Below, piece by piece: positions 1-64,000 of a stretch of 64,000 bases of DNA. The DNA comes from Yuukianura sp. NJ FZ-2021 (taxonomy: Eukaryota), in NCBI GenBank assembly GCA_046563655.1, contig JAJCTO010000010.1, positions 1,054,001 through 1,118,000 of the forward strand, read 5' to 3'. The translations under genes were made by a program, and so were the position numbers. The notes under the pieces were generated by a model. The model had not been told where the DNA came from and did not search any database. It saw only the letters and a program-made list of their open reading frames with translations. The first letter of the stretch is position 1. Every line of letters begins with the position of its first letter.

Positions 1-3000
1 TCAAATATCGGTCCACTTCGTCGTAGTGCATAACTGACTACATCACACGTTGAAAAACATGTTGCCACCCTCCATCCTTGAGCTTAAACTAGAAGTGCCG
101 GTGAAGTGTCAAGCATGCCTTCATTTCACATGCAAACCATGAGTTCTCACTGTGACACCATGAATCATGATAACTCACACGTCGATGGAACTTCAGGGAA
201 AAACCGACTATTACATTTTCTAAATCAAAATTGAACATTCAGCATTTTTGGCCATTTTTGGATAAAATTTTTGGAAAATACTTTTTTATATTTCCTACCG
301 ACTAGCACATTAAATACATCATGTCTGAAAACTTCTGCCCAACAATAGTCCGAAATTGTATTTTAGCACAGCATGCATCACCATACCACAAGTGCATAAG
401 TCTAACTACGATTTAGGTTTAACTTAGGGTTGAAACTTTACAACAAGGTGTTAAACGTTCTGAAAAATGGAATTTATGCCTTGTTACCGCTCATACCAAA
501 ATTCTTGGTATTCATCAAATAACGGTCCACTTCGTCGTAGTGCATAACTGACTAAATCACACGTTGAAAAACATGTTGTCAGACTCCATCCTTGAGCTTA
601 AACTAGAAGTGCCGGTGAAGTGTCAAGCATGCCTTCATTTCACATGCAAACCATGAGTTCTCACTGTGACACCATGAATCATGATAACTCACACGTCGAT
701 GGAACTTCAGGGAAAAACCGACTATTACATTTTCTAAATCAAAATTGAACATTCAGCATTCTTGGCCATTTTTGGATAAAATTTTTGGAAAATACTTTTT
801 TATATTTCCTACCGACTAGCACATTAAATACATCATGTCTGAAAACTTCTGCCCAACAATAGTCTGAAATTGTTATTTAGCACAGCATCACCATACCACA
901 AGTGCATAATTCTAACTACGATTTAGGTTTAACTTAGGGTTGAAACTATACAACAAGGTGTTAAACGTTCTGAAAAATGGAATTTATGCCTTGTTACCGC
1001 TCATACCAAAATTCTTGGTATTCATCAAATAACGGTCCACTTCGTCGTAGTGCATAACTGACTAAATCACACGTTGAAAAACATGTTGTCAGCCTCCATC
1101 CTTGAGCTTAAACTAGAAGTGCCGGTGAAGTGTCAAGCATGCCTTCACTTCAGATGCAAACCATGAGTTCTCACTTTGACACCATGAATCATGGTAACTC
1201 ACACTTCGATGGAACTTCAGGGAAAAACCGACTATTACATTTTCTAAATCAAAATTGAACATTCAGCATTTTTGGCCATTTTTGGATAAAATTTTTGGAA
1301 AATACTTTTTTATATTTCCTACCGACTAGCACATTAAATACATCATGTCTGAAAACTTCTGCCCAACAATAGTCTGAAATTGTTATTTAGCACAGCATCA
1401 CCATACCACAAGTGCATAATTCTAACTACGATTTAGGTTTAACTTAGGGTTGAAACTATACAACAAGGTGTTAAACGTTCTGAAAAATGGAATTTATGCC
1501 TTGTTACCGCTCATACCAAAATTCTTGGTATTCATCAAATAACGGTCCACTTCGTCGTAGTGCATAACTGACTAAATCACACGTTGAAAAACATGTTGTC
1601 AGACTCCATCCTTGAGCTTAAACTAGAAGTGCCGGTGAAGTGTCAAGCATGCCTTCACTTCACATGCAAACCATGAGTTCTCACTTTGACACCATGAATC
1701 ATGATAACTCACACGTCGATGGAACTTCAGGGAAAAACCGACTATTACATTTTCTAAATCAAAATTGAACATTAAGCATTTTTGGCCGTTTCTGGATACA
1801 ATTTTTGGAAAATACTTTTTTATATTTCCTACCGACTTGCACATTAAATAGATCATGTGTGAAAACTTCTGCATAACAATAGTCCAAAATTGTATTTTAG
1901 CACAGCTCCACCATACAACAAGTGCATAAGTCTAACTACGATTTAGGATTAACTTAAGGTTGACACTATACAACAAGGTGTTAAACGTTCTGAAAAATGG
2001 AATTTATGCCTTGTTACCGCTCATACCAAAATTCTTGGTATTCATCAAATATCGGTCCACTTCGTCGTAGTGCATAACTGACTACATCACACGTTGAAAA
2101 ACATGTTGCCACCCTCCATCCTTGAGCTTAAACTAGAAGTGCCGGTGAAGTGTCAAGCATGCCTTCACTTCACATGCAAACCGTGCGTTCTCACTTTGAC
2201 ACCATGAATCATGATAACTCACACGTCGATGGAACTTCAGGGAAAAACCGACTATTACATTTTCTAAATCAAAATTGAACATTCAGCATTTTTGGCCGTT
2301 TCTGGATACAATTTTTGGAAAATACTTTTTTATATTTCCTACCGACTTGCACATTAAATAGATATGTGTGAAAACTTCTGCATAACAATAGTCCAAAATT
2401 GTATTTTAGCACAGCTCCACCATACAACAAGTGCATAAGTCTAACTACGATTTAGGTTTAACTTAGGGTTGACACTATACAACAAGGTGTTAAACGTTCT
2501 GAAAAATGGAATTTATGCCTTGTTACCGCTCATACCAAAATTCTTGGTATTCATCAAATAACGGTCCACTTCGTCGTAGTGCATAACTGACTAAATCACA
2601 CGTTGAAAAACATGTTGCCAGCCTCCATCCTTGAGCTTAAACTAGAAGTGCCGGTGAAGTGTCAAGCATGCCTTCACTTCACATACAAACCATGAGTTCT
2701 CACTTTGACACCATGAATCATGATAACTCACACGTCGATCGAACTTCAGGAAAAAACCGACTATTACATTTTCTAAATCAAAATTGAACATTCAGCATTT
2801 TTGGCCATTTTTGCATAGAATTTTTGGAAAATTCTTTTTTATATTTCCTACCGACTTGCACATTAATTAGATCATGTCTGAAAACTTCTGCCCAACAAAA
2901 GTCCGAAATTGTGTTTTAGCACAGCTCCACCATACCACAAGTGCATAAGTCTAACTACGATTTAGGTTTAACTTAGGGTTGAAACTATACAACAAGGTGT

Positions 3001-3689
3001 TAAACGTTGTGAAAAATGGAATTTATGCGTTTTTACCGCTTATACAAAAATTCTTGGTATTCATCAAATAACGGTCCACTTTGTTGTAGTGCATAACTGA
3101 CTAAATCACACGTTGAAAAACATGTTGTCAGCCTCCATTCTTGAGCTTAAACTAGAAGTGCCGGTGAAGTGTCAAGCATGCCTTCACTTTAGATCAAACC
3201 ATGAGTTCTCATATTGACACCATGAATCATGACAACTCACACTTCAATCGAACTTCAGGGAAAAACCGACTATTACATTTTCTAAATCAAAATTGAACAT
3301 TCGGCATTTTTGGCCATTTTTGGATGAAATTTTTGGAAAATACTTTTTTATATTTCCTAGCGACTTGCACATTAATTAGATCATGTCTGAAAACTTCTGC
3401 CCAACAAAAGTCCGAAATTGTATTTTAGCACAGCTCCACCATACCACAAGTGCATAAGTCTAACTACGATTTAGGTTTAACTTAGGGTTGAAACTATACA
3501 ACAAGGTGTTAAACGTTGTGAAAAATGGAATTTATGCGTTTTTACCGCTTATACAAAAATTCTTGGTATTCATCAAATAACGGTCCACTTCGTCGTAGTG
3601 CATAACTGACTAAATCACACGTTGAAAAACATGTTGTCAGCCTCCATCCTTGAGCTTAAACTAGAAGTGCCGGTAAAGTGTCGAGCATG
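1..3689. repeat. Satellite A, ~510-bp tandem monomers (~7 copies)
   Basis: Landmark ggtccacttcgtcgtagtgcataac recurs at ~11, 525, 1034, 1544, 2054, 2563 (period ~510). The array resumes in register after the LTR element. Confidence 0.97.
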
Positions 3690-4540
3690 TGTTAGTCTTC
3701 TCGGCGCCTAACCTACGGTCTAGGTAAGTCCTGAGTGGTGACTTACCTGAATTCTGGTGGTTCTTTCCTTCTGTCCCCGAAGCCTGTCTGCCACCGAAGT
3801 AGCCGATGGCTCTGAGGTGCTACGGTAGGTGAGAGCTCGACTGTGTAGATGTTATTATGGACTGTTCTGTACAACGGAGCGGTAATTTGTTGAAACAATA
3901 GAAAGGATGACTGACCATCTACCAAGAGAGTAAGCTCTCTGGCCAGAAAAGGGAATAAAGTTCACTGAACACAATAGCTTTGGTTGAGTAACTACTGTTT
4001 ATTGTTAGTTGAAACACCCTACTCCAAGTGGAGACTTCACCGTGTTATTGTTCTAGAGTCGGAGTTCCGCACAACGGAACTCCGACCCTTCAGGACTCTC
4101 AGTCTACTCTTATTGTTATAAGAACATTATTGTCCCTAGGGCTAACTATTGTTCAGTCTGATTAAGACTGGCTAATCACTAAACTAGACTTAACTAACTA
4201 AGGGCTAACCCCTTCAGTCTGACTGACTGTTAATGACTCCCCCAACTAAAGTGAATACGAGCTACTTTAAGGATAAAAGGTGACGCAGGTACTGACAAGA
4301 GTGTTCGCCATTGGCTTAGCTAAGTCCACGTGTGTCCACGTGTTAAAACTATGTTACTGCCACGTAAGTTATTGTGTCTTAGAATTATGATTCATGCACA
4401 CCTGCTAAGGTTAGATAACTGCGACTTAGAATTACGAGGTTATGAGTTCAGATTACTGCGACTTAACATACTACGTTTTATAGTTATGAGTCATGTGCGC
4501 CGAGCAAAGTGAGTGGGATCACCCTGTCATAACGCTCACA
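3690..4540 (-). repeat. 3' LTR of the Gypsy element
   Basis: tgttagtc...acgctcaca matches 21529-22379 with about 19 substitutions counted by eye. Confidence 0.95.
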
Positions 4541-4553
4541 TACTCCCCTCACC
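4541..4553 (-). promoter_or_regulatory. Polypurine tract
   Basis: Minus strand reads GGTGAGGGGAGTA immediately before the 3' LTR. Confidence 0.8.
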
Positions 4554-5075
4554 ACGGTGAAATTCCTGTCAAGGAATTTGAATAGTTTTTGTAAAACTAG
4601 ATAGTTACTCATTTTCGACATTTTGCATTTTTCTTTTTGATTTTTTTTCTTAAATATATATATTTTTGTAATTACTGTATTTTTAAGTTAATTTTTAAAC
4701 ATAATTTTGTAATTATATTCCGTTACTGATAGATATCTTCTACATTATAAGTATTTGAATGTTTGATTAAAATTATTAGTGGTATGCATTTATATTATAA
4801 ATATTTGATTAATTATTATTATTATTATTTTTTTTTTTAGGTATTTTTTAGTTATATTGAATTTTTTCTTTTGATTTTTTAGTAAATGAGATGTGAACAA
4901 AAATCCTCCTTATTCGTGGAGTTGAATATGTTAGCTGATTCAAATTAATTTAGGATATTTATTTACGGATAGTATTTCCGATTCGACATCGGGTTAATCT
5001 TCAAGAAGTCCTCCGAATTTCTCTTTCTTTTCGGTCTTGTTGATTATTGAGACCAGTTGTTTATTGTTGATGAAG

Positions 5076-5507
5076 TTAATGCCTGGTTTGGCACACTGAA
5101 GAATGTAGGTAGTGATTAGAAGAAGGTTGAGTTCCATGTAATAAGTCATCGTCCGTAGAGTTGTTGATGGTGTCCTGGGATGGTATAGCTGAACAATTAA
5201 AGATGGACTCTTGAGCTGTAAAGATTGTCGATGAAGTTGTTGAAGTTGGAACTGATGATGATGTTACAACTGATGGAGTTGTTTCAATAGTTGAAGTTGT
5301 TTCGTCTGTTGTTGTATTGTTCTTAGTAGTTGAGGTACTATTAGTAGTTGTTACTGTTGTAACTTCGGCTTGGTCAAAAGAGTTTTTTGTTGTGGACATA
5401 GGTGCTAACTGGTTGATGTCAAATATGGAAGGACGCTGAATTTCAACTCTGTGATGACTTATATCTAAATTTTGAAGATTTTGGATTGGTTTGTAGAAGT
5501 TGGTCAA
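5076..5507 (-). pseudogene. Thr/Ser-rich (mucin-like) ORF remnant between pol and the 3' LTR; possibly an env-like or accessory ORF relic
   Basis: 143-aa ORF with long T/S runs at the position where env-like ORFs occur; no clear start codon or signal peptide. Confidence 0.35.
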
Positions 5508-6280
5508 AATATTCGAGTAGGTGACAACTATTTTATAATTAAAACATGCATTCTTATATCTTTAGATTATGATTAGTATTCGAATTCCTTTAACCAACCA
5601 GGGGGCTTTCTATTTCGTACAGGGCGAGCTAGACAGCTCTCTGGTTCTGGTTCTGGAATTGTAGGTATAGGTATAGTAATATTATCTGGTGTATCGTCTT
5701 TTTTGTCTAGAGTGTCCTCTATGTTTTCGTCTTTTACATTTTTTTCTGGTAATTTGTCTTTTTTGTTAAAATTTTGTTCATTTTCATTTTTTATAATTCC
5801 AGTTTTAGCTACTTCTTTTTTAAATTCTTCGACTTCGGTATTTAAAAACGTAAGAATTCGATTTTTGTTTTTTGATTGTGTAAGAATGTACATAATTGCG
5901 CCAAAAACTGAAATATACAAACGCAGTTGTATTGATGATATTAATAATAATGTGATAAAGCATTCTTCCCAACCTTCTCCAATGATCAAAATATCATTTG
6001 ATAGTAATCGATCTCTCAATTCAACATATTTTTTAATCTCAATTGGATTACAAATATGGTGAATAAAAAGTCCTTCTGGGTCAGTTATCTGAATTTTTGA
6101 AGTATTTGATTTATGAATTTTGAATGTGATTGGTTTGTTTGAATTAATAAACTTCTTGCAAAGACGATGTAAATAAGTATCGTCAGATCAATTATAGAGA
6201 ATTCCCGCGCCGGATATTGTTAACCTAGACCTCTGATATTGTTAGAGGTAACTTGAGGTCAAAGAGCATTCGGCATTACA

Positions 6281-7163
<883 letters not shown>

Positions 7164-7920
7164 CTCGCGGCGTCAAACATCCATCCCCGAATTGTGGAAA
7201 AAAAAGATGACCTTGACCTTTGACCCTACTAGAGGTCACTCAAGCTCATCAAAATCGAATCCTCGCATTCCCCTTCCGAGTCTGCCCATCCGTTTCCGTG
7301 ATGTAAATGGAGCATAACCTTGACCTATGACACCAATAGAGGTCACTTAAGGTGAATCCTAAAACTGATTTTTAGTCATCTGGTTTGTAGTTACTCATTA
7401 AAAAGCTGCAAGGTCACAAGGTTGTTGTTTCAATGCGATGAACACCTTTTGTAAGGGTCATTTTTTTGATTTCCGTGAAAAAATGTACTTGACCTTGACC
7501 TTTGGCCCGGGAATTGGCCACTTCCGGTCAAACCAGAGACCGATTAGTCACACCTGTACCATGTGAAGGTCATCTGCGAAGACAGGTTGAAAATCGGTCC
7601 TGTGGTTCCTGAGTTATAGACGCGCGTAGAATGAGCGACGCCATTTTGCAACTTTCATCGTCTATATCTCCAGAACCGTAGGTCAAAGGTCAACGTCACC
7701 TACAGCAAAGTTGTTCCTCTTAATGAAATGAACAACTTTTGTAGAGGCCATTTGTCCAAATTCCGTCGAAAATGTACTTGACCTTGACCTTTGACCCGGA
7801 AGTTGGCCACTTCCGGTCAAACCGAAAACAACTTGTTTATCCCTGGACCATGTGTAGTTCATCTGTGAAGACAGATTGAAAATCGGTCCAGCGGTTCCAG
7901 AGATATTGTGGCTAGTATAA

Positions 7921-7980
7921 AGACGGACGGACGGACAGACAGACGGACAGACGGACAGACGGACAGACGGACGGACGGAC
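7921..7980. repeat. (GACG/GACA)n tetranucleotide microsatellite
   Basis: agacggacggacggacagacagacggacagac... Confidence 0.95.
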
Positions 7981-10900
7981 ATTACGATCCCTATAAGTAT
8001 CTGACGATACTTAATAAAGACAATGTCTGTTAACTTGTTTTGCAAACATATTTCAAGTATTTTTGATTCTGAAAGTGGTTGTTCTGACACTTGTGTATTT
8101 AGAACAAAAAATTTCATTGGAATTGTGCTATTTGGTGGTATTTCTGTTGGAATTCCCCATTCTTTTACTTGAAATATGTAATCAGTGATATCTGTTAAGT
8201 TACAGATGTCTTCGGCGAATTGTTGTTCATCGACTAGAATTTCTAAAGAATCGGTTTCAATAACGTCATCTTCCGAAATCAACCTCATCCGTTTAGTGTG
8301 TGTTTTAAAAATTCTTCCAGTTGTCATGCATTTAACTTCGTAAATGTCAGGACCAACTTTTTCTGTAATAATGTAACTTCCCCAATAGTAGGCTACCCAT
8401 TTTCTAGCCTGTCCTTTTTCACCTTGTCTTGGGTAAGTTAGACGTACAATGTCTCCTTTTGTGTAAAGTCTAGACATTCTGAATTTATTATTGACTTCTT
8501 GTGTTTTTTGTTGTTGATCAGATATTGCTGATCTGAGTTTTGACCATAAAGTTAGAATATTTTCTTGCTTAATGCGCAGATCTTTATTTTTAATTTCTTT
8601 ATGAAACGCATAAGGAAAATTTGGTTGTCGGTTAAATACCATTGAGAATGAAGAATGGTAATTTAAACTTTTCAAAGGCGTTGTGTTAATGCAAAAGTTA
8701 ATCATAGGAACAAATTCGGACCAATTAGAATGGTTATCGTTAACGTAATTTCGTATTATGCCATGCCAGATTTGATGTGTTCTTTCTGACAACGAATTTC
8801 CTGTGCTGTTATAATACATTGTATGTGTAATTTGCGTATCAAATATTTTTGAAAAAGATTTCAGAAATTCTGACGCATAGTTTGAACCATTGTCGACGTA
8901 GATGCGTTTTGGAGTTGAAAATTTTAAGAAAACTTCCTTTTCAAAAAAATCTGCGATATCTTCTGCTTTTGTAGTTTTTAAAGCTTTAAGTATGGTGTAC
9001 TTAGTCATTAAACATACACAGTTAATTATGTATTTGTAGCCATTGCTCGAGGGCATTGGTCCACAGATGTCGCTTGCACATACCTCCATTGGATAGTTTC
9101 CAATTGGAAGTTTTCCTGCTAAACCATGTATTTTTCCAAAATGACGTTTCATTCTGTTACATTCGTCACAACTTTGGATATGTTTAACTAAATCTTGTTT
9201 TTGAGATGGCCAAGCAAAAAGCCTTGATAACTTATTATAACATTTTGTATAGCCGCAATGACCAGATATTGGAACGTTATGTATTTCATGTAAAATATAT
9301 TTCCGTTGTTGTTGAGGAACAAAAATTCTCGAAAATCCGAGTCTCATGTCAAACACAATTCCATCTTTGACTACATACCTTGCTCGTGTATGAATATCAT
9401 TTTTAATCCAATTTGTTCTAATTTTGACACATTCTTGATCCACTAACTGTAACGCAGCCCAGTCTATTGTGTTATCAACGTTATACCATTTTGTAAGTGT
9501 CTCCGGATTTTTAATAATAAGTTCTTCTAACAAGATGAATTGGCTTTCTGGTATCTCAAGATCATTAGCTTCTTGTGTAAGAGGATCTCTACTTAACATG
9601 TCTGGAAGATCCATATTTTTGCCTTTTTATATTTGATTTCATAGTCAAAACCCATAAGGATTACAGACCATTTTATTAATTCATGGTTCCGGCGTTTTGA
9701 AGGAGATTTTTTGTTTGGACTAACGGTAGTGAATCCGTTATGATTGTAAATTGAATATCCATCAAATATAAATGAAAAACCGAACAACAAGTAACTATAG
9801 CAAATAATTCTCTCATGAATCCTGGATAATCTTTCTGCTTTCCTTTTAATAAAGATGAATGGTAAGCTATTGGAACTTCTAAGTTTTCATTCGTAGTTTG
9901 GAGCAATGCTCCACCTATACCGTAACCACTAGCGTCTGTATATAAGATTGTTGGTCTAGATTTGTCAAACCAATGTAATAATGGCGGTGATGTTAAAATT
10001 TCTTTGATTTTGTCGATTTGTTGTTCGTGGATTTTTTCTAACTTGAATGCTTTATCTTTCTTTAGAAGTTCGTACAAAGGTTGTGTGAGTAAAGAGAAGT
10101 TAGGTACACTTCTTCTAAACCAATTAAATGATCCTAATAATCTTTGAAGTTTCTTAACTGACGTTGGATATGAAATTTGTTGGACTGCTTTTAGTTTCTC
10201 TGGTTGTTGTCTAACTCCACTGGTACCTACCAGCATTCCCAATAGTGGTATTTCAGGATACCCGAAGTAGCATTTGTGAATGGCTAACTTAGCATTAGAT
10301 TCCCTTAATTTCAAAAAAGTTTTCCTAATATCTTCTAAATGATTTTGCCATGTTCTGCTCGCGAAAACTAAATCATCGATGTAAATAATGTTATTTACCA
10401 TTAATGTTTCTCCTAAAATCCAATGATAACAGCGAGTAAAACTCGCTGGGGCTGTGCTAATTCCAAACGGTAAGTAGGTGAACGCAAAATTCCCTTTTTG
10501 TGTGGAAAACGTTAAGTACTGAACACTATCTTCTGCCATCTTAATACTCCAAAATCCTCTTTGTACGTCACACATGCTGAAATAATTATGCCTATCTTGG
10601 ATCCAATCCAGGACAGCATCAACGCTAATCATAGTGTATTACACTGGTGCGATCATACTGTTAAGTTTTACGTAATTGATACAAAATCTAAAGGTTTTTT
10701 CTCCATTTGGTAAAGTGTGTCCGGGGACTAAGACGGTAGATGACACATAATTTGAATTACATGGGACTATACGACGTAATTTTAGTAACTCGTCAATTGT
10801 TTTGTTTTCGAATTCTGTCATAGCTGGCGTTCTTCTGGCTGGTTGGCTTCGAAATGTAGTTGCGTTAGGACGCAACACTACATGATGGACATAATTTTTA

Positions 10901-12149
10901 ATTTCTCCTATCTCTCTCTTATATGCGAAAACGTCTGTGAATGACTCTAATAATTGACGCAAGTCGTCTTGCTTACTTTTTTCTAAATCTGGATTGATTC
11001 TAGCTAGGATTCGATCCAAATGTTCTTTAAGTAAGTTCGAAGGTAAATCAGAAAGTTTAAAATTAGGAAGAGTTTCATCTATTTCTGAAGTTTGGTTGTG
11101 TTCTCCTTCAATTAACCCGATTGTGGTAATACGCTTTTCTATAAAACTGGGTGAGGGGACTTCTACCCAGCACTTCTCTGGTAAGGATTCAGAAAAGGTT
11201 TTATCGCCTTCTATAGCGTAAGTGCCTGCTACAAAGGGATCTTCACCTTCTGTAACGTAGGTGCCTGCTACAAAGGTGGCTCCCCGGGGATACTCTATAT
11301 CAACAGGTCTATACTGATCTGGAAGAGGGACCAGTGTATCAGCCAGACCAGCATATCCTATTGTTCCTTGATTACGATTCTCGATATGATTGTTGATATT
11401 TTTATTGATTTGAATGTGTGAGTTCAGATTTTTTACGTTACCTTCTTTGCTCCCCGTCGAGATTAAATGAGTAATCTCTGAGCTCACATAATCAACAATA
11501 TTTGAGTCTACATGGTCAATAGAACTTGATGAGTATAGACTTTGTTCAACGTTGTGTAGAATGACTGCGTCATTTTCTACTAAACTAAACACCTTGCAAT
11601 TAACTTTAATATTTTCTACTACTATTGGTATAATTTTAATTTCTCTTCCATTCCAATGAATTATTTGGCGTTTCAAGTCAATTAATATTTCCTGCTTAAC
11701 TAAAAAGTCGTTTCCTAATAGAGCTTCTAACGAAAAATTCTCTATTACCACCATCGTATGGTCAACTTCCTGATTGTGAAATTTGATTTTTACTTCTGAC
11801 ACTCCCAAAGACGAAATAGATGAATTTCCTATTCCTTTTAAAGTTACAATATCATTATTTTTCTCTATGTTTTCTAATTTTACCAGTTTACTATTCACGA
11901 CTGAACACCCTGAATCTAAAATAATGTTAATCTGAAAACCATTTACGTAGCCAACCACTCGAAGCAATCCATTCTTACCTATACTACATACTATACGATT
12001 ATTGCTAAATTTTTGAAAAATGTGAGTTTTTGGTTTTAGTGATTCTAGTGAGAAAGAATTTAGGATTGGAGAGTTTGAGTTTGGTAAGTCGTATTTGACG
12101 GGTTGGCTGGGGTTTAGTTCTCCTGATTGCGGCCCCGTGTTTGTTGTGT

Positions 12150-12192
12150 AGGATGGAAATTCGCCGCCACCGCCATCCCATCTTAGTTTTTT
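12150..12192 (-). promoter_or_regulatory. gag-pol -1 programmed ribosomal frameshift site
   Basis: A_AAA_AAC (12192-12186) lies in the gag frame just before the gag TAA; pol is open in the -1 frame; a downstream stem GGATGG...CCATCC follows. Confidence 0.75.
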
Positions 12193-13235
12193 GTTTGCAT
12201 TCGACATGTTCCATCGCCGTGGGCGCCCGTGCCGTGTAGGGAACACCATTGAGCGTCGATCCTACTGGATGGGTTACTGGATGAAGTTTGTAGGTTCTGA
12301 TTCTGTCGACGGCAATCCTGATTTGAATGTCCAGTTGTCTTATGCCAGGAACAAAATTGCTGCGGACTATATTCGGCCGTAGATGTTCTACAGTCCGCTT
12401 CAAAATGTCCCCTTTGATTACAAGATGTGCAAATATTATTTCTTGGACATTGTGCGCTGAAATGTCCCGGCATGGAACAAGTAAAGCAAACTCCATTATT
12501 GGAGTTTTGCGGTCTGAACGAGGTGTCCTGTCTGACCTCTCGTTGGCGTAGTGGTTTAGAGTAGCCACCAATTCTAGTGTTTACTCCAAATTGTTCTTAA
12601 GTTGTGTAGTCCGGATAGGTCGAAGTATATTGTTCGGTATTTTGAATTCTTCCAGCTGTTTTCTGAACTACCATTACTTCCATTTTATTCATTCTCTCTT
12701 GGATGTCATTCATGACGTCTTTTTGTTCGAAAAGCTCTGCAGTAGCTTGTGTCATAACATTGACATCCTTCTGATGTAATAACAGCTCATTGGTTTCTTC
12801 GATGCTCTTCATTGCCTTCAAAAATTCTGGAATTGTTTCTGGCTTTGTTGCTCCCAGAGCGCTGATGTTGGAAGGTCTTAAATTTCTAATAAGCCACCTA
12901 ACTTGGCGGGCTTCAGTGATATCTGGATCCATTTGACGAAGTAAATCCGTCAGTTCATACACATATGAAGTTGCTGATTCATTCAACATCTGTTTCCTGT
13001 TGATGACCTTTTGTTCGATGGCCATTGTGCTGGATTGTCCAAAGGCCTTGATGAGTTCTCTTTTAATTGTAGGATAACCGACCAATAGTGACTGGCCAGG
13101 TGGTTTGTTTGAATCCAAAAATGAAAAAAGCCAAGCTTCTGCAGTTCCCGTAAGAGAGGAACTCAGAATGATAGCCCATTCGGTTTGTGGAATTAAATTC
13201 CCAGTCATTGCGAATTGGAATTTAACGATGAATCG

Positions 13236-14250
13236 TGAAACGGGGTAATTCTTCGCATCTTTAAAATACTTGGAAAAGTACCTTTGTTTAATGAAAACTG
13301 TTGGTAGTTCTCTGAAAACTACCAATAGCCGAGGCCCCAAGGCCTCTGCGGGTCTAACACCCGCTTACCCCTCGTGACCTAACCCTTTGACCCTCCCGGG
13401 CCCTTAAGGAACTAATCTGAATGCCAGAGATCAAGAAGAGGATGAAGCCTAGCCTACCTAATCCACCTGTTTCTCCTGATTACCCGCCATTGACCCCAGG
13501 TGGGGCCTGGTCCCACCAGCCCCACCGCCAGTCCTAACTGCCTAAGATACTATAGAATAAGCCCAAACCTAGCTCTCTTAAACAACATAGTAATTGTTTT
13601 CAATTACCTCTTCAGCTACAGTTGGATTCTCGGTAGTTAGTGGACTCCAGCAAGAGCGAAGTTTAGATGCAACAACGGCAGAGAGTTGGATTTTTCAGAG
13701 TTTATTTCCCAAAAGAGAGTATAGCGCAACCTAACCTTTTGAAAGTAGATCCCAGAGAGATTTAGGAGAAAAGCTAATTTGAAAATGACTTAATTTTAAC
13801 AGAGTTCTCACTACTATTTATAACCTAGTTAGTAACCTACTCTGTCCTCTAATTCTAATTACCCTTGGCAACTTGTGTCCGCAATCGGACGTTAATGACC
13901 AGGATTTATAATCCTGTTTAGTCATTAATGTCCGATATCAGACAAAGTTGCGAGTGTATGCAAATTGACATCTCGTCAATTTGAATTAAAATCACTCGCT
14001 TATGGCATGACTTTACATGTCGAACAAGTGTAAAACTTGTTAAACAAGGTAGAATTGTCGCGTCGGCTTTCTCTGGCCTGTCAGATCAAAGATCATAACT
14101 CTTTGCAACTTTGTTGCAAAAGCGAGTTTTATCAATTTGCATACACGTTCATTTTACCCTTATCACTAATTACTCCTAATTAGAAATTCGTTCAGATTTT
14201 AACTTGTCCCGAAATACGAATTCCGGGAGAAGTCAAAATCCGACGTTACA
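13236..14250 (-). repeat. LTR of the nested element (~1015 bp)
   Basis: Minus strand begins TGTAACG and ends CGTTTCA; PPT immediately upstream; AATAAA near 13701-13706; internal hairpin at ~13869-13950. Confidence 0.72.
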
Positions 14251-15784
14251 ATATTCCCCAACTTGTCCTAATCTACGTCCTCGGAGATTTCCTAGCTAAT
14301 TGTGTGTGCATTGCATGTTAGGCTGAATAAAGTCTGTTCATTTGATGACATGAACTTGAAGCCTGAAGTGCTAAAAGTACTATAATAGCATATGTTAATA
14401 AATCCCAAACGTGGAAACTATACTTAAAAGAGACAACGTGTTCCGTTAAAGAATTGTTTAACTACAAAAGAATTCAGCTACTTCGTCGACTGTATAATGT
14501 CGTGGGGGTCCTATCTGTGGGTTACGCTGAACTGCATGAGGAGGCGGGGGAGGACTATTCCACACAGGGCGGTCATTCTCAAGGCGCTGCACACGTTCCT
14601 GTAGGTCAGCTACCTGTCGTAGTAGACCTTGTACCTGATTTTCTAGCGCCAAAATTCGTCCTTGTGAGTTTTCACCATCGGAAGTGAGAGCTGGCGACTG
14701 TACATGAGGCTGGCTTCTGCTTGAAAGAGGGGATGTTCGATCTCGTCGATGATTTCGAGAATCTGCATATCGTTGGCGCCTTTGCTCATGTGTTTGCGAC
14801 GGTGGCATCTGGACGGTCATCTCTGAACCACTTGATGCGGGAGTCACGTAACCTCGATCGTTGGAGTCATCGATTAAGTCATTCAATGGAGTCCACACAA
14901 TGACGTCTGATGTAGGCAGGAATGTTGACCTTGAGTTACGGGTGTACGGGGCCTGACCTCTATGTAGGATACGGAGTGCGTCGTTCAGGACTTGGTCCTT
15001 GCTCATCTTGGAACCGTATGGAAGTTCGGATTCGTATATTCTCCGTCTAAGTTGTCTGTCTATTACGGCTGCTGTATCAGCAATCCAGCTGAAATAAACT
15101 TCTTCGAATTGGTTAAGCGATTTGTCGAACCTTTGGGCAAGCAGCATAACTACGTCACGCACAAGTTTTTCGTGAGTCGTCTCAGCGATTATGTGAGGGC
15201 GGAATGATGGAAGTGGAATTGGTTGGACGAGAGTTTCATTTGTGAATTGGAATAATTTTCGTAATATAACTCCACATGTAGCCTGATGTTTTGCGCGAAT
15301 TTCAGCTGCGACTCCACTCCATAGGTGCATGATGGCGACAAGATGATTCCGTAAAAGTGGAAGATCATATTTGGAACTGTGATGGCAGACATGGCTAGGC
15401 GGGATGTCGTATGTAAACTGTCTGGAACCGAATGCAGTGAATTTGGTGCAGAGTGAGGAGAAGGATTGTTCTGGAACAATGCCGGTTCGGAAAAGTTTCT
15501 CCAAGTCCAAGGTGGCTACCGGAAAAATGTTTAGGTCTCGTCTCAGCATAATAGATTGTTTGGAACAGTCATACATGACTTTTGGAATTTCTGGGTTGTC
15601 CATTAAGTCTCGGAGCGCGGTGATAGCTTTCTCGGTCAATTGTCTGACATTGAGGACAAATCCTGATAGACAAGTCAGGATAAGGACTGTGATTGTTTCT
15701 CCAAAATATGTCTCCGTGTTTTCTCTGGCGCTGACAAATATCACGTCACGATAAGATGCATCACGAATAAGATCGAGTGCATAC
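13236..15784 (-). mobile_element. Nested 5'-truncated LTR retroelement fragment (ORF + PPT + single LTR)
   Basis: Flanked by the direct repeat AATCG (13231-13235 and 15785-15789); contains a PPT-like AAGTTGGGGAATAT followed by an LTR-like unit. Confidence 0.75.
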
Positions 15785-16143
15785 AATCGCATGACGTCTT
15801 CATTGGTTTTTCCACTAAACGTCGGAATTTTGATTTTATAATTGATTTTTTGTGTAGGGGGTCTAGACCCAGGGATCGGCATTGCGCCTGATTCATCGCT
15901 ATCTTCTTTCAAATGTTTTTTGGGATTTTCTCCAGGATAGTAAGGTTTGAATAGGTATTCCTCTGGATAATTTGGACTTGTAGAGATTGGTGGATAAATA
16001 GGAAGCGTGGTCCTATCTTTCTCAAAAACTTTAGCCAGTGGGCTAGGTCGTAGTATAATTGGAACCCCATTGTGTTTTTTATCAACATCACTGTCTAGTG
16101 TGTTGTCTATATCTTTCTGTTTACTTCTAGTATTCGTAGCCAT
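14458..16143 (-). CDS. Chimeric ORF: Gag N-terminus fused in frame to a DEDDy 3'-5' exonuclease-fold (EXD1/Egalitarian-like) domain with a coiled-coil/Pro-rich tail
   Basis: LRDLMDNPEIPKVMYDCSKQSIMLRRDLNIFPVATLDL resembles the L..LLE...I.KVIHDC....L......FDTQ block of EXD1/Egl. The ExoI position (VIFVSARE) lacks the D-x-E pair. C-terminal heptads ILALENQVQGLLRQVADLQERVQRLE. Confidence 0.55.
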   Translation of the reverse strand: MATNTRSKQKDIDNTLDSDVDKKHNGVPIILRPSPLAKVFEKDRTTLPIYPPISTSPNYPEEYLFKPYYPGENPKKHLKEDSDESGAMPIPGSRPPTQKINYKIKIPTFSGKTNEDVMRLYALDLIRDASYRDVIFVSARENTETYFGETITVLILTCLSGFVLNVRQLTEKAITALRDLMDNPEIPKVMYDCSKQSIMLRRDLNIFPVATLDLEKLFRTGIVPEQSFSSLCTKFTAFGSRQFTYDIPPSHVCHHSSKYDLPLLRNHLVAIMHLWSGVAAEIRAKHQATCGVILRKLFQFTNETLVQPIPLPSFRPHIIAETTHEKLVRDVVMLLAQRFDKSLNQFEEVYFSWIADTAAVIDRQLRRRIYESELPYGSKMSKDQVLNDALRILHRGQAPYTRNSRSTFLPTSDVIVWTPLNDLIDDSNDRGYVTPASSGSEMTVQMPPSQTHEQRRQRYADSRNHRRDRTSPLSSRSQPHVQSPALTSDGENSQGRILALENQVQGLLRQVADLQERVQRLENDRPVWNSPPPPPHAVQRNPQIGPPRHYTVDEVAEFFCS

Positions 16144-16924
16144 TTTAATTGACCAATAATTAAAAAAAAACTGTTCGTTAACAAGAATTAAAAAAAAAAA
16201 ATTCTTACCTTTAATTGACTTTCTCACGTAGATATGACTAGTGGTTCCTTTTGGTTAAAGTTGACAGCTATTTTTACCACTTGGGTTGAGAACTAAAAGC
16301 TCTCTTCTTCTCTGATCTAGATTCCGAAGGACCAACTCAAAGAAACTCGAAGTACCAATGTTGTAGTGTACTAATGTTTCCACTTAAGTTAGTTAAGTGG
16401 AAATTAACTAATTATTACGACTTGAAAAATTAAATTTTGGATCGACAGAAATTGTTAGCTGTAACCTATTAGCTTGGTAAATGTTGACTGACTTCCGATT
16501 TCTAAATTTGAATCGTATTTATCTGCTTTGATGATGCAATAGAGATACGTGGATTAACAACGCACTCCATCAACATGTTGACGATAATTTTGAAATCAGA
16601 AAAACATGTTGATGACAATCTGACCTTAAGGTCAATACCTATAAATAAAAGCTTTCTGTGTCATTCCGAGCTATTAGGGAATTTTAACTAAAATGCCAGA
16701 TGTTTGTTTATCAAAACATGTTGACGATTTTTGAGAATTTTTTAGTAAACATGTTGTTGTCAACCTAACCTTACGGTCAATGTTTTTTTAAAAAATCTAA
16801 AATCTTACTGCGTCATTCTACATTATTGTAAGGTTTTAACTAAGCTACCAGATGTTTGTTTGTTTTAAGTTGGTTGTTGTTTTAACCCTGAGTTCAACCT
16901 TTAGTAGAGTATTACATAAGCTTC

Positions 16925-17097
16925 CTCCATAAGGATTTACTGCGGTTTGAGGGTCGCATTAGAAGACATTGTGCATAAATATACGCCATAAGGATTTGCT
17001 GCGGGTTGTAGGTCCCATAAGGAAACATAGTACATAAATAAGTGTCATAAGGATTTGATGCGGGTTGTAGGTCCCATAAGGAAACATAATGCATAAA
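16925..17097. repeat. ~60-bp tandem repeat (about 3 copies) in the retrotransposon leader
   Basis: cataaggattt..tgcgggttgtaggtcccataaggaaacata..cataaata repeated. Confidence 0.85.
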
Positions 17098-18517
17098 TAC
17101 AAAATTTTCCGCATGTCATAATCAGACTTTTGCTTTACCTATATTTCTTATATTTCATTTTTTGCTGTTTCGAGATGTTAATTTATGGATTACTAGACTT
17201 GCGGAAAATTTTTTAAGTAGAAGGAAAAGTTAAAATTGGGAAAATTTTCAGGAACCAATAAAATCATTAAATAATACATAAAACCAATTAATTTTTTAAT
17301 TTTTTATCTTCAATCTATAATTAGATATTGATACTTTATAATTTAGAACGTTTTTAAATTAAAGAAATAATTCTCATTCGGGGAGTTTTGAACTGATTAC
17401 TTTGCCACTCCATCGTTATATGCCCAACACTTTGCTGCGCCGAACCACATTAAAGCCTAACAAATTCTACCCTGCCACATCTAGAAACCTAATGTATTTG
17501 AACCACTATATTTGTCAGTCTGTTTCCCTTTTGTGATAAGGTTCAAAAAATAAAATTGTTTTTCACTTTTTGAAATTGAATGCGTACTAGAAACGTATTT
17601 TCATGAAAGAAATAGTGAGATCATATCATGATCTCCTCATTTTTGTCCACAACATATTGACTAACTTTTGGTCAACAACATGTTTACTAACTTTTTCGAA
17701 CAACATGTTTACTATCTTTTTTGAACAACATGTTTACTCGACTTTTGGTCTTGATGTTTATGTTTACAACAAAATTACATAATCATTTTGCGCAGTTTCT
17801 GAGGTTTATTTGAAAATTGCGAAATCATTTTATCTAATCGTTCCAAAGGATTGCGAAATTTGGCCTGATCAACAGATGACGCTGCTTTTAACATTTATGC
17901 TTAAAAATTACGTTTATCATTTCTGCCCATTCCAGAGTATTACTGGACAGGATTCTATACTAAATCATGTGTTTTTGTCAATATGTTATCGATGAAAAAT
18001 ATTTTTATTGCTAAATCTTAAGAAAATTTAATTTTATGAGAGTTAGAGACGGTGTTATACTTTGTTAAACTGGTTCCAACCCCCTCGAAAAAATCGTTCT
18101 CGCTACTTGAGTAATGCGATTGTTCAGTAATGGGAAATCTCACCGCTCAAAGCACAAAAACATGTTACTATCAATTTGACCTTTGGGTCATGATAATTTT
18201 AATTATTGTTGATGACCATTCACATATGGATGTCCAAAAGTTTATTTTGTCAACATGTTTTTGTAATTGACCTTTTGGGCCTATCCCAATGTCTGTTTTC
18301 GCTTCCATTGCGCCTTAGGATTCTGATGTCGCATTTACAGGCTAAAATTTGTTGTTTTTGATTTGAAAATTCAAAGTCAAGAAAATTATAAGTTTTTCAT
18401 CTCTCGCAACGTGAAAATTTGAACAATGGAGATAAGCTAACTAACGTTTCTTGACTTTAAAATTTTGTGATTAATTGAATTCAATTTAAACAATTTATTG
18501 CAAACTCTTTTCTACAG

Positions 18518-20502
18518 AACTATCCGTGGCCCAAAGATATTTACGTCCATGAATTTACTGGAGCCCGAATTGTGAATCCCTCAATGTTCTTAAGAGAAAT
18601 TCGGCGGCTACACCAGCGTCAAATTTCCGACCATGGTGGTTTTGTTATTCGTCTTGGGAAAAAAATGGATATTGATGATCAAAAACTTAAATCTGCCTTG
18701 GATATGGCAAGCGGGAAATCTATTGTATACGAATTCAAGAAACAGCGGAACGTTCCATTTCCTGTGCGTAACTTCGTAAAGAAGTGTTGCGACAGTCGAA
18801 CCGGACACGAAATTAAAAGTGCAGTGTACGTTTCACAGCATATTTTAAAAATTTAAATTTAAATAAATTGGGATATAAGTATTAAAATTCCTGTTTTCCT
18901 TGTTTCAGAAATACTGACTTTGTTTGGAATCGGAGGAGCTTGGACAAATTTTTTGAGGGTATCTTTGGGAAAACAAAGCCGTATCAGGAAATGAAGAGGA
19001 TGACAATTGCGTCGAATGAGCGTGGTGTCCTCAATCTGAACGACTTTAAGGATGCTCTATTTTATTGGAAGCAAGGAGATAATTTCAAGACGGATTCTAA
19101 CCGAAAGGTGAGTGTCTATGTGCTAATGTTTCCCAAAAAAAAATTCTGAGGCGTTGATGTTTAAAATTATTTTGAAACTGTATTACAGCGTGGAATAAGA
19201 GGTGTTACAGATGTTGCCATGTATTGGAGTGAACCATTTACTGGGACTGGGTTTCACCCCGAGGTTTGTTAATGTATAGAGAAAATTTCGTAATTATTCT
19301 GATGAAGTCTCTACTTTCGTTTTCTTTTTAAAGGACTGTAATTTTTGCGGAGGTAATTTAATGTTATATGGGGGCTCTAAACTCTGGATTATTTTGAACC
19401 CGGAAAATTCAAAAAAGTTGCTGAAAATACTGAAAAAGCTGTTCAACATTGACTGTGATGGCATTTTCAAGACCAAAAGTTTTATGATTCCTCCCTCATT
19501 ACTACACCAATTGGGCATTCATTATCAGATTTTTATTCAACGCCCTGGAGATTTAGTGGTAACTACCTCCGGATCTGCACATATGGTGCTCAATATGGAT
19601 TTCAGTGTTAGTAAGTGGCGGACAAATTGCGAGTGTTCACTTTTCAATGACAATCATTCTCCATTTAATATATATTTTACGTAAGCTTTTCTTTTCTAAT
19701 TGATTTTTGCAGATGAAAGCGTAAATTTTATTGATCATGACGATCTTCATCAAATTTATAAGGCTGAGAAACGCCTATGTCGATGCGGCTTTGTGGGCCA
19801 CGAACCTCCCCTTGATGTTCAGAAAGAGAGGGAAAACAACCCTTATTTTCTTAAGTAAATTTTCATGTCACTATATCCTACAGCGTTTTTGAATTTAAAT
19901 CCAATCGTTTTATTTTCAATTGGTTAATTATTTTGCTAGGCATGGCCAAGACTTATTCCAATTATTCAATATATCTACAATCGTGTCTGATTTCCTTGAC
20001 CTATTCAAAACTGTACCAGTTGGAAGTGAAAAAGCGCCATTTTATGGGACAATTGATGGCGTTATCTACTCTTTTCCCACCTCAGCTGTCTCTAATGTTG
20101 TACCAACTTCTAGCGCATCGGCTCGTACCCTTTCTGAAGGTATTGTTTTTCCAATTATCTGCTAATAAACCTACAACTCTGTTTTTAATAGATCGAGAGC
20201 CACAACCACATCATAGTCGATCATGCCAATCGATGCTTTTGCCAAATACTGACGGCATTTCAATTTCTGAGCCTTCATCTCACACAGCGGGATTATCTCA
20301 CACGGAGAAATCTGCATTTGGAGCAAGTTTAAATAAATCCTACGTTTGCTCGCAGTGTGGTATGATGTTTAAAACTAAGCAAAATAGATGGACTCATAAT
20401 AAGAACGTTCACATGGGTCAACAATATGAATGCGTTAAATGTAAGGCAACCTTTAAATCGAGTTGGAATCCGCCATCCGCGAAATTGTCTTTGAATTTTT
20501 AG
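18518..20502 (+). CDS. Spliced JmjN/JmjC-domain protein (KDM4/JMJD2-like histone lysine demethylase) with C-terminal C2H2 zinc fingers; start exon not identified
   Basis: Exons 18518-18825, 18909-19107, 19189-19263, 19334-19610, 19713-19854, 19940-20139, 20192-20502; six GT-AG introns, all phase-compatible. The joined protein has GIRGVTDVAMYW..FTGTGFHPEDCNFCGGNLMLYGGSKLW...QRPGDLVVTTSGSAHMVLNMDFSVNESVNF...LCRC, then YVCSQCGMMFKTKQNRWTHNKNVH. AATAAA at 20556-20561. Confidence 0.88.
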
Positions 20503-20780
20503 ACGCAACAAATTTTTTGGCTTAAACAAAGTAACTATTAAATTGCTGATTATGAAATAAAATGTTTGTTATGCTTTCATATTTGTTTTTCGCTTCAATA
20601 TTAATTAAATTTAAACAATTGAATTTTCCGATTAAATTTATTCATAAGACTCTACTATGTGTAACTGAAGGTGTAATGACTCAAGATTATTAAACAAAAA
20701 TGTTCCATACCTTGAAGTTTCCTTATGAGGCTGACCAGAAGAGTCAAATGATCCTCTAATCGTTACCAGAATGATGGCCA

Positions 20781-21080
20781 GGAGGATTTCTGGAGGATTA
20801 CCATGAGGATTACCATGAGGATTACCGGAGGATTACCAGGAGGATTACCGGAGGATTACCAGGAGGATTACCATGAGGATTACCGTGAGGATTACTATGA
20901 GGATTACCGGAGGATTACCGGAGGATTACCAGGAGGATTACCATGAGGATTACCGGAGGATTACCAGGAGGATTACTATGAGGATTACCGTGAGGATTAC
21001 TATGAGGATTACCAGAGGATTACCGGAGGATTACCAGGAGGATTACCATGAGGATTACCGTGAGGATTACCAGGATTACC
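20781..21080. repeat. 12-bp minisatellite (GAGGATTACCNN)n, ~25 copies
   Basis: gaggattaccat/gaggattaccgg/gaggattaccag/gaggattactat in tandem. Confidence 0.95.
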
Positions 21081-21507
21081 CTGGTGTTGGCAGTAGATAT
21101 GAGAAACCTGCTCGCGCTATTGTTCACTATTCATTATAATTTTTGTTAAAAGTTAATGTCCCTAGAAAAACGCTATTGTTTTAAATTTGTTTTCATTCTT
21201 GCTAAATGCTATCTTTCCTAAAAATGCCATTTTTTTTTAATTATTTTCTAATATGACATTTTGTTTATAGTTTTAATTGATTAATTTTTTTCAAATACTT
21301 CTAGTGGAAACATTAGTACAATTGGTTTTGAGTATTCATGTAAGTTGCTTAGCTTACAAGTTGTATTGACTGTAGTTATAGTTTTTATTGGTGCATGATT
21401 TAGAAAACTATAAATTCTCTATTGTACTTCATTGGTATTAAAAAAAATTTAGCTTTACTTACCTTATTGTAGCTTCTGACAATGGTTCTCAAGTAGCGAA
21501 GAAGGAA

Positions 21508-21525
21508 TCCGGTTCGTAAGGGCCA
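21508..21525 (-). promoter_or_regulatory. Primer binding site (tRNA-Tyr-like, imperfect)
   Basis: Minus strand TGGCCCTTACGAACCGGA, 3 nt after the CA end of the 5' LTR. Confidence 0.7.
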
Positions 21526-21528
21526 AAT

Positions 21529-22379
21529 TGTTAGTCTACTCCGCGGCTAACATTCGGTCTAGGTAAGTCCTGAGTGGTGACTTACCTGAAAGCTGGTGGT
21601 TCTTTCCTTCTGTCCCCGAAGCCTGTCTGCCACCGAAGTAGCCGATGGCTCTGAGGTGCTACGGTAGGTGAGAGCTCGACTGTGTAGATGTTATTATGGA
21701 CTGTTCTGTACAACGGAGCGGTAATTTGTTGAAACAATAGAAAGGATGACTGACCATCTACCAAGAGACTAAGCTCTCTGGCCAGAAAAGGGAATAAAGT
21801 TCACTGAACACAATAGCTTTGGTTGAGTAACTACTGTTTATTGTTAGTTGAAACACCCTACTCCAAGTGGAGACTTCACCGTGTTATTGTTCTAGAGTCG
21901 GAGTTCCGCACAACGGAACTCCGACCCTTCAGGACTCTCAGTCTACTCTTATTGTTATAAGAACATTATTGTCCCTAGGGCTAACTATTGTTCAGTCTGA
22001 TTAAGACTGGCTAATCACTAAACTAGACTTAACTAACTAAGGGCTAACCCCTTCAGTCTGACTGACTGTTAATGACTCCCCCAACTAAAGTGAATGCAGG
22101 CTACTTTAAGGTTAAAGGATGACGCAGGTACTCACAAGAGTATTCGCCATTGGCTTAGCTAAGTCCACGTGTGTCCACGTGTTAAAACTATGTTACTGCC
22201 ACGTAAGTTATTGTGTCTTAGAATTATGATTCATGCACCCCTGCTAAGGTTAGATAACTGCGACTTAGAATTACGAGGTTATGAGTTCAGATTACTGCGA
22301 CTTAACATACTACGTCTTATAGTTATGAGTCATGTGCGCCGAGCAAAGTGAGTGGGATGACCCTGTCATAACGCTCACA
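21529..22379 (-). repeat. 5' LTR of the Gypsy element
   Basis: 851-bp direct repeat of 3690-4540, adjacent to the PBS. Confidence 0.95.
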
Positions 22380-25300
22380 GCATGCCTTCACTTTAGATGC
22401 AAACCATGAGTTCTCATATTGACACCATGAATCATGATGACTCACACTTCGATGGAACTTCAGGGAAAAACCGACTATTACATTTTCTAAATCAAAATTG
22501 AACATTCAGCATTTTTGGCCATTTTTGCATAGAATTTTTGGAAAATTCTTTTTTATATTTCCTACCGACTTGCACATTAATTAGATCATGTCTGAAAACT
22601 TCTGCCCAACAAAAGTCCGAAATTGTATTTTAGCACAGCTCCACCATACCACAAGTGCATAAGTCTAACTACGATTTAGGTTTAACTTAGGGTTGAAACT
22701 ATGCAACAAGGTGTTAAACGTTGTGAAAAATGGAATTTATGCGTTTTTACCGCTTATACAAAAATTCTTGGTATTCATCAAATAACGGTCCACTTTGTTG
22801 TAGTGCATAACTGACTAAATCACACGTTGAAAAACATGTTGTAAGCCTCCATTCTTGAGCTTAAACTAGAAGTGCCGGTGAAGTGTCAAGCATGCCTTCA
22901 CTTTAGATGCAAACGATGAGTTCTCATATTGACACCATGAATCATGACAACTCACACTTCAATCGAACTTCAGGGAAAAACCGACTATTACATTTTCTAA
23001 ATCAAAATTGAACATTCAGCATTTTTGGAGATTTCTGAATAGAAATTTTGGAAAATACTTTTTTATATTTCCTACCGCCTTGCACATTAATTAGATCATT
23101 TCTGAAAACTTCTGCCCAACAATAGTCCGAAATTGTATTTTAGCACAGCTCCACCATACCACAAGTGCATAAGTCTAACTACGATTTAGGTTTAACTTAG
23201 GGTTGAAACTATACAACAAGGTGTCAAACGTTGTGAAAAATGGAATTTATGCCTTGTTACCGCTCATACCAAAATTCTTGGTATTCATCAAATAACGGTC
23301 CACTTCGTCGTAGTGCATAACTGACTAAATCACACGTTGAAAAACATGTTGTCAGCCTCCATTCTTGAGCTTAAACTAGAAGTGCCGGTGAAGTGTCAAG
23401 CATGCCTTCACTTCACATGCAAACCATGAGTTCTCACTTTGACACCATGAATCATGATAACTCACACGTCGATGGAACTTCAGGGAAAAACCGACTATTA
23501 CATTTTCTAAATCAAAATTGAACATTCAGCATTTTTGGAGATTTCTGAATAGAAATTTTGGAAAATACTTTTTTATATTTCCTACCGACTAGCACATTAA
23601 ATACATCATGTCTGAAAACTTCTGCCCAACAATAGTCTGAAATTGTTATTTAGCAAAGCATCACCATACCACAAGTGCATAAGTCTAACTACGATTTAGG
23701 TTTAACTTAGGGTTGAAACTATGCAACAAGGTGTTAAACGTTGTGAAAAATGGAATTTATGCGTTTTTACCGCTTATACAAAAATTCTTGGTATTCATCA
23801 AATAACGGTCCACTTTGTTGTAGTGCATAACTGACTAAATCACACGTTGAAAAACATGTTGTCAGCCTCCATTCTTGAGCTTAAACTAGAAGTGCCGGTG
23901 AAGTGTCAAGCATGCCTTCACTTTAGATGCAAACGATGAGTTCTCATTTTGACACCATGAATCATGACAACTCACACTTCAATCGAACTTCAGGGAAAAA
24001 CCGACTATTACATTTTCTAAATCAAAATTGAACATTCGGCATTTTTGGCCATTTTTCCATGAAATTTTTGGAAAATACTTTTTTATATTTCCTACCGCCT
24101 TGCACATTAATTAGATCATTTCTGAAAACTTCTGCCCAACAATAGTCCGAAATTGTATTTTAGCACAGCTCCACCATACCACAAGTGCATAAGTCTAACT
24201 ACGATTTAGGTTTAACTTAGGGTTGAAACTATACAACAAGGTGTCAAACGTTGTGAAAAATGGAATTTATGCCTTGTTACCGCTCATACCAAAATTCTTG
24301 GTATTCATCAAATAACGGTCCACTTCGTCGTAGTGCATAACTGACTAAATCACACGTTGAAAAACATGTTGTCAGCCTCCATTCTTGAGCTTAAACTAGA
24401 AGTGCCGGTGAAGTGTCAAGCATGCCTTCACTTCACATGCAAACCATGAGTTCTCACTTTGACACCATGAATCATGATAACTCACACGTCGATGGAACTT
24501 CAGGGAAAAACCGACTATTACATTTTCTAAATCAAAATTGAACATTCAGCATTTTTGGAGATTTCTGAATAGAAATTTTGGAAAATACTTTTTTATATTT
24601 CCTACCGACTAGCACATTAAATACATCATGTCTGAAAACTTCTGCCCAACAATAGTCTGAAATTGTTATTTAGCAAAGCATCACCATACCACAAGTGCAT
24701 AAGTCTAACTACGATTTAGGTTTAACTTAGGGTTGAAACTATGCAACAAGGTGTTAAACGTTGTGAAAAATGGAATTTATGCGTTTTTACCGCTTATACA
24801 AAAATTCTTGGTATTCATCAAATAACGGTCCACTTTGTTGTAGTGCATAACTGACTAAATCACACGTTGAAAAACATGTTGTCAGCCTCCATTCTTGAGC
24901 TTAAACTAGAAGTGCCGGTGAAGTGTCAAGCATGACTTCACTTTAGATGCAAACGATGAGTTCTCATTTTGACACCATGAATCATGACAACTCACACTTC
25001 AATCGAACTTCAGGGAAAAACCGACTATTACATTTTCTAAATCAAAATTGAACATTCGGCATTTTTGGCCATTTTTCCATGAAATTTTTGGAAAATACTT
25101 TTTTATATTTCCTACCGCCTTGCACATTAATTAGATCATTTCTGAAAACTTCTGCCCAACAATAGTCCGAAATTGTATTTTAGCACAGCTCCACCATACC
25201 ACAAGTGCATAAGTCTAACTACGATTTAGGTTTAACTTAGGGTTGAAACTATACAACAAGGTGTCAAACGTTGTGAAAAATGGAATTTATGCCTTGTTAC

Positions 25301-28300
25301 CGCTCATACCAAAATTCTTGGTATTCATCAAATAACGGTCCACTTCGTCGTAGTGCATAACTGACTAAATCACACGTTGAAAAACATGTTGTCAGCCTCC
25401 ATTCTTGAGCTTAAACTAGAAGTGCCGGTGAAGTGTCAAGCATGCCTTCACTTTAGATGCAAACGATGAGTTCTCATTTTGACACCATGAATCATGACAA
25501 CTCACACTTCAATCGAACTTCAGGGAAAAACCGACTATTACATTTTCTAAATCAAAATTGAACATTCGGCATTTTTGGCCATTTTTCCATGAAATTTTTG
25601 GAAAATACTTTTTTATATTTCCTACCGCCTTGCACATTAATTAGATCATTTCTGAAAACTTCTGCCCAACAATAGTCCGAAATTGTATTTTAGCACAGCT
25701 CCACCATACCACAAGTGCATAAGTCTAACTACGATTTAGGTTTAACTTAGGGTTGAAACTATACAACAAGGTGTCAAACGTTGTGAAAAATGGAATTTAT
25801 GCGTTTTTACCGCTTATACAAAAATTCTTGGTATTCATCAAATAACGGTCCACTTTGTTGTAGTGCATAACTGACTAAATCACACGTTGAAAAACATGTT
25901 GTCAGCCTCCATTCTTGAGCTTAAACTAGAAGTGCCGGTGAAGTGTCAAGCATGCCTTCACTTTAGATGCAAACGATGAGTTCTCATTTTGACACCATGA
26001 ATCATGACAACTCACACTTCAATCGAACTTCAGGGAAAAACCGACTATTACATTTTCTAAATCAAAATTGAACATTCGGCATTTTTGGCCATTTTTCCAT
26101 GAAATTTTTGGAAAATACTTTTTTATATTTCCTACCGCCTTGCACATTAATTAGATCATTTCTGAAAACTTCTGCCCAACAATAGTCCGAAATTGTATTT
26201 TAGCACAGCTCCGCCATACCACAAGTGCATAAGTCTAACTACGATTTAGGTTTAACTTAGGGTTGAAACTATACAACAAGGTGTCAAACGTTGTGAAAAA
26301 TGGAATTTATGCCTTGTTACCGCTCATACCAAAATTCTTGGTATTCATCAAATAACGGTCCACTTCGTCGTAGTGCATAACTGACTAAATCACACGTTGA
26401 AAAACATGTTGTCAGCCTCCATTCTTGAGCTTAAACTAGAAGTGCCGGTGAAGTGTCAAGCATGCCTTCACTTTAGATGCAAACGATGAGTTCTCATTTT
26501 GACACCATGAATCATGACAACTCACACTTCAATCGAACTTCAGGGAAAAACCGACTATTACATTTTCTAAATCAAAATTGAACATTCGGCATTTTTGGCC
26601 ATTTTTCCATGAAATTTTTGGAAAATACTTTTTTATATTTCCTACCGCCTTGCACATTAATTAGATCATTTCTGAAAACTTCTGCCCAACAATAGTCCGA
26701 AATTGTATTTTAGCACAGCTCCACCATACCACAAGTGCATAAGTCTAACTACGATTTAGGTTTAACTTAGGGTTGAAACTATACAACAAGGTGTCAAACG
26801 TTGTGAAAAATGGAATTTATGCCTTGTTACCGCTCATACCAAAATTCTTGGTATTCATCAAATAACGGTCCACTTCGTCGTAGTGCATAACTGACTAAAT
26901 CACACGTTGAAAAACATGTTGTCAGCCTCCATTCTTGAGCTTAAACTAGAAGTGCCGGTGAAGTGTCAAGCATGCCTTCACTTCACATGCAAACCATGAG
27001 TTCTCACTTTGACACCATGAATCATGATAACTCACACGTCGATGGAACTTCAGGGAAAAACCGACTATTACATTTTCTAAATCAAAATTGAACATTCAGC
27101 ATTTTTGGAGATTTCTGAATAGAAATTTTGGAAAATACTTTTTTATATTTCCTACCGACTAGCACATTAAATACATCATGTCTGAAAACTTCTGCCCAAC
27201 AATAGTCTGAAATTGTTATTTAGCAAAGCATCACCATACCACAAGTGCATAAGTCTAACTACGATTTAGGTTTAACTTAGGGTTGAAACTATACAACAAG
27301 GTGTTAAACGTTGTGAAAAATGGAATTTATGCCTTGTTACCGATCATACCAAAATTCTTGGTATTCATCAAATAACGGTCCACTTCGTCGTAGTGCATAA
27401 CTGACTAAATCACACGTTGAAAAACATGTTGTCAGCCTCCATTCTTGAGCTTAAACTAGAAGTGCCGGTGAAGTGTCAAGCATGCCTTCACTTCACATGC
27501 AAACCATGAGTTCTCACTTTGACACCATGAATCATGATAACTCACACGTCGATGGAACTTCAGGGAAAAACCGACTATTACATTTTCTAAATCAAAATTG
27601 AACATTCAGCATTTTTGGCCATTTTTGGATAGAATTTTTGGAAAGTACTTTTTTATATTTCATACCGCCTTGCACATTAAATAGATCATGTCTGAAAACT
27701 TCTGACAAACAAAAGTCCGAAATTGTATTTTAGCACAGCTCCACCATACCACAAGTGCATAAGTCTAACTACGATTTAGGTTAAACTTAGGGTTGAAACT
27801 ATACAACAAGGTGTTAAACGTTGTGAAAAATGGAATTTATGCGTTTTTACCGCTTATACAAAAATTCTTGGTATTCATCAAATAACGGTCCACTTTGTTG
27901 TAGTGCATAACTGACTAAATCACACGTTGAAAAACATGTTGTCAGCCTCCATCCTTGAGCTTAAACTAGAAGTGCCGGTGAAGTGTCAAGCATGCCTTCA
28001 CTTTAGATGCAAACCATGAGTTCTCATATTGACACCATGAATCATGACAACTCACACTTCAATCGAACTTCAGGGAAAAACCGACTATTACATTTTCTAA
28101 ATCAAAATTGAACATTCGGCATTTTTGGCCATTTTTCCATGAAATTTTTGGAAAATACTTTTTTATATTTCCTACCGACTAGCACATTAAATACATCATG
28201 TCTGAAAACTTCTGCCCAACAATAGTCTGAAATTGTTATTTAGCAAAGCATCACCATACCACAAGTGCATAAGTCTAACTACGATTTAGGTTTAACTTAG

Positions 28301-31207
28301 GGTTGAAACTATGCAACAAGGTGTTAAACGTTGTGAAAAATGGAATTTATGCGTTTTTACCGCTTATACAAAAATTCTTGGTATTCATCAAATAACGGTC
28401 CACTTTGTTGTAGTGCATAACTGACTAAATCACACGTTGAAAAACATGTTGTCAGCCTCCATTCTTGAGCTTAAACTAGAAGTGCCGGTGAAGTGTCAAG
28501 CATGACTTCACTTTAGATGCAAACGATGAGTTCTCATTTTGACACCATGAATCATGACAACTCACACTTCAATCGAACTTCAGGGAAAAACCGACTATTA
28601 CATTTTCTAAATCAAAATTGAACATTCGGCATTTTTGGCCATTTTTCCATGAAATTTTTGGAAAATACTTTTTTATATTTCCTACCGCCTTGCACATTAA
28701 TTAGATCATTTCTGAAAACTTCTGCCCAACAATAGTCCGAAATTGTATTTTAGCACAGCTCCACCATACCACAAGTGCATAAGTCTAACTACGATTTAGG
28801 TTTAACTTAGGGTTGAAACTATACAACAAGGTGTCAAACGTTGTGAAAAATGGAATTTATGCCTTGTTACCGCTCATACCAAAATTCTTGGTATTCATCA
28901 AATAACGGTCCACTTCGTCGTAGTGCATAACTGACTAAATCACACGTTGAAAAACATGTTGTCAGCCTCCATTCTTTAGCTTAAACTAGAAGTGCCGGTG
29001 AAGTGTCAAGCATGCCTTCACTTTAGATGCAAACGATGAGTTCTCATTTTGACACCATGAATCATGACAACTCACACTTCAATCGAACTTCAGGGAAAAA
29101 CCGACTATTACATTTTCTAAATCAAAATTGAACATTCGGCATTTTTGGCCATTTTTCCATGAAATTTTTGGAAAATACTTTTTTATATTTCCTACCGCCT
29201 TGCACATTAATTAGATCATTTCTGAAAACTTCTGCCCAACAATAGTCCGAAATTGTATTTTAGCACAGCTCCACCATACCACAAGTGCATAAGTCTAACT
29301 ACGATTTAGGTTTAACTTAGGGTTGAAACTATACAACAAGGTGTCAAACGTTGTGAAAAATGGAATTTATGCCTTGTTACCGCTCATACCAAAATTCTTG
29401 GTATTCATCAAATAACGGTCCACTTCGTCGTAGTGCATAACTGACTAAATCACACGTTGAAAAACATGTTGTCAGCCTCCATTCTTGAGCTTAAACTAGA
29501 AGTGCCGGTGAAGTGTCAAGCATGCCTTCACTTCACATGCAAACCATGAGTTCTCACTTTGACACCATGAATCATGATAACTCACACGTCGATGGAACTT
29601 CAGGGAAAAACCGACTATTACATTTTCTAAATCAAAATTGAACATTCAGCATTTTTGGAGATTTCTGAATAGAAATTTTGGAAAATACTTTTTTATATTT
29701 CCTACCGACTAGCACATTAAATACATCATGTCTGAAAACTTCTGCCCAACAATAGTCTGAAATTGTTATTTAGCAAAGCATCACCATACCACAAGTGCAT
29801 AAGTCTAACTACGATTTAGGTTTAACTTAGGGTTGAAACTATACAACAAGGTGTTAAACGTTGTGAAAAATGGAATTTATGCCTTGTTACCGCTCATACC
29901 AAAATTCTTGGTATTCATCAAATAACGGTCCACTTCGTCGTAGTGCATAACTGACTAAATCACACGTTGAAAAACATGTTGTCAGCCTCCATCCTTGAGC
30001 TTAAACTAGAAGTGCCGGTGAAGTGTCAAGCATGCCTTCACTTCAGATGCAAACCATGAGTTCTCACTTTGACACCATGAATCATGGTAACTCACACGTC
30101 GATGGAACTTCAGGGAAAAACCGACTATTACATTTTCTAAATCAAAATTGAACATTCAGCATTTTTGGCCATTTTTGGATAAAATTTTTCAAAAATACTT
30201 TTTTATATTTCCTACCGCCTTGCACATTAAATAGATCATGTCTGAAAACTTCTGCCCAACAATAGTCCGAAATTGTATTTTAGCACAGCTCCACCATACC
30301 ACATGTGCATAAGTCTAACTACGATTTAGGTTAAACTTAGGGTTGAAACTATACAACAAGGTGTTAAACGCTCTGAAAAATGGAATTTATGTCTTGTTAC
30401 CGCTCATACCAAAATTCTTGGTATGTACCAAATAACGGTCCACTTCGTCGTAGTGCATAACTGACTAAATCACACGTTGAAAAACATGTTGTCAGCCTCC
30501 ATTCTTGAGCTTAAACTAGAAGTGCCGGTGAAGTGTCAAGCATGCCTTCACTTTAGATCAAACCATGAGTTCTCATATTGACACCATGAATCATGACAAC
30601 TCACACTTCAATCGAACTTCAGGGAAAAACCGACTATTACATTTTCTAAATCAAAATTGAACATTCGGCATTTTTGGCCATTTTTGGATGAAATTGTTGG
30701 AAAATACTTTTTTATATTTCCTACCGCCTTGCACATTAATTAGATCATGTCTGAAAACTTCTGCCCAACAATAGTCCGAAATTGTATTTTAGCACAGCTC
30801 CACCATACCACAAGTGCATAAGTCTAACTACGATTTAGGTTTTACTTAGGGTTGAAACTATACAACAAGGTGTCAAACGTTGTGAAAAATGGAATTTATG
30901 CCTTGTTACCGCTCATACCAAAATTCTTGGTATTCATCAAATAACGGTCCACTTCGTCGTAGTGCATAACTGACTAAATCACACGTTGAAAAACATGTTG
31001 TCAGCCTCCATCCTTGAGCTTAAACTAGAAGTGCCGGTGAAGTGTCAAGCATGCCTTCACTTTAGATGCAAACGATGAGTTCTAATTTTGACACCATGAA
31101 TCATGACAACTCACACTTCAATCGAACTTCAGGGAAAAACCGACTATTACATTTTCTAAATCAAAATTGAACATTCAGCATTTTTGGCCATTTTTGGATG
31201 AAATTTA
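22380..31207. repeat. Satellite A continued (~17 monomers of 510 bp, local 1020-bp dimer pattern)
   Basis: Same monomer as 1-3689. Variants (ttgttg/tcgtcg; ggagatttctgaat/ggccatttttccat) alternate with a 1020-bp period at ~22.8-25.3 kb. Confidence 0.97.
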
Positions 31208-31212
31208 ACCAC

Positions 31213-33736
31213 GTACAACGTATTTTACCACAGAGAAACCCCGCTGCTACAAGTGGCAAGTCTGACTGATATCCAAATTTATAGTAGCCACCATAGCCTC
31301 CATGAGAAGGAGCAAACAGGTATTTTGAAAGCAATCTTGTACTAGAGAACGGTGTGATCAACAAAATGTGTAGTCTACGCATTTTCGAAAATTTGTTGAA
31401 TTAGAAACGGGGTGATGAACTGCTCGGCACTCTATTCTGTTATCGTCGAAGGAAGATTATCGGTACAACGTATTTTACCACAGAGAAATCCCCGCTGCTA
31501 CAAGTGGCAGGTCTGACTGACATACAAACTTATAGTAGACACAATTACCTCCATGAGAAGGAGCAAACAGATATTTTGAAAGCAATCTTGTACAAGAGAA
31601 CGGTGTGATCAACAAAATGTGTAATTTCTACTCATTTTCGAAAATTTGTTGATTTAGTTGCGGGGTTATGAACTGCTTGGCACTCTTTTTTGTTATCGTC
31701 GAAGGAAGATTATCGGTACAACGTATTTTACCGCAGAGAAATCCCCGCTGCTACAAGTGGCAGGTCTGACTGATATCCAAATTTATAGTAGCCACCATAG
31801 ATTCCATGAGAAGGAGCAAACAGATATTTTGAAAGCATTCTTGTACAAGAGAACGGTGTGATCAACAAAATGTGTAATTTCTACTCATTTTCGAAAATTT
31901 GTTGATTTAGTTCCGGGGTTATGAACTGCTTGGCACTCTTTTCTGTTATCGTCGAAGGAAGATTATCGGTACAACGTATTTTACCGCAGAGAAATCCCCG
32001 CTGCTACAAGTGGTAGGTCTGACTGATATCCAAATTTATAGTAGCCACCATAGATTCCATGAGAAGGAGCAAACAGATATTTTGAAAGCATTCTTGTACA
32101 AGAGAACGGTGTGATCAACAAAATGTGTAATGTCTACTCATTTTCCAAAATTTGTTGAATTAGAAACGGGGTTATGAACTGCTCGGCACTCTTTTCTGTT
32201 ATCGTCGAGGGAAGATTATCGGTACAACGTATTTTACCACAGAGAAATCCCCGCTGCTACAAGTGGCAGCTCTGACTGACATACAAATTTATAGTAGCCA
32301 CCATAGCCTCCATGAGAAGGAGCAAACAGGTATTTTGAAAGCAATCTTGTACTAGAGAACGGTGTGATCAACAAAATGTGTAATGTCTACTCATTTTCGA
32401 AAATTTGTTGAATTAGAAACGGGGTGATGAACTGCTCGGCACTCTTTTCTGTTATCGTCGAAGGAAGATTATCGGTACAACGTATTTTACCACAGAGAAA
32501 CCCCGCTGCTACAAGTATCAAGTCTGACTGATATCCAAATTTATAGTAGCCACCATAGCCTCCATGAGAAGGAGCAAACAGATATTTTGAAAGCAATCTT
32601 GTACTAGAGAACGGTGTGATCAACAAAATGTGTAATTTCTACTCATTTTCGAAAATTTGTTGATTTAGTTGCGGGGTTATGAACTGCTTGGCACTCTTTT
32701 TTGTTATCGTCGAAGGAAGATTATCGGTACAACGTATTTTACCGCAGAGAAATCCCCGCTGCTACAAGTTGCAGGTCTGACTGATATCCAAACTTATAGT
32801 AGCCACCATAGCCTCCATGAGAAGGAGCAAACAGATATTTTGAAAGCAATCTTGTACTAGAGAACGGTGTGATCAACAAAATGTGTAATGTCTACTCATT
32901 TTCGAAAATTTGTTGAATTAGAAACGGGGTGATGAACTGCTCGGCACTCTTTTCTGTTATCGTCGAAGGAAGATTATCGGTACAACGTATTTTACCACAG
33001 AGAAACCCCGCTGCTACAAGTATCAAGTCTGACTGATATCCAAATTTATAGTAGCCACCATAGCCTCCATGAGAAGGAGCAAACAGATATTTTGAAAGCA
33101 ATCTTGTACTAGAGAACGGTGTGATCAACAAAATGTGTAATTTCTACTCATTTCCGAAAATTTGTTGAATTAGAAACGGGGTGATGAACTGCTCGGCACT
33201 CTGTTCTGTTATCGTCGAAGGAAGATTATCGGTACAACGTATTTTACCACATAGAAATCCCCGCTGCTACAAGTGGCAGCTCTGACTGACATACAAAGTT
33301 AAAGTAGCCACAATAGCCTCCATGAGAAGGAGCAAACAGATATTTTGAAAGCATTCTTGTACAAGAGAACGGTGTGATCAACAAAATGTGTAATTTCTAC
33401 TCATTTTCGAAAATTTGTTGAATTACAAGCGGGGTTATGAACTGCTCGGCACTCTTTTCTGTTATCGTCGAAGGAAGATTATCGGTACAACGTATTTTAC
33501 CACAGAGAAATCCCCGCTGCTACAAGTGGCAGGTCTGACTGACATACAAACTTATAGTAGCCACAATAGCCTCAATGAGAAGGAGCAAACAGATATTTTG
33601 AAAGCAATCTTGTACAAGAGAACGGTGTGATCAACAAAATGTGTAATGTCTACTCATTTTCGAAAATTTGTTGAATTAGAAACGGGGTGATGAACTGCTC
33701 GGCACTCTTTTCTGTAATCGTCGTAGGAAAATTATC
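31213..33736. repeat. Satellite B, ~253-bp monomers (~10 copies)
   Basis: gtacaacgtattttaccacagagaaatccccgctgctacaag recurs every ~253 bp. Confidence 0.96.
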
Positions 33737-35350
33737 AGTAGTAACCATCGCATGACTACTACTACAAAACAAACCTGACCTACCGTACAAAAAAGGTAAA
33801 CATGACCCACTTGCACTTTCAGAGTGCATGAGAAAATGATGAACTCATTCCTTCTCCCAGTTGAAGCTACTACTACAAAACAAACTTGACCTTTAGGTGA
33901 AATATGTAAACATGACCCACTTGCACTTTCAGAGTCATGAGAAAATGATGATCTCATTCCTTCTCCCAGTTGGTTAGGTTAGGTTAGGTTTGCAGCCCCT
34001 CGGCACCGGAACAAAACGGAATCGATACGATTTTTATGGTTTTATTTAATTATAATAAACATAATAATTAATAACTGTTCATTGGAACATAATAATTATG
34101 TTCACCAGAACCGTACCGTTTCGTCGAAATGAAACGGTATGGTGATACATGAACAACTTAATTGGTGTAATTAAAAATCACATTGGTTAATTTATTTATT
34201 TACAAAAACCGTACCGTTTCCTCGAAATGAAACGGTACGGTGAGACCCAAACGGAAAAGTTACGGAAATTAATTTGTTTGGGTTTCACCGTACCGTTTCA
34301 TTTCGAGGAAACGGTACGGTTTTTGTAAATAAATAAATTAACCAATGTTATTTTTAATTACACCAATTAAGTTCTTCATGTATCACCATACCGTTTCATT
34401 TCGACGAAACGGTTCTGGTGAACATAATTATTATGTTCCAATGAACAGTTATTATGTTTATTATAATTAAAATAAAACCATAAAAATCGTATCGATTCCG
34501 TTTTGTTCCGGTGTCGAGGGGCTGCAAACCTGACGAAAAGCTATTTTTTGTGACAAAACGGCTCAGTGCCTCTCTCTCTGCTAAGAGAAGGGGCAAGCAG
34601 TTGTTACACAAAGTAAGCAGCAGATAGAAGTCTCAAGGATGTTGCATATAATTCGAACTCTAGTGACAGCCGTGGTTTAGCCCGTGGAACTGAGATGGGA
34701 CCTTTCCATCACAGTTTCACTGGCTAAACCATGGTTTTTGGGAGGTGTGGTTTTTGAGAAAGTGAGATGCATCCCCACTCCTCATTCCCACTATGATGTG
34801 TCTTTACACAAAAAGCAGTTCTTATAAAGTCTAACAAGTCATAATTTAAAAACAAAAACAAGTTGACGCACGAATAAAAAACAATAGAACGCAGGGATTT
34901 AAATCCCAATGAGAACGCAGGAAAAAAATCCACTGTGGACACGCTGGAGAAAATCCAAAGAGAAACGCAGGATTTTAATCCACTGTGGACACGCTGGAAA
35001 AAAAACCCAAGGAAACGGTAAGGGAACCCCCTTTTTAGTAAAAGTTGCACGATCAGTCCCCCAGGGGGGGGGGCTCCCCCTCTCTCACTCTTTTTGATTT
35101 TAGTATTTTTCCCAATGTAAAAAAAGAGGAGAAGAAGAATGCTGCTTTTTTTTAAACCTTTTCCAATTTGTTTTTGAGGAGTGGGGGAGGATGCATCTCA
35201 CTTTCTCAAAAACCTCCGATTTGTGTCGGGGATTTTTTTGGAAGGATTTTTTTTCTCATACAGTCTAAAGCGAATGTGGTTTGGAACTTGCAACTCAAAC
35301 ATTTGAGTGAAGCAGGGTAACATTTTGAAGAAAATCCACTGCTCAGTTGC
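33737..35350 (+). repeat. Left TIR of the Polinton (~1.6 kb)
   Basis: Reverse complement of ~49877-51461 with two indels; identical spurious ORFs appear on opposite strands. Confidence 0.93.
33986..34531. repeat. ~545-bp near-perfect palindrome inside the left TIR, preceded by (GGTTA)3
   Basis: aggtttgcagcccctcggcaccgg...ccggtgtcgaggggctgcaaacct, centre near 34258. Confidence 0.9.
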
Positions 35351-35382
35351 CTTTAACCAGTACACATGCAGGGAGGAGAAAA

Positions 35383-38300
35383 ATGTCTGGTTTCAGTTCT
35401 AGTAGATTTTACTCTTGTGACAGATGCCAATTGCAAAATTTAGGTGCACAACAATTCTTACATCACGTCCAAACAACCCATCTGGACATTGAAATACCTG
35501 GTAAGCTTAAAACAATTGATACAGTAATACGCATTGTTTTTAAAATTCTTGTTACAATAGGTGAATTGTTAGAAGACATTCAAACTGAGCATTATGATAC
35601 GTCGGGAGCATTCGCTGGAAGACAGTACGGATGCGAAACATGTAACTTGAGGGGGCTTTCTGAACGAGATTTTATAAGTCACATTCAACAACTGCATCCA
35701 AGTATTCAATTACCAGGTAATCGCAAATTAATAATTCGAGAGCAGAGCATGTTTTGATTGTTGTTGGTTATTTTTAGGTCTCATTGCTGGTACAAGTAGT
35801 TCACGGTCGGCATCTGTACCCCTTCAGCACCAACCGACGGAAGGTTAGAATGTCATGATGATGATGAAATTTTTTTCTAAAAATAATCTTGTCTTTTAAT
35901 TTAGAGCGAGATGCTGTTGCGTTGGAATTGAGGAATTACAAGAGACGATTTTGTGCTCAGTGTGGAATAAATTTTGAGTATCCTGGGCAGTTGGATGAGC
36001 ACCAGTACAATACTCACCCAGAATTGTATCCATCTGTTCAAAACCAACAGGGTGGAAGTGCTCCAGAGAATGAAGTACATTTCGATGAATTGACTGCTTT
36101 TGGCGGCACCACTCGCGAGTATACCGCAACGTTTGATGAAGATGTGTTTGTGGATGTGGCTGGTGTCTTTGCTCACTGTTCAGCAACTTTGCGGGAATTG
36201 ATGAGAAGGATTCATGGTGAAATCGGGTCGTATTTGGTGAGCAGTGTTGCACTAGTTGAAATGACAAGACAAGTTCATGGAAGTAACACTGAACAACAAG
36301 TTGAGGATTTTCCATTCCGTTCATTTACGCACATCACCTTAGAACCCAGAATGATTCAAAATACCCTTCGGCTTATGTCAAACAAAATTGGAGATACAAT
36401 AGCCGCATTCTTGAGGAAGGGCTCTGGGTGGCGTGTTAGTCGATTCAAATGGATTACATTCAAATTTTCAGTGTACCGAATGCAGCGTGGAGATGGCTGG
36501 ATTGCCACGCCTGCTCATATGACCAGGAAGGGATGTGTTGTGAACATTAGAAATTCTGACGACCAGTGCTTCAAGTATGCCATCTTAGCTGAATTATATC
36601 CATTGTACAAGAATGGATCAGCGAACTGGTATCATGTCACCAACCCAAGAAGCTACGACAATTTTCCCCACACAGTAGACTTTGACTGCATCCAGTTTCC
36701 TATGGTTGTGGAGCAAATGGACAAGTTCTTACACTTTAATTCTGGACTATCAGTGAATGTGTATGGTTATGAAGCAGTCGACGAACTAGATCCAAAGTAC
36801 GCAAAACAGAAAATGAAAGTGTTTCCGTTGTATGTTTGTCGTGAAAAAAGACAAAAGCACATTGATCTGTTGCTGCTAATTGAAGGATGCAACTCGCATT
36901 TTGTTCTGCTGAAACAAACGGAGGACAATCCTTCGTTTGGTTTATCTCGTCTGTTGGGAAGATATGAGCGTTGCAATGAAAAGTACATTTGCAACTTTTG
37001 TCTTCATTTTTGGAAGTCCAAGGCAACACTTGAAAGACATCAACTTTTCTGTTCCGCAGTCGAACCCCAGGGTATATGCTTTCCACCAGAATTCAAGTAC
37101 ACATTCAAGCACATTCGCCACACACAACCTGTGTCTTTTGTCATTGTTTGTGACTTTGAGTGCATTTTACGACAAGAAAGTGGAACAATGCGAATAGGAA
37201 ATGTGCTGAATGAACACGTTGACTGTGGCTACAGTTTTGTTATTTTAGGCCCAACCGGGAGGATGTGCGAGGAACCATTGACCTTTTGTGGTCGAAACGC
37301 TGCTCAGCATTTACTCGAAGATTTGGTGAACATTACTGAACCATATTTTGTAAAATTGAAACAAGATGTTGGACGTGACCCATCATACACTGAAATCGAT
37401 TTTTATAATATGAGGGCGGCAGCCACAAACTGCATCCACTGTGGTGCTGGGTTTCAAAATGTGAGAGACACAGTAATTGACCATTGTCACCTCACGGGAC
37501 GTATACGAGGAGTGAGTTGCAATAATTGCAACTTACAACTTCAAGTCACCAAAAAAATTCCCATCGTTTTTCACAATTTTCGTAACTATGACTCTCACTT
37601 TATAGTTCAAGCGTTGAAAAGCAACTTGTTCAAACATGTTTTACCCCTACCTACGTCAGAAGAAAAGTTCACATCAATGGAGTGTACAACTCATGCCGGA
37701 ATTGCGCTCAAGTTTATAGACTCTTATCAGTTTATCAGTTCCAGCTTGGCAGACTTGGTGGAAATGATGGCGAAAAAGGATGTGAATAAGTTCCAAGTGA
37801 CCAAAAGTGCATTTCGTCATCATCCAGGAGCAATGTCTTTTCTGCTTCAGAATGGGGTCTACCCATACGAGAACATGGACAGTTTTGAAAAGATGGATGA
37901 GACTGGACTGCCAGACAAGGAAGCATTCTACAGTGAACTGAGGGGGGAAGGAATTACCGAGGAAGATTACGAAAGAGCACTGAAGGTGTGGGAAGAGTTT
38001 GGATGTAGAACCTTGAGAGACTATCACAACCTTTATGTGAAGTTGGACGTTTGCTTGTTGGCAGATTGTTTCCAGGATTTGAGAGATACTATGATTACAA
38101 ATTTCCGCCTAGACCCCGCTCATTACGTGACCCTTCCAGGAATTGCATACGATGCTGCAATGTTGATTGGAAGAGTCGATTATGACTACTTGAAAGTGGA
38201 TGACATGTACATGTGGTGTGAGAGGGGAATTCGTGGTGGAAATTGTGCTGTGGGGCTTCGATATGCAAAAGCAAACAATCCTTACATGGGAGCTCAATAC

Positions 38301-39710
38301 GACCCGTCGAAACCACTAAGCTACTTGTGCTTGTTGGACGCCAATCTTCTCTACAGCACATGTTTGAGATGCTTTGTTCCTTGGAAGAATTTCCGCTGGG
38401 ATCCGAGCTTTGAAGCACGAACCGCAGATTTGGAGAGTGCAGTTGCAAGAATTTTGAGGATGGGAGATGAGGAGAGAGAAGGGCTCATTTTGGAAGTTGA
38501 CTTGGACTATCCAGATGAACTGCATGATCAGCACAATGACTATCCACTGGCAGTAGAACGAGGAATGATTGAATATGAAAACTTGTCCCTATATACAAAA
38601 AACATGATGGAAAATTTGGGTGTTAGGCCGACCTCAGTCAACAAATCCAAACTGATGGGAACCTTTTACCCAAAAAAAAATTACATTATCCACTACAGAC
38701 TGCTCAAGTCGTTTTTGCAGTTGGGACTCAAGTTGACAAAAATCCACCGAGGTCTTCGTTTCACACAAGCACCACTTATGCGCCCCTACATTGAAATGTG
38801 CATCCAGAGAAGGAGAAGTGCTACGAATCCGGTTGATGTGAAATTTTGGAAAGCGATGGGTAACATTGTGTTTGGGAAACTGTTGCAAAATGTTCGAAAG
38901 CACAAAAGAATCAACATTGCGCTGACTCGTCAGAAAGTTTTCGAGTATGGAAAAAAACCAACTGTAAAGCGTTTCAAAATTTTACACGAAGAGTGTGTCT
39001 TGTTTATGATGAAAAAGCTTTCAGTATGTTTAAATAAGCACATAAGTGCTGGACTTACAGTTTTGGATGACAGCAAACGAATCATGTACGATTTCTACTA
39101 CAATGTCATGCAGAAAAAGTATGGCGAAAACATGAGACTGGTTATGACGGAGACGGACAGTCTCCTGTTGCACATCAAGACTCCAGATCTCTACCAAGAC
39201 TTTTACCAAATGACCCAAGATCCAGACTGCCGACTCGACACTTCCAACTATGATCCCAAGCATCCAACCCTCGGACACTTGTCTTCCCAGCAACATCAAG
39301 GAAAGTGCGGCTACTTCAAGGACGAATTTGCCAACTCAATTGTGACTGATGTGGTTGCACTCAAGCCAAAACTGTACTGCGTCCGCTCTCTGAACCAGAA
39401 CAGCATCGTTTCGGACCGAAAAAAGGCCAAGGGGACAGTGAGAGCAGCGGTGAAGAATCAACTCCGTTTTGAAGACTATCTTCGTGTTTTGGACGAGTCA
39501 TCTGCACTAAGCGTAAAAATGACCACAATTCGAAGCATGGACCACCGAGTGTACACTACGACCGTATGCAAGCAGAGCCTTTCCGCCTTGGAGGACAAGT
39601 CTGGCTACTACATTTCTCCAATTGAGTCTCTCCGATTTGGTCACTACCAAATACCAATGTACCAACAACAAGAAGAACAACAACAGGAACAAATGCAACA
39701 ACAAGTTTAA
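35383..39710 (+). CDS. Protein-primed family B DNA polymerase with a spliced N-terminal C2H2 zinc-finger region
   Basis: Exons 35383-35500, 35561-35716, 35778-35843, 35905-39710 (three phase-1 introns). ExoI CDFE; ExoII FHNF; endonuclease VII-like DHCHLTG..RG..CNNCN; motif A LDAN.LY; motif B K..GN..FGK; motif C variant TETDS. Confidence 0.93.
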
Positions 39711-39801
39711 GTCCTAATATAAGCCAATTTAATAAAGATTTAAATTTTAGTTTGAATTTGACTGTTTGACCAATAGTAAGTGATTAAAAGTTGAAGTAAA
39801 G

Positions 39802-40506
39802 ATGAGTTTTCATTTCGAGCTGAGTCATCCGTTTGTGATGGTTTGTGCAGGAGCCACGCAATCTGGAAAGAGTACATTAATTCATCAATTAATTTTGAGA
39901 AAGGATGAAGTGATTGAGCCTAAAATTGAGCGAGTAATCTATTGCTACGGCGAAGATTTGCCTTCGTTTGCAAGTTCTGTGCATGAAGCTTTCAAGGACA
40001 AGGAGGGCGTTTGTGTGGAATTTCAAAAGGGTATGGAGGTGGACGTGGCCGAGGGGAACCGAGTTCCCACTCTCGTAATTCTCGACGACTTTATGGAAGA
40101 GATTGCAATGTCCAAGGAAGTTTGCACAATGGTGACACGAGGGAGTCATCATAGATCAATGTCTCTAATCATCACAATGCAAAACTTTTTCTACAAAAAC
40201 TGCAGAAACTTGACGTTAAACAGCAAATACTTGGCGTTATTTCGAAATCCAAGAGACTCTACAATTGTTCAGTTTCTGGGAAGACAGATGAACAATGGAA
40301 AAAGTCATCCAGTCCTTGAAGCTGCTTACGAGGATGCAACCAAAAACAAGCCAAACAGCTACTTGTTTTTGGACTTGAGTCAACAACAGGATGACGAACA
40401 CCGTTTCCGTTCAAATCTTTTTCCCGACCCGTCATGCATCGTCTATTTGAAAAATAGATTCAAGGTAACTTACCCTCAAGTTCGTTTGAGTTCTAGTAGT
40501 CCTTGA
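39802..40506 (+). CDS. A32/FtsK-like genome packaging ATPase
   Basis: Walker A GATQSGKS, Walker B LVILDD, SHHR and ITMQN motifs. Confidence 0.92.
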   Translation: MSFHFELSHPFVMVCAGATQSGKSTLIHQLILRKDEVIEPKIERVIYCYGEDLPSFASSVHEAFKDKEGVCVEFQKGMEVDVAEGNRVPTLVILDDFMEEIAMSKEVCTMVTRGSHHRSMSLIITMQNFFYKNCRNLTLNSKYLALFRNPRDSTIVQFLGRQMNNGKSHPVLEAAYEDATKNKPNSYLFLDLSQQQDDEHRFRSNLFPDPSCIVYLKNRFKVTYPQVRLSSSSP

Positions 40507-40838
40507 ACTAGACAGTCAAACAAATCTGCAGGAATGCAGATTCCGACACCCGGTTCCGACTGGTTTCGGATGTGAAGATACGAGTTGTCTGTAGTATTTC
40601 CAAGATGATCAGCAAGAAAGAGGGTCCATCCATTCTCGAGCATGACTTGAGGTGGAGGTAGAGGATTTGGGAATTGCTTGCGAATCTCCACAATCATGGG
40701 AACCGATGATACTTTGCGGGTGTGGGCTGGATAATGCTTCTTTTTATTTTGACGAGTTGAGTGTAGAGTGTATGGTGGAGAACTTTCGTGGCCTTCCATG
40801 TCTTCGGATGGTACAAAGGTTGGTCCAGGAGTTGCCAT
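40476..40838 (-). CDS. Small hypothetical protein, possibly PC4-like ssDNA-binding
   Basis: YLHIRNQSEPGVGICIP resembles the PC4 Y.hIR....P..kGI.L pattern; start codon uncertain (the ORF is open to 41003). Confidence 0.4.
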   Translation of the reverse strand: MATPGPTFVPSEDMEGHESSPPYTLHSTRQNKKKHYPAHTRKVSSVPMIVEIRKQFPNPLPPPQVMLENGWTLFLADHLGNTTDNSYLHIRNQSEPGVGICIPADLFDCLVQGLLELKRT

Positions 40839-41018
40839 TTCTTGAGTTGGATGAAGTTTCACAGATTGTCCTCGTGACGATTTGTTCAAGTTGCAGTTGC
40901 AAGAGAAGGATTTACACACTGTGATTGTAGTTGTAGAATTTCGTTTACACAAAAATTCGGAAAATGATCTCCAGATACTAAAAATGCAACCACAGTTCAT
41001 CACCAGTCGACTGTAAGG

Positions 41019-41978
41019 TTAGGAATGAAGAACTTTCTGGAGTTCCGGATCATAAAATACACCAAATATGAACTCTCCTTTCAAATCCTGAAGCTGATAG
41101 CTGGTTGGAGTAGTAAAAAAAACTTTGGAAACCTTGAACTGCTCTCGATTCCAAGACCTCGAGTAGCCTTTTTCAAAGATTTTCTTGATTTTACTAATCA
41201 GAACAGTGTCCCCAACGGAGAATTTCGTGTTTTTCCGACGTTTTACGACTTTGTCTTTGTATAGATTTAGGAAAACATCAGTTTTCGTTTCTTCGTTGAC
41301 TTGATTCGGTGTGCATTTGATGGAAGAGTGGTATGAATTGTTGTAATTCTCAACAATCGCAGGCAGAACGTCGTAAAATTTCTCCGTTTCTTTGTATGTC
41401 ATGTAGCGAGCAATTCTATTCATAAGAGTCTGGTTGAATCTCTCCACAATTACCGCCTTCAACTCGGATCCTGTACTGAACAAATGGATTCCATGCTGTT
41501 TGAGTAACTTCTCCACAGTTTTGTTGATAAACTCTTTGCCCCGATCTACTTGTATGTATTTGCACGCTCCTCGCTTCTCTATAATCTTTGCCAGAGCATT
41601 TCGCACAGTAGGTGCATTTTTATTCTTGAGTGGGATTGCATCCGCAACTTTACTAAACCCATTGATGCAAGTCAACAAGAACTTGTATCCGTTGTTTGAG
41701 TCGCTATACTTGCTTACGTCAATCAGATCTGCTACCATTTGTTGCTTAAGTCCAGGAATGAATACTCTTCGCCTAGGATATCTTTTCCGAGCTCGTTTGT
41801 GCAGAGTATATGCTGGTATGGAGTAGAGTGACCGCTCGACATCTTTTGAATGATTTTTCAAACTTTTTTTAACTTGATATGCACCCGAAAAGCTGTGCTG
41901 GACATTTGGATTTACGTAATCCTCTTTGATTTGTTTGTCTAGCTCTGACATTTTGACGACTAAATTAAAATGCGACAA
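41019..41978 (-). CDS. Retroviral-like (RVE) integrase of the Polinton
   Basis: YTLHK; D in ADLID; D in VDRGKEF; E in VERFN; YNNSYHSSIK; FEKGY. Confidence 0.93.
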   Translation of the reverse strand: MSHFNLVVKMSELDKQIKEDYVNPNVQHSFSGAYQVKKSLKNHSKDVERSLYSIPAYTLHKRARKRYPRRRVFIPGLKQQMVADLIDVSKYSDSNNGYKFLLTCINGFSKVADAIPLKNKNAPTVRNALAKIIEKRGACKYIQVDRGKEFINKTVEKLLKQHGIHLFSTGSELKAVIVERFNQTLMNRIARYMTYKETEKFYDVLPAIVENYNNSYHSSIKCTPNQVNEETKTDVFLNLYKDKVVKRRKNTKFSVGDTVLISKIKKIFEKGYSRSWNREQFKVSKVFFTTPTSYQLQDLKGEFIFGVFYDPELQKVLHS

Positions 41979-42052
41979 GTGTCATGGTCTTTATTGTTAG
42001 CAGCTTCTGGCGTGAAAAGGTTCATTGACGCCCAACTCCTTGACTGGTCAAC

Positions 42053-42420
42053 ATGTCCAAGTGTGTAGCGCAGAACAGAGAGTTTTTGAGCTATTTGTCC
42101 AAAGCAACGTCACCTAAGCAGCGGCGAGAATTGATTAAAAACGCAAGCAAAGAGGAAATTCAAGGCATTTGTGAGTGTATACTTAACGTATACAAAGGGA
42201 ACGTGGGCATCACCGCCAACACTGTCAAACGCCTGAAACCATACAAAAAAACCATTCTCGCAATACTCAAGGGTCGGCGGAGGTCAAGTCTCAAATTTAA
42301 GAAAAAACGACTCTTGTCTCAAAAAGGGGAGCGGTACTACCTCTTTTGTTGGGAGCTGTACTACCCTCTTTAATTAGTTCTGCCGTAGGATTTTTCAAAA
42401 AGAAAACTCAATCGGAATGA
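42053..42420 (+). pseudogene. Conserved small Polinton virion protein (basic, QKGG followed by a hydrophobic helix) with a 1-nt frameshift
   Basis: ICECILNVYKGN motif. Adding one G in the G-run at ~42326-42329 gives QKGGAVLPLLLGAVLPSLISSAVGFFKKK..., whose TGA overlaps the next ATG. Confidence 0.65.
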
Positions 42421-43421
42421 AGCGAATGAGGTTGGTGAACGAAGCAGATTTTCAAAAAATTCAGCAGCAAACCAGATTAGTTGGAAATGACGTTTCTATC
42501 CCTGCCGTCGATTCTGTAGACCCGAAACTGAGCGTGTTGTCAAATTCAAACATACCAGATGACATAAAAACAATTTTGTATCAAGACCTAGCTCGTCGCC
42601 TCCATCAAAAACGTCATATTTTAGAATCCAAACCAATTTTGGTGAAAAATGTTGCGGGTGACCGTGACCGTCAACATGAGGGATTTCAAGAAGACGACGA
42701 CAATGAATCAAATCTTTTTTACGGAACTCAACTTGGAGATAGTATAATTTCCAACCCTAGCATCAGAGTGGAAAATCTTCTAGATGTTACTGAACCATAC
42801 ATTTTGGAGCAGCTAAAAGGAAGTAAAAATGCAAGAAAACTTTTGCATTTGATGCGCTACAATGACATTGTATGGAATGAAAAGTTTGAAGTTTTGATTC
42901 AAAAGCAACGTCTACCAGGCTCTGACATTGTAAACATACTACAATATTTCATAAACCTCAAGGATCGAAAGCATATTAGAGCTCCCGAAGGATTCATACA
43001 AGTTCGAGACCAATTGCAGCGGTACATTTCTCCAAAAATTGTGGATGGATCTGCTCCAAACTCTGGAATTTCGCGCCTAATCACTTCCCCAGCAATATTT
43101 TTTGAGCAAAGAAAACAACAACAGAACCTGGCGGGATCAAATTACAACACACCAAGTGCCAGCCAGAATGAAAGGGGAACCGATGAGGAAGAGGAGGAGG
43201 AAGAGGAAGAAGACGTTTTTGAAGAAAACCCCCAACCACCACCGCCACCACCATTTCAAATTCATCGTCCCTCACCTACTAGAGCTAAAGCTACACCTAT
43301 TGCAAAGAGGCTTGTAAGGAGGGCTGCTAATCCAACTGGAAAGGATGTGTTCCGAAAAGGAGGGACCAAGAGTCAAAAGGGAGGAGGAGGAGCAAACTTT
43401 TGCCGTTGGGAAAAGTTTTGA
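42417..43421 (+). CDS. Polinton hypothetical protein (acidic/Pro-rich tail, terminal Trp motif)
   Basis: 334-aa ORF in the co-oriented gene cluster; IVWNEKFEV...LPGSDIV motif; ends QKGGGG..RWEKF. Confidence 0.75.
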   Translation: MKRMRLVNEADFQKIQQQTRLVGNDVSIPAVDSVDPKLSVLSNSNIPDDIKTILYQDLARRLHQKRHILESKPILVKNVAGDRDRQHEGFQEDDDNESNLFYGTQLGDSIISNPSIRVENLLDVTEPYILEQLKGSKNARKLLHLMRYNDIVWNEKFEVLIQKQRLPGSDIVNILQYFINLKDRKHIRAPEGFIQVRDQLQRYISPKIVDGSAPNSGISRLITSPAIFFEQRKQQQNLAGSNYNTPSASQNERGTDEEEEEEEEEDVFEENPQPPPPPPFQIHRPSPTRAKATPIAKRLVRRAANPTGKDVFRKGGTKSQKGGGGANFCRWEKF

Positions 43422-43791
43422 AGGATACGTGGAGTCGGAGGCAAGGTCCCCCTGCCTGCCCGCGCGAGGGGGCTGATCAGGCAGCCGAACGTTGTGTGGG
43501 GAGGATCCAGCGTGATCATTTTTTGAGGATTCGTGCCCAGCGATTTTGTTCATTCGTGCTTTTGCTTCTTTTGGATCAACACAAATTGTTGAGAAAAGAC
43601 TTTAAGGATTCGTGCCAACCATTCTTGTGGATTCGAGCTTACAATTCTACTCATCCCTACCTACGTATTTTTGGATTTGAGGGTAAGTTTAATTTAGATT
43701 AAAAGGATTCGTGCTAACCAATTTTAAGGATTCGTGCCTCACATTTTTATGGATTCGTGCTTTTATTTAAAAGGATTCGTGCTTTGACAAC

Positions 43792-44731
43792 GATGATGAC
43801 TGCGACTGGTTCGAGTACATCCAACTCTTTCTACGTTACGCTTCAATCGAATACTTCGATGGACTATTTTCCAGGCAATTTAATTTGCGATTTCAAGAAT
43901 AAGTTGGCAAGTTCCATCAGTCTGCCTGGAGATCAATGGGAGGTGGCCTTGACCGACTTGAGCTATACTTATGGAAATGCGTTTGTCGGAGCAGGAAGAA
44001 CAATTTTTACAAAACGGGTCCAGTTGCCACCACCATCTTTTGTCGCCGCGCCAACAGGTGCAGAGACAGTCGCTGCTGCTGTACATGAACTGGATATGAA
44101 TGACAAGAGCAATTCGTTTCGAGAAAGACAGCGCCGCTCTGCTAATCAGCGTGCATTTTCACCTCCAAAAGTTTTGGAAATTCCAATCAAAACACACCGA
44201 CGTTTGATGACTGACACTCAACTATTGAGTTTTCTGCACGATATGCTACCCAACTCTCAGTTTCGAATCGAATCCAGCATCTTCAAGTATCGCATACCCT
44301 TGAAGGAAGGAACTACAATCAAGTTTTCTCCACAAGTAGCCGACATTCTGGGGATGGGTGGAGGAGAATTGCAGACAGCGAACCAAGTCGTCAGAGGAGC
44401 CCTACCTGCAGATGGATTCTATCTTTACGAAGGAGAAGGAGCGTATCCAGTCTTTTTGAATGCTGGACAAACAAAACTTTTCGTCTACTGCAACCTAATC
44501 CGACCTCAATTCATTGGAGATGCTCTTGCACCAATTCTTCGAGTGGTCAACTATGAGGGAAAATTTCGAAAACAACACTCTCATGAATTCACTCATGCCC
44601 ACTACATGCAGCTGGCCGTATCTCAATTTGATACTATTCATTTGTATATAATGAACGAGGTGGGAGAGAGGATGCCATTTGAGTTTGGTAACCTCACGGC
44701 TACACTTCGCTTTCGCGAACGGAAGACATGA
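43792..44731 (+). CDS. Minor capsid (penton-like) protein
   Basis: SFYVTLQSN.SMDYFPGN...F...L...I.L...WEVAL; FVYCNLIRPQFIGD..APILR; TLRFR. Confidence 0.88.
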
Positions 44732-45347
44732 GGTCAACGTCTGGACACCACTCTGCCTCCCTCCCCTACAATTGTGCTGGAGACTTTCCTGTCGATTCAT
44801 TTTTTTCACAAAATCAATTTGGTACTGGATTTTCCCCCACCACAATCTACTTTAGTGGGGTTCGTCGTCAAAAAGGTTAAAAAAAGCAAAATAAAAATTT
44901 AAAAAATGTCAAAATTATGTTTATAATGTTGGTCTTGGTCGAATCAATTATTCTAATTTACGTGACCCGTCAGGGGCTGGTCTTGGAGGAGTTTTTGGTG
45001 CAATTGCACGTCGGCTTTTTCCGTTTCTTAAGCAGTACGTACTGCCACATGCGGCAGATGCCGTAGGAGGTGTCGCCTCTGACTTTATTTTGAACAAAAG
45101 ACCCATCAAGGAATCTCTGAAATCGCACGGCTGGGAAGCACTTAAGAGTATGGGTAGGGATGTTATGAATCAGACGGGTTCGGGCATTCGAGGTGTGAGG
45201 TCAAGGAAACGAGGCATCAAACGACTACGTGGAAAACCAGCAAACGGTCCAAGGCGAAAAAAGTCAAAGAAGGCTAAAAGCAGAAGAAATAAGAGACGCC
45301 GAACAAAGAGTCGTAAGAGAGTCGGTGGAACGAGGTACATTTTCTAA
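44728..45347 (+). CDS. Spliced virion core/membrane-active precursor with an Arg/Lys-rich C-terminus
   Basis: Exons 44728-44875 and 44974-45347 join as YFSGVRRQK-GAGLGGVFGAIARRLFPFLK; GT-AG intron with a CTAAT branch point; ATG overlaps the penton stop. Confidence 0.8.
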
Positions 45348-45348
45348 A

Positions 45349-46701
45349 ATGCCACGCGTAAAAACAACAAAAGGGTACGGAGGGACAACCTCAGGGCCGG
45401 CTGCTCCTTACACTTTTATCCGTTCAGAGACAAATTTGTTTGAAGAACCTGCCTTTGATGTCAGTCTTTTGTCTACAATTCAAACCGAGTATCATCCAAT
45501 TACATCTCTGGCGGACAGTTTGGCTCCCGTCGAATTTTACATTCAAGGAAATGATACACACTTTTTGGACTTGTCCGAGACAAAGTTGTACGTCAAGGCA
45601 AGAATTGTTGCTGAAAATGGAACTGCTCTGGCGGCAGAGGAACTTGTCGCACCTGCAAACAATTTTCTACATACCCTGTTTCAGCAACTCAGCGTTTATT
45701 TCAACGAGACTCTCATCACACCATCCTCAAATCAATACGCCTACCGAAGCTACCTTGAAACTCTACTCGGTTACAACAAGGAATTCAAAAAGTCTCAAGC
45801 CCAGGGTTCTCTATACTACAAAGACAAGGATCCCAGCAGCAAGAGCACAACAGTAGAGGATGGTTACAAAACTCGGTTCGATTTGACAAAGGGAAGCAAG
45901 AGTGTTGAGTTGATTGGACGTCCATTTGGAGACATTTTCGCCCAAAACAAATTTCTCATTCCTGGAATTGATGTTCGCATCAGCTTTCTACGATCCTCTC
46001 CTGCATTTTGTTTAATCGCTGACAAAGCAGATGGAAAGTATCAAGTTCAAATTTCCGAGGCCAGAATCATTGTTCAAAAGCATACTCTTCTTCCCTCACT
46101 CGTAACGTCAATCCTCAAAGAGTGGGAACTAGGGCGATCAATTACATATCCTCTTCGTCGTGTGGAACTCAAAACTTACACGGTTGGACCTGGGAGTTTG
46201 CAAAGCATCAATGAAAATTTGCTGAGTGGGCTCCTTCCAGACAGAATTATAATTGGACTTTTGGAATCGGAAGACTACATGGGTACAATCCCAACGAATC
46301 CCTTCAATTTTTCCCACTTTGACTTTAACCATCTCAACGTTACTGTCAACGGAGATCAAAGTTCATCTCTGGCAATGCATTTGGATTGGGAAGGAGATCA
46401 GTATATTCAGCTTTACAACAATCTCTTTTACGGTCTGGGAATGTCCAACGAAGATGTCGGAATTGACATGACCAGAGCCGAGTATAAGAAACAACCTTTG
46501 ATGATTTACAACTTGCGACATACTCGAGAAGGCTTTGCACCTCCAAAACATGGAAATGTGAAAATTGAATTGAAGTTTAAAAAGGCTGTTGCCAAGGCTA
46601 TTACTGTGATGGTCTATGCCGAATACCAGGCAGTTCTCTACATTGATTCGAGCAAGAACGTCTTTTGGAAAGACTACAGCGCAACCAGCACCACCGGATA
46701 G
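45349..46701 (+). CDS. Major capsid protein (double jelly-roll)
   Basis: EYHPIT...PVEF.I.G..THFLDLS.T.L; NNFLHTLFQQ; YAYRSYLETLL; LPDRIIIG; NPFNF; position between the core protein and the protease. Confidence 0.9.
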   Translation: MPRVKTTKGYGGTTSGPAAPYTFIRSETNLFEEPAFDVSLLSTIQTEYHPITSLADSLAPVEFYIQGNDTHFLDLSETKLYVKARIVAENGTALAAEELVAPANNFLHTLFQQLSVYFNETLITPSSNQYAYRSYLETLLGYNKEFKKSQAQGSLYYKDKDPSSKSTTVEDGYKTRFDLTKGSKSVELIGRPFGDIFAQNKFLIPGIDVRISFLRSSPAFCLIADKADGKYQVQISEARIIVQKHTLLPSLVTSILKEWELGRSITYPLRRVELKTYTVGPGSLQSINENLLSGLLPDRIIIGLLESEDYMGTIPTNPFNFSHFDFNHLNVTVNGDQSSSLAMHLDWEGDQYIQLYNNLFYGLGMSNEDVGIDMTRAEYKKQPLMIYNLRHTREGFAPPKHGNVKIELKFKKAVAKAITVMVYAEYQAVLYIDSSKNVFWKDYSATSTTG

Positions 46702-46708
46702 AGAGACG

Positions 46709-47236
46709 ATGGAGACGCGACAAATTTTCACCTACCTGTCATCATTTTTGAAGTCGACGCAGGCCACTTTTCAAGTCATTCCGTGTGACTATTTGGATCA
46801 CCTTGAGGTTCAGCGTTATCCTCTGCTGCTGGTTGTCAACTCGGATCCGTCCACATTTCCCGGAAGTCATTGGGTGGCCATGTTTCGAGAAAATTCCAAG
46901 GCTTCCCTCAAATTCATCGACTCGTACGGGATGGGTGTGGAGTTTTACGACAAGGCCTTTTCAAACTTTGCATCTCGGCTCCAGACTTCAATTGTGGAAA
47001 ACATCCGGACTCTTCAAAGTCCAAACTCCCAAGTGTGTGGAGAATATGCAATCTATTTCCTCTACAAACTTTACCACACTTGCTGTCTCATGTCCATCTA
47101 CTGCAACTTCAATTCCAACTCCAAAAGAAATGATAGGCTAGTTAGACAATTTGTAAGAAAAAAGCTTAGGAGACTCTCAAAAAACCCTTCTCCTTCCTCA
47201 ACTAACCTTAATCAATGCTGTACTCCATTCAATTAA
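46709..47236 (+). CDS. Adenain-like cysteine maturation protease
   Basis: GSHWVA (His), IDSYG (Asp), LQ...SQVCGEY (Gln/Cys). Confidence 0.92.
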   Translation: METRQIFTYLSSFLKSTQATFQVIPCDYLDHLEVQRYPLLLVVNSDPSTFPGSHWVAMFRENSKASLKFIDSYGMGVEFYDKAFSNFASRLQTSIVENIRTLQSPNSQVCGEYAIYFLYKLYHTCCLMSIYCNFNSNSKRNDRLVRQFVRKKLRRLSKNPSPSSTNLNQCCTPFN

Positions 47237-47455
47237 AAAAACAAATAAAATTTCCAAAATCCAATTCTCTTTTTCGTTCCGAATCAAGTAAAAAGATTAA
47301 AATTTTATTTTAACCACCAAGTGAAAAGGGAGAGATGGAGTTTTAGTCGTGTAGGACGTGTTCCAGCTCCTGGTTGAAGGTTTGAAGGTCGCTGAGGCAA
47401 GTCTCCAGGTAGGAGAAAAAACGGTTTGAGAGTGTGGGAAACTGCTGACGTTGCT

Positions 47456-47989
47456 TCAGTTGGAGTTTGGAATTTCTTCACTCTTACTATCATCAACTTC
47501 GTTTTCGTTCTTGGAATCCCCGCCATCCACTGAGAACGTTGACAAGTCGTTGAGGTCGTCGGAAGTTGAACCATGCTCGGAACATAGCCAACCATAAAAT
47601 TCCTCGTCTTCTACTCCTTCCCCAAATCTCCTAACTCCCCAAACATCTTCGTTCCATTTGTCTTCCTTCATTTCCTTCACCCGATGAAGAATCTTACATT
47701 TTGCAGACTCACCAGCGTACCTCAAATCCCTCTGTTTGTTCAAGTAGTCAATGTTCGCCTCTCCCACAATTTTTTTGAATTCTGGAAGGTTTTTTGGACT
47801 GTTTCCGGCATGAATGTAGCACTGAATTAGTTTTTCAACGATGAAAGGAGTGTCCTTCATGAGGATTTCCGCATGCCAGCCATCTCTCTTGAATGTGACC
47901 TTCTTCTGCCAGCTGAATTCGTCTCTCGTGTACCAACACTTTAACTCCTTCCCTCCCTTCTCACTTGGGTAGTATCGCCCGGCCTCCAT
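47456..47989 (-). CDS. Hypothetical protein with an acidic tail
   Basis: 177-aa ATG-initiated ORF, co-oriented with the neighbouring F-box gene. Confidence 0.6.
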   Translation of the reverse strand: MEAGRYYPSEKGGKELKCWYTRDEFSWQKKVTFKRDGWHAEILMKDTPFIVEKLIQCYIHAGNSPKNLPEFKKIVGEANIDYLNKQRDLRYAGESAKCKILHRVKEMKEDKWNEDVWGVRRFGEGVEDEEFYGWLCSEHGSTSDDLNDLSTFSVDGGDSKNENEVDDSKSEEIPNSN

Positions 47990-48069
47990 AATTTTATTCT
48001 TCTTAAATTTGAACCTCTTTGGTCGAGTGATAAAGTAGAACTAACAAATTTTTTCTCCAAATCACTATC

Positions 48070-49731
48070 CTAATCCGAAAAGTACAAGTTGTGGAGTTCC
48101 GGATAATATCGTTGCCGCTTTCCATGTATGCGACTCCTCCTCTCCTCCTTATCATAATCTGAAATCAGACTCTTCACCTTTTTCAGAAATTCTTGTTTTT
48201 TCCGACCGTCTGGGAAGGTGAAATGGCATACGGATCTTGGATTTCGTGTTGGATGTACACTTGCCATGCCCAAGTACCGTGCAGCAGAAATTATGTCCGT
48301 CCACAGCCGATCATCTTCGTCATTGTTAACAAACGAGGATCCGGAAGTATCTTCCAACCTCAAAATCTTTAAACTCTTGCATTTTTTAACAATGTCAAGA
48401 AACACATGTGCATTCACTCCGCATGTGTCGTCGTAACTGTCGCCAAGTTTATAAAGACAGAGTGTATCCAAATTAGGTAAAGCTGCCACCAAATTGACGA
48501 GATGTTCTCTTTCCAAACGACAACGACCGAGCACCAACTTCCTCAAACCAGGTGGTACAACCAAGTTTAGTGTTGTAGTGAAATACGGATTCCTGATTCC
48601 AAAACCCGGATTAAACGCCAAACGACTTGTACCTTCAAAATGAAGTGACAACTTCAACAAGGACGTACAATCCTTCACCCAATCCAAATTTCCAAGGAGT
48701 CCATGGTCATAATCCAGATATTCAAACCGCATTCTCTTCAGTGTGGAAATTGAATTTTTCACAATGGTGGCTGCTTCCTGAAGATTCATGGATTCCAGCC
48801 CATGCTTGAGTTCCTCGAAAGAATTCGGTAGGGTCAAGAACATCCTCCAAAGTGGGTGAAGTACACGTGCATGTAGCTGGGTACATCTCCATGGTCCACA
48901 TGACACTTTTAGAATTTTTAAATTTGGATACTTTTCCAGCTTTGTAATCGAAACTAGTTCCGAAATTTCCTGTTCAACAAACTTTTTCACACCGCTGCAT
49001 ACGATTTTAAGAACTTGGAGGGTGTCCGAGTGTAAATTCAAGAATTTTATCACGTCACGAAGGTTGTCCACATCCATCAGTTTTCCATCAAAGCTAAACT
49101 GCTGAAGTGTAGAAATTTTGTAAGGGGACGATGTAACAGTCCGAAATATTGTTGGTATGTGCGGTTGGTCAGTGTCATTCTCCCCACGAATCTTCAAACA
49201 CTTCAACTTCTTCAATCGTTTAAACACAGTTTCGTATGCAAAGTTTTCACTCTCCTCAAACAAATTCTCATACTGGTGATTGTAGTTGAAAATTATGGAT
49301 GTTAGCGACGTACAACGTGTCAGAAATTTTCGAATAATTGGGGCATGTCGCACTTCAAAAAATTCAATTTCACGAACCTTTTCGATGTGCTTCAGCTCCA
49401 GAAATTGAGAAACATCCTCCATCTCTGGATTACTTTCAAAAACCCGAAGGGTTAGAGAGCGAATCCTAAGGTTCCAGTGAGGTCGGATTAAATCAATCTT
49501 CATACCAGATCCAACAATATCAACATCGAAGGCGGCTACACCATCGACGACATTTTTCAATTTTCGAGATGTTTCCCTAAGCCTACACAAGTCCTTGTTG
49601 TCCAATTTCTTCATAATCAATCCCAAAATCTATTGAAAAATAGTCAAAATGTCGCAAGGAACAAATTGTTATTAGTAAACATCGATCTCAAAACTCAAAA
49701 CTAATCTTACCTCATTTGGTAAACCCTCCAT
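48070..49731 (-). CDS. Spliced F-box protein with LRR-like repeats (Polinton cargo)
   Basis: Exon 49731-49711 (MEGLPNE), GT-AG intron 49710-49630, exon 49629-48070 (ILGLIMKKLDNKDLCRLRETSRKLKNVV). Repeated L..L.L motifs (LKKLKCLKI, LRKLVLG, LPNLDTLCL, CKSLKILRL). Confidence 0.8.
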
Positions 49732-49876
49732 CTTGTTTAATCACAAAAAAAAACTTAAGAATTTTCCAGAAGGTTGTGTCTCAATTTTTGTATGGTGAAC
49801 AACAAACTTCAAGTTGTTAACAAGTAGTTTTCAAAAAGATTTAGTTTGAGGAAACTTCTTCGTGAAGTATTCGGAA

Positions 49877-51461
49877 GCAACTGAGCAGTGGATTTTCTTC
49901 AAAATGTTACCCTGCTTCACTCAAATGTTTGAGTTGCAAGTTCCAAACCACATTCGCTTTAGACTGTATGAGAAAAAAATCCTCCCAAAAAAATCCCCGA
50001 CACAAATCGGAGGTTTTTGAGAAAGTGAGATGCATCCTCCCCCACTCCTCAAAAACATTGGGAAAAATACTAAAATCAAAAAGAGTGAGAGAGGGGGAGC
50101 CCCCCCCCTGGGGGACTGATCGTGCAACTTTTACTAAAAAGGGGGTTCCCTTACCGTTTCCTTGGGTTTTTTTTCCAGCATGTCCACAGTGGATTAAAAT
50201 CCTGCGTTTCTCTTTGGATTTTCTCCAGCGTGTCCACAGTGGATTTTTTTCCTGCGTTCTCATTGGGATTTAAATCCCTGCCTAGACATTGAGTTTTAAA
50301 TCCCTGCGTTCTATTGTTTTTTATTCGTGCGTCAACTTGTTTTTGTTTTTAAATTATGACTTGTTAGACTTTATAAGAACTGCTTTTTGTGTAAAGACAC
50401 ATCATAGTGGGAATGAGGAGTGGGGATGCATCTCACTTTCTCAAAAACCACACCTCCCAAAAACCATGGTTTAGCCAGTGAAACTGTGATGGAAAGGTCC
50501 CATCTCAGTTCCACGGGCTAAACCACGGCTGTCACTAGAGTTCGAATTATATGCAACATCCTTGAGACTTCTATCTGCTGCTTACTTTGTGTAACAACTG
50601 CTTGCCCCTTCTCTTAGCAGAGAGAGAGGCACTGAGCCGTTTTGTCACAAAAAATAGCTTTTCGTCAGGTTTGCAGCCCCTCGACACCGGAACAAAACGG
50701 AATCGATACGATTTTTATGGTTTTATTTTAATTATAATAAACATAATAACTGTTCATTGGAACATAATAATTATGTTCACCAGAACCGTTTCGTCGAAAT
50801 GAAACGGTATGGTGATACATGAACAATTTATTTGGTGTAATTAAAAATAACATTGGTTAATTTATTTATTTACAAAAACCGTACCGTTTTCTCGAAATGA
50901 AACGGTACGGTGAAACCCAAACAAATTAATTTCCGTAACTTTTCCGTTTGGGTCTCACCGTACCGTTTCATTTCGAGGAAACGGTACGGTTTTTGTAAAT
51001 AAATAAATTAACCAATGTGATTTTTAATTACACCAATTAAGTTGTTCATGTATCACCATACCGTTTCATTTCGACGAAACGGTACGGTTCTAGTGAACAT
51101 AATTATTATGTTCCAATGAACAGTTATTAATTATTATGTTTATTATAATTAAATAAAACCATAAAAATCGTATCGATTCCGTTTTGTTCCGGTGCCGAGG
51201 GGCTGCAAACCTAACCTAACCTAACCAACTGGGAGAAGGAATCAGATCATCATTTTCTCATGACTCTGAAAGTGCAAGTGGGTCATGTTTACATATTTCA
51301 CCTAAAGGTCAAGTTTGTTTTGTAGTAGTAGCTTCAACTGGGAGAAGGAATGAGTTCATCATTTTCTCATGCACTCTGAAAGTGCAAGTGGGTCATGTTT
51401 ACCTTTTTTGTACGGTAGGTCAGGTTTGTTTTGTAGTAGTAGTCATGCGATGGTTACTACT
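49877..51461 (-). repeat. Right TIR of the Polinton (contains the palindrome at 50667-51212 and (TAACC)3)
   Basis: Reverse complement of the left TIR, ending ACTACT. Confidence 0.93.
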
Positions 51462-54400
51462 ATTATCGGTACAATGTATTTTACCACAGAGAAATCCCCG
51501 CTGCTACAAGTGGCAGCTCTGACTGACATACAAACTTATAGTAGCCACAATAGCCTCAATGAGAAGGAGCAAACAGATATTTTGAAAGCAATCTTGTACA
51601 AGAGGACGGTGTGATCAACAAAATGTGTAATTTCTACTCATTTCCGAAAATTTGTTGAATTAGAAGCGGGGTTATGAACTGCTCGGCACTCTTTTCTGTT
51701 TTCGTCGAAGGAAGATTATCGGTACAACGTATTTTACCACAGAGAAATCCCCGCTGGTACAAGTGGCAGGTCTGACTGACATACAAACTTATAGTAGCCA
51801 CAATAGCCTCAATGAGAAGGAGCAAGCAGATACTTTGAAAGCAATCTTGTACTAGAGAACGGTGTGATCAACAAAATGTGTAATGTCTACTCATTTTCGA
51901 AAATTTGTTGAATTAGAAACGGGGTGATGAACTGCTCGGCACTCTTTTCTGTTATCGTCGAAGGAAGATTATCGGTACAACGTATTTTACCACATAGAAA
52001 TCCCCGCTGCTACAAGTGGCAGCTCTGACTGACATACAAAGTTAAAGTAGCCACAATAGCCTCCATGAGAAGGAGCAAACAGATATTTTGAAAGCATTCT
52101 TGTACAAGAGAACGGTGTGATCAACAAAATGTGTAATTTCTACTCATTTTCGAAAATTTGTTGAATTAGAAGCGGGGTTATGAACTGCTCGGCACTCTTT
52201 TCTGTTATCGTCGAAGGAAAATTATCGGTACAACGTATTTTACCACAGAGAAATCCCCGCTGCTACAACTGGCAGGTCTGACTGACATACAAAGTTAAAG
52301 TAGCCACCATAGCCTCCATGAGAAGGAGCAAACAGATACTTTGAAAGCAATCTTGTACTAGAGAACGGTGTGATCAACAAAATGTGTAATGTCTACTCAT
52401 TTTCGAAAATTTGTTGAATTAGAAACGGGGTGATGAACTGCTCGGCACCCTTTTCTGTAATCGTCGTAGGAAAATTATCGGTACAACGTATTTTACCACA
52501 GAGAAATCCCCGCTGCTACAAGTGGCAGCTCTGACTGACATACAAACTTATAGTAGCCACAATAGCCTCAATGAGAAGGAGCAAACAGATATTTTGAAAG
52601 CAATCTTGTACAAGAGAACGGTGTGATCAACAAAATGTGTAATTTCTACTCATTTCCGAAAATTTGTTGAATTAGAAGCGGGGTTATGAACTGCTCGGCA
52701 CTCTTTTCTGTTATCGTCGAAGGAAGATTATCGGTACAACGTATTTTACCACAGAGAAATCCCCGCTGCTACAAGTGGCAGCTCTGACTGACATACAAAC
52801 TTATAGTAGCCACCTTATCCTCCATGAGAAGGAGCAAGCAGATACTTTGAAAGCAATCTTGTACTAGAGAACGGTGTGATCAACAAAATGTGTAATGTCT
52901 ACTCATTTTCGAAAATTTGTTGAATTAGAAGCGGGGTTATGAACTGCTCGGCACTCTTTTCTGTTATCGTCGAAGGAAGATTATCGGTACAACGTATTTT
53001 ACCACAGAAAAATCCACGCTGCTACAAGTGGCAGCTCTGACTGACATACAAAGTTAAAGTAGCCACCATAGCCTCCATGAGAAGGAGCAAACAGATACTT
53101 TGAAAGCAATCTTGTACTAGAGAACGGTGTGATCAACAAATTGTGTAATGTCTACTCATTTTCGAAAATTTGTTGAATTAGAAACGGGGTGATGAATTGC
53201 TCGGCACTCTTTTCTGTAATCGTCGTAGGAAAATTATCGGCACAACGTATTTTACCACAGAGAAATCCCCGCTGCTACAAGTGGCAGGTCTGACTGATAT
53301 CCAAATTTATAGTAGCCACCATAGCCTCCATGAGAAGGAGCAAGCAGATACTTTGAAAGCAATCTTGTACTAGAGAACGGTGTGATCAACAAAATGTGTA
53401 ATGTCTACTCATTTTCGAAAATTTGTTGAATTAGAAACGGGGTGATGAACTGCTCGGCACTCTTTTCTGTAATCGTCGAAGGAAGATTATCGGTACAACG
53501 TATTTTACCACAGAGAAATCCCCGCTGCTACAAGTGGCAGCTCTGACTGACATACAAACTTATAGTAGCCACAATAGCCTCAATGAGAAGGAGCAAACAG
53601 ATATTTTGAAAGCAATCTTGTAGAAGAGAACGGTGTGATCAACAAAATGTGTAATTTCTACTCATTTCCGAAAATTTGTTGAATTACTGTTCAGATCAAA
53701 AAAGAAACCGCAAAAACACCTGCAATCTGTCATGTGCTTTTTTCCCATAAGGAACAAAGAGACAAAAAAAGCTACTCATTTCTCCATTCCTTTCCTGCTA
53801 AAGGAGGGAAGTTCTTTTGTGACAGGTGTTTTTTCCAAAAAGAGACGAAGATTAGAGATTGCGCCGCAAGTCAATGCTCCGCCCAAAAATAATTACAAAA
53901 ATTATAAATAAAATAAGAGTAAGAATATATAATTTAAAAGTTGAAAAACAATAATCCTAGTAACTATTAATATACGCACCTTTCTTAAAATACAACTGAT
54001 ACATTTACGCTAAACATATTGGCATAAACATATTGGCATAAACATATTCCCATAAGGGAATTTTGCATGCGTTGAAGAGATGCTGTCATTAACAACATTA
54101 TGTACTTTGAACCTAACCGTAGCACAAAAAATACGATAAAAACTTGAAAACATGTTCTTTCTGCAAAGAAAAGGGAAGTGATAATATAAGACTTATGATT
54201 ACAGCAACTAAGCTTAGACGGAAATGGTGAGAATTATGGAAATAATATTATGAAGTGTTTCAAAATGTTATGCCTAGTGGACGAATTGAATAATGTAAGG
54301 ATATTCTTAATCTTATTTTATTTATAATTTTTTATTGTATTTATAATTTTTGTAATTATTTTTGGCGGAGCATTGACTTGCGGCGCAATCTCTAATCTTC

Positions 54401-57400
54401 GTCTCTTTTTGGAAAAAACACCTGTCACAAAAGAACTTCCCTCCTTTAGCAGGAAAGGAATGGAGAAATGAGTAGCTTTTTTTGTCTCTGTGTTCCTTAT
54501 GGGAAAAAAGCACATGACAGTTGCAGGTGTTTTTGCGGTTTCTTTTTTGATCTGAACAGTAGAAGCGGGGTTATGAACTGCTCGGCACTCTTTTCTGTTA
54601 TCGTCGAAGGAAGATTATCGGTACAACGTATTTTACCACAGAGAAATCCCCGCTGCTACAAGTGGCAGCTCTGACTGACATACAAACTTATAGTAGCCAC
54701 CTTATCCTCCATGAGAAGGAGCAAGCAGATACTTTGAAAGCAATCTTGTACTAGAGAACGGTGTGATCAACAAAATGTGTAATGTCTACTCATTTTCGAA
54801 AATTTGTTGAATTAGAAACGGGGTGATGAACTGCTCGGCACTCTTTTCTGTTATCGTCGAAGGAAAATTATCGGTACAACGTATTTTAATACAGAGAAAT
54901 CCCCGCTGCTACAAGTGGCAGCTCTGACTGATATCCAAATTTATAGTAGCCACCATAGCCTCCATGAGAAGGAGCAAGCAGATACTTTGAAAGCAATCTT
55001 GTACTAGAGAACGGTGTGATCAACAAAATGTGTAATTTCTACTCATTTTCGAAAATGTGTTGAATTAGAAACGGGGTTATGAACTGCTCGGCACTCTTTT
55101 CTGTTATCGTCGAAGGAAGATTATCGGTACAACGTATTTTACCACAGAAAAATCCCCGCTGCTACAAGTGGCAGCTCTGACTGACATACAAAGTTAAAGT
55201 AGCCACCATAGCCTCCATGAGAAGGAGCAAACAGATACTTTGAAAGCAATCTTGTACTAGAGAACGGTGTGATCAACAAAATGTGTAATGTCTACTCATT
55301 TTCGAAAATTTGTTGAATTAGAAGCGGGGTTATGAACTGCTCGGCACTCTTTTCTGTAATCGTCGTAGGAAAATTATCGGTACAACGTATTTTACCACAG
55401 AGAAATCCCCGCTGCTACAAGTGGCAGGTCTGACTGACATACAAACTTATAGTAGCCACAATAGCCTCAATGAGAAGGAGCAAACAGATATTTTGAAAGC
55501 AATCTTGTACTAGAGAACGGTGTGATCAACAAAATGTGTAATGTCTACTCATTTTCGAAAATTTGTTGAATTAGAAACGGGGTGATGAACTGCTCGGCAC
55601 TCTTTTCTGTAATCGTCGTAGGAAAATTATCGGTACAACGTATTTTACCACAGAAAATCCCCGCTGCTACAAGTGGCAGGTCTGACTGACATACAAACTT
55701 ATAGTAGCCACAATAGCCTCAATGAGAAGGAGCAAACAGATATTTTGAAAGCAATCTTGTACAAGAGGACGGTGTGATCAACAAAATGTGTAATTTCTAC
55801 TCATTTCCGAAAATTTGTTGAATTAGAAGCGGGGTTATGAACTGCTCGGCACTCTTTTCTGTTATCGTCGAAGGAAGATTATCGGTACAACGTATTTTAC
55901 CACAGAGAAATCCCCGCTGCTACAAGTGGCAGCTCTGACTGACATACAAACTTATAGTAGCCACCTTAGCCTCCATGAGAAGGAGCAAGCAGATACTTTG
56001 AAAGCAATCTTGTACTAGAGAACGGTGTGATCAACAAAATGTGTAATGTCTACTCATTTTCGAAAATTTGTTGAATTAGAAACGGGGTGATGAACTGCTC
56101 GGCACTCTTTTCTGTAATCGTCGTAGGAAAATTATCGGCACAACGTATTTTACCACAGAGAAATCCCCGCTGCTACAAGTGGCAGGTCTGACTGATATCC
56201 AAATTTATAGTAGCCACCATAGCCTCCATGAGAAGGAGCAAGCAGATACTTTGAAAGCAATCTTGTTCTAGAGAACGGTGTGATCAACCAAATGTGTAAT
56301 GTCTACTCATTTTCGAAAATTTGTTGAATTAGAAGCGGGGTTATGAACAGCTCGGCACTCTTTTCTGTAATCGTCGTAGGAAAATTATCGGTACAACGTA
56401 TTTTACCACAGAGAAATCCCCGCTGCTACAAGTGGCAGGTCTGACTGACATACAAACTTATAGTAGCCACAATAGCCTCAATGAGAAGGAGCAAACAGAT
56501 ATTTTGAAAGCAATCTTGTACTAGAGAACGGTGTGATCAACAAAATGTGTAATGTCTACTCATTTTCGAAAATTTGTTGAATTAGAAACGGGGTGATGAA
56601 CTGCTCGGCACTCTTTTCTGTAATCGTCGTAGGAAAATTATCGGTACAACGTATTTTACCACAGAGAAATCCCCGCTGCTACAAGTGGCAGGTCTGACTG
56701 ACATACAAACTTATAGTAGCCACAATAGCCTCAATGAGAAGGAGCAAACAGATATTTTGAAAGCAATCTTGTACAAGAGGACGGTGTGATCAACAAAATG
56801 TGTAATTTCTACTCATTTCCGAAAATTTGTTGAATTAGAAGCGGGGTTATGAACTGCTCGGCACTCTTTTCTGTTATCGTCGAAGGAAGATTATCGGTAC
56901 AACGTATTTTACCACAGAGAAATCCCCGCTGCTACAAGTGGCAGCTCTGACTGACATACAAAGTTAAAGTAGCCACCATAGCCTCCATGAGAAGGAGCAA
57001 ACAGATATTTTGAAAGCAATCTTGTACAAGAGAACGGTGTGATCAACAAAATGTGTAATTTCTACTCATTTTCGAAAATTTGTTGAATTAGAAGCGGGGT
57101 TATGAACTGCTCGGCACTCCTTTCTGTTATCGTCGAAGGAAGATTATCGGTACAACGTATTTTAATACAGAGAAATCCCCGCTGCTACAAGTGGCAGCTC
57201 TGACTGATATCCAAATTTATAGTAGCCACCATAGCCTCCATGAGAAGGAGCAAGCAGATACTTTGAAAGCAATCTTGTACTAGAGAACGGTGTGATCAAC
57301 AAAATGTGTAATTTCTACTCATTTTCGAAAATTTGTTGAATTAGAAGCGGGGTTATGAACTGCTCGGCACTCTTTTCTGTTTTCGTCGAAGGAAGATTAT

Positions 57401-59434
57401 CGGTACAACGTATTTTACCATAGAAAAATCCCCGCTGCTACAAGTGGCAGCTCTGACTGACATACAAAGTTAAAGTAGCCACCATAGCCTCCATGAGAAG
57501 GAGCAAACAGATACTTTGAAAGCAATCTTGTACTAGAGAACGGTGTGATCAACAAAATGTGTAATGTCTACTCATTTTCGAAAATTTGTTGAATTAGAAA
57601 CGGGGTGATGAACTGCTCGGCACTCTTTTCTGTAATCGTCGTAGGAAAATTATCGGTACAACGTATTTTACCACAGAGAAATCCCCGCTGCTACAAGTGG
57701 CAGCTCTGACTGACATACAAACTTATAGTAGCCACCTTAGCCTCCATGAGAAGGAGCAAGCAGATACTTTGAAAGCAATCTTGTACTAGAGAACGGTGTG
57801 ATCAACAAAATGTGTAATGTCTACTCATTTTCGAAAATTTGTTGAATTAGAAACGGGGTGATGAACTGCTCGGCACTCTTTTCTGTAATCGTCGTAGGAA
57901 AATTATCGGCACAACGTATTTTACCACAGAGAAATCCCCGCTGCTACAAGTGGCAGGTCTGACTGATATCCAAATTTATAGTAGCCACCATAGCCTCCAT
58001 GAGAAGGAGCAAGCAGATACTTTGAAAGCAATCTTGTTCTAGAGAACGGTGTGATCAACCAAATGTGTAATGTCTACTCATTTTCGAAAATTTGTTGAAT
58101 TACAAGCGGGGTTATGAACTGCTCGGCACTCTTTTCTGTAATCGTCGTAGGAAAATTATCGGTACAACGTATTTTACCACAGAGAAATCCCCGCTGCTAC
58201 AAGTGGCAGGTCTGACTGACATACAAACTTATAGTAGCCACAATAGCCTCAATGAGAAATAGCAAACAAATACTTTGAAAGCAATCTTGTACTAGAGAAC
58301 GGTGTGATCAACAAAATGTGTAATGTCTACTCATTTTCGAAAATTTGTTGAATTAGAAACGGGGTGATGAACTGCTCGGCACTCTTTTCTGTAATCGTCG
58401 AAGGAAGATTATCGGTACAACGTATTTTACCACAGAGAAATCCCCGCTGCTACAAGTGGCAGGTCTGACTGACATACAAACTTATAGTAGCCACAATAGC
58501 CTCAATGAGAAGGAGCAAACAGATATTTTGAAAGCAATCTTGTACAAGAGGACGGTGTGATCAACAAAATGTGTAATTTCTACTCATTTCCGAAAATTTG
58601 TTGAATTAGAAGCGGGGTTATGAACTGCTCGGCACTCTTTTCTGTTATCGTCGAAGGAAGATTATCGGTACAACGTATTTTACCACATAGAAATCCCCGC
58701 TGCTACAAGTGGCAGCTCTGACTGACATACAAAGTTAAAGTAGCCACAATAGCCTCCATGAGAAGGAGCAAACAGATATTTTGAAAGCATTCTTGTACAA
58801 GAGAACGGTGTGATCAAGAAAATGTGTAATTTCTACTCATTTTCGAAAATTTGTTGAATTACAAGCGGGGTTATGAACTGCTCGGCACTCTTTTCTGTTA
58901 TCGTCGAAGGAAGATTATCGGTACAACGTATTTTACCACAGAGAAATCCCCGCTGCTACAAGTGGCAGGTCTGACTGACATACAAACTTATAGTAGCCAC
59001 AATAGCCTCCACGAGAAGGAGCAAACAGACATTTTGAAAGCAATCTTGTAGAAGAGAACGGTGTGATCAACAAAATGTGTAATGTCTACTCATTTTCGAA
59101 AATTTGTTGAATTAGAAACGGGGTGATGAACTGCTCGGCACCCTTTTCTGTAATCGTCGTAGGAAAATTATCGGTACAACGTATTTTACCACAGAAAAAT
59201 CCCCGCTGCTACAAGTGGCAGGTCTGACTGACATACAAAGTTAAAGTAGCCACCATAGCCTCCATGAGAAGGAGCAAACAGATACTTTGAAAGCAATCTT
59301 GTACTAGAGAACGGTGTGATCAACAAAATGTGTAATGTCTACTCATTTTCGAAAATTTGTTGAATTAGAAACGGAGTGATGAACTGCTCGGCACTCTTTT
59401 GTGTAATCGTCGAAGGAAGATTATCGGTACAACG
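51462..59434. repeat. Satellite B continued (~28 monomers, interrupted by a MITE)
   Basis: Same ~253-bp monomer, resuming in register after the TSD. Confidence 0.96.
53687..54559. mobile_element. MITE (873 bp), Tc1/mariner-type by target site
   Basis: ~230-bp TIRs CTGTTCAGATCAAAAAAG...CTTTTTTGATCTGAACAG; TA duplication at 53685-53686 and 54560-54561; no transposase ORF. Confidence 0.9.
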
Positions 59435-62400
59435 TGTTGGCGATTAAACCGACGGTTCATAATCTTAGGCTAATTTTACTTTACTTTTCTCATGCATTTT
59501 CAATTCTTAGAATAAGGTATTAGGTTATTTTTACTTAAAGTTACAGGCATTAGAAACACTCGTTTCTTCCCTTCTAAACTTCTAATTTACACACACTAAT
59601 TTACATTGTCTTCTCATTCTGGTTCTTTCTTTTACTAAGGATTAGGAATACTCATTCCTCCCTTTACAATTGAATTCGCTTCGTAGCTTATAAATACTAG
59701 TGACACACAGTCACTCAGGGTTCAGTCTACTTTCAGCTCAGTAACCATCTTCTTTCATTCTTACATACATTCAATAAAACAGAATAACGTAAATTCTCGA
59801 TGTCTTGATCTCTCTGTGGCTTCACCACAAGTCATTCACTTGCTCTCCCACATTTCTCATCTGAGGTCACGGAGGTCAACGAACATTTTGGTGCCGAAAG
59901 ACGGTTACTGCCGAAAGCCTGGACCCAGACTAACACTACTTCACATTCATCATGGCGGAAGTCCTCTCTCTCGTCCTTAAGCGAACAGCCCAGAAGCACA
60001 AACTGGCGAAAATCCTAAGGGACGTAAGTAACGTCGATTCACCGCCTACTCAGTTTGAACTCCACAAACTGCTGGATCAAACTGAAAAGATCGAAGGTAC
60101 TGTTCAATCCATTCAAAATGAGATCCTAACGTACATGTCTAACGAGGATGATTTAATGCCTCAACTTGAAGCTTCAGAACAGATTGATGACATGATTGTT
60201 AAGATCCATGGTCTTATCAATGGAGAGTTAGCGAAGCTGGATTCCAACACACAGAGTGGATCCACCCTGACCTCCGCTCCGTCAGTCGTTCATCCATCGT
60301 CTAAGGTCAAGTTACCTAAGCTTGACCTTCCTACGTTCTCTGGCAGTTACGAAGACTGGCCATCCTTCCGAGATCAATTCGAGGCTTCCATCGTCAACAA
60401 TGGTGGTTTGTCTGGTTGCGAAAAGCTGCAGTATCTAAAGTCATCTCTCAAGGACGATGCACTAAAGATAGTCTCGCCATTCGTAATCACTAACGCTAAT
60501 TTTCAGGATGCTTGGGATTTGTGTATCGAGCGATAAAATAATACGCGCGAGATCGCATTTTCATTGTTGCGAAAATTGTTTAATCTTTCTAAACTGTTTC
60601 AGGAAAATGCGACTTCACTAAGGAACCTGGTTGACACTTTCGACCAGTTACGGAACCTTAACCGTAACGTTGACCAATGGGACGATGTTCTGGTCTTTAC
60701 CATAATGGAAAAGTTGGACCCTGACACAAAGAGGGAATTCGCCATCCAACTGTCAGGAACGAATGTTCCTACCTACAAGGAGGTCAAGGACTTTCTTGAA
60801 CAGCATATTCGCGGTCTCCAGAGCATCTCATCAGCGTCAACAAAACAACCTCAGAAGTCGTCTGACCGTAAGAAGGTCCACGCAGTGAACACTGCAAAAT
60901 GCGTTCTCTGCTCAGAGCCACACCCACTATTCAAATGTGGAAAGTTCAATGCCATGACCATTGCTCAACGGATCGACACTGCCAAAGCTCAGCATCGTTG
61001 CTTCAACTGTCTTGGGATTGCTCATACTCCCAAGAATTGTCACTCCAAGTCTCGCTGTCGTGTGTGTCAAAAGCCACATCACACTCTTTTGCATGTCAAC
61101 AATGAATTTGTTCCTTTCACAAACCAGGTAACCAATTCTAATGCTCATTTGACTAATCCTTCTACTTCTGTTCCCACAGCCAGTTGTAATCACAACTCCG
61201 GCTATGGAGTCCTCCTTGGAACGGCAGAAGTCTACGTAATGGATGCTACTGGAGCCTACCAAACCTGCCGTGTCCTTTTGGATCCAGGAGCTGAGGTTTA
61301 CTTTAGCACCGATCGGTGCTGTCAGCGACTTGGTCTCTCACAGACGAAGTCCAACGTCACCATCAACGGAGTTGGTGCCACAACAGTTGGTAAAGCAAAG
61401 GGAAAAACAATTCTGAAAATCAAATCTATGTGTAATGATTTTACTTTGTCCGTGGAAGCTCTTGTTCTTTCTCAGGTCACAGGTCAACTGCCCTCATTTA
61501 GGTGTGGTGACACCTGGAAAGAATGGACCCACCTTCAGAATCTGACCTTGGCTGACCCCAGATACATTGACCCGAGGGAAGTTGACATTCTACTTGGGGC
61601 TGAGGTCACACACCGAATCTTCACTGGTCAGACGCTTTCTTCTCGGGTTGAGCAACCCGCTGCTTGCTCGAGCCACTTCGGATGGGTGGTCATGGGACCA
61701 GTCCATACTCCACCAGTGCAGTCCTACACGGCCCACTGCCACACCGTCTCTCTGGATGGAGCCATCCAACGCTTGTGGGAACTCGATCACGTCCCAACTC
61801 GGATGCAGTTGACACAAGAGGAGAGTGACGCAGAGAACCACTTTACAACTCACCACTCTCGTACACAGGATGGAAGATACATTGTTCCACTTCCATTCAA
61901 ACAAAACATTTCGGAACTCGGATCATCACGATCAATTGCATTACGGAGACTCCACCACACTGAACGTCGGCTGGATCGACTCCCGCAACACAAAAGTGAG
62001 TACGTAAAGTTCATAAATGATTATCTCAATTTAGGTCACATGGAACAAGTCCCACCATCGGAAGAAGGAGAACAATTCAAGGATGGATCCATCCAGACGT
62101 ACTACCTCCCACATCACTTTGTTTTGAAGGAGGATAGTACAACAACCAAACTTCGTGTGGTTCTTGATGGTTCGTGTGAATCAAATTCAGGTTTGTCACT
62201 GAACAAGTGCCTAATGGTAGGGCCAACAATTCAACCTGATTTATTTACACATCTAATCAAATTCCGATTGGATCCAATCGTTTTAAAGGCTGATATAACA
62301 AAAATGTATCGCCAGTTCTCAGTTTTAGATTCAGACTCCAACTTCCAGCGGATCCTATGGCGGCCAACTCCTGATCAGCCTATTCGGGAGTACAGGCTCA

Positions 62401-62436
62401 AAACAATCACCTATGGAACCTCTTCGGCTCCATTCG
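59435..62436 (+). mobile_element. BEL/Pao LTR retrotransposon, 5' part, interrupted within RT
   Basis: LTR TGTT...AACA at 59435-59885; PBS TGGTGCCGAAA (tRNA-Phe-like) at 59889-59899; gag-pol follows. Confidence 0.92.
59952..62436 (+). pseudogene. BEL/Pao gag-pol (Gag, triple zinc knuckle, protease, partial RT)
   Basis: KLPKLDLPTFSG..EDW..FRDQF; knuckles CVLC..H..C, CFNC..H..C, CRVC..HH.LLH; LLDPG; YLPHH...TTKLRVV; ADITKMYRQ; TYGTSSAPF. In-frame TAA at 60534-60536. Confidence 0.9.
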
Positions 62437-64000
62437 GTGCCAGTCAATGGTTCGGGTGACCAAAGCCCCACCCCTTACCCCCTTTTCTTTTGCACAAAAC
62501 GTTTTTCTTTTTGCACTTTTGTGCAACTTTTTATATTTGGTTTTGGCCCATGCTCATTGTATGTTTAAGAGTTTAATTAGTTTTTAAAAATAATTTTAAA
62601 AAATATTTTTTTCTTTTGCACTTTTGTGCAACTTTTTATATTTGGTTTTTTGTCCATGCTCACTGTATGTTTAAGAGTTTAATTAGTTTTTAAAAATAAT
62701 TATAAAAAATATTTTGCGGTTTTGTGGTTTGAGTCCAAGCACCTACCCAAAAATTCCTCTCTTCTTTGCACTTTTATGCAACTTTTTAGTTTTTTTTATA
62801 GCTTGGGCTCATTTTAAACTTGGCATTTAATTTGGTTTTTAATTTTGTTTGTGTTTGAAAATGCTACTTTCCCGGAAGCTATTTTTCTCGGAAACATTTT
62901 TAAATAGTAAATTCTCAAAAATGTTTCTTTCTATACATCAGGTTCCTTTCTAAACAGCTTTCGAAAATATTTTGAGATGACACAAGACCTAACTTACAGG
63001 TTCGTCTTGCACGTTTGCGGTTTTTTAATTGCCGATTACTTCCGTGTCGCGATCGCTAATTAGAACGCACGAAAAATGTTAACGTAAACGAAAAAGGTAA
63101 GCAATTAAAACTTTTACCTTTCGAGTTGATTGACTCGTGTACAAATTACAAACTTGACCGTAATTGGCAAGCACGAGGGCATTTTCGGGAAGTCTGCCAG
63201 TAGCTTTTCGCCAAGTGAATAACGTTTTACTCACCGCAAAACCATTACGTGACCATTTCAATGCTCCAATTTGACTGGTGAGCGTTTCCGACACAGTACA
63301 CTTACTACTATGCTAGTTATTTATGACCCGAGGAGTTGGTGGTACGCAAGCTTCTGCGACACCCAATGGTCACTTTAGTACTGGTTTTGTCCAAAATCAC
63401 AAATCTCACCGATTCATCTCTGCCGGTAGACTTCAACCTCGCCTGTGATTGGTCGGCGAGTCCTTCAAAACTGCCCTTCCTCAAAAATGGGCGTTGGAAT
63501 CCGTTTATCGCAATTTGATTTGCCAATGACGTTCAAATCGCTGGATTTTAAAAACAAGGGCGTCAACCCGGCTTCTGATTGGTCGACGAGTCGTTGCCCC
63601 AGTGGGCGTGGCCAGTACAATGCTGAAATTTGATTGGTCAAAATCCCAACCCGTATACCAGTTTCAGCCAATTTGCGTCCAACTCGCTTCTGATTGGTCG
63701 ACGAGTCGTTGCCCCAGTGGGCGTGGCCAGTACAATGCTGAAATTTGATTGGTCAAAATCCCAAACGCTATACCAATTTTCAGCCAATGGGAGTGCAGCT
63801 CGCTTCTGATTGGTCCACATGTCGTTCAAAAAATGGCCTAGTCCCACGAATGGGAGTGGCTGGCCGCAAAATGTTTCAAAATCTTCTGCCATTTTTTTTC
63901 TTGAAAGTGCAATAAAATAAACTCTTGAAATTATAAAAAGTGGTCTCGAGACATCATTTGTTGCTGAACCCTCGCGTATATACAGCATGCTGTGTGCGCC
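62437..64000. mobile_element. Unclassified non-coding insertion interrupting the BEL RT; runs off the window end
   Basis: RT homology stops abruptly after SSAPF; internal direct repeats (~110 bp at 62500-62715; ~117 bp with CTGATTGGTC at 63555-63820). Confidence 0.5.

Follow-up and report, generated by a model that had tools for sequence, protein, structure and literature searches.

The KDM4 enzymes are JmjC histone demethylases that remove H3K9me3 and H3K36me3. In yeast (Rph1 and Gis1) and in plants (REF6 and ELF6), JmjC demethylases carry C-terminal C2H2 zinc fingers, and both Rph1 and REF6 additionally have a clear JmjN domain. Among transposon-encoded proteins, VANC of the Arabidopsis VANDAL transposons is found throughout the copies of its transposon family and does not belong to the oxygenases. 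VANC is reported to recognise short repeats in the noncoding DNA of its own transposon and to reverse silencing (PMC5735166, PMC10398659). Orchid Ty3/Gypsy elements are reported to encode an active AlkB-type 2-oxoglutarate dioxygenase in an ORF that is fixed in a lineage of elements, and this enzyme acts on m6A in RNA (PMC9289625). Within a literature search of limited reach, no paper was found that describes a JmjC gene carried by a transposon.

This work describes a KDM4-like JmjC-zinc finger gene that is located, antisense to gag-pol, inside an LTR retrotransposon. All positions refer to the window, the whole 64-kb stretch of DNA that was analysed. The original prediction held that the element encodes its own anti-silencing eraser, a reading for which VANC is the working model, and the JmjC-finger genes likewise adjoin private tandem arrays. 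In contrast to VANC, the JmjC gene appears private to one retrotransposon copy, as judged from contig depth in one sample. The orchid elements are similar in that an LTR retrotransposon bears an additional ORF whose product belongs to the Fe(II)/2OG oxygenase superfamily, whereas the present gene is antisense, intron-containing, KDM4-like and apparently confined to one copy.

A KDM4-like gene antisense to gag-pol

The element is a Ty3/gypsy LTR retrotransposon of 18.7 kb (3690-22379), inserted in a 510-bp satellite. Its features are the following:

1-3689, unstranded: 510-bp satellite array forming the left flank of the LTR element and resuming at 22380-31206; monomers 94-97% identical (self-BLAST)
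3685-3689, unstranded: target-site duplication GCATG, second copy at 22380-22384; the rejoined flanks match satellite monomers
3690-4540, minus strand: 3' LTR (element orientation) with TG..CA ends; 851 nt, 19 differences from 21529-22379
7683-9626, minus strand: integrase ORF (Pfam Integrase_H2C2 9.7e-15, rve 7.9e-08), in a frame that differs from that of RT/RNase H
9676-10638, minus strand: RT and RNase H ORF of Ty3/gypsy type (Pfam RVT_1 5.2e-17, RT_RNaseH_2 1.5e-25)
10639-12261, minus strand: N-terminal pol ORF, whose matches to aspartyl proteases are weak (Pfam gag-asp_proteas at E 0.005, under the cut-off)
12597-13364, minus strand: gag ORF (Pfam Retrotrans_gag 1.2e-05)
14458-16254, minus strand: 598-codon ORF (ORF598) upstream of gag, between the JmjC cassette and gag; first Met at 16146
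21529-22379, minus strand: 5' LTR (element orientation), from the LTR pair comparison (851 nt); a PBS-like, TGG-initiated stretch lies next to it on the minus strand

The LTR pair with TG..CA ends, the target duplication and the order gag-PR-RT-RNase H-IN are those of a Ty3/gypsy element; its PBS and PPT were identified by eye only. Because the 5-bp duplication borders both LTRs and the flanks, rejoined without the element, give an intact satellite monomer (matching at least 21 such monomers with 2-4 mismatches in 30 nt), the LTR element represents a single insertion, and its description as a satellite-inserted LTR retrotransposon is upheld. The RT/RNase H ORF has 115 homologues (best 32-36% identity), and an in-frame stop lies between it and the pol ORF upstream. 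Another in-frame stop breaks the gag frame, which runs on to 12186. With at least three lesions in gag-pol, the present copy is therefore not an active master. ORF598 shows a weak likeness to 3'-5' exonucleases (Pfam DNA_pol_A_exo1 at E 0.013, under the cut-off; the Atlas value of 0.80 counts as no more than a lead); none of 8000 word-index homologue candidates scored against its 562 aa from the first Met, and a structure prediction from the single sequence was unusable (mean pLDDT 37).

The gene is composed of seven plus-strand exons and six GT..AG introns of 52-102 nt. Once spliced, the exons total 1512 nt, and their 503 codons run uninterrupted up to the stop. Related loci in metagenomes, of which eight were confirmed out of 81 pattern matches, are cited by their handles (L001 and the like) where they differ:

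18518-18825, plus strand: exon 1 (YPW...), after the acceptor ttctacag and without an ATG at its start; conserved in L002, L004 and L008
18909-19107, plus strand: exon 2, kept in seven of the eight loci at E<1
19189-19263, plus strand: exon 3, with the Fe(II) ligands H-x-E at its end; H-x-E in all eight loci
19334-19610, plus strand: exon 4, which holds the JmjC core with its N, K, Zn Cys and distal His, from the Pfam JmjC match and the KDM4C alignment
19713-19854, plus strand: exon 5 (ESVNF ... CRC); on its own, 0 matches in the PDB
19940-20139, plus strand: exon 6 (HGQDLF ...); HGQ motif kept in L001, L002, L003 and L005
20192-20502, plus strand: exon 7, with one complete C2H2 finger (Pfam zf-C2H2 1.5e-4), an incomplete second finger and the stop
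20555-20560, plus strand: AATAAA, a polyadenylation-signal-like hexamer read from the sequence

Joining exons 3 and 4, and exons 4 and 5, restores collinearity with uninterrupted JmjC proteins. The reality of the exons is supported by tblastn of the spliced product, which recovers the same exons in 8/8 related loci (best E 5e-39 to 1e-13). We confirm both the predicted structure, with its seven exons, six GT-AG introns and single frame, and the predicted position of the gene opposite to the minus-strand gag and pol ORFs.

The exon-4 ORF is recognised as JmjC (Pfam PF02373) with an E-value of 2.5e-17 and 63.8 bits against a cut-off of 24. In a search of solved structures with the JmjC core, KDM4C, 4D, 4A and 4B were the best matches (E 1.2e-05 to 3.4e-04), Rph1 came next (E 0.0096) and KDM6 and rice JMJ703 were weaker, among 47 distinct sequences at E<=1. 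The likeness to the KDM4 catalytic core that had been proposed is thereby supported, and every motif quoted for it (FHPED, GGNL..GSKLW, GSAHMV, ESVNF and CRC) is present in the spliced product. The H-P-E aligns with H-x-E in 7/8 JmjC proteins, the eighth (P0010) beginning past the motif, and the 2-oxoglutarate N and K and the distal H align with KDM4C. Across KDM4A-D, the iron ligands H-x-E...H, the 2-oxoglutarate N and K, the Zn-site Cys and the C-x-C all align with the product. The Zn site differs from that of KDM4A-D: its three Cys are present and its His is replaced by Thr, as the alignment bears out. This position is occupied by Ser or Thr in the four nearest relatives and by His in more distant ones. 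Atlas re-found JmjC on exon 4 and nothing further, and an exon-4 word-index search against longer proteins scored 0/63 candidates.

Outside the JmjC core, the product has neither the PHD nor the Tudor domains of KDM4A-D and carries a C2H2 finger in their place. JmjN was undetected in an exon-wise search: neither exon 1 nor exon 2 matched any Pfam family at E<=5, and a profile of four exon-1 sequences had 0 matches at E<=10 in the PDB. The first finger has the spacing C-x2-C-x12-H-x4-H and reaches 22.5 bits, under the Pfam cut-off of 25.2. In the second finger, the His pair is missing from the reading frame, and a three-frame reading finds a His-bearing continuation in another frame. Of the JmjC domain with C-terminal C2H2 fingers that had been announced, the JmjC domain stands, as does one complete finger with its score under the cut-off, but the second finger does not. 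The domain order is the same as in Rph1 and REF6, JmjC followed by C-terminal C2H2. Unlike those proteins, the product has one complete finger and its relatives have two, and DNA binding is putative. Intact proteins of the family would most likely function like Rph1, as lysine demethylases that are targeted to DNA.

Boundaries and depth of the segment carrying the gene

The gene is located in a discrete segment of 4.9-5.0 kb that also takes in about 2 kb upstream of it and, on its 3' side, a minisatellite. The features that delimit and fill it are the following:

16367-16384, plus strand: left arm of a perfect 18-nt inverted repeat, partner of 21303-21320
16377-16403, unstranded: local hairpin with an 11-bp stem (z -2.79; 1/200 shuffles fold equally well)
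16404-21302, plus strand: discrete inserted segment with the gene, with split-palindrome bounds, from the inverted repeat, the hairpin and the depth steps
20763-21075, unstranded: minisatellite of 26.8 copies of 12 nt, at the 3' end of the inserted segment
21303-21320, minus strand: right arm of the 18-nt inverted repeat, partner of 16367-16384

The 18-nt repeat has only two matches in the 64-kb window, and 0/100 shuffles reach two. The 3' half of the hairpin, AGTGGAAA (16396-16403), recurs at 21303-21310 as the opening 8 nt of the right arm. The left arm, the hairpin and the 8-nt repeat fit a 47-nt palindrome in the leader that would have been split by an insertion duplicating 8 nt. Without the segment, the leader would span about 430 nt between the PBS side and the first Met of ORF598. 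With the split-palindrome bounds, the ends of the segment (16404/21302) show no significant terminal inverted repeat, since 35% of 500 shuffles do as well as its score of 18.

We consider it moderately probable that the KDM4/Rph1-like gene is a one-off secondary insertion that entered, as DNA, a single copy of a multi-copy retrotransposon, in which it is a decaying passenger. The segment with the gene would have been inserted secondarily into the 5' leader of one Ty3/gypsy copy that resides in the satellite, and the gene would be a passenger of this copy rather than equipment of the retrotransposon family. We infer this order of events, as we do any enzymatic activity of the product.

If the 18-nt repeats are instead the segment's own termini, its bounds become 16367-21320 and it could be a non-autonomous DNA transposon with JmjC-finger cargo, nested in the retrotransposon. 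The perfect inverted repeat at the ends argues for such a transposon, together with a third near-copy of the terminal motif (14/15 nt) inside intron 2 (19119-19133), which the insertion reading does not account for; some DNA transposons carry subterminal repeats. However, no target-site duplication can be read in the sequence beside the 18-nt ends, the segment has no transposase, no second copy was seen at >=80% likeness in the runs, the 18-nt terminal motif is absent from 8/8 related loci, and a split palindrome accounts better for the hairpin next to the left arm. A DNA transposon is therefore quite improbable. The original prediction had itself named a separate nested DNA transposon or Helitron with its own termini among the findings that would count against it; boundaries of that kind are present, as an inverted repeat or as an 8-nt direct repeat, without the transposase.

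Copy number was addressed through contig depth in three runs of one sample, possibly the source of the window's own assembly; such depth should be taken neither for a copy number nor for a rank order. Among the contigs listed, the cassette region drew exact matches only (records 7, 8, 14 and 15; 0 other letters), with depths of 16.8-19.2 (X1) and 17.5-26.9 (X2). Exact, copy-specific pol contigs have depths of 20-21.1 (X1) and 26.9-31.1 (X2), and the cassette contigs were judged equal to these. The pol, gag, ORF598 and LTR bins also draw diverged contigs (records 1, 5, 10 and 12 among those listed). The cassette bins at 17826-20861 sum to 16-48 (X1), the pol, gag and ORF598 bins reach 75-330 and the LTR bins 640-914. 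The depth steps between bins 15802-16307 and 16308-16813 and between bins 20862-21367 and 21368-21873 fall in the bins that hold the two segment boundaries.

Since the cassette is found at single-copy depth and gag, pol and the LTRs draw diverged contigs, the other copies of the LTR family probably lack the cassette, to the extent that contig depth in one sample can indicate, and the expectation that other family copies carry it is not supported. No cassette-skipping joint, as a cassette-free leader would give, was seen among the 15 joints listed out of 84; the palindrome would break short-word contigs at this place, which may explain the lack of such a joint among those listed. Within the window, the cassette has no similarity to the remaining sequence beyond an 11-13-nt motif shared with the satellites.

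These results bear directly on the proposal that the LTR family carries the antisense JmjC-finger gene as a selected anti-silencing module, which erases H3K9me3/H3K36me3 and whose introns are protected by their antisense orientation. In its favour, the LTR pair that encloses the whole gene came from one insertion event, the reading frame is open and the catalytic residues are intact, and the orchid Gypsy elements with an active AlkB domain offer a precedent (PMC9289625). Against the proposal, the cassette occurs only at the depth of the present copy whereas the other parts of the element are multi-copy, the boundaries of the segment are discrete, and the gag-pol lesions mark a copy that is not an active master. 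Given the depth and the boundaries, the claim that the element encodes its own eraser is likewise not supported. The accompanying argument that introns survive reverse transcription through antisense orientation is sound in principle, but it is moot if the cassette was never reverse-transcribed.

Relatives of the gene, its decay and its repeat arrays

Among 1.84 billion representatives, the nearest relatives of the product are unnamed metagenome ORFs with 43-59% identity in protein, and exon 4 has 194 representatives at E<=1e-3. The nearest named protein shares about 40% identity over 92 residues. As the nearest relatives are only this similar in protein, synonymous sites are presumably saturated. 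The exon structure of the gene is common to the related loci, and two C-terminal fingers are found in L001, L002 and L005. The gene is a member of a so-far unannotated eukaryotic family that combines a KDM4-like JmjC domain with C2H2 fingers and has a conserved exon structure. In the related loci, tblastn with eight ORFs of the window's element gave nothing at E<=0.01, and a Pfam retrotransposon domain was found in 0/12 ORFs tested (picked from 22 ORFs of >=110 aa). An F-box-like ORF in L002 has no similarity to the F-box ORF of the window (E 1.5).

A start exon (exon 0, an ATG and 31 codons) is present in L002 and L008. In the window, tblastn with both of these exons found none, and none of the ATG..GT phase-0 candidates, all of which were listed for 16404-18517, was convincing. 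Weak look-alikes of a start exon can be seen by eye at 17420-17521 and 18130-18186. Without a recognisable start exon and with its second finger broken, the present copy shows what reads as early decay. If the organism trans-splices, a leader could be joined at the exon 1 acceptor, and translation could begin at the Met of codon 23. Gene function may persist, as the 503 codons remain open and the dinucleotides at all 12 splice sites are canonical, with every catalytic residue kept.

Neutral simulation at half the LTR divergence left the frame and all 24 splice-site bases intact in 36% of 5000 trials, and at full LTR divergence the probability of openness is 0.13. Because P is about 0.36 at half LTR divergence, the openness of the cassette is not significant. 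The argument that the cassette was kept open while gag-pol decayed thus fails, as such openness is expected by chance. For the anti-silencing module of an LTR family, this non-significant openness, the missing start exon, the broken second finger and relatives that are not in retrotransposons add to the points of depth and boundaries given above, and we regard that module as very unlikely. The secondary insertion of a passenger into one copy remains our preferred reading.

The sequence upstream of the gene contains repeats that relate it to the satellite:

16572-18259, unstranded: nine AACATGTT palindromes clustered ahead of the gene; the window has 36 of this motif, where 3.4 would be expected
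16927-17099, unstranded: array of 2.9 copies of 59 nt
17641-17747, unstranded: array of 4.2 copies of 25 nt, within the AACATGTT cluster

Besides the nine copies in this cluster, AACATGTT occurs once in each of the 25 satellite monomers and twice elsewhere in the 64 kb. The core that is shared by the upstream array and the satellite extends to 11-13 nt, and every monomer of the 510-bp satellite around the element has one copy of the array's palindromic core (AAACATGTT). The match in AACATGTT between the upstream arrays and the satellite was noticed after the fact. In L002, L004 and L008, the three loci in which the 5' end was located, a private array precedes the ATG, or the position where it is expected, by 20-45 nt.

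These arrays raise the alternative of a functional single-copy host gene in heterochromatin, whose finger targets the palindromic motif of its own arrays and of the satellite monomers. Such a gene would agree with the single-copy depth, which is that of unique sequence, and with the intact frame, splice sites and catalytic residues. The occurrence of AACATGTT both upstream and in every satellite monomer points in the same direction, as do the private arrays before the ATG in L002, L004 and L008. However, the start exon is absent and the second finger truncated, and finger binding to AACATGTT is putative, from a motif match noticed post hoc. We therefore consider a functional host gene unlikely, although it deserves some weight. 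A further and highly improbable reading is that JmjC-finger genes and their private arrays constitute self-contained, occasionally mobile modules that encode array-targeted heterochromatin erasers. If it were true, the protein could open the surrounding satellite chromatin via the AAACATGTT shared with the satellite, and these modules would be an animal or protist counterpart of the plant VANC systems, based on a KDM4-like enzyme.

A retrotransposon family that carried a histone demethylase would represent a new kind of transposon counter-defence. The evidence points to a one-off nested insertion, an ordinary event, rather than to counter-defence. What is of interest is the unannotated family of KDM4-like JmjC and C2H2 proteins, with private tandem arrays at the promoters of its members, and the repeat core common to one member and its satellite is a lead on sequence-targeted demethylases and satellite heterochromatin.

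Structure of the element and of the gene inside it

The window is composed almost entirely of repeats. The features of its LTR retrotransposon and the surrounding satellite are listed below.

Features of the LTR retrotransposon and its flanks
1-3689 and 22380-31206: satellite, 510-bp unit
3690-22379: LTR retrotransposon, 18,690 bp, between the two satellite blocks
3690-4540 and 21529-22379: LTRs, 851 nt each, 19 differing positions, no indels
7683-9626, minus: integrase
9676-10638, minus: RT/RNase H
10639-12261, minus: ORF with weak protease matches
12597-13364, minus: gag
14458-16254, minus: ORF598, a further ORF of 598 codons
53 nt past the stop of the JmjC gene, plus: AATAAA

The LTRs end in TG..CA and a 5-bp duplication (GCATG) is present on both sides of the element. 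When rejoined, the flanks align to intact satellite monomers (at least 21 of them) at 2-4 mismatches per 30 nt, hence the unit as a whole was inserted into the satellite in a single event. The RT resembles those of Ty3/gypsy elements (32-36% identity to the best of 115 homologues). This copy has at least three lesions: two in-frame stops, at 12597 and at 10639, and a shift of frame from RNase H to integrase.

The plus-strand JmjC-zinc finger gene inside this element (the cassette) is split into seven exons by six GT-AG introns (52-102 nt) and yields 503 codons and a stop, which confirms the single open frame of the original prediction. Its KDM4-like identity is likewise supported: exon 4 encodes a JmjC domain (Pfam 2.5e-17), and the closest solved structures are KDM4C, KDM4D, KDM4A and KDM4B, with lower scores for Rph1, KDM6 and rice JMJ703. 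The spliced product aligns collinearly with uninterrupted JmjC proteins over junctions 3/4 and 4/5 and retains H-x-E-D, the 2-oxoglutarate-binding N and K, the distal His, E-x-x-N and C-x-C; the Zn-site His of most aligned JmjC proteins is replaced by Thr. A JmjN domain was not detectable by Pfam searches per exon or by an exon-1 profile against the PDB. The C-terminal C2H2 fingers hold in part: one finger is complete, scoring below the Pfam cut-off, but the second has lost its in-frame His pair, and the His-bearing continuation sits in another frame.

The remainder of the window contains the following elements.

Other elements of the window
31233-33807 and 51408 to about 59900: second satellite, 253-bp unit
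33737-51461: Maverick/Polinton-like element, inserted in the second satellite
33737-35118 versus 51461-50055: its inverted terminal repeats, ~1.4 kb, 97.6% identity
35868-39710: its 1280-aa protein with Endonuclease_7 and type-B DNA polymerase domains
39784-40506: its weak AAA ATPase match
41019-41981, minus: its rve integrase ORF
48070-49629, minus: its F-box ORF
59934-62459: two adjacent ORFs with DUF1759, as in the gag of BEL/Pao-type retrotransposons, adjoining the 253-bp satellite

Boundaries and copy number of the cassette segment

The cassette lies on a discrete segment, whichever of two boundary readings is adopted. A perfect 18-nt inverted repeat (16367-16384 and 21303-21320) has no further match in the window, and a count of two was not reached in any of 100 shuffles. 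Its left arm leads into a local hairpin (11-bp stem), whose 3' half, AGTGGAAA, recurs as the first 8 nt of the right arm. In the simplest reading, the leader (the stretch between the PBS side and the first Met of ORF598) formerly held a 47-nt palindrome that was split by a 4899-nt insertion (16404-21302) with duplication of 8 nt; without the segment, the leader would measure ~430 nt. This reading leaves unexplained a third near-copy of the repeat in intron 2 of the JmjC gene (19119-19133, matching 14 of its first 15 nt), and terminal repeats are absent at the ends that the duplication defines. Alternatively, the 18-nt repeats are themselves the termini of the inserted DNA, but no duplication adjoins them. 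The segment contains no transposase.

Copy number was assessed from three DNA runs of one sample, possibly the source of the assembly, with contigs aligned at ≥ 80% likeness. The cassette is covered by exact contigs at a depth of 16.8-19.2 in run X1 and 17.5-26.9 in run X2; a contig depth is not a copy number, and these values equal the depth of the exact pol contigs specific to this copy. In contrast, diverged contigs add to the coverage of pol, gag and ORF598 (sums of 75-330 in X1) and of the LTRs (640-914), and the depth steps fall in the bins holding the two segment boundaries. The bounded segment and the read depth together indicate that the cassette is probably not part of the element family, contrary to its proposed role as family equipment. 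No contig joined across the cassette was found among the joints listed, although the palindrome would block such contigs, and no cassette-free leader was directly seen in the contigs of the three runs.

Several further observations concern the element itself. Unlike the cassette, ORF598, which lies upstream of gag, has a multi-copy depth (about 200 in X1). It weakly resembles 3'-5' exonucleases (Pfam DNA_pol_A_exo1, E 0.013), with an Atlas match of 0.80 to Exd1-like clusters that is no more than a lead, and word searches returned no homologues. In X1 and X2, contigs run directly from 13230 to 15785 and omit 2554 nt, with 5 letters common at the joint, which implies that the retrotransposon family occurs both with most of ORF598 and without it; by frame arithmetic, the ORF598 start would fuse in frame with gag. 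Within the skipped stretch, bins 13272-14283 are very high-copy (1237-2206 in X1). Nested repeats, both inverted and direct, occupy a block (6275-7162) between the integrase ORF and the 3' LTR, and the adjoining ~1 kb (7200-8211) reaches a depth of 22,000-62,000 in X1 and X2 and thus belongs to a very abundant repeat.

Relatives in metagenomes and decay of this copy

A HMMER search of exon 4 against 1.84 billion representatives gave 194 matches at E ≤ 1e-3. Nearest to it, at 45-57% identity, are unnamed metagenomic ORFs of a single exon; among named proteins, a fungal JmjC protein comes closest (40% identity). P0001, a predicted protein of 1604 aa with 15 tandem copies of a JmjC segment, scored highest only because the segment is repeated (25% identity) and appears to be either a tandem duplication or an artefact of assembly.

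Scanning of metagenome contigs confirmed 8 of 81 pattern matches as related loci (numbered from L001). In tblastn searches with the spliced product, all eight have the exons and breaks of the cassette, and all retain H-x-E. Two C-terminal C2H2 fingers occur in L001, L002 and L005, an extra first exon (ATG plus 31 codons, ending STW before GTGAGT) in L002 and L008, and damage in L004, L006 and L008. The 5' end could be located in L002, L004 and L008; each has a tandem array of 10-14 units, with a unit that differs by locus, stopping 20-45 nt ahead of the ATG or its expected place. The L002 gene is transcribed in the direction away from a 483-aa ORF (1682-3130, minus) with a weak F-box-like match (E 0.0024), which is unrelated to the F-box ORF of the window. 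None of eight ORFs of the retrotransposon matched the related loci (tblastn, E ≤ 0.01), and Pfam detected no retrotransposon domains in the 12 tested of their 22 ORFs of ≥ 110 aa; the gene family is therefore not tied to retrotransposons.

The cassette had been said to stay open while gag-pol decayed. It is at least as dense in lesions as gag-pol, and in a neutral simulation at half the LTR divergence 36% of 5000 trials retained the frame together with all 24 splice-site bases (13% for frame and splice-site bases at full divergence). Exon 1 opens behind an acceptor without an ATG, and no recognisable start exon was found for this copy. There is no sign of selection on this copy in the openness simulation, the start exon or the second finger.

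Candidate target sites and predicted function

With the cassette on a discrete segment and its family not tied to retrotransposons, an anti-silencing system encoded by the retrotransposon is unsupported. No description of a JmjC gene carried by a transposon was found in the literature searched; the nearest precedents are an AlkB ORF in Gypsy elements of orchids (PMC9289625) and the VANC proteins.

The window contains 36 copies of the palindrome AACATGTT, where 3.4 would be expected. Nine of them lie within 1.7 kb upstream of the gene, 25 monomers of the 510-bp satellite have one each, and only two lie elsewhere. The core common to the upstream region and the satellite reaches 11-13 nt, and the single site of the satellite (3628-3635 and each 510-bp monomer) lies ~55 nt from the retrotransposon insertion point. 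This sharing was spotted post hoc and could be coincidental. Combined with the private arrays at the promoters of the relatives, it leaves room for a variant of the earlier idea, in which a finger-targeted demethylase would have candidate sites both within its own array and among the satellite monomers.

The family proteins are predicted to be KDM4-type lysine demethylases of the Fe(II)/2-oxoglutarate class, whose C2H2 fingers would aim them at DNA in an arrangement like that of Rph1. Judging from the conserved catalytic residues, the family most likely comprises DNA-targeted KDM4-type demethylases.
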